Below, one piece after another: positions 1 to 64,000 of a stretch of DNA of 64,000 nt (the stretch's first letter is position 1; every line of letters begins with the position of its first letter). A program made the position numbers and the translations under genes. The notes under the pieces were generated by a model. It did not search any database, was not told the origin of the DNA, and was given only the letters and a program-made list of their open reading frames with translations. The DNA comes from Octopus sinensis (lineage: Eukaryota): NCBI RefSeq assembly GCF_006345805.1, contig NC_043019.1, positions 10,043,360 to 10,107,359 of the forward strand. The letters run 5' to 3'.

Positions 1-915
1 GTGATCATTCTTCTAAGCACAACCTAGGTTTGATAGGACTTAACTTTAGTGCACACAACAGGATCCAATCTTTTTTGTATACTGCCAGAGATAGTTCTTG
101 AAACTATTACTAAACAATTGCTAATTTATAAGAGCATCTCTTGAGAACTTTCAGCAAAAAAAAATACCTAAGACTAATCATGATCTATCTAGTGGTTTAT
201 GTATTCTAAGAGAGAGAGAGTGTGTGTGTGTGTGTGTTTCAGTTTAGTTTCTATGGGCTGATATTCTTCCTGTAAAGTAGTTGATAATAAAGAAGGCATC
301 AAGTTGTAGAAATCGAGCTAAAAAATGAAACATGGGAATAAGTTGAGGCAATAGCTCTAAACAGGAACTGACTTGGATTATGACAACCTGTTCAATCCAT
401 GACTGTAGGAAGAAAAAGGACATAAAATGATGATTAAATACAGACACACATACATACAAGTCTGTATGTGTTTGTGAGACTAAGGTAAAACTTAGCTATT
501 CAATAAATAAAGATCAATGAAATAAGTACCAAAGAGTTAGGATCAATAAATAAAACCCTTGAAGGCAAGAGCTCCAGCATGGTTGCATTTCTACAACTGA
601 AACCAATAAAAGAATAAAAGAGAAGGTCTCCATTTTTCTTTGTTGATATGATGTGGGTGGGTTTGTTCCACGATGACATTGTTGTTCCAACTGAATAGGA
701 CTGGCCCAGCATGGCATACAATGGGATCTCAGAACTCTGTGGTTGTGAAGCAAATTGCTTAAGGATACAGCTACAGCTTGTTCCCATTCTAAGTATTTAA
801 AGAGGTGAATGCCAGTAACATACATACAATCTCTTCCTTTTACAACTGTATTGAAGCAAGAATATTATTATTAAGGAACCAGATGAATCCATTTTGACTC
901 TTGTTAAAGATTTAC

Positions 916-1002
916 CCGTGGATGTATTTCAATTCTTTCAAATTGTCTCTTCACTGGCAGAGAAAGTATTTCTCCTCTCTTGTATGTCAGTGGAGCTGGT
1001 TC
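916..1002 (-). CDS. INTS9: INTS9 coding exon 17
   Basis: tag|[29 protein letters not shown]|gtaaat; 87 nt, phase 0-0. Confidence 0.9.
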
Positions 1003-4000
1003 CTACAAAACAACATTGAAGAAGATTTATGAGAAAAAAACAGAAAAGGAAGGCTGGAAGAGAAAGAAAGAATATGAATTTTATTAATCAACATGTAAAG
1101 CTGTATAGTGCAAAAACACACATGGTATTAGCTGTGATGCCAAAAGTAAAGCAAAAAGAAACTACACACACTCTGTAATATAGTTCTCTCTCTCTCACTC
1201 TCTCTCTCTCTCTCGCTCAGATAAACACACATGCCTCAGTGAAGCTGGTTCCTGAGAGATAACATTAAGGAAGATTGAATAAATGATGATGAATAGAAAA
1301 GAATGTAAAACATAAAAGGATGGAAAGAAAAAAATTAACACAAATTAAGAAACGAACAGTTTGGATCAGAATTAATGTTTATTTGAAAATTAATTATGGA
1401 AACAAATTTTTTCAATTACCCATTCAATTGTTAAGTCTGTCCGCATGGGTGCTACATTAGGTGGAGTGATGTAGTCTTCAGCCAACACCAAGTGAAGGGG
1501 TCTTAAGTCTTTAATCAGTTTATTGGCTTGACTGAAACTTAAGCTAATATCAATCGGGCAGTAACAGACCTTCAAGAATAAAAAAAAAAAAATTAAAAAA
1601 ATTAAGACAAATTTCAAAATGCAGAATGTCATACAAATAAATAGAATGTTTATAAGAAAGGAACAGGGGCAGAAATTTAGAGGTGCATACAGTCAATTAA
1701 GATTCATCAATACTAATTTTATCAACCTCCAGAAAGAGGAAAGGCAAAGTTAATCTCAAATAGATGAAAGGCAAAATCAATCCCAAAAGAATAAAAAGCA
1801 AAATTGAGCCCAGAAAGATGAGAGGTAAAATCAGAGGTAAAGGTAAAATAAAAGCAAGATCAAACGAAAAAGAATAAAAGGCAAGAGTCTTTAAATCAGA
1901 CGGATTTAAATTCAGTAAAACATTTATATATGATACCACAAGGCATTTTGTGCAACTCACTAACAGTTCTGGTATCTAATTCACTTCAAACCTTTTGGCA
2001 TTCAGTTTACTCTGTCAAATGTAATGCTAATAATAGATTCACATTGTTTTGAATTAATCATACATTGGCTCATAGCTTCAAGATTTTGCTGATGGGATTA
2101 TTTATTTTGAGAATGACATTGTAGTGTAAGTGTTGAAGTAGTCACTCTGGATAGCTTAAAATTCTTCTAAGCAATATTTAGATCTCCAAGTCAAATATGG
2201 GAAAGGACCCTGCATAGTAAATTCTATTTCGATTTATTGGTATCTGATTGTTTGATGTCAATCAAGTTCACTTGACACAGAATGCTTTCTGTCTGGATTT
2301 ATGAATTCCTTTTATTATATTATACACACGCACGCACGTGCACATACACACATAGTGGTTGTCTACACGTTATGCAGAGTTTGCCCTCCTCCTGTACCTA
2401 CACCATACCACCATCATGGCTCTTCTGATGTGGCTTTTTAAACCAGGCAATGTTCTGAAAAGACACCCACGTAGATTGCACCTCTCAATATATACACATG
2501 CACGTATACAGACCACTGTAATTAACTCTTGCTAAATGCTTCTCCTTTACACTTGTAGCAGATGTCTATGATGCTATTACACAAGTCATTTTGGATGACA
2601 CCTTCCAGAATGACAGGCACCAGATATTTCAAGCATCCTAGGAGTAATTCCTGATCTTCTGTCCTTAACTGCTTTATCTGCCAAGCTGCTGTCTACAAGA
2701 AAGGCTGATCCTTCCAGTTGGGTCCACATTAGAAGGATTCGCTTTCTCTTATGCATCCTCCAGGTTTAATAGCTTTTCAACATGGTACTTCCATGCCCTT
2801 TGCTTTTTTTTCAGACTCACTAAATGCAAGTTTATCATTACCCATCTATACAAACTTCTCTCCCACAATGTCTTCATTCTCTTGCTGCAGAACACTGACA
2901 AACCTCTTACTTTCTGCTACTCTCCTCGCTAAATAAAGCTGTTCCCTAACTTCTCTTCTAGTTGCCTGGTATAATTCTTTGCTGCCCTCTTTCTTCCAAT
3001 CTTTCCAAGCCTCTCTCTTTGCTTTTAATTCTTTGTCTACTTCAGTTTCACCATTATTTCAGCCTTGGTCTAACTGGAGCCTTGAACCAACCACAGATTT
3101 GGTCTGTAGCTCTTAGTAAGTGGTGGTACAGGAAGGTGGAAAGCAGCAGTATGATAAACTTGGATGGTTATCTTGTAAGAGGATATGTAAGATATTTTAT
3201 AATCACTGACTAACTGAAGATACAGTCCTTTACATGTGATTAAAACTGACAGTTTTAACCATTTGGCTTGAGTAAACTGAATTAAATTACATACATGTGC
3301 AAACATACACAGGATGGGCTTCTGGACAGCTCCCATCAATCAAATTTAACTGACAATGCATTGTTGGTCAATCAAAGACAATGAAGACACTTATTCAAGT
3401 AAATGTCTCAAGACAGGAATCACAGGAGTTTTAAGCAGACTTCTACCTATTCAATAGTTTATGATGAGAATCAAAACAAATTCCATTGCTATTTAACAAC
3501 ACATCATCTAATCCCTCCCTTCCTCTTAAACAGAATACAAGAGAAAAGGAGAAATAAATTCGATCAAGTGACATTGGGTGGAAGCTTTTGGAGTAACTAA
3601 TAGAACATAAAAAGAATGAAGAGAGAGAGAGAGAGAGAGAGAGAGAGCATGTCGGTGGAGCTTGTGAATTATAAACACAAGTTTAGAGTTGGTGTTAAAC
3701 GAGATATTGAATACTTTGCATGAATAGATAACATCTAAATTTAAGAAAGAAACAGTAACAAACAAGAACTCACTCTCATTGCCAATGGCTGGTAAGGTGC
3801 CAGAGCTTCTAAGTATGGGAAATCTGGTTCTGAAATATTACAGAAGATATAAAATATTGATGTAAGACTGTGTTGGTAATTGTTGCTTCTTTTTCTTTTT
3901 AACTTCAGGTCAGTTCTCATCAAACAGACTTATGAACAAAAGCATTCGAACCATGAACAGCTTGTCCTTTTCTCCTTATCTCTTCACACTCTTATGGAAC

Positions 4001-7000
4001 ATCCCCCTCTATCCTACTTATACTCCCCGACCTGCAATGTTCCCTGTGGATAGGCCCCAATACATCTCCAACACCATCTATTTCTCTCTCTCTCTCACTG
4101 TCTCTATCTTTCTTTCTAACTCTTTCCCACCTTCCTCGTCATACTGGGGTAACCCTATTTCCTATCCCTATCCTTCTATTATACACTAAGCTCATGCCTG
4201 GCACAAACCCACTTTCCTCGGTTCCACTCCATCTCAACTATGAGACCTTTGTCTTGTATGTTACTTAGTAACCCTGCAGGTATTGGCTGCACGTAAAAAG
4301 CACCAGTGCTGGTACCATGTAAAAAGCACCCAGTGACACTCTGTAAAGAGGCTGGTCTGAGGAAGGGTGTCGAGCCATAGAAACCATGTCAAAACAGGAA
4401 ACTGGATCTTGGTGAAGCTCTCCAACTTGCTAGCACTCATCAAACTGTCCAACTCATGACGATGATGAGGCATAATACATGGATGAAGTCTAATGATAGA
4501 AACCAATAAAAGAATAATATAACAAAAACTAGATTATCGAATGTGTCCGAGGGAAATCTGGTTGGTAAATTCTGCAGATTGAGTGACTGCATAAAGGCTT
4601 TTGTGTTTGGATTATTAGTGATTGGTATGAAATCAGGCTTAGCATCATGCCTGGGTATCTCTGAGAAAGTAACAGAAATAAAACTATTTCTTGCTCTCTT
4701 GACTGGCTCCTGTGCCGGTGGCATGTAAGAAGCACTATCCAAACATGATTGATGCCAGGCCCACCTGACTGGCTCCTGTGCCGGTAGCATGTAAGAAGCA
4801 CCCACTACACTCTCGAAGTGGCTGGCATTAGGAATGGCATCTAGCTGTAGAAACATTGCCAGATCAGATTGGAGCCTGGTGCAGCTGCTGGTTCTCCAGA
4901 CCTCACTCAAACCGTGCACACCAATGCCAGCATGGAAAACAGACGTTAAACGATGATGATGATGATGTTCAAGTCTGAAAATATGGATGATAATAGATAT
5001 TTAATTTGGTACATATTTCAAAATTTTTCAAGAAACATCATTTACATATTTGACTATATAATTTCTTTGATCCCAGCCAGAATTGGACTGAGCAGATCTT
5101 CTTGTTCCAGCCATGACCATATCAGCTTTTAGTATATCTGAGACTGCACTGTCCAAAGTGTCCTGCCATTTTTAATAATGGTAGGGTTTGATTTGAGGAA
5201 GACAGGGATACAATTGCGACCCAAGCAACTGGGTACTTGGCTCCTTCATTCGTTTATGTTTATGCAGCTATTAGGTATGTAACATGTAAATGTTTAGAAC
5301 CAGGAAGAAGAGGTTTTCTTTTAAATAACTGCACAATCCTCAATCTCTGCAGATCAAATATTTTTAAATAGTTTGACAAGATCTCTCAACAGAAATATTT
5401 TTTGGTTTCTGATGCTTAATAACAGTTTCACTGTTTATGCGATCAGATACAAATCCACTGCAAATGTATTTCATTTAATCTTGAAAATAAGATGCTTTAT
5501 AGGAACATTAAACTGGCTCCAGTACTTCACTGGTGTTTTATTTTATCAATCTTAGGATGATAAAAGGTTGACTTTACCTAGATTTGAACTCCAGATGTAA
5601 TAAAAGGCTATAACAGAGGCAATTCATCCAACACCTTAATGATTCTACCAATCTGCCATTATAAGAGAGGGTTATAGGATAACAAGACTTTAATTTGAAA
5701 TCTTTATTGAAGTCATATTAAAAAAATCACTTGTCTCTTTGTTCAATCATAAACAGCAATAAAAGTTGCAATAAGATTTTAAAATCAGAAGAGTGGGAAT
5801 TTGATATCCAGGCACATATTCCTTCCATAAATCTGAGTTTTAACCCAACAGTTCTACGCACCAAAATACCTAAATCTTTGTATCTGAAATTATTCATTAT
5901 AGGTGCAAGCCTGATTGTGTGGTTGTAAAGTTCAGTTCACAACCACATAATTGCAGACTGAATTCCACAGCATAACATTTTTGGTATCATTTACCATCAT
6001 CTCAGATCAACTAAAACCTTTGGTAAGCAAAGAAGAATGGATGGACAAATGGCGGGATCTGCCTTTTGTATTTAGTTGCATCTTTTTTCCCATTCTGAGT
6101 TCAATCTAATTCCACCTAGGGTATGCTTACCTTTTCTTCTGAAGTTAATAAAATAAGTATCAGACAAATAAAAGGGGCAGCAGATATAGACAATGAAACC
6201 CTTCATGGTAGTGCCTCAACAAGACTCAATGACTCAAGCCACAAAAGCATAATACAAGAATGTTGTCATACATATCTACGCATGTAGATATATATATATT
6301 CCTTTACTTGTTGTGGGCTGATATGGCTGTGATTAAGAAATTCACTTTGCATCCATATGGTTTTAATCCAATTGCATAGTATCTTAGTCAAATGGCTTCT
6401 ATCATTCCCCAAAGTCAATATCTTATGAGTTAAATTTGGTAAAATTTGCATGAAGGGACTTCAGAAGGATTGTTTCTGCTTTGTTGTATTGGTAGACTTA
6501 AACTATTAGTTTATCTCCATCCAGTCCTACTGCAAGCATTTAAGCCAGGTATTTAACCTGAGCATAACTACTCCCGTCTACCAAATTTTGAGGCTCTGAA
6601 ACTAATCAGAGGCACTGCCCTTCCTCTTCTCACTGAACAGTTTAAAATATGGAAAAAGTTTGATTACTTAAACTTACCTGTGAACATAACAGCATTTGCA
6701 GAAGATTTGCCCCACAGCTCCAAGAAATGTACCACATCTCCCATACGTAGAGACGGATGTCCAGCAAAAACAATGCATGGAGATTTGAAAGAATTACTCA
6801 AACCACCTAAAAAATGATTTTAAAAAATATGAAGGAATAATTTAAGGAGGACATGTGATTACATATTTTCATATAAAATAAGATGACACACACACATATA
6901 TAATGGGCTTTCTCATATTTTCTATCAACTAAATGTCACTGAAGAGACATTGAATAAAAGAAAGTTATGTTAAAAAACAGCAAGCGGTGGGCATGAACCT

Positions 7001-9899
7001 GGAACCACATGCAGTTAAGAAGTTACAAAACAAAAAACCAAATCCTTCTTAATCACACAGCCATAGCCATGTCTTAAAGAGTCAAATTTAAATTGTTTCA
7101 GAACATCACCATCATTTAATGTCCATGTTCCTTGCTGGCATGGGTCGGATAGTTTAACAGGATCTGATGGGTCTAAGGACTGCACTGCGCCCAAGAGTCT
7201 GCTTTGGTATGGTTTCTGCCCTTTTGGAGGCCCTTTTTAATGCCAACAACTTTACAGCATGCACTGGGTGTTTTTCATACCACCAGTACTAATGAGGTTG
7301 CCATAGAACTCACAAAATTATACACTCCAAATGTGGGGTGGTCAGTTTTATGCTAAGGAATGATTGTTAAAGTACAGCAGGTTCTTCTTGTAGAGGAGTT
7401 ACATGGTTATTCACATTTATCAAAATAGGGTGAGAATAATCAATAAGAGGTGCAAAGTGATAAATAATGGTGATGAGATGGGTTTTCACGTTGCCAGCCA
7501 TCTTGGTCCTTTGTCATCACTTCCATGAGGCTAAGGGTTTTGAGGTCTGTCTTCAGCACTTTGTACCATGTCTTGGGTCTCCTTCTTTCACAAGCTCCAA
7601 CCACATTAAGTGATCAGCATTTCTTTATGCACATGTCCATGCCAGTGCAGCTTTCTTTCTTGCAAACATTTCTCACCATCTTTATACATTGTTCATGTGT
7701 ACTAACATGGCAAATTCAATGGAGCATCATCATCATCATCAACATTTAATGTCCATTTTCCATGCTGGTATGGGTTGGACGGCATGGCAGGAACTGGTAA
7801 AGCCAGATGTGGCACCAGGTTCCATTGTCTGTTTTGACTTGGTTGCTATGGCGAGATGCCCTTCCTAACACCAACCACTCCACAGAGTTCACATGCTCAA
7901 CTCATTTCTTCCCAGTTTTCTCATGTTCTCTGTGTTCGTGGCCCATGTCTCATTACCGTGCAGCATTGCAATTTTTACTCAAGCATCACGCAAGCTATCC
8001 TTCCTTCTGATGGGAAATATCTTGGTCATCAGCAGCAGAAGTAACTCCCTCAACTTTCTCAACGTCTACTTACTCTGGTTACTGTACTTTTAGAACAATT
8101 ATCTCCTTTGCTAATTACACCTCACACTAAACAAAAGCAACCATTTAAAATATCTAAAGAAGACAGACTAGAAATGTTTACAGAGGAAAGCCAAGTAATT
8201 AGGGAGAAGTACTGTTCACACAAGTCATTTATAACTTTAGAGACATTACACAAACAAACAGACACATAAATATCATCATCCTCTTGTTAATGTCCAGTTT
8301 CCTGTGTTTGCATGGGTCAGACAAAATTTATTAATGCAGTTTTCTAGTCTGATGCTCTTCCTGTTACTAACCATCACTTGTATCCAAGTATCACAATATT
8401 GTCCAGAGTGCTGCAAAACTGAAACAACCCAAACGTGGGGACATGTACTTATAGACAACTGCAAATGAATGACACTGATATGATGGTGATGTTTATTTTA
8501 TAATTAGTGCCTGATATCAAGACAAGGAGATATAAACACACATACACAGACAAATGTATGATGGGCTTCTTGGAGTTTCTATTTACCAAATTAAACTATG
8601 GTTGGTCCAGGGTTACAAAAGGCATGTGCACAAAGGAATTGAACCTGAAACCTTTTAACTTCTTAACCATGCAACCATGGTTGTGTGCGTGCACGCATAC
8701 ACACACACACACACACAGGTAGTTAGCTACAGACATTTAGTTTTAAGGTTTATGAAGAGGAATGAAGGAAGAAATCTGGATTCATGGATTAACTTTAAAC
8801 TGCAAACTTGGTCCACTAAAGACTCCCAAGGACCAGGTAGTGGATTGTCTACTACACAAGAGCAGTTAAAGTCAATCCAATTAGCTTCCACAGTTTTTGT
8901 TTACTCAATTTCAGTAACAAGATTTGGATTAACCAGGGGCTACATCACCTGGTCACACTGCAGGCATAGATTCCGGACTCTCTGTTGCCATCCAATTCTA
9001 TTGTTCATTGTATCTGGTAGGTCAGAAAGATTGCAATTTATGTTGTCAGAAACCGGTTTAATATAGGTCTTGGCTTGTTGTCCCCTGTTAGCTCCCACTA
9101 ATAATTTCGTCTTTAACTCTCCAGCAACACCCTGTAAATCTAACTCTACACTCTTTGATGCTGTCTCATACTGGACAAAGGTTCCCTAAAAATTGCTCAT
9201 TGGTCAGATGATCTATCCAGGTGACATTTCAAAACCACTCTTAGCAAGTGAACCAAGGTTACAATTTTAGAAATTTGTTCAAAGGATGCTATGTAGTGGA
9301 ATGAAACAGCTCCTACAGAGGCTGTTTCCACTGTGATTTACAGAGTCTATCTTTCCTCCAACTTTTCTTTCATGTTTCATTTTTATTATTATTTTGTGAT
9401 AATGTTATTTAGGTGTAAAAGCCTTTCATTGTACAGCTATCAATTATTCACTGATATTTTACCAAAGAAAAACGAAACTTACTGTGAATATTGGTAAAAT
9501 TCTGAAGCCTGCCACTATTTAAAAGCTGCAATAAATAAGAAACATCAAATTATATGTGTTAGTGATTATGTGTGTGTGTGTGTATGTGTATATATATACA
9601 TATATAGCATTAGAAAGGACACCCAACCATAGAAACCATGCAAAAACAGACACATGAAGCCTGGGCAGCTCTTCAGTTGGTCAACTCTTGTCAAACTGTC
9701 CAATCGATGTCAGCATGGAGAACAGGCATTAAAAGATAATGATGGTAATGATAATGATCACGATATGATTTGAAGGACTTAACTGTTTGAATCAAAGTAA
9801 TCAACAATTCAAAAGAACTGAATAAATTTACACAGAAATGAATGAATAAATTTTATATAAATATATATCCCTACATTTACTTATATACATACACACACC

Positions 9900-9949
<50 letters not shown>

Positions 9950-12900
9950 TATGTATGTATGTTGAAGTGTGTTAAACATTAAATTTCAAAATGTATTTAA
10001 CTGACACTTGAGTTCTTGACAACAAAAGCAAAATGACAAACTTCTTCTTCCATAAAAACGAAGAAGTCAGTCATTTTACATTTGTTGTTAAGAACTTAAC
10101 TGTCATCATCATCATCATCATTTAACGTCTGCTTTCCCTATTGGCATGGGTTGGACAGTTTGGGACTGGTAAGCTAGGAGGCTGCTCCAGGTTCCAATCT
10201 GATCTGGCAGTGTTTCTACAGCTGGATGCCCTTCCTAACGCCAACCACTCCAAGAGTGCAGTGGGTGCTTTTTATGTGCTATCGGCACGGGGGCCAGTCA
10301 GGCAGCACTGGCATCGACTACACACGAGGCGACAGAAATCTGATGATTACTATGAAAGTATGAAAGCGCTAACTGAACTTTATGAACATTGCAAAATATT
10401 TTTTTAATGTTTAACACACCTCAACATTGTAAAAAAATATTTTTAAATACAAAAATAAAAAACATGAAAACCAGACCATGTTGTAACTTTATTCACTGAT
10501 ATATTAATCTATACACATTTACACAAAGTTGTAAAAACTTTTAAATATGTGTGTGTGAGTGTGTTAACAGAGGTCACAGAAGTGACAGAGGGTGCTGGCC
10601 AGCACGGCTTATGCTAAAGCTACTAAAGCACTATATTTAATGACTGTCAAAGGGAGGTAAGTCCCTAGCGTACATAGCCGTATTGCAATTTCGAATTTTG
10701 GTGTAGAAAGACCTTAATTCTCATCAGTGGCTCTTAACGCCTAAGGTTAAACTCAACTTCCCTTGTCAATCTTATAAGAAACACTGTTAAAGTCATATGC
10801 TGATTTTCAAAACAGTGAAAGTGTAAACAAAAGAGTAGCTTATTTAACAATTAGAACCTGTGGCACGTAAAAAGCACCCACTACACTCATGGAGTGGTTG
10901 GCCTTAGGAAGGGCATCCAGCCGTAGAAACATTGCCAGATCAGACTGGGCCTGGTGCAGCCTTCTGCCTTCCCAGACCCCAGTTGAACCGTCCAACCCAT
11001 GCTAGCATGGAAAGCGGATGCTAAATGATGATGATGATGATGATGATGATACAAAATTAATAGAGGTCACAAAATTGAGAGAGTGTGCTGGCCAGCACCT
11101 CCTACGCTAAAGTAAAAGTTAAATTAACTCTAAAGTCACTAAAGCACTGATGACTGACAAAGGTGTTAAGAGCTGCTGTTGAGAATTAAAGTGTTCTACA
11201 CCAAGTTGCAATATGGCTACGTAAGCTAGGGACTCACCTCCCTTCGTCAGTCATTAAATATAGTGCTTTAGTGGCCTTTAGAGTTAATTTAACTCATATT
11301 TTAGCATAAGCAGTGCTGGCCAGCACCCTCCATCACTTTTGTGACCTTTATTAATTTAGCCCTTAGGTTCTAATTGCTAATAAACTACCCTTTTAAGTTT
11401 TATATATATATATATATATTAGTAAATCCCAAAAAAAACAAAGAACACACACACACACAAAAACAACACGAGGACCTGGTACATGTAAAGTATTAGCAGA
11501 CTTTCAGGGAAGGAAACAAAGATGGTTTAATGATTCGAGCAAAGCTCTTCTTCAGAAACAGAGGAAAATCCAATAGAAAAGGAAGACGAAGGAAGAAAAT
11601 CGCCAACGATTCACATGTGGTTACATTTTGAAATTTGTTTATATATACACACACACACACACACACAAATTTTACATATCTATGTAAGTATATATTCTTC
11701 AAGAAAGAAACTAAACATAGGCAAGGAAGTGGAGAAACTGGTGCTCTTCAAAGGAAGCCCTTTTCAAGATACCTGCTGCTCTAAATTACAGACTCTGCTG
11801 ATTATTAATAAAAGTAAACAATTAAATAATGTTGTAGTTATCAGTGTTTAGATAATCCCAGGTAGAGCTGTGATTAAGTAAACATATGGTTAAAATTATT
11901 TGTCTCATACCCATCAGGTTTTTTGCTTTCTTCATACACAGGAATACACCACCTAAATGTATTCTTATTTTAAACTGATATTCTTTCATTCTTTTCCTGA
12001 TTTTAATCAATGGACCCTGGTTATGCTGAAGCATCACTTTCTAGGGTTAAGTCAATTATATCAAACCCACCCTCCAATACTTATTTTTAATGAATGGTAT
12101 TTACTTATCATCACAAGAAGGACGAAAGGCTAAGTGGAGAGGATCTGAGCTGAAGAGACTTCCCAGTCCTGCCATTATTCACCAGCTGTCTCGGTTGAAT
12201 GGAGTTAGTTTATGCTGTCATTTCTAGTTGTTTCATCAACTTTGTGTTCCTGCATTGACTTTTGGCTTCATTGTTGTTTGGCAACAGCTCATTCCTGATT
12301 GAGAAGATCTCTTATCGGAGACACTCCAATAATGAGTATCCCACCTTTTTAAGGGTATGCAGGACTGCATTGTGTAATGTGTCCTTTCTCTTTTTTTAAA
12401 TAGTAGGGTGTAAATTGAAGGACAATTGGTTGGCTGCTGTATGCAGTAGGTCAAGTGACCATATAGAGGCTACCTTGTTGACTTCAGTTTTACAATGTTG
12501 TTATTATCTCACAGCTCCTAGTCAATCCTAATCAAGGATGCCTGTGATCAAAGACATTCAAGCCATAACTATTCTTTCATTTTGCCAGACAGAGAGTATC
12601 TCTAAGTACAGCATCCAACATGTCCTATTTATTTTAAGATGATAGAATTTGATTTGAGGGAGATTTGTCTACTATTTGTAGCGAGTTGAGCAACCACATA
12701 GAGGTTTTATATCTACTGATGCTATAATACTAAAACTAACTCCTCTTGAAGGGCAAACAGTTATATGTTTCCTCCAAACTGTAAAATGACAGAAATTCAC
12801 ATCAAATAACAGAAAAACACCGAAAAATGGAAAATACAATGGCCTGAGGATTGAACCCAACCAGAATTATGAAACAAAAAAGTGTAATTACCTCTGCATG

Positions 12901-15900
12901 AGGAAAAGGGGGTTCAGGAAGGTAAACCTTATTTTGTTTGGCAGTAGATAACCTTAAAAATAATGAATAAATAAGTAAATGAGAAATATTTTATATAGAA
13001 TTATGGTGGAAATTAAAAGACAATACAATTAGAATTAATTTTGTAAAAAAATTAAATATAGAGCCAACAAGCAACAGCAAAATATTTAACAGTGTTGCTT
13101 GTCTGAGTCAAAAAAGTCATTCTGCTCCAAGATGAAAATATTCTCAACTGCAAATTAAAACTAGCTTCATTTTGCCAAGTTTCAGTTCATTTTGAGAAAT
13201 TGAAAACTGATCGAGTAAAGATTAAAGTCACTTCCCTGGCTTTTTTGCAGCAATGATGCCAAAGCTACAAATAGATTGTCTTAAATTTTAATATTTGGTC
13301 AGTGGATTAGCAGAAACCTTAGAACACCAGACAAAATACCTTATGGTATTTGATAGAGTTCTGAATTCAAATCCTGCTGTTGAGATCAACTTTGCTCTCC
13401 ATTCTTATGGAATTTTAATAAAGAACCAGTCAAATATGGGTCAATATAATTGACTCTTCCCTAGCCCCAAATTTTGTGCTTATGTAAAATATCAATTTTA
13501 TATACACAAAGAAAGAAAGAATTATTATTTAATCAAGAAAGAATGCATGTAAATTGTTAGTTTTCATAGTTCAATATTCCAATTACCATAATCATATTTA
13601 CATGAATCCTTGAATATTCTGAACCCTTAGTGACAGTCATGTTCCAATGATCCTATTATTCCAATCAAACGAGATCAATAGACTGCCTTTAAATGCTTTT
13701 TTGAAACTCAAACTGCTTATTTATAACTCTTATAATCACCTGAAGAGCTCAAAGAAAATACTTTGGGTTACAATGTAAAATTCTTGTAATAATACATTTT
13801 TTGCAGATAGTTAAAGGTGGTAGACAGCTGCTAAGAACTGCAAAAGCTATCAAAATGTATATACAGCTGTTCCTTCTTTTACCATTTGCAATAAAGTGTT
13901 CAAACAAATTGCTTACAACTGTCATAATGCACTGTGTTGTTAACTAAGAAACCAAAAGAAATGTTCAATAGCACATTATGGTAATAAAACACCATTAACA
14001 CATGAGTAAGTTAATATTCAGTCTTGCTGAATGAAATGTTAAATATTCAAATTGGTCTATTGTGTTTAACCTTTAATATTTGTGTGTTTATAAGAAGAAT
14101 GCTTGAGGATAGTTAAAGGTGGTACACAGCTGTTGATGAAGACTCCAAATAGAGTCAACATGTATAGCTGTGTCCCCTATTATCTGTTAGTACTTACATC
14201 ATTCAGACGAATTGTTTAGGTGTTAGCTAAAAAAAAAAATTCTATAGATATGTTCTATAGTAGATAGGGCAACAAAACACTGTTAACAGGCATTAATAAT
14301 ACCTCACCACTACAAAAGTGTTAAAAATGTAAATTAGTCTATCCATTTTAACCTTAGATATGAGTGGATTTATAAGCAGTGTGTTTGTGAATGCTTAAAG
14401 GTGATACACACCTGCTGACAAAGACTCCAAAAACAGTTGAAACATATTTATGGCTGTTCTTTCTTTTTCTGTTTGCACACATATTGTACAGATGAAATGT
14501 TTACAATCGTTGGAATACAGTGTTGGCTAAAAATCCTGTAGATATGTTCCACAGTACATTATAGCAACAAAGCTAAACACTGTTAACACATCAGTATATT
14601 ATGTATAGACTTCACTACTACTGATAATTAAATTCAAACACTCTGAACTAAAGGATGAACCAAGTCCAACTATAATTTTGTTTAATAAGATTACTGTATA
14701 TGTTGGTATGTAAAACAACTGGTATATATAAGACATGTAGGTTGTTACCCAGGGAGGGGCTAACATATTGTCAACCATCAACCATAGACACAAAATTAAA
14801 GATTCACATTTCACACCTGAGGCATAAGGCAAGCCCCTATTTTTCAGGGGATGGGAGTAAGGTTATAAAGTTGTTCATTATGCTAGTATATAAGCCACTA
14901 TTAACTTTTCTAGACATAAAATATTTTTTTGAGATTTACATCTAGACTATCTTTCAGTTTGGTCTCTCGTTGTACATAATTCAGACAAAATTTCAACAAA
15001 GAATGTTTATTTCTACAGTATGGGTAGTAATGCTTTTTTCCACAATTAATACAATTAATGTTACATTTTTTTTAGCCTATTTAAATTTATTTTACAATAA
15101 AGACAGTCATACAGAGCTGAAATCCATGCTGGGCTTATTGATTGGGTTATCAAACCAGTTAAAACATAGCATGGGTCTAAATATTTAAAAAATGTATCAT
15201 CTCAGGGTGCAATATGTAGAGCTCAAATCACCATGCAGACACTCCTTTGTGTATTTACACATGTGAATAATTCTTTCACTAAAACTTTTCACACATTAAT
15301 TCTATCTGAATTTTTATAAATTTATTACAAATTTTTAAACACAGAATTTATAATGACCTTGTTGACAATTAGGCGACATATATACATGTGTGTGGATGTC
15401 TCTTGTCTTGTCATGATTTTTCTAAATGACCATTACAGTTTTACAAGCAATGTCATTCATTTCCTGTCTTCTGTGTGTTTTTCATTTGTTTCCAAACATG
15501 TCCACAGAAGCCATGGACATGTTTGGAAACAAGTGAAGGCTGGCAACAGGAAGGCATCCAGCCACAGAAAATCCACCTCAACAAATTCCATTTGTCCCAT
15601 GCAAGCATGGAAAAATAGATGTTAAAAACGATGAAGGAGAGGTAGAGGAATTCCTGCTGTTTATTTTACCCGGTGTCTACCTACAAGTCCTTGAAAGAAA
15701 GTATGGCAGGACCCAAACTTAAAGACTGAGAGGAACCATACTACAAGTCATTTAGTTCAATATGCAAACTGCCACAGTCAACTCTCACAGCTCTTGATCT
15801 GAAAATGAACACAGAATAATGAATGAAAACAGAAAGAACTACTTACCATTCAGAGAAAATATTGGCATATGCTAGAGTACTATCAGATACCGGTGAGAGG

Positions 15901-16552
15901 AAATACATGGGGACTTGTCCCATTGCACAACTGTCCAAGTGCCCAGATAGACACTCAAAGAGATCATATGTAATGCCAGAAGGATAACAAGGAACCAAGA
16001 CATTTCCACCATTCTTCACTGTCAGTGCTGTATAGAAAATGAAAAAGAAGGAAAAACATGAAATATCTCAGCTGCTGTTTGTATGTTTACTATCATTAAT
16101 ACTACAAGAAATATTTCTGTTATTTTACACTTCATAAAATGTGAAAACTTTCTCCAACTACCACCACAGTTGAATGAAGGCCATGAATACTTGTTGCAAG
16201 CAAACATAAAAATTCACATCGTTCACATTCACATGAGAAAGTCATTACACCATTGACTTTTTTGGAACTTGTCAATAATTCAATCAGTAAATTCTCTATA
16301 TTATTTCTTTATAGTAGCTGTTTAGGTTATGTTCCTTTCATTTGTTTTGATGTATACAGAGGCACATACATCCACTAAAGGTCATATGTGTGACACATAT
16401 TGCATGCATTTATACAAGAGTATGAGTGAATGCATTCGTACAGTGCAACTAAACTGTACTGGATGTTGCATGAAATCATTGATAGCATCTAGACCAATTT
16501 GAATCTCCTTGTTCGTTCACCCATTATACTTTAGTCAGAGAAGTGGAGTGTG

Positions 16553-16588
<36 letters not shown>

Positions 16589-17354
16589 TGAAGAAAGAAG
16601 AGAGGAAGAAGTAGAGAAAGGCAATTAATACTAATACACCTAGGCCAAATGCATCACATGGTCAGTAGAAGGTAGAGGCAAAGAACAAGAGAAAAAGAAG
16701 GAGAGAGAAGTGTTAACAGACAGTGGGGTGGGGAAGGAATACGTATTACATGATTAAAAAGTAAGCAGAAGGGAAAGGTGAAGAGAAAGAGATATGTTTA
16801 GGAAACAATATTTAGCAGAAGGTGATGAGGTCAAGGAAAAATAGATAAAGAGAGATGGACAGGAGAGGCAGTTATAGTGACCATCACTTAACGTATATGC
16901 ATAAGTGCAATTATTTATCATCTGCTCACTTAAAAAATTGATATTTGTTTATAAGGGTTAATTTAGCCTAAACTATGGATTCACAAAAAACATAGTTGCA
17001 AGCTGCCCAAGAAAAGATGCTTGTATAAATAGCATTTATCAGAGAGAAACAGCAATAATAAAAAATAGGGAAAAAAAAGCAACACTGATGGAGAATTGAG
17101 GAAATGAAGGTAGAACATCAAGTAAAGAAAGGTAAACTATGAATGCATTAAAAATGCAAAGTCCTATTAATTTTTATCATTCCATGGAATTTACATGGAT
17201 CCCACGAGTAAAGAATATATTTATCCATCAGATGCAATGTTGAGCACTAATTTTCACTGTTCAGCACTATCATATATATATATATATCATAAACATCATT
17301 GCTTAACATCCGCCTTTCATGTAGGCATGGATTGGACATATGTGTGTGTGTATG

Positions 17355-17399
<45 letters not shown>

Positions 17400-20300
17400 T
17401 GTGTGTGTGTACGCGTTAGTGTCTCTGAGTTTTGACTTTATGTAATCACTGTCATACAACCAATGGTAATTATTTCAATCTTCCATGAAAATACAACAGG
17501 CCACTGGAAAATATCATCTTGCTTGGAAACAGGTGAAGGCATCCAGCTGAAGAAAATCTGCCTCAATGAGTTCCGTTTGCCCCATGCAAGCATGGAAATG
17601 TGGATGTTAACACAGGGCTGATGCACACACACGCATGTATACACATAGACATGTATATAGATACACAAGAGTAACTCACAACATGACAATAATAAAACAG
17701 ACCTGCTTTTAAGCAAAACTCTCCGATCATAGCATCAGGGTTTGCAAGTGGCCTTTGAGATAAACAGCTAAGAATGAGGACATCAGCGTTCTTCAAGGGT
17801 CCAGTTTCCATCGGCTGAAAAATATGAACAATGAGAATATGAATTATAATCATTATCTAGTTTTTCTCTTCATGCATGTGTATATTTGTGTCTACGTGTA
17901 TGTGTGCATGCATGTGTGTGTGTGTGTGGGGGGGGTGCACTAGTGAGTGTGTATTTCATTTTACATGTAAAACAAGATAGTTTTAATTGACCTTGAGTAC
18001 TAGCATCTACAGAATCGTGTGTGTGTGTGTACTGCCAAGCAAGGGATGGAAATATTAATTTGAAAAACAGCTCCCTGAAAAGACAAGCGAGCCCTAATGG
18101 AAATATATCTGTTCAGCAAAAGAAACTAATAGAATTAAGTACCAGGCTTTAAAAATAGATATTGGGTTAGATTCAACTAAAATCCTTTGACTAAAAGAAG
18201 CTTGTTTCGTGTGTGTGTGCACGTGCATTCCCTTGCCTTGACATTGGGTGATAGTTGTAAATAAGTGTCATTCATTTCCAATATTCTAATAAAACATGTT
18301 TAGCCACAAGGAAATACAGGGTGTGGACAGTATTTGAGGACATGCATTTTTAGTCATTATTTCATTTGAATAATTTTTATTGAACTTCTGTTCAGAAAAT
18401 AACAATGACAGGCCCTATGCTTACTAATGAAATGAAAAAGTATGCTGTGATTGTGGCTTTGAAGGCAAAGTATGCTGATTTAGAAATTTCTCGTCTTCTG
18501 AAAGTTGCAAGATCTTTTGGCCACAAGACTTGGTCTGAGTTAGAGAAAGAAGATGGAAGCATATTACCTGTATCAAAACGTAAAAAACATTCCAAACGCT
18601 CTGGTTCTATCAGGACACCTGAATTTATTCAGGAAGTTAAGCAAAACATTGAAGACAATCCAGGAAAATCCATGAGGTCAATTGCAGAAAAAATTTCGTA
18701 TGTCAGAAAAAACAATCAGAAATGTTGTGCATGAAGACATCAGGTACAAATCTGATGTGATGAGGAGAGGTCAATTCATATCAGAAAAAAACAAAAGAAA
18801 ATAGTTTAATCAGATCCAAAAGACTTTTGAACAAACTTAAAAACTTTGACCAGGACCAGGTCCAGAAAACTAACAGACAAAATGACAAATGGCTATGTGC
18901 AGACCCTTCTGAGATTCCAAGTGTAATGCCCAGAAAATTTCCAGCGAGTGCCATGATTATGGGTATTGTCAGCAATTAAGTATGTGTGATGCTTCATCTC
19001 TTTTTTCCACAAGGCCTTAGGGTGAATGCTACTGCATATATTGAGGTTCTGGATAAAGTTGTTAAGCCTTGAATCAACAATGTATGCAATGAAAGGCCTT
19101 ATGTCTTTCAACAAGATTCTGTGCCATCACACAAGAATGGAGGGCCAGCAATTTGCATGATCACATCAACCCCAACATTTGGCCTCCTAATTCTCCAGAT
19201 CTTAATCCACTGGACTACTATGTATGAAGCATCATTGAGAAAATGTCAATGAACAACCCCATAGCACCAAAGATTTTTGAAAGCTGCCATAGTTCAAGTC
19301 ATGGCCAATATGAACAAGGACTGCTTAATCCAAACTTGTAAACAATTTTGACCCTGCATTGAGACATTTATTGATGTTTATGGTGGCTTTATTGAATGAA
19401 ATTATTAGATTGATAATTTAGCTTTATGCTTATGTTATTTTTATAAAAATAGAGTTTTTTTCTGTTATCATATAGTGTTTTTTTAAACCATAAACCCGGC
19501 CTCAAATACTGTCTGCGTCCTGTATTTCCTTGCTTGGAAGCAGGCAAGGATTGGTGAAAGCAAATTAATCTAAGTGTAGAAAACCTGTGTCAATAAACTC
19601 TGTCTTTTTCATACAAGCATGGAAAAGTGGACATTAAAAGAATGATGAGGATATACATATAATTGTCGTAACAATAGCCCAGATCCTTACCACTTTTAAC
19701 AATAAATCTTTTAGCTTCAAGTTATCTTTTAATCAAATCCCTCATTGATTTGTTGTTGGTAATAGAACTTATTAAAACTGCTTGATTATTATTATTGTTA
19801 TCATTATTATTATTATTATCATTATTATTATTAGCACAATCCAAGTGGGATTTTCTGGGCCGTTTTTTCAGCTGATGGCAATAAAATTATTTTATGGATC
19901 TTTGCAGTTTGGCTGCCAATTTTCAAAAATTCAAAGTTTATTGAAAAATTATAAAATTTGGTACATTAATATAGTTTCCCAAGCTGAATCTTAGGAGATA
20001 TTTCACTTTCTTTCCAGAAAAATTTCAAAAAAGAGTTATAGAGGTTTGAAGTTTGATAATTTCCACCCAGTCAGAAACAGGATTTGGAAGCTATCATTTT
20101 GTGTGTGACTGTACGTTTTGTCAACATCTTAAAAACAGCATGTGCTGTCAATATTCTGAAGATTTTGTCTGCGACTGCGAGTAATATATTCTACATGTGT
20201 TGATAAATATATTCTACATGAAACGTGTTGACGCTGTGTTCTGCTTGTGCTCTGGTTATATTTGTCACTGGATGTTTGCCGTCGATTGAGTTGAACTGGT

Positions 20301-23300
20301 CAATGAAGATATATTTCATTGACTGTGAGTGTGTGTATATATATATACATACATACACACACACACACACACATAATTCGTTGACTGAAACAAAATCGCG
20401 AACATTTAACTGTAATATTGGATCTTTTCAAAGTTTATTGGAATATATTTGTCAACACATGTGCATAGAATACATTTCTCGCAGTCACAGACAAAATAGT
20501 TCTCGTGTTTGGCTTGTTACTATGGAAACAGGCATGAATGTGTCTGTGACTTGACTAAAATTACCCAAATTTTTCAAACTTTAAAAGCTAATAGCTCTTT
20601 ATTTATTGATTTATTGTGAAAATGAATTTCAAACCAGTGATTAGCATATAAAACCATATCATTACACCAAATATGAAATCAATTCGAGTAGGAATTGAAC
20701 AGATTGAAAATTGGCAGATCAGACAGAAAAGATCCTATTTTATTTTTTTAAACTGCAGTTAGACTTAATACAATAAAAAATCATTGATTGTTTTTGTTAC
20801 TGTAATATTAAAAGCTGTTCAACTTACTTTAGGGTGTGTTGTTAGGGTAGACGTACCAGCAATGTACACAATCTGTAAGTCAAACACAAAGAGAACAATT
20901 TAAAAAGCAACATCAAAATTTTAGGATTTTTTAATGTCTGTTGTGGATTAGAAGAGTCTAAAAAGGAATAAGTTTGCTACAGAATTAGCAATAGTCAAAA
21001 ACAGAGACACTGAACTAAATCAAAACATGCAAAGTATAATCGAAAAAAAAAAGGTATTGGGCTACATATAATCAAAAATAGACAAGAACTGAGCCAGACA
21101 GAGTCAAAACTAGAGAGTTACTTAATTAGATTATCATAATTGGAAATGCCATCACAAGTAAATATGCAAATTAGTGAGTTAAAACTAGAGAGGTACTAAC
21201 TAGAGACAGTTAAACCTAGTGTGGTACTGAACTAGGCAAAATTATTGAGAAACTGAACAAGATATAATGTGATAACTAGTAAGGAACTAATCTAGAGACA
21301 GTCAAATACACTAAGGTACTGGACACGAGACAGTAAAAATTAACGAGGTACTGAACAAGCAAAACTAATGAGATATGGAACTAGATACAGGGAAAACATC
21401 CAGCCTGCTGTTTCACGTATTCAGTCTTCTTTTATCCACTACACCATCAGTTTTTAAACTGTGTAAAGTATACAGGTATAGCTATGCCTTTAAGAATTCC
21501 TCTTAAAAAAACGTGATACAGGTTTGATTCCAATACACAGCATCTGGGGCTAAAATCTTCTATGGTAGCTTTGTAAGTAATAATTGAGAGCTGGAAATCA
21601 TACAAAAGTCTGTTATGGTCGCCATTTTTTTCCTCCATACTTGCTTGGGTTAGATAGGTCTTTTCTTGCAGAGTATTAGTTACTTGTTGCAGTTCATGTT
21701 CATTAGCTTTCACCACTTCTTCTCATGTCTTCCTTGGACTTGTTCTCCCACAGATTCCTTCTGCTTGGATCATTTCGTACTACTTTACCATACAATCAGC
21801 TTGCATCCTTATCACATACTGAACCAACAAAACTCTTTTCTCTTCTTCATTACATCGGATGCCTACTCTTCTACAGTTTTCCCCTCAGCTCTTCTGTGTC
21901 CTTGTTTTTAACCTGCCTGCAATAACAATGCATTTCTTGTGCACCCTTAGTTTATAATAGAAACACCATTTGGAAGAATTCATATCAAGTCCTATCCCTT
22001 TTCCAATGGCAGTAGGATCCTGTTTCTGCCCCTGCTAACTAAAATTTTGAGAGTTCAAGTCTAGGTTTCACTTCCAAGTTCAGAATTTCTGCATTAATTC
22101 TTTGAGCAATTCAATTATGAGAAATAGGACAGGAGTATATACAAAAGTTTCCATGACAACCAGTTTCAAACTTCACTTTTATGGCCAGAAGAAATATAAT
22201 AAACAAGAGTGGGCTGCAAACTGGACACTGATGGACATCTACCATGGTGTTAAATTGCCAAATTTATTGCAAACTCACACCATGCTAAGGATGTCCCTAT
22301 ACACAGCTTCTATGGCAACAGACAATAGCATATGATGCGATATATTTTGATGAATAAATGCTTTTCTGATGTAATTTGATTGAACTATTAATTAAAACTT
22401 GAAATATAAAAAAACTTCTGACTCAACCTGGTACACACACATATCTTTTGACAAAAAATTGGCAAGAAAATTAATAAAATGGTGCTTGAAAACAAAAATG
22501 TCTTGTGATATTGTTCTATATGAGATCTTATTACTTTCACCATTGTAAATACAGTGAACTACCGATTAGCCCATTGCAGTTTTGTTCACAAAATGCTATA
22601 AAAAAGCAAAATGAGTATTATAATGAATGAACTTACTTTCTCATACTGTGAAGAAATTACCCAATTGCTACTGCCAAGACATACACCTGAGCTTGTGGCC
22701 ATGGCATCTAAGGCACCAAAAAATTCCTAATTTAAAGACACATTAACAAACAAACATTAATAAATTACACGTAAAATGTAAGAAAGCATAAAAGACAATA
22801 ACAATATCAAAATATTGAAAATTCCTAAATTACAAGACCTTGGAAAACCTGGGACGAGGTGGTGAAGCACGACCTTTGAACTTTAGGTCTCACTGAGGAA
22901 TTGACCAGAGACCGAGACCTTTGGAAATATGCTGTGCGTGGGAAGACCCAGCAGGACAAGTGAGATCATAACCCGTGGCCTCTACATGGGATGTAGCCAG
23001 TCCACTTATGCATACCTTTCCTTCTTGTGACACAAACCCTACTTGTGAAGACCTGTTGAGGCAAGTGAAAATCAAAATCAAAATTGAAATCGATCAACAT
23101 CAATGGAAATTGTAGCTGTGATACCAGTGCCGGTGGCACGTAAAAAGCACCATCCGATTGTGAAAGAGTCGATTAAACTGATCCCGGTATTTGACTGATA
23201 CTATATAATAAAGGTGATGATAACTGAAATGTAAAAATCCCTGGGAAATGTTGTTTACAGCATTTCTGAAAATAGCCAAAGAATCATTGCTTTGGCTTGG

Positions 23301-23731
23301 GTCAAAATACAGGTTTCTTGATATGTTTGACAAACCAAGATGCATAAACCAAACACCAATCAACTCAAGTAATTTAGTAAAGCCATACACTGATTGGTCA
23401 GAATACAGTTTGCAAAACTTAACATCTTGGAGCTTATACAAATGTATTTAAAGCACATGTTTTAGCCATCTCACTACAGTTGTAAATTGTAAAACATAAC
23501 TGTCACCACTACTACACGAAATTGAAGATTGCATAGTTTAATGCATGAAAGTACCAGTTCAATCAGAATGGACTTTCAATATTCTATCATTTCATTACAT
23601 TATATTATAAGATTGTAAATAAAACATGAAAATCAGACAAAGTTCGAATTTCTTTGAGTAATATATTCTTCTATACACAATCATACACATCCGTGTATAT
23701 ATGTACATACATGTATGTGTGTGTGTGTGTG

Positions 23732-23770
<39 letters not shown>

Positions 23771-25698
23771 TCATCATCAATTGACATGGTTGTCCATACT
23801 GGCATGGGTTGGACAGTTTGACTGAGCTGACATGCTGGAAGGCTGCACCAGGCTCCAGTCTGATTTGGCATGGTTTTCTATGGCTGGATGCCTATCCTAA
23901 TGCCAACCACTCTAAGAATGTAATGGGTGCTTTTATGTGCCACTGGCACAGGTGCCATTTGCGTGACACTGGTATCTGCCACCACTGTGACTTTTCTCGG
24001 CTTTATGGGTCTTCTTCTCAAGCATGACATAATGCCAAAGGTCTTGGTCATTGCTTCCATGAGGCCCAAAGCTTGAAAGGAACTTGGCTACTTTGCCTCC
24101 ATGGGGTCCAATGCTTCAAACGAACTCAGCCACCTTGCCTCAATGAGGCCCAACGCTCGAAAGGAACCCAAGCACCTCATCTCCATGAGGCCCAATGCTC
24201 GAAAGGAACACAGCCACTTTGCCTCTGTCAGGCCCAATCCTTGAAAGGAACTCAACTACTATGCCTCCATGAGGCCCAACACTCAAAACAGAGCCACTTA
24301 GCCTTCGTGAGGTCCAATGTTCAAAAGTTGATTTTCTTTCATGCCACCAGCATGGATGCACTTGGCTTGACAGGCCTCTGAAGCAGAGCACATTGCCAAA
24401 GGTCTCAGTTACTTGTTATTGCCTCTCTGTGGTTCAAAGGTCAAAGATCATGCTTCACCACCTCATCCCATGTCTTCCTGGATCTACCTCTACCACAGAT
24501 TCCCTCAACTGTTAAAGATCAGCACTTCCTTATAGAGTTGTCCTCATCCACATGCATCGTATGACCATACCAGCACAGTCATCTCTCTTGCATACCACAT
24601 CTGATTCCTCTCATGCCTAACTGTTCTCTCAAGATGCTTACACTCTGTTGAACATGCACATCCAGCGAAGCATACTGGCTTAATTTCTCTCAAGTCAATG
24701 GATATCCTCAGCTGTTATAGCCCATGTTTCACTGCCGTGCATCAAACAATCTGCCTTTCACTCTGAGGTAGGAGCTCTCAGAACTTGGCCCAACTTAATC
24801 TTATGCTCTCAGAACATCCACCTCCACTACTAACCTGGTAGCCTATATACTACTCTAGCTTGCCCCACTGCCAGTTGATGGAATCTATTTTCCGCACATG
24901 TCCAGCATTTATTATGCCTGTGAACCTTCCACATACAAAAGTTAGTTTCTCTGTTAACCTTACTTTGATGTTGCTGCACCTTTTGTGTGTCCAAAGCTTA
25001 CACTAGGTGCATCTTATGGAGTTTCTACCTATGCCTTTTCTACAGACTGAGCAGGGCCATCTACCTGAAGGGATTTGTGATTTTTCTGCCTTCCTACTTA
25101 CTATGACTTTGGTTTTTGCTAGGTTAACTCTAAGGCCCTTTCATTCTAGATCTTGTTTTCATACCTGGAACCTCTTCTCTAACTCAGGTAGCAATTCAGC
25201 CATAAGAGCAAGGTCATCAGCATAGAGGCGCTCCCAGGGGCAGCCTGTCTTGAATTCTTCTGTTATTGCTTGGAGGACTATGATGAACAAGAGGGTGCTG
25301 AGCACCGATCCTTGTTGAACCCCTACTTCTACCCTGAATTCTAGGCTGTACTCATTGCTCACCCTCACCTTACCAGTAGCGTCCTTGTACAAAGCTTCCA
25401 CAGCTCTCGTCTATCCCTAGTTTCCGCATTGACCACCAGATAAGGGATCAGGGGACTTTGTCAAAAGCCGTCTCCAAATCAACAAAAGCCAAGTACAGAG
25501 GTTTATCTTTGGCTATGTATCTGTCCTGCAATTGCCTTACCAGAAATATAGCATCAGTGGTGCTTCTACCTGGCATAAAGCCAAACTGCATCTCATCTAG
25601 ACTAATTCTCTCCTTAATTAGTTGGGCTATGAATCTCTTTGTAACCTTCATTGCCTGATCCAACAACTTGATAGCTATGTAATTATTTCTATTTATAA

Positions 25699-25740
<42 letters not shown>

Positions 25741-28700
25741 ATAAATATTAAGGAATAAATCCAAATTTACAGGGAAAAAATCAGATTTAGGATTAAATCC
25801 AATTTTATAGTAAAATATTATATAATATTAATTAGAGACAAAACCACTATTTTGCAAAACAAACAAGGAAAGACTTAATCAATACATAAAATTTTAATAA
25901 AAAGTAAAAAAAAACGCCACTACAATTGTTTCATGTCTTGATCGACAATCTTCAGGTGGATTTCCGATCTAAAATATCAATATTTTAAAATAAGTATAAA
26001 AAATAATTTTAAAATAATTAAAGTATCAATGAATATATAATCTATATATAACCTATATATAATCCATATATAATCAATATATAAACTAAAATAAACCTAT
26101 CAACAATTAAATATAAAACAAAATAAAAATAAACTATATATACACCCATACACATATAACTAATTATATATTACCATATCTAAATACATACACTAACTCA
26201 CACACCTATATATATATCCCTATACATACACATAAAAACGTCTAGGCAACGATAAATAAAATTTGGCTATTTTATTTATTTATCGCTGCCTAGACGTTTT
26301 TATGTGTATGTATAGGGATATATATATAGGTGTGTGAGTTAGTGTATGTATTTAGATATGGTAATATATAATTAGTTATATGTGTATGGGTGTATATATA
26401 GTTTATTTTTATTTTGTTTTATATTTAATTGTTGATAGGTTTATTTTAGTTTATATATTGATTATATATGGATTATATATAGGTTATATATAGATTATAT
26501 ATTCATTGATACTTTAATTATTTTAAAATTATTTTTTATACTTATATTTTAAAATATTGATATTTTAGATCGGAAATCCACCTGAAGATTGTCGATCAAG
26601 ACATGAAACAATTGTAGTGGCGTTTTTTTTACTTTTTATTAAAATTTTATGTATTGATTAAGTCTTTCCTTGTTTGTTTTGCAAAATAGTGGTTTTGTCT
26701 CTAATTAATATTATATATCTCTCTCTATATAAACGGCAGTTTGTCTGTGCGTGTTTCTGTGTGTCTGTTTTCTCGTACCCTCACCCTGACCACGGCTTTC
26801 AACCGATTCTGATGAAACTTGACACACACATAGCCCAATGTCATAATTCAAAACTAACGCAGCGAAAATTTTGAAAAGTTCCCCCAGTTCTGAAAAAAAT
26901 CGATAAATTCGACATGGGGTCGAGAATAAAAAAAAACAAACCACAGACTGTCTAGGGGACGCAACTCAACCTTTTATTACTCTCAAAAAAAAAATTTACC
27001 ATCATTTTTTTTCCATTTTTTGGCTATAACTCTCTAAAAATGCTTTATAGTTATTTCCCTTACAAACCTGAGCAACGCCGGGCGATACTGCTAGTATATA
27101 TATATAAGACCCATCAAGCCAAGTGAAATTGTAGTCGTGGCCGATACTGGCATCGAGTAGCTGGCAACCATGCCGGTGGCATGTAAAAAGCACTATTCGA
27201 GTGTTGAGCCTCATGGAGGCAATGTGGCCAAAGCCGGTGTCATGTAACTGGCTCGTAAAAAACACCATTCAAGCATTGGGCCTCATGGAGGCAATGTGGC
27301 TAATACTGGTGTCATGTAACTAGCACCCGTGCTGGTAGCACATAAAAGCACTCATTACACTCTCAGAGTAGTTGGCATTAGGAAGAGCATCCAGCTTTAG
27401 AAACCATACCAAATCAGACTGGAGTTCACCCCATACCAGCATGGACAATGGACGTTATATGATGATGATATATTATATATATATATACACACACACATAC
27501 ACACACATATATATAAGGTTTCTCGCAAAGTTTTTTCCTCACCAGCTTTTCATTAAAACCAATAACTTGTACATGGGCAAGGCATGAGTTGATATCATCA
27601 AATGTATAACATTTCTTCCAGGTAGACGGATGTACAGCATCACATACTGGAGGTGGTAGGGTTCTAGAAAAGCCAAAAAAGAAAAATTATCAGTTATGCT
27701 TGTTTTCATTTTGCCTTAAGTAGGCACTGATCAAGCAGGCATAAAATCAAGTGTTTCCATGACCATCCCATCAAGAGTCCATTTCCTCTTTCAAAATGAT
27801 GATTATAATATCTGATATAATTTTACATTAAAATCTAAGCAGATAATTCATGAAGTTAATCCTCTTCAAAAGCACACTCCACATCTCCCTATTTCTTATC
27901 TATTTACAATTCTATCATACTGTTGCTATCCACCTCTTCCTCTTTACCTACCACAATCCTTCCTTACTCATTGCTACTTTTTTTTTAATAAACCCCCTCC
28001 AAACTGAGATTCATCACTGACCATACCTCCACCAATGTTCACCATTCGATGCATTCACCTCTAACCCCATCTCTAACCATCTGTCACTCTCCTTTCATGC
28101 TCTCCTGAACCCAACCCCATCTACCCATTCTCTGTTCCTGTTCTCTCTTTCTCCACCTTCTTGAACTTGTGGGTTTGCCCTGACACCTCATCTCCACCAT
28201 CTTTTGTGGTAACCAAGTCTCTCCTGTACAGGAAGACACCTGTCTCTGTCTTTCTATCCACAAATCTATAACCTTCAATATTGTATCCCCCACCCCATTC
28301 AGCTGAAAGCTTCTTGTCCTGCCAGTTACCTCAGACTTCACTAGTGCTGGTGCCACAAGAGAAGCATCCAGCACACTGCAAAGCAACTGCTACTAGAAAG
28401 GCATTCAGCCATAGAAACCATGCTAAAGCAGACATTACAGTCCCCTTCTCTCTCCCTCTCACTCTTTCATGTGCCTCCTTTATAGCAAGACACTGGTTTC
28501 TGCCTCTCTATTTCTCTGCTACACTCTAACCTTTCAACATCTGACACAAGATGCCCTCACTCCTCTCAAAATATCTTGTCTTGCAAGTTACTTGGTGACC
28601 CTGTCAGTGATGGTGCCATGTAAATAGTATGCAATTCACACTGTAAAGTGGTTGGCATTTGGAAGGGCATCCAACTGTAAAAATCATGTCAAAACTGACC

Positions 28701-31700
28701 TTGCCTGTGCTAGTGCCACATTAAACACACTGAGTCCACTCTGTGGAGTGGTTGGTGTTAGGCGGGGCATCCAGCTGTAAAAAACCCTGCCAAAACAGAC
28801 AGAGTAGCCTGGGGTAGTCTTCAACCAGACTGGCTCCTGTCAACCATCCTACCCATGCATGCATGAAAGACAGATGTTAAATGATGACAATGATGATGAT
28901 GATGATATATATATGTTTGTATTATACCTTTATTACTGGATAAAGATGTGAATGCCAGAACAGATCAAAAATATGGTTCTATCAGAAAACTGAAAAAACA
29001 ATTGAAATTTTGGTGGTGCTTTTATCCTTTCAAATGCTAAGCTTATAGTCCTCCCCAGATGGATGCTATTTCACAACAGCTTGTTAGCATTCAGCTAACT
29101 AGACAATCGCATGCAAGTAATATCCATCAATTTGCAGTCAAATCAACTCCGGTATTCAATTGGTTCTATTTCACTTATCCTCATTGTAAAATGAAAGACA
29201 AAATTGATATCGGTTCAAGTTGAACACATAATAGGGTAACTAAATACTTTTAAGGCTCTTCTAAGAGCAGTATATTCCTTTAGTTTTCTAATCATTAATT
29301 CTATTATTCCAACTGAGTTATTATAAAATGATGAATAAGATTTACTTAATAATGTCTTCAGATTTCCATTTGGCAGAAACCTTTGATTTAGAAAAACGTT
29401 CAACATAGGTCACCAACTCTTCCATATATTGTCTATGGGGGGAAAAAAAGAGAAAATATCAGAAATAAATATTATATTACTGAAATGTAATTTTGAAGAA
29501 GGCAAAAAATAATATTCATAAAATCCTACCATAATGTTGTAAACAAGACATTAGAAACCCAACATTTCTCTCATCTACTAATAGGAAAAAAACTTACATG
29601 CATTTTGTGGTCTTATTTCTATTGAAGTAGTGTGTCTATTTGTTTCAGTTAATATGATAAACTATGAATATATTTGTTTGTTTCACCCTTTCCCTTCACA
29701 CTAGTCTCAAAGGTTTTGTAAAAAATCACAGGTGACACCTGACAAAGCCATAACCATATGATAGGTTAAAATTGCCGAAATGCAAGAAATTAAAGACGAA
29801 ATATCTTACAAACTATAGAATTTTCTCAATAAAGCCAAGAAAAAATGATGTTTTATAAATACATTCTACCAGTATACGAAGTTTAAAAGTGTTTAGTTAA
29901 CTAGAAATTGTGTTGAAAAGTGCCGTTGAAAAAGAAAAGATCCGGAATCGGCAAACTGAAGACTTGATCATAATGTTTGCAACAGAGTGGACTCCGTTAA
30001 AAGTAAGCAAGGTGCCACATGGCAATGCTAAATAAGTCTACTAATGCAGTATTACCAAGTAAACCACAGCAGGATTAGAACTCGGAATGCAAAGAACCAG
30101 AACAAATGCCATAAAGCATCTGGTCTGCCATTCTACTGCCAAGGATTGGTACTTTTTCAAACCAAAATGATCTTACGTCTCTCAAAAATCCTCCAATATA
30201 ATAAGGTTGTGTAACTTGATTTTTATGATTCAATATTTGTAAAAATTATCCAATTTGTAATCAAGCAGGAAATAAAGGTAAAAACACCCAGAAATGAAAT
30301 ATGTGTGCAATGCACAAGAAGAAAAAAGAAAAGTGAAGTTGGTACCTTCCGATCTGTACAGTTGGGTCGGTAGCATAAACAACACCCTTGAAACCAGAAT
30401 ATTCTGTGATGTAAGGAAGAGCCAACATACAAGTGTAGTTAGAGATGAGGATAACATCAACCTGTGACAAATTAACCATACGAGTCTGAAAATTAGAGAA
30501 ATCAAATATCAAAATTACAATCATCACCAATCAACACCATTAATTCTTTAATATCCAGGGGAGGAGTTTCAATTTAAATGGATTAGAGGAGTCTCCTACA
30601 CAATATCCCAGCATTTAGTTGAACTTTTTGTGTCTCATTTCATTTAAATTGCAACCATTTATCATTTCAAAAATGAGTAATCTGTTTATAGTTAACATAA
30701 CTCACAGAAAGCAAAGGCAATACATAAAGAGGTAATTTTCATGTAATGTGTTCAGAGCAGAAGTTCCCAGCTATGTACCATCATCGCCGAATTTTTTAAA
30801 TCGATCTACTTCCAGTTTTTTTTCTTTTTTCTAATATTTGGATAATTAAAATAAATCTATTCCAATAAAAGCATACTTAAAAAGGCTTCATATAATTTTG
30901 AAAGTTCTCTGGAGAAAATATCCCTCAGTTGTTGTTTGTAGTAAATGTATTGATGTAATGTATTGTGACATTTATTATGTTTATTGTCAGTTGTGTAACA
31001 TATTCATGAACATTTTTGATTCGATCAAATATTTAAAACCTAAAAAAATTGGTCTTTGCAACCCTTTCAGAATTTAAGAAGAAACCAATTTTGGTTACAA
31101 CCCACAGATTGAGAATATTAATCTCAGGCAACCAATTTGGCAGAGACCCACTCCTAGCATTTGAACTTAGCTTCTTCTGCTGACTTGCGTCACACAGGAT
31201 GATGAGCAAGTCATGCTTCCCTTTAATTATAAGATTTGACTGTTGCAGTTCTTATCATGATGGTCTTTCTAAGTTAATAATGAAGGACCCGTCAAGTATC
31301 TCAAGCTTTTCCAAGCAAGAGACTGCGGTTGAGAATCCTGAAGAAATCTTCTTGGTGTAAGTCTTTAAAGGCAGTTGAAGATGTAAACTCTAACAGCCTT
31401 AATATTCAGGTGAGATGCAATACTCCTACTCCAAGTGTTATTTGCTTTGAAAGAAACAATGGAACAATTCCACGGAAGTCCTATCATCATGTCATCAACA
31501 AAAGAAGAAACTCAATACTCGGGATAGACATGCTCTTCCCAGGAATAGTGTTTGTTGGGTTTCTTACCATCATCTGTCCTTAAAGTAGAAGCAACACTAA
31601 CAAGATTCATGCGGAATTCTCAGTTGTAGTCTCTTGCTTGAAGTAGCCCCAAAACAATGAAAGTTAAGTTGACCTTAGAAGTGAAGTAAACTTCCGTAAT

Positions 31701-34700
31701 GAAATAATACCAGGCTGTATTGTCTGAAGGTCTACTAATTCTGCCAATTCACTGCCTATTAACCTAAAAATATCTTCCATTCATTTTATACTTTTTTAAT
31801 ACCCTTCATATCAAAGGATCAATCAAATATTTCTTTTCTGTTTTATATAACTAAATATGGACTGATGTTTTAAAATAATAATTCTTTTATTTTCAGAGAA
31901 AATAACTTCAAATGAAAAAAAAAGGCATTGGAGGTGTGATGTGTATCCTGTGTGCACACAAGGATAAAATAAAATTTAATTCAATATATTCTCATACGAA
32001 TTCATATTTCAACAAAATGACATCAACAGTTATATATCCTCTGCATATTGCTTATGCATATGTAAACAAAGAAAAAAAGACATTTTGATTCAGCCGTCTG
32101 CCAGTTTTGAAAATAATCAAACCAAAATCAATAAGTTCAAGCCACTCAACCAATGAATATTTCTGCCAGATTTGGTGAAAATCCATTCAGCCCTTTCCCA
32201 GTAATATTGCAAACCCACAGATAAAGACGAGCGGCTATAATACCCTACGTTCAGGGTAATTAGCTATTTAAGTTATATTTCAATATTGTTCGTTAGCATG
32301 CTTCTAAATGAACCTTTTTAACTTAGCATCACAAGTGCATAAAAATTATAACCATTGCAGTTTGTGAGGGAACAGAAATAATAATTCAAGGATATAAATA
32401 ATATAATACAAATATTAGTTTTATAAATAGATATCATATTTATAAAAAAAGATATCTCAACTAAAGTATATAACAAATCACTTTTAAAGTGCAATGTTAG
32501 TGAGTTTAATAAATTAAAAAAACAAGACTATTTCTACACAATCAAATTAATTACCTCTGGAGGTAGAAATTCCAAAGTGCCATCCACAAATACACGACCA
32601 CCACATTCCTTTAGTTCTTTACTCTGGAAGAAGGAAAAAATTTTTAGAGGAAAGATATCATTTACATAGGATTAGAATTCATAGCTAATAAAGGAAAACT
32701 TTAATAAAATTTGAGAATTCATCACTTTAAAAACATTCTTTATACTCGAGTGCCTTTGTTGTTGTCGCCAGCACCTTTGTTCTTTGGTTGACATTCTGCC
32801 ACTTATCCTGACTCATCCCCTGTAGTCCAGTATCCTGAAATCAACTTTTGCCAGTTTTCCTCATGGCTTCCTTTTCCCCTGATTACTTCAAAGATCACGT
32901 AGCAATCCTCTAACCATCCAACTTAGTGCAGTCTTCTCCCTTGTTCACAATCTCTGATTTCTCTGGTTACCAGTTTTTACTGCTCATGCATGCAAACATA
33001 ACACATCCAGCAATGCAAGTTCACCTCATTTTTTGCACATCTTCCAAATCCAATACTCATTTTTGGCTAATATTTACTTTCATTTACATAATTAACAATA
33101 TTAGGTTATAAAGAAAAAAAGTATAATCAAGTATAAAACTAAAGCATGGTGATCTAAATATGTTCTGAAAAAGAAAAGAAATAAATAATTGGAAACATAT
33201 TCGTTCATTTTCTGACTTACCACATCCCTTTGTAACTGTGTTGGTTGGTTGTTTGGAGGAGTCCAGTTGGGTAAGTTATCAAACTTAGAACTGAAAAGAA
33301 ATTTGAAAAATAACGGATTTCCATTGAAGACTGAAAGACATTATAATATTGTTATGGCAAGAATCATGACATCCCCTGTGAGAATGGACTAGCTGAACTT
33401 GTGTAAATAGTAGCATGTTTGACTGAGCGTGAGAAATGAGAAATTGCAGGAAGTTAAAAAGTGTCGTTTGTGAGTTTGTAGAGTCACAGGATATTGTTGA
33501 GAAGTTGTTATAGTTTGTTGAGAGTTGTTTTGGATTGGTTTCAGTTGTTGGCAAGGTATTTGGGAATACATCAAAAGTGACAGTTGGTGTCTACCTCATT
33601 ACATGGTACCATATATCACACTGTTATAGTGTAGAATACAAAAGTGACATACAGTAATCACATTACAAAAAATAAGCACAACCGAACGTGGGGGTGTAAC
33701 CGGGTCACTTATGAGTACCCCTCATTCATTGGACAATGAACTTTGCTTGCAAAGACCTATTGAGGCAAGTGAAAACCAACCAAAATCGCTGACGTGGCCG
33801 ATGACAGTACCACCTGATTGGCACTCCTGCCAGTGGAACATTAAAAGCACATCCAAGTGTGATCGTTGGATTGGCTCCTGTGCTGGTGGCACATGAAAAA
33901 CAACATTCGAGTGTGGTCGTTGTCCATGTCACTGCACTGGCTCCCATACAGGTAGCATGTAAAAACACCTTTTGAGCATGGGTGCGGTCGTTGCCAGAAC
34001 CGCCTGACTGGCCCTCGTGCCGGTGGCACATAAAAAGCACCCACTACACTCTTGGAGTGGTTGGCATTAGGAAGGGCATCCAGCTGTAGAAACTCTGCCA
34101 GACCAGATTGAGCCTGGTGCAGCCTCTGTCAAACTGTCCAACACATGCCAGCATGGAAAGCAGACGTTAAACGATGATGATGATGATACAAGATATAAAT
34201 GGTTTCATCTAATGCCCAGTTTAATACTACCACCTGGCACCTGGAGAGTCTTTAACTGAATTCACTTTTGCAAACATCTGAGTAAGATTTCTGGTTGGAG
34301 GATTATTTTTACCCTCTCTTTTACTCATCTCAGAAATCCAGTGTGAATGTGAGAACATTATGGTCAATTCAACTGATCCGTGTAGGAAAGGTGCAGCCAG
34401 AGGGTAGGTGTCCTTAGAGGTAAAAAAATCCAATGGAGAGGTAGTGTCCGTCAAGGAAAAGTAAGAGTTGGTAGTGGTAGAATATAGGATCAAAGTGAGA
34501 CCACATGAGCGCGTGATATATAACGGGAAAGTTTACGAAAATAAACAAAAGACGAAGGCAGGTGGAGTAGAGACAAACAAATGTATTAGTATAGCGCTCA
34601 GCAATAGAAATAGAAAAAGTCTTTTATGTTTCGAGCCTACGCTCTTCGACAGAAAGATACAGAAAAAAAACAAGGAGAGAAAAAAATGTGTGTAGGAGCC

Positions 34701-37700
34701 AACGATCGATCATGGCGCTATACTAATACATTTGTTTGTTTGTACTCCACCTGCCTTCGTCTTTTGTTTATTTTCGTAAACTTTCCTCTTATATATATCA
34801 ACATATGTTACAGATATGATGTCAGAGAAAATCTATTTGAGGTTAATGTGAAGTAAATAGATGTACAGTTCTGCTCTCATATGAATAAAACAGCTAAATA
34901 AGAAGAGGGATGGAAGGTGAAGGTGAAGAAGGCATGAGAATGACAGATTGGATACAGAGGCAAGGCCCAGTGTTCATATAAACACAATGTTTTTAGAACC
35001 TCCCTTTCCTTGTGATGGAGGAGGCCTCTCAAGCATAGTAGATTAGCAACCATATCAACCTTTTGTCATTTCCTTCACAAGGCTCAACAATCTGAGGTTA
35101 GTTTTCACTTCTTTGTCCCACATCTTTCCGGGTTTTCCTTTTCCACAGGTTCCATCCACATTCAGCAATCAGTAATTATTTATGCAGCTGTCCTCATCTA
35201 TACACATCACATGGCCATACCATCAGACTGCTCTCTTGTACAATACATCTGATTCCCTTTATGCCCAGTTTTTCTCAGATAAAGATGCTGTACACATACA
35301 CAAGACTTGTAATAAATAAATCACTATCATTTAATGTTCCATGTGGACATGGGTTGGATGCTTTGATGGGGGGTCCAAGAGGTCCAAAGACTGCATTATG
35401 TTCCAGTGTCAGCTTTGACATGGTTTCTACGGCTGGATTGCCCTTCCTAATACCAACCACTTTACAGAGTCTACTGGATGCTCTTCTTTCATGCCTCCAA
35501 AACAAGTGAGGTCACCATGCAGCTTGTAAGACTATGAGACTCAAAGGAGTTGGGGAGCTTTATGCTCAGCAATGAGGGGGGCAAAGAAGATTTCTTAGTG
35601 TAGAGGAGTTACATGAGCATTCATATTTAGTAGGGAGGGTGAGAAGGACCAGGTGGAACTGGAAAGAAATTATGGTGGTGATGGACCCTTCAAGGTGCAT
35701 GGTGGGTAGGCATGAGTGGGAATAGAGGAATTAGGAGTGTAAGTAGATGGGGGTTGCAAGAGTACACAAGGGAGTGAGAGATGGGGAGAAAGAGAAAGGG
35801 GAAAGGAAACATGCAGCAACTATAAAGACTGGGTAGAGTGAAGGGTGGATGTAGTGAAGAGTAGATCAATGGAGAGTGGGTGACTAATGTTGCATGAGTT
35901 GAGAGAAGTAGGCATTGCAGAAGAAAGCAAGGGAAAGTGGCAAGATAGTAATGACAATACAGTAGACAGGGGAAAGATGAGAGAGATGTTATGTGGTTGG
36001 GTAGATGGCAGTAGGGGTGAGGGAGAAAAGAGGCAAGCATAGCACCTGAGAAGAGTGAGAAACACATGATGATAGGAGAGGAGAGATGATTTAGTGGCTC
36101 AGTGTGTGAGTGATTGATGTAAAATATGGATGGAGAGAAGAGTATTAATGGAACATATGTATATATCACCATCCCCTTCCTTAATTGGAAAAAGTGAGGG
36201 TTGGTGACAGGAAGGGCATCTAGCTGTACAAAATACAACTCAATAAATTCTGTCTGATCCATGCAAGCAGGGAAAAACTGATGATGAGGAGGATGATAAC
36301 ATCTATATATAATGTTGCGTAGGTGAATAGAAGGACTGAATGCAGTTCCCACAATTCCAATATCATCCTCTTATACTACACTTTGGTATAGTACTAATAA
36401 TGTTGCTTTGAAGACATTGGCAATACACATGACATAGTTCTTTTTAATTTAAGCTACAATTTTATATTTATGGAGATATACTTGCATAGCAAGTGACTTG
36501 ATCAGAGATCGTGTGCTGAAACAAAAACAAATGCAGCGTGGACGGTGTTTATAATAATATAATAATAATAATAATAATAATGAAATTATTGTATACAGTG
36601 CTCAGGTGCACCACAACTTGTAAGAGTATGTGCAGTAATGTACAAATGTCTGGAAAGCGAACAATGCATGAGTCAGATACATGCTTGTGTGTGTATGGAG
36701 GGGAGAAAATCAGGTGTAGTGTTGGCGAATCTCAGGAAGCATGGAAGTTTTGAGGATGCAGTGTTCCGACAACTAACAACTGATGCCGGCAGTTTGTTCC
36801 ATGCTTCAACAACTCTCAGCGTGAAAAAATGTTTCCGAAAGTCATGGGAACTGTGCTGTTTTCATCCACGGGTGTTAGATGGGTGGTGTTTGAAAAGGTG
36901 CTCAGAGTTATTGTTTGTACGATGGTTGATAATTTTATGGGTGTCTGCCAAGTCAGCTGTCAGACGTTGGAGTTTCAATGTGTCCATGCCCAGGGAAGTA
37001 AGGCATTCAGGATATGGCAAATACCTGATGGAGGGTATTCTTTTGGTTGCACGTCGCTGAACAGCTTCCAGACGATTGATATCCTGGGCAAGATAGGGGT
37101 TCCAGACTGGTGATGCAAATTCCAGGTGAGGTCTTACCATAGCTATATAAAGCCGCAGATAGATAGTCGGAGAGTGGCTCACAAAGGATTTGGTGAGTGA
37201 TGCCAAGATACCCTCAGCCTTCTTGACAATTTTAGCGATGTGTTTTGTCCAACGCAAATCACTGTCGACAATAACACCTAGGTCACGTTCACATGAAGAC
37301 TTTTTGAGACTAGTGTTGTGGAGGGAGTAGGTGGACGCTGGGTTTCTCCTCCCAAAATGCATGGTGGTACATTTGTCCACAGCCAGCTTGAGTTGCCAGT
37401 CCATGATCCACTGCTGCATTGTGTCCAGGTCTGCTTGCAATAGAGATCTATAGTGTACAGGATTTGACCTCTTTATTTCGAGGTACAGCTTGATGTCATC
37501 TGCATATTTCAGCACTGTGGCATTCTTTAAGTTGGCATCTATGTCATTAACATATGCAACAAATAAAAGGGGGCCAAGAACAGATCCCTGTGGTACACCA
37601 GATGTCATCTCATAGATCGAAGAGTGCTGTCCTAGAACTGTGACAATCTCTTTTCGGCCGAAAATAAAGGACTTCAACCACTTATAGAGTTCATCTCTTA

Positions 37701-40103
37701 CGCCCAACGCAGAAAGCTTCACCATAAGTCTTTTGTGTGGCATAGAGTTAAAAGCCTTAGCAAAGTCCAGGTAAACAACATCCATCCAGGATCCACGATC
37801 AGTGATTTGGGTAACGTCCTCAAGAAACTCGATGAGTTGATTACAGCAGCTGGAGTTAGGAATAAATCCGAATTGTGATGGCTGGATGAGGCTGTGAGAC
37901 TTCCAGAAGTTCCAGAGGGTTTCTCTGATACAGGATTCCATCAGTTTGGCAATGCAGCTAGTAAGACTAACGGGGCAATAGTTGACAGGCGATGTGCGGT
38001 CGCCTATTTTAAACAGAGGGATAACACTGGCACTTTTCCACTGTTCTGGAGTAACACCATTGTCAAGACAGAATTAGAAGAATAGAGAAAGTTGGCTTAG
38101 AAGAAAGTACCCACCGCGTTTGAGAAGTAGGTATGTAACACCATCGAGACCAGGAGAGGCATAGTTGCGTTTATTCTTAAGGTGGCGTTGTAGCATTGCT
38201 GGTGTAAATTGCATAGTAGATATAGAGTCAGATGTCATAGTAGATATAGAGTCCGATGTCAGCAATGATTTCTGCACATTCTTCGGGATTGCCAGTAATC
38301 TGTCCTGTGTGGGGATTGTGAAGGGACCAACTGGAGAGTGGGGTCTCTGCTTTGAGTGCACATACTTCCAGAACACTTTGCTGTCAGGGTTAGCTGCAAT
38401 GCATTGTTCAAATTCAAGCACTGCCTTTTTTGTCACCTGCTTGAGGTGGTTGGCTGACCTATTGCGCTTTTTCCTCTTGCTCTCTGATTTGTGCAATTTG
38501 TATTCCTGTTCAGCATTACAGCGTTCTTTCCTGGCAAGTCGGACTGCTGCAGTCTCCCAAATTGCACTATTGGGTGGTTTTTTGTGCTTGCGTGGTACTG
38601 ATGCTGCACATGCCGCCCATATTGAATTCAGAATGTTCTGGAGTATAGTGTCCACATCTCCAGAGGCATAAAATTCGAGCTCCAGTCCGCTTTATTCCAG
38701 TCAAAGCGGGCAGTCTGAAGATGGTTGTGTTTTTTGTTACAACCAATCAGAGACAAGTCGGCCATGATCATGGAATGATCAGAGTCACCTAAAGGTTCTT
38801 CAGTAGTGACACTAATGATTGTTTCAGGAGAAGCGGTAAGTAGCAGAGCCATTTAAAACACACAAAAACTGTTAGATTCACTTCAGCACTTAATTTTAAT
38901 TTGTCAAAATATCTTTGTCGCTTTGAAACCGCAACCTGTTCAGACAAAATTTTGTGCTGCATGGAATTTTGTCATATTTTAGTCACGGTTTCAAAGTGAC
39001 AAAAATATCTTGACAAATTAAATTTTTGTGTGTTTTTAAATAGCTTATAAACATCTTCCAAGCTGCAATTGTTTACAATTTTATAATTTTTCTGTTTTCA
39101 ATCAATTCATTTACAATCCACCTTCATCAACACCATACGCATTAATTCAATACATTCATTTAAAACTGCAGAATCTATCTTTCTTTCTAAGAATGAAAAC
39201 AATTATAAAGTTGTTAATGAAGTTCTAAGACATGTTAATTGAATTAATTGAACTCAGAATATATTGCCTACCTAGATATAACTGGTAAAGGAATGAAGTT
39301 CTGCACTTGAGCAATATCTAGCCCACAGTCCATCATGATGTTCACTCCTTTGAACTGTAACACGAAGCAGGGCTTACTGTGGTTACTGGACAAACACATC
39401 TGAAATGGTTAACAAATATCAAAAGTAACAGAAAGGAAAATTTAAGATAAAAATATAATGGCAGTTAGTATTATGTAATGAATAGTTAAAAAAAAAAGGC
39501 ACTCAGATTGATGGAAAATATCACAATGATTATCTCAAATAAATGCTCCTCAGAAAGGTTATATCTTTATTTTCAGGCAGAAAGGTTAGCAGGCCGGGCT
39601 TGGCGGTATTTCGTCTGCCGTTACGTTCTGAGTTCAAATTGCGCCGAGGTCGACTTTGCCTTTCATCCTTTCGGGATGCAGTAGCAACAGCAGAAGCAGT
39701 AGTTACGCACTGGGGTCGATATGATCGACTTAATCCCTTTGTCTGTCCTTGTTTGTCCCCTCTGTGTTTAGCAGCCCCTTGTGGGTAGTAAAAAAATAAG
39801 AAACGTTATATCTTTATTTTTCTGAGGAGCGTAAATTAAAATTGAAAGAAACAGCTGAGATACTGTATACGAATTCGTGCGAATGTTTTTGGTTTTTCAT
39901 TTATTTGTGGTTTGGGACAAAAACGAAGAAACGGTCGGGATTCGAAACCGGTAAATACGAATTTCAGTCGGAAATTGTTACTAAACGATAAAAAGTTTTG
40001 AAGTTTTGCCTTTAAAACAAACAAAAGTTGACTTGTACAGGTATGTACGATCATAACAAATAAATACCCCAAATAAACAATTGTCTTAACTTACAAGTTT
40101 CAT
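916..40103 (-). CDS. INTS9: Integrator complex subunit 9 (inactive MBL/beta-CASP subunit), 17 coding exons, 3' end outside window
   Basis: 17 AG/GT-flanked exons join in consistent phase (1578 nt, 526 codons). Motifs recognised from INTS9: MKL start, [16 protein letters not shown] (degenerate MBL motif), [51 protein letters not shown]. Confidence 0.96.
1420..1569 (-). CDS. INTS9: INTS9 coding exon 16
   Basis: aag|[50 protein letters not shown]|gtaatt; 150 nt, phase 0-0. Confidence 0.93.
3774..3829 (-). CDS. INTS9: INTS9 coding exon 15
   Basis: cag|(E)[18 protein letters not shown]|gtgagt; 56 nt, phase 1-0. Confidence 0.94.
4270..4967 (+). mobile_element. RTE-LINE 3'-end-derived SINE-like repeats (at least 2 partial copies) with (GAT)n tail
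   Basis: Contains the family core ...gtggcatgtaagaagcacccactacactctcgaagtggctggcattagg...catggaaaacagacgttaaac(gat)n; the family recurs about 20 or more times in the window. Confidence 0.75.
6678..6806 (-). CDS. INTS9: INTS9 coding exon 14
   Basis: tag|[42 protein letters not shown]|gtaagt; 129 nt, phase 1-1. Confidence 0.95.
9483..9525 (-). CDS. INTS9: INTS9 coding exon 13
   Basis: cag|[14 protein letters not shown]|gtaagt; 43 nt, phase 0-1, the phase required between exons 12 and 14. Confidence 0.88.
10104..10320 (-). mobile_element. RTE 3'-end-derived SINE-like copy
   Basis: (CAT)n tail at left followed by the reverse complement of the family core. Confidence 0.8.
10561..11395. mobile_element. 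Foldback/MITE-like element (1.5 copies) with a SINE inserted in its left terminal repeat
   Basis: 11051-11165 and 11230-11360 are reverse complements; 10561-10745 is a reverse-complement copy of about 11160-11350; about 10826-10858 pairs with about 11365-11395. Confidence 0.7.
10859..11050 (+). mobile_element. RTE 3'-end-derived SINE-like copy, close to family consensus
   Basis: Core sequence plus (GAT)n tail ending at 11050; interrupts the foldback element. Confidence 0.85.
12892..12952 (-). CDS. INTS9: INTS9 coding exon 12
   Basis: aag|[20 protein letters not shown]|gtaatt; 61 nt, phase 2-0. Confidence 0.95.
13806..14600 (+). repeat. Three degenerate tandem units of about 280-300 bp, each with a decayed hammerhead-like motif
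   Basis: Unit starts (gatagttaaaggtggta...cagctg and variants) at 13806, 14108 and about 14390; shared downstream ...gatatgttc...gcaacaaa...acactgttaaca. Confidence 0.8.
15847..16027 (-). CDS. INTS9: INTS9 coding exon 11
   Basis: cag|[61 protein letters not shown]|gtaagt; 181 nt, phase 1-2. Confidence 0.96.
17703..17814 (-). CDS. INTS9: INTS9 coding exon 10
   Basis: cag|[37 protein letters not shown]|gtctgt (weak donor); 112 nt, phase 0-1. Confidence 0.92.
18317..19522 (+). mobile_element. Tc1/mariner-superfamily DNA transposon (mariner/maT-like), decayed transposase
   Basis: 23-bp imperfect TIRs (CAGGGTGTGGACAGTATTTGAGG), TA duplication at 18315-16 and 19523-24, N-terminal HTH ORF 18405-18734, remnants QQDSVPSH and [14 protein letters not shown], with stops and frameshifts. 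Confidence 0.9.
19870..20770. mobile_element. Old foldback/MITE-like element
   Basis: Inner arms 20162-20215 and 20441-20497 are reverse complements; weaker outer arm similarity about 19890-20060 vs 20555-20740. Confidence 0.55.
20828..20872 (-). CDS. INTS9: INTS9 coding exon 9
   Basis: cag|[15 protein letters not shown]|gtaagt; 45 nt, phase 0-0. Confidence 0.92.
22637..22726 (-). CDS. INTS9: INTS9 coding exon 8
   Basis: tag|[30 protein letters not shown]|gtaagt; 90 nt, phase 0-0. Confidence 0.94.
23768..25690 (-). mobile_element. 5'-truncated RTE-clade LINE (RT fragment plus 3' UTR with ~40-bp internal repeats and (GAT)n tail)
   Basis: [56 protein letters not shown] in ORFs 25448-25666 and 25159-25401; tail at 23768-23778. 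Confidence 0.9.
25917..25959 (-). ncRNA. Minimal type I hammerhead ribozyme (sense to INTS9 pre-mRNA)
   Basis: CCAC-CUGAAGA-U-UGUC-GAUCAA-GACA-U-GAAAC-AAUU-GUA^GUGG: stem I CCAC/GUGG, CUGANGA and GAAA cores, palindromic stem III ACAAUUGU, GUA cleavage triplet. Confidence 0.8.
26578..26620 (+). ncRNA. Minimal type I hammerhead ribozyme (second, inverted copy)
   Basis: Identical 43-nt motif on the plus strand; predicted cut between 26616 and 26617. Confidence 0.8.
26718..27094 (+). mobile_element. Non-autonomous Helitron (377 bp)
   Basis: 5' TC after A26717, 3' CTAG before T27095, subterminal GC-rich hairpin CCTGAGCAACGCCGGG at 27067-27082, no TSD. Confidence 0.8.
27107..27469 (+). mobile_element. 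RTE 3'-UTR-derived copy with internal repeats
   Basis: agacccatcaagccaagtgaaattgtag... to (GAT)n tail; same family as 23768-24420 in the opposite orientation. Confidence 0.75.
27543..27663 (-). CDS. INTS9: INTS9 coding exon 7
   Basis: tag|[40 protein letters not shown]|gtgagg; 121 nt, phase 2-0. Confidence 0.93.
29346..29432 (-). CDS. INTS9: INTS9 coding exon 6
   Basis: tag|[28 protein letters not shown]|gtaaat; 87 nt, phase 2-2. Confidence 0.93.
30346..30485 (-). CDS. INTS9: INTS9 coding exon 5
   Basis: cag|[46 protein letters not shown]|gtacca (weak donor); 140 nt, phase 0-2. Confidence 0.94.
32555..32623 (-). CDS. INTS9: INTS9 coding exon 4
   Basis: cag|[23 protein letters not shown]|gtaatt; 69 nt, phase 0-0. 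Confidence 0.94.
33221..33290 (-). CDS. INTS9: INTS9 coding exon 3
   Basis: cag|[23 protein letters not shown]|gtaagt; 70 nt, phase 2-0. Confidence 0.88.
33740..34187 (+). mobile_element. RTE 3'-UTR-derived copy with internal repeats
   Basis: Repeated ggtggcac...aaaagcac units, family core and (GAT)n tail. Confidence 0.75.
34514..34800. mobile_element. Foldback element with ~85-bp terminal inverted repeats and a 117-bp spacer
   Basis: 34514-34597 is the near reverse complement of 34715-34800; both ends are tatata-like. Confidence 0.8.
36553..38848 (-). mobile_element. 5'-truncated CR1-clade LINE (end of APE domain plus RT), relatively young
   Basis: 359-aa uninterrupted RT ORF 36862-37941 ([54 protein letters not shown]); EPLGDSDH endonuclease end at 38628-38852; (ATT)n tail near 36556-36580. 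Confidence 0.93.
38849..39090. mobile_element. Palindromic foldback element whose left arm is split by the CR1 (remainder at about 36521-36555)
   Basis: gccatttaaaacacacaaaaa / tttttgtgtgtttttaaatagc and aatttgtcaaaatat...gaaaccg / cggtttcaaa...atatcttgacaaatt pair; the right arm continuation ttataaacatcttccaagctgcaattgttt pairs with aaacaaatgcagcgtggacggtgtttataa left of the CR1. Confidence 0.75.
39272..39399 (-). CDS. INTS9: INTS9 coding exon 2
   Basis: cag|[42 protein letters not shown]|gtaggc; 128 nt, phase 0-2. Confidence 0.95.
39574..39804 (+). mobile_element. tRNA-derived SINE with 16-bp target-site duplication
   Basis: B-box-like GTTCAAATT, central gccgaggtcgactttgcctttcatcctttcggg, A-rich tail; GTTATATCTTTATTTT repeated at 39558-39573 and 39805-39820. 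Confidence 0.85.
40095..40103 (-). CDS. INTS9: INTS9 coding exon 1 (MKL)
   Basis: aaaATGAAACTT|gtaagt; matches the MKL start of INTS9 orthologs, at the edge of a CpG-rich promoter. Confidence 0.88.
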
Positions 40104-40706
40104 TTTTGAAGATTTTTTCTTCTTCGAATCAGGAAAAATCTTCGGAAAATGTTTTTTTTTCGTCTTTCAAGACATTCAGCGTCCTCTGTTGTGTGCCGGT
40201 GAGAGTTAGCTCCCCTTTACATGAACCGGAAGACGACGGACGAGGCGGTGCTGGCACGGTCGGAGCGTAAAAGAAAGGTCAAAAAGATTACCAAAAGGAA
40301 CAACCAGCCGGCGGGTTAATCCATTAATCCAGACCCAGATTTCATCCGATCATCATTTATATTTTTAACTCTCATCCGTTTTTTCACTCTGTATATAAGA
40401 AGCGAGTTGGTGCCCTGAAGGGTCCCTCGTCTGTCCCTTCTTCTATGTAAACCTTTTATAGGTTAATAAAGAAATATTCGCGAGGAGGACATCGCAAATT
40501 TCAGCTGGGCCCAGCACGGATTTCCAAAAATCTACTTTATTTAAATCGCCTTTTACCTTTTATACGACAATTTGATAATTTCAACTCATGTGAAGAGGAA
40601 ACCCTGAAGTTTTGCTTTAAAGTAAAGAAGAGAGAAAATAAGGCTGTTGAACAAGTCCAGAACCCCTGGATTTTGAAATTTTTGTTTTTAACCTTTATTT
40701 AATCCA

Positions 40707-40999
40707 GTAAGTTGCGGTTTGAGAGGTATTTTTACCTGTGAAGTATTTACCTGTGTAGTATTTACCTGTGAAGTATTTACCTGTGTAGGAGTTCGAGCGG
40801 GCATTTAGAAGTAACTCTCAATACACTACTTTTTTTCCCCTCTGAAAACGACCTGAATGTTATAATTCACGTTCTCTCCTACAATTACATATAATTGTTT
40901 TTAATTTGCACACATTATCAATTGATTCCTACCGACACTGAATACCTCATTAATAAGTTTACCCCGATTCTTTGTTTTTATCTAATCTTATTATTTCAG
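40707..40999 (+). other. Probable 5' UTR intron of RSAD1
   Basis: GTAAGT donor at 40707, branch-like CTAAT at 40982-40986, ttatttcAG acceptor at 40998-40999; no transcript evidence. Confidence 0.55.
40727..40788. repeat. 15-bp tandem repeat x4, (A/T)AGTATTTACCTGTG
   Basis: Read directly; units alternate aag/tag, giving a 30-bp higher-order period. Confidence 0.9.
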
Positions 41000-41302
41000 T
41001 GCCTATGTCGAGTATTTTCAATATTTTGATGGTTTGTTCCCGTCAGCAACTCTCCACATTCTGCCACGAATTTAATCAGTTATTTCACTGAAACAATAAA
41101 ACTTCGCTAACGACCTTGATTAGTAAAAAACAGCCTTTATTCATCTTGATATTTTATATTTCTTTATACTGTCTAACGATATCGCCGAATTTATTACACG
41201 TGTATATTGTGATTTTCTTCACTTTACAATGAAGATCTTTATATTAACTTTACAAAAACCTACTAATATAAGTAGGTTTTTCAATATTTTGTCCAATTTA
41301 CG

Positions 41303-42637
41303 ATGAATAATTTTGTTGGTTTTTCGAAATATAAATTTGGATTAAAATTTCCTGGCATATGTCAGCTTTTAAGTTTACAAATAAAATATTCTACTTCAAA
41401 TTATTATGAAGATTTTACAAACAGTGCCTCTATTTATGTACACTGGCCTTACTGTGCCAAAAGATGCACGTACTGCAATTTTAATAAATATATCAATTCC
41501 AATGTTAACAACATACGAATGACCGATTCCTTAGTAACCGAAACTAAAGCTTTACTAAAACTTAGTGGAGTAAAGCAAATAACGTCCATCTTTTTCGGCG
41601 GTGGAACACCTTCTCTCGCACCTCCAAGCACTATACAACGTATCATTGAATGTGTAAAGCAGCTGGCAAATCTCTCCAACCGAGCTGAAATTACACTTGA
41701 AGCCAACCCAACAGCATTAGAATTCCAAAAATTGCGCGACTTTAAAACAGCGGGTATCAATAGACTCTCTGTCGGCGTCCAATCATTAAACGATGCGCAG
41801 CTTCGAATTCTTGGCCGAAATCACTCTGCAGCAGAGGCAATTAGATGTGTTGAAGAAGCTATAAATCTTTACAAAGGAAGCGTTTCGATAGATCTAATTT
41901 TTGGAATCCCTGGTCAGACTCTAAAGGATTGGTTGGAAGAATTGAAGAGGACTTTGTGCTTTTGTGATGATCATTTGTCCTTGTATCAGTTGATTGTTAA
42001 GAGAGGAACTCCACTTTATCATAAAAGATCTAAAGGAATTATGAAGTTTCCTAACGATGATATTTTAGCAGATATGTATGAAGAAACAGTAAAAATATTA
42101 GAGGAAGAACATTTTTCACGTTATGAAGTGTCAAACTTTGCCCGAAATGGTGCTGAGAGCATCCACAATAAATCTTATTGGCAAGGTAAGCAGTATATTG
42201 GAGTAGGCCCAGGTGCTCATGGCAGGTTTGTTACCAAAGGTCAAAGTCTGGAAGTAGGACATAATTTCCGACAGGCCCGTATTCAGATACTGGAGCCTGA
42301 GCAGTGGATGGCTGCAGTTGAAAGATTCGGACATGGCACAAAAATATCAGTTCCACTATCGTTGAAAGATATTTTAGAAGAAGGTCTGGTGATGACTCTT
42401 CGTACAGATGAAGGTATTGACTGTTCAGAATGGCACCAAAGGACTGGTGTGGATCTACTGAAAATTCTTTTTAGCTCTGAAACAATTCAAGAGTACATGC
42501 TGCAAGAGTTCTTTTCCATAAAAGGAAATCGGTTAAAAGCTACAAAAAAGGGAATACTTGTACTCGACAGACTTCTTCCTGATTTCATATTAGCCTTGCA
42601 ACACTACTTTGAATCATTCGAGAAAAATCAAAGGTAA
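41303..42637 (+). CDS. RSAD1: Radical SAM domain-containing protein 1, mitochondrial (HemW-like heme chaperone), single-exon CDS, 444 aa
   Basis: YVHWPYCAKRCTYCNF (CxxxCxxC), FFGGGTPS, TLEANP, NRLSVGVQS, DLIFGIPGQT, HLSLYQL, YEVSNFA, HNKSYW, GPGAHG, ARIQILEPEQWM; acid-free N-terminal extension; AATAAA at 42731-42736. Confidence 0.95.
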   Translation: MNNFVGFSKYKFGLKFPGICQLLSLQIKYSTSNYYEDFTNSASIYVHWPYCAKRCTYCNFNKYINSNVNNIRMTDSLVTETKALLKLSGVKQITSIFFGGGTPSLAPPSTIQRIIECVKQLANLSNRAEITLEANPTALEFQKLRDFKTAGINRLSVGVQSLNDAQLRILGRNHSAAEAIRCVEEAINLYKGSVSIDLIFGIPGQTLKDWLEELKRTLCFCDDHLSLYQLIVKRGTPLYHKRSKGIMKFPNDDILADMYEETVKILEEEHFSRYEVSNFARNGAESIHNKSYWQGKQYIGVGPGAHGRFVTKGQSLEVGHNFRQARIQILEPEQWMAAVERFGHGTKISVPLSLKDILEEGLVMTLRTDEGIDCSEWHQRTGVDLLKILFSSETIQEYMLQEFFSIKGNRLKATKKGILVLDRLLPDFILALQHYFESFEKNQR

Positions 42638-42949
42638 ATAATTTTAGTAATTTTGTAAGAATCATTATTATATAATTGATAATAAGCGACTAGATAAGTG
42701 GCTGCATCTGTGGACAAGAATGACCATACAAATAAATATGTATTCCTTACCTTTATTTAATTGTTTATATCTAATATATGTTTCAAGGTGTCTGTACATA
42801 ATGTTGTGCTGTGTCTATAGATAGTACTTGAAGATTTACAATATGAAAGACAGAAAATGATTTTGTTTCTCTACCTTGTTGTGTCTGGAGAGAGTCATTT
42901 TCTTTTTGTGCCTTAGAAATAAGAGAAGGCAGTGTGCTGGCAGAATCAT

Positions 42950-43140
42950 TAGCTGCTGGACGAAATGCTTTGCAGTATTTCACCCGTCACTATGTTCTGA
43001 GTTCAAATTCCACCGAGGTCGTCATTGCCTTTTGTCCTTTCAGGGGCGATAAATTAAGTACCAGTGAAACACTGGGGTCGGTATAATCAACTAGTTCCCC
43101 CTCCTCAAAATTCCAGACCATGTGCCTATAGTAGAAAAGA
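42950..43140 (+). mobile_element. tRNA-derived SINE (same family as 39574-39804)
   Basis: gttctgagttcaaattccaccgaggtcg...gataaattaagtaccagtgaaacactggggtc. Confidence 0.8.
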
Positions 43141-45029
43141 TGATGTATTCTGAGAGAATTATACAAGGACAAGTAGCAGGAGGTGAGAGCACATTTTGTG
43201 GAGTAAAGTGACAAAGTTCCATGTTGAAAACAAGTTGACTTTGGTGTGGTGTCCAAGCCACCAGTTCAAATAACCCTGGGCCAAACTTTCCAGATTCTTC
43301 AAATTGCAAATTGGTGAGATATTTACATAATCCTTCATTGATGTTTGGTGCCATCACTTGATTCATGCTAGTGAATACTGAGGGGCCTGTAAACGTTTAC
43401 ATGCATGCTCTGTTCTCTCAAGGGGCTGGTCATACCTTTTATAGCTTTATGAGCAGGCTGTGGCCCATAGCAGGAAATTTAAGGTGATTTGAATCTTGCC
43501 AAAGACTCACAACACTTTTTATTATATTCTCTTTAATTCTTGTTTTGTTTATGGTTAAGTCAGAGAAGAAAGGTAGGAACCTGTGACCTTTTTCTGCCGA
43601 TAGGTAGGTAGAAGGAAAACAGAAATTGGACACCTGGTCCAAATGATTAAACTCCTCTAAAACTACACTAATGTCAGCTGGTGATGTTAAACTTAGCAAT
43701 AGATTAAGGTTATATCCACAAAATTAGTTCAAAATATGGATGTAATTTCAGAGTTTATCAAAGACCCTATTCATTTGTAGTTTGGAAGTGAAAAGCTGCA
43801 GATATAATTTTTCTTTGCTCCATTTTGTATTATGTGATAAGAGTTAAATAAAAAGGTATGAAAAATTTTGTTCAGGTGTAGATGGGTGGTTTGCGAAGCT
43901 TGATTCTCAAACATGTGGTCTCAGGTTCAGTCCTCTTGTATGGTTCTTTGAGGGTCTTCTACAACAGTCCCTAGACAAACAAAGCCTTTTGAGTAGCTGA
44001 GATAGACAACAACTGAAAGAAGACCAGCCACGTGTGTGTGTGGTGTACCTGTCTTGACATCATGCAATGGTTGTAATTAATTATTACCATAATTACAAGC
44101 AATGCTCTTCATTTCCAGTCTGCCATGAAAAGTGTCTGATCATGGGAAATATTAGCTTGCTTAGAAACAGATGAAGGACATCTGGCTGAAGAAAATCTTC
44201 CTCAAGAAATTCCATCTGATCAAAGCATAGCCTGGAAAAGTGGATGTTAAATGATGATAATAAATGGATAAAATATTCCAGGGCAAGATATTTCATATCA
44301 ATAGTGAAAGACTGTTTATCTTTATTTCTCGACATTGGAAAATAAGCTACGAGGTCTTTGTGTTCTGCTTAAACACTTTTGATGAACCAGGGTTAAAGAT
44401 TTCTTCATTGGGTGTTTTATTTTCTAACTATGGTATTAAAATTGGTTCAAATTTTGGCAGAAAGCCAGTGAACTCAAGGGAATAGGTAAGTTGATTACAT
44501 CAATTCCATTGTTCAACTGATACTTATTTTATCAACCCTGAAAGGATGAGAGGCAAAGTCAATCTCGACAGCATTTGAACTCAGACCATTACGAGTTCTG
44601 CATATGTTATGTCCTGCACAGTGATAATTCTGCCAACTCACCACTTTAATATGGTTTTAGTATTTCTAAGCATAAGATTGCAAGCTGACAGAAATAGCTG
44701 TGCTTTAATCTACAACTTGCATATAAAATGCATATTTTAATGGTATTCCATATAGTTTTCATTTGGTTTCTCTACATTGTGAATTCAATTCTTACCAGAG
44801 TCTACTGTTCTGCCTTTGAGGATCATCTCGGGACCACTCATGTCTAGAAACTGAGGTTAGGGGTAAGTAAGGGCATGCTCCCTGCAGAAAATCCAGCTCT
44901 GGAAAAGTCTCATGACAATAGCAAAGAAGCAAGGGCACCTGCCAGCCCAAAGGTTGAGGTGGGCTGCACCTACCTACCTCAAAGAGGAAGGTACAAACTC
45001 TCATCCTGGGTCACACAAGTATGACTTGC

Positions 45030-46520
45030 CTTATGATGGCCGACGACCTGAGAAGAAGCTTGGGGTGAAGTTGGGAGGTTGAAATGTGGGCAGTCTGCAT
45101 GGAAGGGGAACTGAGATGTGTGAGGAATCGAGGAAGAGGGTGTGGATGTGTGTTGTGTGCAGAAGGTTAGGTGGAGGAGCCAGGGTGGAAGATTTGTGGT
45201 GGTCAAGAAATGGCAAGGGGACTGGAGGTGTGGGAGTTTTGGTCAAGGAAGAAATCCGTGAGAAGGTGATGGAGGTCAGGAGAAAGAGTGAGAGAGGGAT
45301 GACAATAGTATTAGCATTTGAGGAAGAAGTGGTGAGGGTGATTTGTGGGTTTGCAAAGTGGAAGAGGGATTGCTGAGAAAGAGCAGTTCTTTGATGGAAT
45401 GGTAAGTGGGACTTACATAAGATAGATGAACTGGTTTTTGGCATGGGTGGTTTTGATGGACATGTTGGGAAATGGATCCAGGGTTTTGAATGTGTGCATG
45501 GTAGAAATGGAATTGGGGAGAGAAATATGGAAGGAAGGATGCTGTTGGAGTTTTGCGATGAGGAGTTGTGTGTGGCGAACACGTGGTTTAAGAAAACAGA
45601 GAAAAGGAAGGTGACTTTCAGTGCCGGAGGGAATGAGACAGAAATTGACTTTGTGTTGGTTGGCATAGAAAAAAGAAAGTATCTGAGAGATGTGAAGACA
45701 CCAGAGGAGTTGCAGCACAGGTTGGTGGTTGCTGACTTGGATAAGAAGAAAGTTAAAAAGTGTGTGAGAAAGTGAATGGTTGAGAGGAGAAAGGTGTGGA
45801 GAGTGAAGGAAGAAGAAACAAGAGCAAGGTTTGAGGAGAGAGTTGGGGAGCTGGTAAGCATTGATGCACCGGATTTCTGGAAGTCTTTTGAGGAAGGGGT
45901 AATAAAGGTATGTGACAAAGTGTGTGGAAGGACAAAAGGTAGGAGAGATCAAGGAGATATGTGTGGTGGAAGAAGGAAGTGAGGGAAGCGGTAGCGAGGA
46001 AGAAGGAGGCACACAAAGTTTTATGGAATAACAGGACTGAGCAAATGAAAGCCAGGTATAATAACAAGAAGAATTGTACAAAGAGTGTGGTTGCAAGATC
46101 TATGAGGAAGGAGGCTGAGGTGAGGTGGAGCAGGCTGGATGAGAACCCAGATCGAGTGTTTAGGCTTATGGAAGAGATGTTGAAGGAGGAAGATGAATTG
46201 TGGGGTGTATAAAGGAGTGAAGTTATTGAAGTATGCAATGAAGATTGTGGAAAGATTATTGGAGAGGAGAATTCGGAAAATGATGGATGTGGACAAGATC
46301 CAATTTGGTTTTATGCCAGGAAAGTGTACAAGAGATGCAGGGTTCATTGGAAGGAGATTACAAGAGAAACACCGAGATGAGGAGGAGTTGTACATGTGCT
46401 TCGTTGATCTGTAGAAGGCATTTGATAGGGTTCCAAGGAAGATGATTGAGTGGGCATTGAGGAAGAGATGTGTACTTGAGGTAATGAGATTGTATGAAGG
46501 GATAAAGACAAGAGTTAGAT
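45030..46520 (+). mobile_element. Decayed RTE-clade LINE (APE endonuclease plus RT N-terminal part)
   Basis: GTGGVGVLVKE, GGFDGHVG, VANTWFKK, ETEIDFVLV, QHRLVVADL, QFGFMPGK, YMCFVDL in frameshifted plus-strand ORFs. Confidence 0.88.
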
Positions 46521-48781
46521 CCGGCCACCCTCGTTAACAGGGACAAGCCCGAATTTAAAATATTGGGTATCGACCAGTCAAATACTGGGATTAATTTAAT
46601 ATTTTAAGTGTGAATGGAACTATAGTATGTTCATTCCCCCTCATCTCTAACATGTAGAGATGGGGGGAATGAATTGTGTATGAGCCATTCAATGTGCAAT
46701 GTACTAAAAACTACAATCCATTTGTAAGGTATTTCGTCCTTAATGACTATATGCCCTACATTATGACAGAGTTCTTTGAGGTTCTCTCTCTTTAATATAT
46801 ATCATATTGTCTGTAATTACTGTCCCTTTCATATTTCTTTTCTCCCCAAAATCCTAGACCCCTACCATCATTTTCTCTGACCAACATAGACGTCCTTCAC
46901 CTTCCTGCCATTTCAATCACATTTATTTATTTATTCCAATCTCAGAATACTGAGTACTTAGGGTTAAGGATATATTCTTATTGTTATTATTCAAATCTCT
47001 ATCACTCCTGCTTCTCACTCTGTAAAGAGATGGAGAAGCAAGCAAAGGGTTGTGAGCTCCCTTTAGATGTGACAAGGACATGTGCTAGTGTTACAAGAAA
47101 AAAGCACCCAGTACACTTTGTAGAATGGTTGGTGTTAGGAAGGGTATCCAGCTATAGAAATCTAACCAAGATAAAACACAAGATGACCTTGCTGACCTGT
47201 CTAGGGGAAAAGATCCATCCAACTTATGCCAGCATGGACAGTGAATGTAAAATGACAATAAATATTCATTCATTGTTTTTAAATGTTCTTTTCCATGCAG
47301 GCATTGGTTCAACAAATATATTAAAACATCGTTTTACAGGTGGATGCCCTGTCTGTTGGCAACCCTTATTTTTTAAGTAAGGGATATCTTATTCCACTCA
47401 TCTTTGAAGGCACAACACCAGCAAATTACTGGCAGGGGAGATGATATCACCATCCACAGCAGAGCAGTTTTCAGAGAAATGCAAACACACATACACCTAT
47501 ACTCAGGTTTCTTTCAATTTCCAATTCCATTCACAAAGCTAGATTGGCCTGGAAATATTGAAGACACTTGTCCAAGGTGCCAAGCTGTAGGATTGAACCA
47601 CAGTTTTTATATATATAGTACACACACACAAAGGACTTCCACAGTCACCATTTATTACATTTTAAATTTCACTCACAAGATTTTTAGTCAACTCAAGTCC
47701 ATGATAGACCAGCTTAAGTTGTTGTTCAGCTTGTTTGAATCTGGCTTCTGGAGCCCCTCCTACATCTCCCACATCTGGATATTTCCCATCATCAGCAACC
47801 CAGCCCTTGTTCTTCACTCATTGCACTGACCCTTACCTCCGCCAGTTTATTCCCTCCTCACACTCTTATGAAAGTATCCACTCTCATCCCCTCCCATGAT
47901 CCATAGTCCTTGTCATCTCTGAAGCTCACCTTCTTTTATTCCTTGAGATTTTGCTGTAGCACCCCATCACTACCTTCCACTTATCTCCTTCAGCCACATA
48001 CTCCTTCTATAGCAAGACACCTGAGCTTGTTCCTCTGTCATACTTTAGCGTTTCAATACAGCCACAGATCTCTACCATCCCTTCTCAAATATTTGTTCTT
48101 TTCTGTCTTACAAGTTACATCGCAACCTCACTAGAGTCAGTGGCATGAAAAAACAAAAGACCCAGTACACCATGTTATTTGGTTGGCATTAGGAAAAGCA
48201 TCCAGCCATAGAATCATGCCAAAGATGACATTGGAGACTAGTTCCCTGCCAAACCATCCTACCTATATCAGTATGGAAAGCAGATGATGATAATGATGCA
48301 TTACACTAATGAAGGATACTCTATATGGTGGTTCTGCCTGCAAGAAATAGCAGGCAAATCACCATCAAAGATTTATCATGTTAAAAAAGAAAACGAAAAC
48401 ATAGGTCAAGGCTGTAGCAGCTTTCATTACAGGTTTGCTCAACCTAAGACTCAAAATCAAAAATCACCAAGAACTGCAGACATCCCAGTTCATGTGTGAG
48501 TTTGAAATCTTAGAGTGAGTTGTATATATGTGTGTGTTGTGAATTCTTTCTCTCTACCCTCTCACTTCCTCCCTAACTAACTCTCTCTGAAGATGTTTAA
48601 ATTCCAGGTAGAACTCACATAAAGTGAAAACAATGTCTCAAAGAATGAAGTCAAAACATTAGGTAACTAAGAATAAATATATGATTATTTACTTTAAAAG
48701 GTTTTAATAAAATACCGCTGAGTGTGTATATATATATGTAAGTACACACACACATACATTCTCAAGTATGCATGTTATATA

Positions 48782-48958
48782 TCAGAGAACGGATGATGTC
48801 GAATCTGTGTCTCTTGTCCTGGTGGCTTCCATTTCATCTTGGTTTTTACGCAAAAACCTTTTCATAATTTTTTCTTCCATTTCTGCATAATCTTCAGCAA
48901 ACAATGTTTTCAAGGGAACATTGAGGTGTGGCAAAAGTGGTAAATCTGACAGTGATAC
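48782..48958 (-). CDS. ELAC2: ELAC2 terminal coding exon
   Basis: tag|[58 protein letters not shown]; 177 nt. Confidence 0.9.
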   Translation of the reverse strand, partial: VSLSDLPLLPHLNVPLKTLFAEDYAEMEEKIMKRFLRKNQDEMEATRTRDTDSTSSVL

Positions 48959-51900
48959 CTATTGTAGAAGACAAAAATAGAGAATAAGCCAGGTATTTAA
49001 AAACTGAGACCAATAACAACAGCCATAAAATATTGTTGCAATGCCTATGTAAATGAGGCAGGTGTTGGTGGATTATCAACTAATGACTGTAAATATTCAC
49101 ATAACTCTACTTAGTAATTTTTTTCTTTATCCTTGTTTTTGTAAACAGTGAAGTCAGTGTTTTGCTGATGAGGTCATAATAATAATGAAATATATCAAGA
49201 GTTATCTCCCATACTTGGTTAAATAATAAAATACTCTAAGTCACTGACTCATTGTTTTTTTTTACCTTACCACATTTATATCCAATGGTTTATTAATGCA
49301 TACTACATTAAGTATTTTAATATCAATTAAACTACATAATGATGTGAAAGAGTACAATCTGTGCAAACAAGTAACGGTCTTTGTGAGCAAGGAATAAATG
49401 CAAAAAGCCCACAAAGTAGAATAAGTTAGTTTGCCATGAAAAGAAAAAGCAGATCTAATGGAGCTTTTCATTGGTTAAGAAGTGGGTTTAGGTGTCATCC
49501 CAATGCATGGTGCCATGAACAAGAATCTACCACCCATAGCCTGAGGTTGACCAATGCTTTGTGCAAAAACCTTATTTATATAAACAAGTCAATTGTGACA
49601 TCAAAGTGGCTGTTCCATTACTAGTTTAACCCCAGGCAGATCTTCTGCCAGCTGGTTACTGGTGCAAAACTGCACCCTTTCTATTCCATATATATTGCTA
49701 GCAGGGAAAGCAAACCCCTACCATCCTCTAGCAGACAACAGGATCTCGAGACTGACTTGATTTTGAGCTGCTTGGCTCATCCTCAGTCACAAGTGCCTGG
49801 CTCCTAGAGAGAAAGCCAGGCTCTGCTCCGGCCAACAATATATAAAGCAACCATCAAAATAGCTGGACGTAAAATTTCAAGAAGAGATCAGAGTAGCAAC
49901 TATAAATGCACACACGTGTAGACATACATGCACATATATATATATTTATTTCTTTATTGCCGACAGGGGAGCTAAACATAGAGGGGACAAACAAGGACAG
50001 ACAAAGAGATTAAATTGATTACATCAGCCCCAGTGTGTAACCGGTATTTATTTAATCAAACCCGAAAGGATTATAGGCAAAGTCGACCTTGGCAGAATTT
50101 GAACTCAGAACATACCAGCAGAAGATATACCTATTTCTTTACTACCCACAAGGGGCTAAACACAGAGAGGACAAAGGACAGACAAATGGAATAAGTCGAT
50201 TATATCGACCCCAGTGTGTAACTGGTACTTATTTAATCGACTCCGAAAGGATGGAAGGTAAAGTCGACCTCGGCAGAATTTGAACTCAGAACATAGCAGC
50301 AGACGAAATACCGCTAAGCATTTTGTCTGGCGAGCTAACATTTCTGCCAGCTTGCCACCCTATAAATATACGTATGTATATATTACAATGAAACATGCAG
50401 GCGCATGCATTTTAATATTCTTAAGTTATTACACCTGGAAAAGTACAGAACAAGATTTCAACAGTAGAATTTGCCTAATTTGTCACCTCTAAAGGAAATT
50501 AAAAAGTACTTAAAATTAAAATTCTATTGTACTTAAAATATTGCAGCCAAGAATAGCATTTTAAAAATTTTCTATATTTTATTAAAACAAAATTTATAAA
50601 AACATTACTGGGTTTTTCCAAAAATAAGCTTCTGTCCAACATGCCCACTGAAGTCCCCAGCCACGAAGATGAGATCCTTGTCATTTGTTTTAGAGGTTGC
50701 CTACAAAAGAATATCATAAAAATGGTCCTTCTGTTCATTTAGTAGGCCCACTTGTGGAACATAGGCAGAGATAACTGACGCTATGCTATTCTGCATGATG
50801 AGCCTGAGCTTAAGCACTTTCACTCATTCTGACTACTTCTATGACCTTATCCACCCATTTCTCTGCAAGAAATATGCCCACACTGCATACCCCATCACTG
50901 TTACTTTCCCAAAAGATTTTATACCTATGTGTCTTGCCTGTGAGGAGCCTGGCTGAAGCTCCTCTCCACCTTGCCTCATGGATGCAGCATGCCTTCATTC
51001 AAGCAGCTCAATTTCGTTAGACCTACCTTTCAGTGTGCCTATATTGAGTGCCAATCATGAGAACTGGGAAAAGAGCACGGGAAGGAACATGGGCAAGAGA
51101 GATGGTATTGGGCACCTGAAAAGAAGGTTTCAGTGATTGTGTGGTAACAGACATGTCACATCAGTTGGTCTTGCTTTAACATACCATCAATCAAATATGT
51201 TAAAATTGTTGTCCCTATTGGTAGTGAGTAGCATTGTAAATATAAGCGTTATTGCTGCAAATATGAACAGGTTAATGTATAAATTAATTATATAACTGAT
51301 CTGCTATTGGTTAGTCCATTATATATATATATAGGGAGAAAGAGGTAGGTGGTTTGTTAATTTACCAATAATTTCCTGAGTAATATATCACCATTTGGTG
51401 CATGCAGTAGTGTGGGCAAATGTTAGTGGCGGGGAAGGACGGACGAAGGTATACAAGTCTTCTGGTACAGAAGCAATGCAGAGCCCTGTAGGGGTTTCTG
51501 ATAGTGTGCTTATTCCTTAATACACACATATATTTCAACACAGCTCCTACATGTCGAATTCCACTCACAAGAATTTTGTCAGGCTGAAAACTAGTAGAAG
51601 GCACTTGTCCAAAGTGTCACACACTGACTTCAAGCCTGAATGTCATCATATTATTGTAAAGTAAACTTCTCAACAGCAACAGCCGGCACCTCTGATGTGC
51701 AGGATTTTCTTTTGAAATTAGTAGGTTTTTACATATGTAATTTAATGAAAAATATTTGAGAAAATGCACAACACTTACTCTCATATTGTCAAATGAGATC
51801 CCGACTTTCTCTGAAAACCTGTCGCTAATTATTGGAATCTTGGAGTATCTCTGGCTGAAATGGTTCAGCAGAATAAACTTTGCACCCATTTTCATCCCAA

Positions 51901-54900
51901 CATCAATTGCTTGTGACGTTGTGCTGAAATAAAGAATAATATATTAGTGTGAACCATTGTATTAAATTCTAAATATATATACACAGATGGAATTGCACAA
52001 ATGTTAAAGTGCTGGATAAAATAAAATGGCTTTGAGTTCAAAATGTTGTTGAAGTTCCCTTTTATTCCTCTGAATATATATGAAAATTAGCACCTGTTAT
52101 GAGTTAGGAGTTATATCAACAAACTATATCACCCCTATCTCTTTGTCACATGTATGATTTAGTAAACAACTGAAAATCAATGATGCTTAATAGAATACCA
52201 AAGAAAGACTGCATAAAGTTATTGACTTTAATGCTGTTAACATTCCAGCTGTAGACATTGGTTTGTTCATTCATTCATTTTATGTTTGCTTATTTTGCTT
52301 TTTTTTCTCATGGGTTAGACAAATACATACTGTGATACTGTTTTACAGGCAGATAAAACCGTATCACAGAGAGGGGTGCTCCAAGAGTGTAGCTGTGAGA
52401 ATAAGATTAGACTGGGCAAAGTTCAGAGAGCTCCTACCCCTGCTGGCAACAAAGGGCCTCTCTGAGAATGAAAGCAGATTGTGTGATGCCTGTATGCAAA
52501 CAGCCATGCTACGTGGCAGTGAAACATGGGGTGTGACTGCCAAGGACATGCGTCGGCTTGAAAGAAATGAAGCCAGTATGTTTTGCTGGATGTGCAGTGT
52601 CATTGTGCATGTTCAACAGGGTGTAAGCCTCTTGAGAGAAAAGTTAGGCATAAGAGGCATCGAATGTGGTTTGCAAGAGAGAGATGACTGTGCTGGTTGG
52701 TCATATGATGTGTATGGATGAGGACAGCTGTGTAAAGAAGTGCCAATTTCTAACTGGAGAGAACCTGTAGTAGAGGTAGGCCCAGGAAAACATGGGATGA
52801 AGCATGATCTTCAAACTTTGAGCCTCAGAGAGGCAATGACTAGTGACCGAGACCTTTGGTGATATGCTATGCTTCAGAAGACCTGCCAAGCCAAGTGAAA
52901 TCATGGCTGATGCATATGTCACATAACTGGCACCCATGATGGTAGTACATAAAGAGCACTGTTGGAGCAGTGGGCATCACTGAGGCAAAGTGATGGAGTT
53001 CTGTTTGAGCGTTGGACCTCACAGAAGCAAGGTGGCTGAGTTTGTTTTGAGTGTTGGGCGTCACAGGGTAAGTTGGCCCAATTCCTTTCAAGTGTTGGGC
53101 TTCATGGAGGCAAAGTGGCTGAGTTCCTTTGAAGCATTGGGCCTCACAGAGGCAGTGACCGAGACTCTTGGTATTATGTCGTGCTTGAGAAGACCCATCA
53201 AGCTGAGCAAAATCGCAGTGGATGTTAAATGATGATGATATCTGTTTTGTTGCTGACTTTTATCTGTTTGTTTAATGACCTTTTTTATTTCACTAAATGT
53301 GTGAAAGCACAAAGCTAAAGAACAATCTGGTTAGGGTTAGGGTTTCCGTCTTTTGATCATCTTTTCCATGCAAAAAACCTGAAATGTAACCATTTAAACA
53401 CACAAGCACACTACCAGCTTTTATTCAGTTTCTCTCAATCAATTCTACATAGAAGGCCATTGGTCAGCTTGAGGCAACATTAGAAGACATTTGTCCTAGG
53501 TACCATGCAGTGAAATGGAACCTGTGACCACACTGTAATAAACTTGCTTATTATGTACAAGTTAAAAGTTGTTTTGGTAGAATTGTTAGAACCGTGTGCG
53601 AACAGAGCGCCAAATGCACTTATGCCACAGGACAAGAAGCCATAATGCTGAAGGGAAACAATAATAAAAAAGAACATTCTGACCTACATAGTTTAATGAT
53701 CAATTCACCAATTTGTCACTTAAGATTTAACAAGATTATAAATAGTCAATCTTATAATAAAGATGGATTGGTGTTTCTATGATCTTTGGCTCACAATTTT
53801 TAAATACTCTTATTTATTTTTGTCTTGTACATTTTAATATGTCAATTGTAATAATTTTGAAATAAATATCTGATCATATTATTTTTGTATGTTTATATTG
53901 TAAATCCAGTAATGAAACCTATTTAAAAAATGGTTTTATGTATCTATTTTTTCTACATTTTAGTGTCAAATGGTCATATTGTGGGAATAAAATGATGATC
54001 ATATATTCTAATTTTCATAAGTCTTGTCTGTTCAGCTTTATGTCCATTCGGCATTGTGTCTGTTCGCCTTCTTGACCTTCAGCAAAAGTGCATTTGGCAT
54101 CCTGTCCGTGTACTGTTAGAACATCATTCAAAAGACTTGTGTGCTATTGAGTTATGGCCCTTTATCTCCAAAGGTCAAATTCGCCTGTTATCCTTCAAGG
54201 ATTTACAAAGTAATAGTCATGCATTGCAGTCAGTCTATATTCTTCAAATGCATCCTAAAGGCGATTGCAAATAGAGCAGAAATTTAATAGAGACGCTTTG
54301 AATATTGTTTTATTTTTAAACCCAAAACAATGCAAGTTTTAAAGAGTTAATAATACAAATTGATGGTTAGTACTGTTACATTTTATGACTTCAGCACATT
54401 TTCTCTGTAGATTTTCTGAAGGGGTCCTAACCTTGAAACAATGAAAGCCAGCTGATAGTACCAACCATTGACCTGTATTATTAATCTTTTTACAACTTGT
54501 ATTGTTTTCGTTTCTAAAGGACAATATTTAAAACATTTATCAAAGATGCTCTTCTCACCTGTGGGTTTTGATCTTGGCTTCTTCTTCCAAGTCATCTTCC
54601 ATTGTAGCTTCATGTATAAGTAGATCACAGTTTTGACCTGAAAGAAGAAAATAGTTATTCATTTTTAGTGAAAATGTCATGCCTGTTGTTGTTGTTGCTA
54701 CTACTGTTTAGAGCCGTCAAATCGAACCTGAGAAGTGGGGGGGGTCAGTAAGACCGAATGGTTAAGAAGTTTGCTTCACAACTATATGACACTGGTTCAA
54801 TCCCATTGCACAGTACACTGGGCTACAGCTTCTGTACTGTAGTCTTGAGTGGAATTTGGTAGATGGAAACTGTGCAGAAACCTCTTGTATATAAAGTGTG

Positions 54901-57900
54901 TGTGTGTGTGTAACCAACTATAATTTATTTTAATCAGTTTCTTAGATGCTTTTGCCAATGAATATACATCAATAAAAGTTGCAAATATGAGTGAGGAACG
55001 CTCCATCAACACCAAAAAAAAAAAGATGATTGTTCTCTAAATGAATGCTTTGCAATATTTGTTCTGCACTGAGTTATACATACTCTTGTCACTCTTGATA
55101 TCACAGGTGCAATGAACCGGTGATTAAGCCAAAGCATATATGTAACCTCCTCAACATCATTGCTTTAATATCCGATTTTCCATGGCTGCATGGGTCAAAC
55201 AGAATTTTTTCAGGCATATTATTTACAGCCAGATACCCTTCCTGATGCCAACCACCCTTCAGGTAAATGCCCCTACATGATATGTAGAAAAGATGTAGGC
55301 AGGAATTCCATAGAGTGTACCAAGTGCAAGCTATCAACACACGAGAGATACAGTGGAATTATGGAATGGTTAACTGAAAAAGTAGTGTTTGTATGTGAAA
55401 GATGGGGAAACTGACTTTCTCAAATGCCCTGGAGGTTCCTGCGAGGCAGTAGATAGTTTCTGCTACCTGGGACTAAATTAGCAATGGATGAGGACATTCT
55501 GAAAGTATAGTTACTAAAATCAGAAAAGGATGGAGAAAGTTCACAGCACTATTACCTCTCTTGGCAACAAAAAAGTCTTTCTCATAAAGTAAAAGGCAGA
55601 TTGTATGATCCTTGTATGGCAGTAAAAATGCAGAGGACATGCAAAGACTAGAGAGTCGAAAAGGTCTGCAGAGCTGGAGGAGAAAAGACGACGACGGAAG
55701 GAGCGCCAACAACAACCACTAGATGTCCGCACTGCGACCGGTCTTTTCAAGCAAGAATTGGTCTTATCGGTCACCTACAGACTCACCAGTAAATCTGCGC
55801 GAAGACCATCATCCTCGACCTTGAGGGATTGCCATCGCATATGGATGAGAACAGCTGCATAAAGAAGTGCAGGTTCCTGAAAGTAAATAGAACTTATGGA
55901 AAGGGAGTCCCTGGAAGACATTAGACATCGTACTAAAGGCTGATCTCAAAATGCTATTAGTAAAGACTGATCTCATGGTGGAGATGATAAAGAATCAACA
56001 TGATGGTGATTTACTGTGTTCAAGAAGGCCAGTTCCTCTCAACAGAAAATGATGTCCTAAAGCTACTTGGGTTATGCTTTTATGTACAGGGCCCTGCCCC
56101 TCCACTCATTCTGTTCTGTCAAGCATTTCCCACATTTCAATCCCTGTTCTATCTATAGCTCTACCCACCTGCAGCAATCACTCAAGAGCAGAACTGGCAT
56201 ATATTACAGCCTCACTACCTTTCTTTGAACTTCTTTGCTGGAACCATTTCCATCTCTGATTCACATTATTTCCACCAATCCTCTTTCTAGGCTTTCAAAC
56301 ATCACACTCTCTCCTCTGCCACACTCCATCTAAACACCTCTCATTTCTGTTATCATTCTCAACACACATTCATATTAGCTATCATACCATTCCACCCCTC
56401 CTCCTGCTACTCCTACACATCATCCCCCTATTTTATAATCTATTCTCCTACTCTGAGCCATTCCTATCTTTCCTACCTTACCCTCTCTCCATATTCGTGC
56501 TACCCATCAACTGTATCTCTACCCTTGTTCATCATTCACAACTTTCACTTACACCTAACCATCTCATACTCTCCCCTCACACTCCTATGAAACTACTCCC
56601 ACCACCACCACCACCACCACCAGCCATTGTCTCTATCTTCTCTTATACTCATCTTCTTTTATCTCAAGATGTTCTGTTATCTTGTCACCACTATCTCTGC
56701 CTCCTTTCCACCCATTTTCCCACCCACTCTCTATAAATCTAATGTGGCGTAGCCATGTATCTCCTCTATAACAAAACAGTTGCGCTTGTTACTCTACCAT
56801 ATTTCAGTCTCTCAACACTTGGCATAAACCCACCATTCCTCTTAAATACTACCCCACCGCCACTTACATGACGGGGCTTTGTCTTGCACGTTACTTAGGG
56901 ATCTCACTAGAGCTGGTTGCTCAATAAAAAAGCACCCAGTACATTCTGTAAAGTGGTTAGCATTGCAAAGTGCATCATACAGGGAAACAATGCTAAAGAT
57001 GACACTGGAGCTCGACATGGCCCCAGGGCACACCAGACCCTATCAAAACGTTCAGCCTATGCCAGCATAGAAAACATTCTTTATAGGATGACATTGATTA
57101 TATATTTATATTTCAGTTTCTATCTACCAAATCCACTCATAAGAGTGGATTTGATAGCCCAGAGTTATGTAGAAGACACTTGTCCAAAGTGCCATAGAGT
57201 GGTACTGAACTTGAAACCAAGTGATTGGGAAGCAAACTTCTTTACCACACAGCCATGCTTATAAGAGATAGAAATAAGTAACTAACCAGCATTAATGAGC
57301 CGTTCACAGGGCATTGTGTCTCCAGAATAGACCACTGACCAGTTAGAGGTATGAGCTAAAACTACTCCAAATGCATTTTTACAGTGGTCAACCTCAACAG
57401 GGACAAACTAAAAAAAACAAAAGAAAACCTAAAGGGATTAAAAAATGTCAGTTCATACAGCATTGTACGTTTACACATATAGACTACATTGTCACCAAGA
57501 ATGGCACAAAAGGACCATTGCACATACTAAAACCAGGGAAGCACACAGATTCAAGAGGCATATGCCACGACAGACACAGAGTCATGAATCAGATACCAAT
57601 ATACATTATTCACAAGTAACAAAAGTAGTAGTAGTAGTAGTAGTAACAATTCTTACCTTTGACAATTGTAAGGCATTTAGAACTTCTGTGAGCATTTCTC
57701 TATTCACTTCTGATTGATGAGGTAATATACTCTGCAGAGGAATTAATCTGGAAGTGAAGACAAAAACAGCTCATGTGAATATAGAATTGTTTTAACATCC
57801 ACTTCTCCATGCTTCAATGGATCAGTCAAAATTGAGCTGAGATTTTTTTTCTAATTGTATCCTCTTCCTCTTCCCAAACTTCATCTATTTTCAGGCAAGT

Positions 57901-58328
57901 TAATATTTCCCCTAATCCTTTTCATGCAAGTTAATATTTCCCCTAATCCTTTTCATGCAAGTTAATATTTCCCCTAATCCTTTTCATGCAAGTTAATATT
58001 TCCCCTAATCCTTTTCATGCAAGTTAATATTTCCCCTAATCCTTTTCAGGCAAGTTAATATTTCCCCTAATCCTTTTCATGCAAGTTAATATTTCCCCTA
58101 ATCCTTTTCATGCAAGTTAATATTTCCCCTAATCCTTTGAACTTCATTCAATGATTACTGATTTTATGGTTTCCTCTTCAGTGCCTCATCATAAGTTCTC
58201 ATGATGATGATAATGATGACATACAGCAGTTTGGCAAGATCAAGACTCCAAATGAGAGAAGAGGTAGCATTTTACATGTGCATGTGGCATTTTGATGTAC
58301 CACATGCATTGCATTATAGTAGAGTAGG

Positions 58329-58367
<39 letters not shown>

Positions 58368-61300
58368 GTTTCCGAAATGGCTTTTTTTTGTCAAATAAAT
58401 CCTACTCAAAAGTTAATAATCAACCTCAGGCAATGGCAGAAGACACTGGTCCAAAGTGACACAATGGAATTGATTCCAGAAATACATGTTACTGAACCAA
58501 ATTTCTTAACTGCACAACTATCATCATCATCATTTAACATCCGTTGTCCATGCTGGCATGGGTTAGATGGTTTGACAGGGGCTGGTAAGCTGAGGAGTTG
58601 CACAAGACTCCAGCCTAATTTGGCATTGGTTTCTATGGCTGGATGCCCTTCCTAACGCCAACCACTCCAAGAGTGTAATGAGTACTTTTACGTGCCACTG
58701 GTATGGGTGCCATTTGTATGACACCAGTATCTGCCATGACTGCGATTTTGCTCAGCTTGATGGGTCTTCTTCTCAAGCACGACATAATGCCAAAGTCTTG
58801 ATCATTGCCTCAGTGAGGCCCAATGCTCAGAAGGTGCTCTTTACATACCATCGGCATGGGTGCCAGTTACGTGACACCAGCATCGGCCATGACTATGATT
58901 TCACTTGGCTTGACAGGTCTTCTGAAGCATAGCATATCACCAAAAGGCTCGGTCACTAGTCATTGCCTCTGTGAGGCTCATGGTTTGAAGATCTAAGGCC
59001 CTTCAATTCTAGACCTTGCTTCCATACCTAGAACTTCTTCCCTAGTTCTGGTAGTGATTCAGCTATAAGAACAAGGTCATCAGAACAGAGGAGCTCCCAG
59101 GGGCAGCCTGTCTTGAATTCCTCAGTTACTGCCTGAAGGACTATAATGAACAAGAGGGGGCTTAGCACTGATCCTTGGTGAATTCCCTACTTGTACCCTA
59201 AATTCTTCGCTGTACTCATTACCAACCATCACCTTACTGGTAGCATCTCCATACATAGCTTGTACAACTCTCACCAACCACTCATGTATCCCTAGTTTCT
59301 ACATTGACCACCAGATAAAGGATCAGGGGACCCTGTCAAAGGCTTTCTCCAAGTCAACGAAGGCCAAGTAAAGAGGTTTATCTTTGGTTATGTATTTCTC
59401 CTGAAGTTGTCTTACCAGAAATATAGCATCAGTGGTGCTTCTCCCTGGTACAAAACTAAATGCATCTTATCTAAGTTAACTATCTCCCTAGTTAGTTGGG
59501 CTATAACTCTCCACCATGCCCGTGCAATTTCCTTGTATAATTCTAAGCATTATCTTGTTTCTAATGTGGCTGTCTTTAGAAAAGTAACAGAATCAGATTT
59601 CCAACTGTTCTGCCCAGTTCAAATGGTTTAATCATGTCTGCCCTGTAAGTCTATGTTTACCATTCAATGAGGAAAATAAACTCAACTCAATCTCAGAACT
59701 TGCAAGTGTCAAATTTTATTGCAAGCTATTAAAACTTGCTGGTGTTAAACTGCTGTCACAGATTACAGTAGTGTGATTTCTCACTTTGTGGAACCCTCTT
59801 AAAGCTTTTTTTTCTTATCTGAGCTAGAGGAAGATGGGCAGTGTCCTTCAGCTTTTTATAGAGCCTTTGTTACTGGTGCAAGAAGTGGGGAAAGCTCTTC
59901 AAACTCTAATAACACAAACATATTCTGAATACTTGATGAAGAGTGAATTCAACTGAATGTACCCAAGGGACAGGTGGTAAAGTTAAACTAGGCAACAGCT
60001 AACAGTCAGACTCAGCCTGCGGTTATTCCTCTCAATGTTAGTATAACGATACTACACTCTATGTATAAAATACTTACTTTACAGCCTGCTGTAAGTTCTC
60101 AATGTTTGACATGTAGAAATTTAACCAACGTCTAATCTGAACAGGTGAAAGCAGCAGAACAGGATTTACAGTTTCTTTACAATTTTTGATATATTTTTGA
60201 CGATCACGTAGAATACCAAACAAGCCCTAAGGATGCAGAAAAAAAGAAGAAAAAAAAAAAGAATAGAATATCAAATATTGTCAGTTTAAAAATCAAATCA
60301 AAAGTAAGAACCTGGATAATTAATTTATTACAACCATAAATTTTGGGGAAGGGTTATAATTGATTATGTCAACTCCAATATTTAACTGGTCCAACATTTT
60401 ATTGCCTCACCACTCTCAGAAATACAAACGGTAAAGTTGACTTTACTAGAGAAAGGAGTTGAAGATAAGTTTACAATAATAAGCATTTTAAGGTCATTTT
60501 TTCACACCAAACAGCAAAGGTGGTTCCCTTTGCAGCAGCTCATCACAGTCTCCTCCATTTTGCTCTACTCTCTACCTTCCCTACTGACAAAAAACCCATT
60601 TACCCTCAGTTTTTTACCACCTCACCCTCAGTCATATCTTTCTTGCTCTTCCCTTTCCTATACAACTACATTCAGCATTTATTTCCATCACTCTTCTCAA
60701 TCACTGCCGTCTTTCCCCAGCATATGATCCTGCCATCTCCTTTCACAACATCCATCACTAGCTCCAAATCCATCATCCTCTGAAATTCATTGTTTGTGGT
60801 TTTTGTTAGTCTAAATATCCAGCAGTATTTCGTTTCAACCCCTCTGTATTCTGAGTTAAAACCATACCTGAGTAGTCTTTGCCTTTTATCCCACGTTCTC
60901 TCTTCAGCTATGTATCGTGATTGATTTAATCAACTGTAAACCCCACCACATTCCTTTCACTATAAATCTCCAGATATCAGAAAAATATTATTATTAATAG
61001 GAGTTGAGAGAATCAGTTGAGTGTTGGACCAAATAAACAGAATTATTTAGTTTTGTCTCATTTCCAGATCAAATGTCACCTGAGTTGACTTTTGCTTTTT
61101 TCACCTTTCAGTAATGAATAAAATAAAATAGCAGTCAAATAAAGGAATCAGCTTAATCATCCATTCCTGTAAATTAGTCAACTTCACTGATAAATAAAAA
61201 TAAGTAATGATCAAATACTGGAATTGATTTACCCAATGACAACTTCTCTCTTACAAATCAACATTTAACTCTGAAATTCCTATGGTGTTGCCTTCTCCCT

Positions 61301-63857
61301 AGAAATCTCCCAATCCCAATGTGGTTTTTCAATAGTTCTTGTTCATTTTTACTTGTCAACTGCTCAGTTGAATAAAGGTGTGTCAATTATATGCAGGTGA
61401 TACTGATTCTTGGGCACTGAATTCCTGTCTTACAGCTGAATTTATCTCAGTAGTCTATGTAACTTGGAAGCTGCACATCTAGCATCAGAAAAAACAGTCC
61501 CAGATATGCTTTCATCTCCTCCATTGATAAACTGAAGGTGATGTCGACCTATTGATGCTGCACAAACCTTCAGGCCTCTTTGCTCATCCAGACAGAAATT
61601 TCCCCAAGGAAAAGTTGAGGAAAATACTCAATGGACTTTGCCTCGAAGTTGAAAGGTTTTCTTGTACGGGGCACATCACTAACAAAAGCACCAATGAAAT
61701 CATTAACTATGCAGTCATTTCACTCCTGTTCAGAACTGATAAATTCTCATCATCGTTATTTAATGCGTGCATCTTCAGTCTTCCATGCTGGTGTGGGTTG
61801 GATGATTCAACAAGGTGTGACAAGCCAAAGGATAACATCAAATGGCAATACCTGCTTTGACATGGTTTCTGTGGCTGGATGGCCTTCCTAACACCAACCA
61901 GTTGGAAGAGTCATAAAAGGATGAGTTGAGTGGGAAGGTTTCATAAAGACAGATTAGGTGGAGGAGCACAGACCTAAATGACATGCTTTAAGGGCCTCAT
62001 TTTTGCTGAGACGGATGCGTCTTCTTGAGCACAGCATGTCACCAATCATCTCAGTTGTTTCTCATCACCTTCATGAGGCTCAACATCTTCAGATTGGCCT
62101 TTACTACTTTCTTCCATGTCTCCCTGAATTTCTCACTTCCACAAGCTATATCCATTTAGCAAATGACACTTCTTTATACACCTATCCTCTTCCATCCACA
62201 CCACACGACCATATATACACTACACCTAATGACTCTTATGCCCAATTTTTATCTCAGCATTTGCACATGCACACTGACACTGCACATGTAGCAGAACAGG
62301 TTAGCTTCATTTCTTTCTAGTCTTTGCATTTCCTCTGCATTCACAGCTTCTTAACATGTAGCATTGCTGTTCATACATAAGCATAATACAATCTGCCTTT
62401 CGGTCTGAGAAACAGACTTTGTTACCAACAGAGTTAACAGCTTCCTGAATTTTTCCACTTGGTTCTCATTCTGGAAGTATATCTGTCATAACATCCTCTT
62501 CCATCGTTAATTAGGTTATCAAGGTAAAAGAAACTCTCAACTACTTCGAAGGATCTTCTTGGGTTTTTGAGAAAATTTATTTCCTTTGTGTTCTTGGTGT
62601 TTATTGTTTCAATGCTTCTACCACAAAGTTCTCTGTTAAGCAGCCAATGATTCTACTGCAACTCTTATGTATCCACTGTTTTCACTGAAAACACCATACG
62701 GAATATCTACCTGTACCTTTTCTACATACCAAACATCCATTTATCTGAAGGGATTAGCGTCCTGTCTGTTTCCCTACTAACCAGAACTTTAGTCTTAAGT
62801 TAACTTTAAGGCCCTTTGATTACTTGGTATTTCTTTTGTAATTCTACTACAGATTTAGTTCTATGAACAGAGGAATTGCCACAGGCAACCAATCTTAAAT
62901 GATCTAATCAGAATCACTTAACATTGGTGTGAAAAGACTCGAAAATATTACTCTGATTATTTCCTCAAAGTCCAAATTGTCTTTCTCCAATTAAATTATT
63001 AAAAAATAAATAAATCAATAATATCACTAAATTTTAACTATTCTGAAACTGAAGAAAAAAAAAATTCTGATACTTTTACTATTGAAAATCCAAATGTACA
63101 ATCTTCACCGTTATTAACATAAAATTCCAAAACATCTGTGAAATGTATTCCTACAATGCTGCAATGCCACCTCTAGCATAGGCACAACTATGCTTACCTA
63201 ATTGTTGATGATGTTATCTGCTTCTCAAATGCATTGGTCCCTTTCTATTGCACCAACTGCTGTGCATTTTCTTATTCTACCTTCATAATCCTATTACCTC
63301 ACAACAGTAGAAAATTGCCAGTGAATTGTTCAAAAAAGATGATCACACATTATTTATCAATTATCATTTTTGAGGAAGATCATTCTAAAATTAGGTGAAA
63401 CATTGTTCCTTGCACAAAAGAGTGCTTGGTTCTTGTTTCTTAGTCCCAAACCACAAAACTTCTTCAACTGCAGTTATGTGTGGCTCAAGACCTGGTACTA
63501 CTGCTTAATGAATTCATTACAACCTAAGAATGGTTGTTTTGATTAATATTTGTTATAAGAAACAATGTGGTTAGCAAAAGACAAGTATAAGAATCATAGA
63601 TTTTCTTGAAAAAGTCAAGACGAGAGAAGTATGAAGGTTATGGTAACATAAACAAAAAAACCATTATCACGACTAATAAGAGAAACTATCAAGAAATTCT
63701 CTTGAAGCAACATACCATGTGGTGATCAGCATGCATATGAGAAATGAAAATGGCTTTCAGATTGCGTAGGATGTGGGCAGAATTTTCTTCACCATAATGC
63801 CGATAAAGTTGACCAGCAGTTCCTTCTCCACAGTCTAACAATACGTAGTTGTCTGGC
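48782..63857 (-). CDS. ELAC2: tRNase Z (ELAC2), last 7 coding exons; 5' part outside window
   Basis: Exons join in phase to give [18 protein letters not shown] (HxHxDH), [33 protein letters not shown], then the stop codon. Confidence 0.96.
49945..50350 (-). mobile_element. Two tandem tRNA-derived SINE copies
   Basis: Twice ...gtcgacct(t/c)ggcagaatttgaactcagaac, the reverse complement of the 39574 family. Confidence 0.8.
50760..51000 (-). mobile_element. RTE LINE fragment (endonuclease N-terminus)
   Basis: [27 protein letters not shown]...[16 protein letters not shown]. Confidence 0.8.
51779..51923 (-). CDS. ELAC2: ELAC2 exon (HST / HFSQRY)
   Basis: cag|(S)[48 protein letters not shown]|gtaagt; 145 nt, phase 2-0. 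Confidence 0.96.
52330..53239 (+). mobile_element. RTE LINE 3' portion with UTR repeats and (GAT)n tail
   Basis: [16 protein letters not shown]...AMLRGSETW...RLERNEASM; ~40-bp repeats at 52990-53150; tail at 53231-53239. Confidence 0.82.
54559..54637 (-). CDS. ELAC2: ELAC2 exon (HEAT motif)
   Basis: cag|(G)[25 protein letters not shown](S)|gtgaga; 79 nt, phase 1-2. Confidence 0.96.
55190..55920 (+). mobile_element. Decayed RTE LINE fragment interrupted by a second RTE 3' end
   Basis: [11 protein letters not shown]...; similar to 52330-52900 on both sides of the 55656-55837 insert. Confidence 0.7.
55656..55837 (+). mobile_element. 3' end of a different RTE-clade LINE encoding a C-terminal C2H2 zinc finger
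   Basis: [17 protein letters not shown] / [22 protein letters not shown] (55724-55792) followed by a short 3' UTR; GC/CpG-rich against the background. Confidence 0.7.
57287..57407 (-). CDS. ELAC2: ELAC2 exon (SGDT motif)
   Basis: tag|[40 protein letters not shown]|gttagt; 121 nt, phase 0-1. Confidence 0.96.
57657..57747 (-). CDS. ELAC2: ELAC2 exon
   Basis: cag|[30 protein letters not shown]|gtaaga; 91 nt, phase 2-0, fits both neighbours. Confidence 0.85.
57888..58138. repeat. 31-bp minisatellite x8 (CAAGTTAATATTTCCCCTAATCCTTTTCATG)
   Basis: Unit starts at 57896, 57927, 57958, 57989, 58020, 58051, 58082, 58113; near-identical. Confidence 0.97.
58520..59560 (-). mobile_element. Decayed 5'-truncated RTE LINE (same family as 23768-25690)
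   Basis: (CAT)n tail at 58520; 59000-59540 is clearly similar to the RT fragment at 25140-25690. Confidence 0.85.
60078..60226 (-). CDS. ELAC2: ELAC2 exon
   Basis: tag|[49 protein letters not shown]|gtaagt; 149 nt, phase 0-2. Confidence 0.9.
63716..63857 (-). CDS. ELAC2: ELAC2 exon (motifs I and II, HxHxDH)
   Basis: cag|[47 protein letters not shown]|gtatgt; 142 nt, phase 2-0. Confidence 0.97.
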
Positions 63858-64000
63858 CTGTAAACAAAATAAAAAGATTGGGAGAGAGTGAAAAAATAAT
63901 GATGAAGGGTAGATTTGTTCACAACTTATCATTTAAAATGCATTTTTACCTCAGTGAATAGAATACATAATAAAATGAACAGCAAAACTAGAATAAGGTC

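Follow-up and report, generated by a model that had tools for sequence, protein, structure and literature searches.

An 899-bp near-perfect palindrome that Octopus sinensis and O. vulgaris share within an INTS9 intron, with a Helitron-like insertion in each species

Among the closest described counterparts of the sequence examined here are the human palindromic AT-rich repeats (PATRRs) PATRR11, PATRR22 and PATRR17, the last of which lies in an intron of NF1 (PMC4940405, PMC1851657). Like them, the palindrome we describe from Octopus sinensis is near-perfect, AT-rich, several hundred base pairs long and almost without a spacer; it is lineage-restricted and, as PATRRs may do, it sits in the intron of a housekeeping gene, and extrusion as a hairpin or cruciform is predicted for both (PMC4940405, PMC1851657). 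A second group of comparable sequences is formed by the fold-back or long-TIR elements (Drosophila FB and Galileo, C. elegans Tc7 and palindromic MITEs), which consist, as this palindrome does, almost entirely of inverted repeat. Octopus genomes hold many recently active TIR and MITE families, and O. vulgaris has eight recently active Helitron families (PMC13282606). The window referred to throughout is the whole 64,000-nt stretch of O. sinensis DNA that was analysed, which an earlier, sequence-only reading had rightly taken to come from a coleoid cephalopod. Across the 5.3 kb that were compared, the window matches the PacBio-based O. sinensis assembly GCA_006345805.1 (locus L001) with 100% identity.

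That reading had reported a near-perfect hairpin, and global alignment of the two arms (25819-26262 against the reverse complement of 26269-26717) confirmed it base for base, with one mismatch and three indels over a total span of 899 bp. A repeat search of the window also returned the inverted repeat, as three collinear blocks. The left arm (25819-26262, 444 bp) is the downstream arm in INTS9 sense and corresponds to 17399-17842 of the orthologous O. vulgaris locus (L003), and the right arm (26269-26717, 449 bp) is the upstream one. Between them lies the loop TTGGCT (26263-26268; AGCCAA in INTS9 sense), which is identical in O. vulgaris (L003 17393-17398). Four differences separate the arms: one additional nucleotide in the A-tract of the left arm (25906), an AT (26546-26547) that the left arm lacks, an A/G substitution pairing left 26249 with right 26286, and an ATAA (26280-26283) that the left arm lacks as well. 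The last two make up a central zone of asymmetry (26249-26286), both being no more than 14 nt from the loop. The AT-richness noted earlier was borne out as well, with 79.1% A+T in the palindrome as opposed to 62.9% across the window; along the palindrome it runs from 68% to 92% in 74-bp bins and is 70% in the central 100 bp, and the arms contain tandem sub-repeats with 11-bp and 13-bp units. The predicted RNA fold of the palindrome reaches -667.6 kcal/mol, compared with -158.9 +/- 6.8 for shuffled sequence (z = -75), and the DNA fold -461.7 kcal/mol (z = -75). Both predictions leave 14 nt unpaired at the hairpin tip because the arms are asymmetric beside the loop.

The host gene is INTS9 on the minus strand (match to PDB 7BFP chain A, E = 1.5e-100). 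The palindrome had been placed in INTS9 intron 7; the gene and the intronic position hold, and the number 7 is correct only given one non-coding 5′ exon, as the intron (22727-27542, 4.8 kb) lies between the sixth and seventh mappable coding exons. Coding exon 6 (27543-27665, minus strand, residues ~168-208) has its 5′ splice site 825 nt upstream of the palindrome, and coding exon 7 (22634-22726, minus strand, residues ~209-239) is found 3.1 kb downstream. On the downstream side, the left arm directly adjoins an AT-rich tail of 81 bp (25738-25818), made of ~3.4 copies of a 20-bp unit, and on the far side of this tail from the palindrome there is an (AT)n microsatellite (25701-25737). Beyond it lies a LINE fragment on the minus strand with reverse transcriptase sequence (24800-25700; Pfam RVT_1, E = 1.7e-16), 5′-truncated by comparison with a longer LINE copy, whose truncated end, aaataattacatag, is a downstream boundary kept in all three Octopus species. 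On the upstream side, directly abutting the right arm's outer end, sits a Helitron-like non-autonomous element that we call H (26718-27094, plus strand, 377 bp, 5′-TC...CTAG-3′), followed by (TA)6 (27095-27106), the remnant of the microsatellite that took up the palindrome and later H. A SINE-like repeat comes next (27107-27430), with further copies within the window; its end, which reads gatgggtctt in INTS9 sense, is conserved and bounds the lineage-specific block on the upstream side.

The palindrome is also found in the O. vulgaris assembly, which is ONT-based and was made independently; there it has an identical loop and shares with O. sinensis the pair of arm differences nearest the centre. 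This pair, consisting of the A/G substitution and the ATAA indel, is all that the two species have in common among arm differences and is therefore older than the split between them. Since both sister species carry the palindrome with the same loop and differences, it arose before that split, which is dated to ~2.5 Mya (PMC10700109). The palindrome is absent from O. bimaculoides, where a (TG)n(AG)n stretch of just 35 bp, free of assembly gaps, separates the SINE end from the LINE end; the site thus has a different microsatellite from the (AT)~11 found at the matching place in O. vulgaris, and it lacks the 81-bp tail that O. sinensis and O. vulgaris share. We propose that the palindrome was gained a single time, on the stem leading to O. 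sinensis and O. vulgaris and after this stem had separated from O. bimaculoides, and that it would have landed in a microsatellite between the SINE-like repeat and the 5′-truncated LINE of this INTS9 intron. Divergence between O. sinensis and O. vulgaris at the locus is 0.41% (169 substitutions in 41.6 kb), and one substitution in 444 bp between the arms gives a point estimate of 1.4 My for the age of the palindrome and a 95% upper bound of 6.6 My, assuming no arm-to-arm conversion and with the 2.5-My split as the lower limit. Absent such conversion, the palindrome is probably younger than ~7 My. What had been called a very recent insertion is recent, judging by its absence from O. bimaculoides and the single substitution between the arms; it is not very recent, being older than the split of the two sister species.

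A structure of this kind could be produced by an assembly artefact, for instance from a long read that is a fold-back chimera or one whose adapter was missed, and the O. sinensis assembly was built on PacBio CLR reads. The right flank starts with ATCTCTCTCT, which resembles the first 10 nt of a SMRTbell adapter. An adapter at this flank was considered and rejected, as TCTCTC is the Helitron-like 5′ end and is present in the O. vulgaris copy of H too. The flanks are not mirror images, as one holds a LINE and the other a SINE-like repeat, the window contains no Ns, and the structure recurs in the ONT-based O. vulgaris assembly with the neighbouring Helitron arranged differently (PMC10700109). 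The artefact that the earlier reading had allowed for is thus excluded by an independent assembly from a different technology and a different species (PMC10700109), and, barring an error common to both assemblies, we consider its probability negligible. Alternatively, the palindrome could be old, with its arms held near-identical by gene conversion like those of the large sex-chromosome palindromes; high arm identity would follow, and the orthologous arms do show one substitution where 3.6 were expected, a deficit that is not significant (P = 0.12). However, the palindrome is missing in O. bimaculoides, and the changes that postdate the split are all singletons, with no substitution or indel common to both arms of either species. 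The two pre-split differences have remained arm-specific in both lineages for ~2.5 My, and the 372-bp insertion in one O. vulgaris arm has been neither removed nor copied across. Arm-to-arm conversion, which had been offered earlier as an explanation, is unneeded and has left no trace, and we regard it as very unlikely. We give even less credence to a selected hairpin-RNA locus, be it an endo-siRNA or miRNA precursor or a structure regulating INTS9 splicing. Such a locus would agree with the very stable hairpin predicted in the sense transcript and with the strong ADAR activity of coleoids (PMC9989829), but the palindrome is confined to one young lineage, its substitution rate is about that of the background, with indels within the arms, the O. 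vulgaris arm is interrupted, and an Rfam scan of the whole window gave no match. Comparison of the arms in O. sinensis with those in O. vulgaris, one genome each, showed no sign of conversion, selection or central deletion, and it indicates, at the level of sequence, that since its acquisition the palindrome has behaved as a neutral passenger, with arms that evolve independently and at a rate close to the background. The two species have the same centre after ~2.5 My in each, and the only structural changes at the palindrome in either lineage are transposon insertions. Pronounced fragility is not supported by these alignments, the centre being the same in the two lineages, and taken on its own the palindrome is most likely neutral, repeat-derived DNA.

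As to where the palindrome came from, we slightly favour a fold-back (long-TIR) transposon over in-situ inverted duplication. In a single event it would bring into each arm ~170 bp of complex, non-repetitive DNA lacking any counterpart at the O. bimaculoides site, and the many recently active TIR and MITE families of octopus genomes also speak for it (PMC13282606). The palindrome would have arrived as a non-autonomous fold-back DNA transposon, consisting nearly entirely of two long TIRs and inserted at a TA site. Its ends fit a target duplication of TA, TTAA or ATAT, all of which are palindromic, lie in (TA)n context and are inseparable from an extension of the arms. No second copy of an arm or of the termini was found by blastn, nhmmer or fuzzy terminus matching in ~0.2 Mb of octopus DNA, comprising the window and four orthologous loci (L001-L004), a search that excludes only a very abundant family. 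Exact-pattern scans with the arm and H gave no match in metagenome, viral and bacterial/archaeal collections, all of them without octopus genomes, and a protein database search with the spurious ORFs of the arm and of H gave none either. The termini show no recognisable resemblance to the canonical ends of Tc1/mariner, piggyBac or hAT elements, which speaks against a fold-back origin. Two further observations run the same way: the lineage-specific block is asymmetric, so that the absence of the 81-bp tail from O. bimaculoides is unexplained by a clean TIR insertion, and a 6-nt spacer is unusually tight between 445-bp TIRs for an internal-deletion derivative. In the other account, AT-rich DNA already at the locus (today's left arm and tail) was copied in reverse. 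A break could have been primed by fold-back, or replication could have switched template at the fragile (TA)n microsatellite and been guided back by the arm's TA-rich outer end. This account fits with one arm grading without visible discontinuity into the 81-bp tail while the other adjoins (AT)n directly, with palindrome ends (TATATA) that repeat the motif of the adjacent microsatellite and offer microhomology, and with the lack of any further copy in ~0.2 Mb. The ancient arm differences also all lie 14 nt or less from the centre (P ~0.03 for one event, ~0.001 for two), a pattern expected from hairpin-tip processing or repair of a centre break, although such scars may also follow a transposon insertion. 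With that said, neither arm is present at the O. bimaculoides site, and a prior single-copy insertion would be needed, so that the count of events rises from one to two. The palindromes known so far from template switching are also mostly tens of base pairs long, not 445 bp. In-situ duplication is a realistic possibility that we nonetheless rate as somewhat improbable, and a mitochondrial control-region (NUMT) origin of the arms was given a low prior. The reading as a whole, in which a genuine germline palindrome of fold-back transposon origin then became a neutral passenger, is one that we hold with moderate confidence.

What is new here is the presence of Helitron-like H insertions at the palindrome in both sister species. 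The site of H at 26718-27094 (tatata|tatata) is occupied only in O. sinensis; it is intact and empty in O. vulgaris, at about L003 16557-16575. The O. vulgaris copy, of 372 bp and in the opposite orientation, lies at its own species-specific site and splits the right arm at the place matching window positions 26428|26429, where the sequence caacaa|ttaaat is intact in both O. sinensis arms. Both copies have the termini TCTCTC...GCTAG, with identity starting and stopping exactly there, and both entered between an A and a T without duplicating the target. Over 371 bp they are separated by 16 substitutions (4.3%), tenfold the divergence of orthologous sequence. H thus appears to be a mobile, multi-copy family, two paralogous copies of which are seen here, and the alignments demonstrate that the insertions in O. 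sinensis and in O. vulgaris were two independent events. A single ancestral H moved by inversion through the palindrome was considered and rejected, as the orientation of the outer arm segment is unaltered in O. vulgaris and the divergence of the H copies is tenfold that of orthologous DNA. A short GC palindrome, CGCCGGGCG (27076-27084), stops 10 nt short of the 3′ end of H; the subterminal 3′ hairpin has a 3-bp stem and its fold is no better than that of shuffled sequence. No autonomous Rep/helicase partner of H was found in the window. By our own back-of-envelope estimate, which generously lets each lineage gain thousands of new insertions and lets AT-rich DNA be preferred 50-fold, the chance of two independent H insertions at the same 0.9-kb palindrome within ~2.5 My is <1%. 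This suggests that the structure or sequence of the palindrome is a preferred H target, making it an insertion hot spot. More tentatively, and short of calling it probable, long AT-rich palindromes may be preferred landing pads for Helitron-type (HUH, single-strand-acting) transposons in general, in which case Helitrons would be directed to their integration sites by palindromes that extrude as hairpins or cruciforms or that expose single strands.

In O. sinensis pre-mRNA the palindrome would fold into a duplex of ~445 bp, the type of substrate that is open to ADAR hyper-editing and Dicer processing, and in O. vulgaris the duplex would be split into helices of 290 bp and 154 bp around a 372-nt bulge. 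As DNA, the AT-rich site would be prone to forming a hairpin or cruciform. By analogy with general ADAR biology (PMC9989829), hyper-editing and endo-siRNA production from the palindrome may reasonably be expected. With an intact hairpin in O. sinensis, a bulged one in O. vulgaris and none in O. bimaculoides, the locus offers a natural dsRNA comparison in animals noted for ADAR, and the O. sinensis/O. vulgaris pair would be a natural experiment for the action of ADAR and Dicer on a housekeeping pre-mRNA. A nearly spacer-less 0.9-kb palindrome has stayed intact for millions of years in an animal germline, in two lineages and within an essential gene, and its persistence is relevant to the true in vivo instability of such sequences. 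The repeated Helitron insertions are in turn a testable lead on structure-directed targeting of rolling-circle transposons.

When set against the known systems, the octopus palindrome is larger than the PATRRs (899 bp vs ~190-600 bp) and less AT-rich, at 79% compared with >90% for PATRR11 and PATRR22 (PMC4940405). Unlike PATRRs, it has a 6-nt loop and an asymmetric tip with 14 nt unpaired at its centre, this centre is unchanged between two species, and it is not known to break, to take part in translocations or to vary in size, one genome per species having been compared. It departs from fold-back elements in having no readable target duplication, no recognisable superfamily termini and no second copy in the ~0.2 Mb searched, and in that the adjoining 81-bp tail is lineage-specific too; it resembles them in the tandem sub-repeats of its arms, its TA-rich site and its absence in a relative. 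H differs from canonical Helitrons in the 3-bp stem of its 3′ hairpin and in being seen in two copies, and it agrees with them in its 5′-TC and 3′-CTAG ends, its insertion between A and T without target duplication, its non-autonomous size and the short GC palindrome just inside its 3′ end.

A global alignment of positions 25819-26262 with the reverse complement of 26269-26717 gave one mismatch and three indels (1, 2 and 4 nt), bearing out the near-perfect hairpin described in the sequence-only reading, and a separately run repeat finder returned the same inverted structure at 25819-26717. The arms enclose the loop TTGGCT (26263-26268) and differ by an extra A in the left arm (25906), an AT found only in the right arm (26546-26547), an A/G difference (26249 in the left arm, 26286 in the right) and an ATAA confined to the right arm (26280-26283). 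A+T content of the palindrome is 79%, compared with 63% for the window. As INTS9-sense RNA it is predicted to fold at -667.6 kcal/mol (z = -75 versus shuffles) and as DNA at -461.7 kcal/mol, and because the arms are asymmetric beside the loop, 14 nt are left unpaired at the hairpin tip in the predicted folds. No inverted repeat elsewhere in the 64-kb window comes close to it: the second largest pairs 103-nt arms at just 75% complementarity, and the runner-up among near-perfect repeats has arms of 86 nt.

When translated, minus-strand exons give matches to human INTS9 (PDB 7BFP chain A, E = 1.5e-100) and to INTS9 from Octopus vulgaris, O. sinensis and O. bimaculoides. The coding exons map in order to 39399-39274, 33280-33200, 32623-32543, 30506-30345, 29434-29354, 27665-27543, 22726-22634 and onward, so that the palindrome falls in the 4.8 kb intron following coding exon 6, with 825 nt separating it from the 5′ splice site and 3.1 kb from coding exon 7. 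This exon mapping upholds the earlier placement within an INTS9 intron, while the number then given to it, 7, is right only with one non-coding first exon. A 5′-truncated LINE reverse-transcriptase fragment (Pfam RVT_1) lies on one side of the palindrome and a SINE-like repeat on the other, with microsatellites between these repeats and the palindrome.

Whole INTS9 loci were compared from O. sinensis (L001), O. bimaculoides (L002), O. vulgaris (L003) and Argonauta hians (L004). O. vulgaris carries the palindrome, with one arm at L003 16571-16860 and 17233-17392, the loop at 17393-17398 and the other arm at 17399-17842. Over the 5.3 kb that were compared, identity between the window and O. sinensis GCA_006345805.1 is 100%; this assembly used PacBio and Hi-C, and for O. 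vulgaris ONT reads were assembled de novo (PMC10700109). Since two independent assemblies made by different technologies carry the palindrome, with differing neighbouring structure, an assembly artefact is excluded. In O. bimaculoides only 35 bp of (TG)n(AG)n (L002 10120-10154) lie between the same two repeat ends, gatgggtctt of the SINE and aaataattacatag of the truncated LINE; no trace of arm sequence was found anywhere in that INTS9 locus, and there is no assembly gap near the empty site. Given this presence in O. vulgaris and absence from O. bimaculoides, the palindrome, the 81-bp AT-rich minisatellite tail adjoining its left arm (25738-25818) and the (TA)n tracts are, judged from these loci, specific to the sinensis/vulgaris lineage.

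Several features of the surroundings are worth recording. In both O. sinensis and O. vulgaris the palindrome-bearing intron (window 22727-27542) spans ~4.8 kb, against an alignable ~2 kb in O. bimaculoides (L002 ~9448-11479); the excess is made up of several lineage-specific repeat insertions besides the palindrome. The flanking SINE-like repeat has an internal 72-bp tandem duplication (27177-27320, 83-85% identity). An inverted repeat at 10194-10279 and 10863-10948 (86-nt arms, 92%, 583-nt spacer), probably a SINE-like repeat pair in opposite orientations, is conserved in O. vulgaris (L003 32738-33494), and a MITE-like one in another INTS9 intron (34516-34597 and 34715-34796; 82-nt arms, 95% complementary, 117-nt spacer) also occurs in that species (L003 7341-7622). 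The O. vulgaris INTS9 annotation (L003 gene model 2001-73610) has, besides a 654-aa product, a 706-aa isoform whose gene range of 71.6 kb far exceeds the 45 kb of the O. sinensis model. Exons of ELAC2 / RNase Z(L), also a metallo-beta-lactamase-fold RNA-processing enzyme, lie at 51620-63925 on the same (minus) strand, ~10 kb from the INTS9 start (match to PDB ELAC2, E = 4.6e-56). A single 453-codon, RSAD1-like ORF with Radical_SAM and HemN_C domains occupies 41276-42634 on the plus strand; its divergent orientation to INTS9, whose first coding exon is ~1.9 kb away, suggests a common bidirectional promoter region, and an RSAD1-like neighbour is present in 4/4 octopod loci.

Immediately right of the palindrome is H, a 377 bp plus-strand element (26718-27094) that starts with TCTCTC and ends with GCTAG. 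With its 5′-TC...CTAG-3′ termini and its insertion in O. sinensis between A and T with no target duplication, H bears the hallmarks of a Helitron insertion and can be classed as Helitron-like and non-autonomous; the 3′ hairpin is its only weak Helitron feature. O. vulgaris lacks H at this insertion site; in that species an oppositely oriented 372 bp copy interrupts the upstream arm (L003 16861-17232), likewise between A and T (caacaa|ttaaat, corresponding to window 26428|26429). Both O. sinensis arms have that site uninterrupted, and each species provides the empty site for the other's insertion. Between the copies there are 16 substitutions in 371 bp (4.3%) and three indels; because this divergence is ten times the orthologous one, the copies are paralogous and were inserted independently after the split. 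The arm segments are oriented in a way that also excludes a single ancestral H moved by inversion. No further copies were found in the window or the other INTS9 loci. Recent Helitron activity has been reported from O. vulgaris: 8 families, 178 young insertions (PMC13282606). That one 0.9-kb structure in a 2.7-Gb genome should be hit twice independently by H is very unlikely without a preference for the site.

Over 41.6 kb of the INTS9 locus, O. sinensis and O. vulgaris differ by 0.41% in substitutions, which with a split 2.5 Mya (PMC10700109) gives a locus rate of ~8e-10 per site per year. The history of the arms was read from a four-arm alignment (both arms of both species). The A/G substitution and the ATAA indel beside the loop are arm-specific and common to both species, and therefore older than the split; all other differences are singletons: one O. 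sinensis arm has lost 2 nt, one O. vulgaris arm has a substitution and a 1-nt insertion, and the A-tracts vary in length. Since no change in this alignment is common to both arms of one species, the arm-to-arm conversion proposed earlier finds no evidence since the split. One substitution was observed between orthologous arms against 3.6 expected (P = 0.12), a count compatible with neutrality. Assuming no conversion, the age estimated from arm-to-arm divergence is 1.4 My, with 6.6 My as the 95% upper bound; this bound and the presence in both species would place the origin, without conversion, at about 2.5-7 Mya. Both pre-split differences fall no more than 14 nt from the loop (P ~0.03 if one event, ~0.001 if two), and their clustering at 26249-26286 suggests a centre-specific process, either imprecise tip formation or later centre-break repair; hairpin-tip processing or such a repair would leave a cluster of this kind. 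The centre has stayed unchanged in both lineages since the split, which argues against strong instability and gives no support to pronounced fragility.

The palindrome may have arrived as a fold-back, long-TIR non-autonomous transposon inserted at a TA site, a reading to which we give about an even chance. One event would deliver the complex, non-repetitive part of the arms, the TA-rich target matches, and active TIR and MITE families are abundant in octopus, which fits such an insertion (PMC13282606). Against it, no second copy of the palindrome was found in the window and INTS9 loci (indirect searches were negative or uninformative), the target duplication is not readable and the 81-bp tail is asymmetric. 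In-situ inverted duplication of already present AT-rich DNA at a fragile (TA)n tract would account for the asymmetry of the block, for the microhomology (TATATA) at its outer boundary and for the central scars; however, the single-copy sequence must then have arrived earlier and separately, because O. bimaculoides has neither arm. We consider in-situ duplication a real but less probable route, and place transposon insertion slightly ahead.

Nothing indicates a selected function for the palindrome, as it is lineage-restricted, evolves at close to the neutral rate, has an interrupted arm in one species and lacks any Rfam match. Metazoan A-to-I editing concentrates in duplexes from nearby inverted repeats (PMC9989829). 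Hyper-editing and endo-siRNA production, both raised in the sequence-only reading, are plausible for the modelled hairpin. The structure predicted for O. vulgaris retains helices of 290 and 154 bp on either side of a 372-nt bulge.

The palindrome is of interest mainly because it is documented to have persisted, because three species offer a natural contrast and because Helitron insertion has recurred there. Fold-back and long-TIR transposons are one close kind of described object; at the octopus palindrome the target duplication is not readable, and no second copy was found in the INTS9 loci searched. Human palindromic AT-rich repeats are also among the closest; the octopus palindrome differs from them in its small spacer and, at 79%, in lying below their >90% AT criterion, but it is like them in size class, symmetry and AT bias (PMC4940405).
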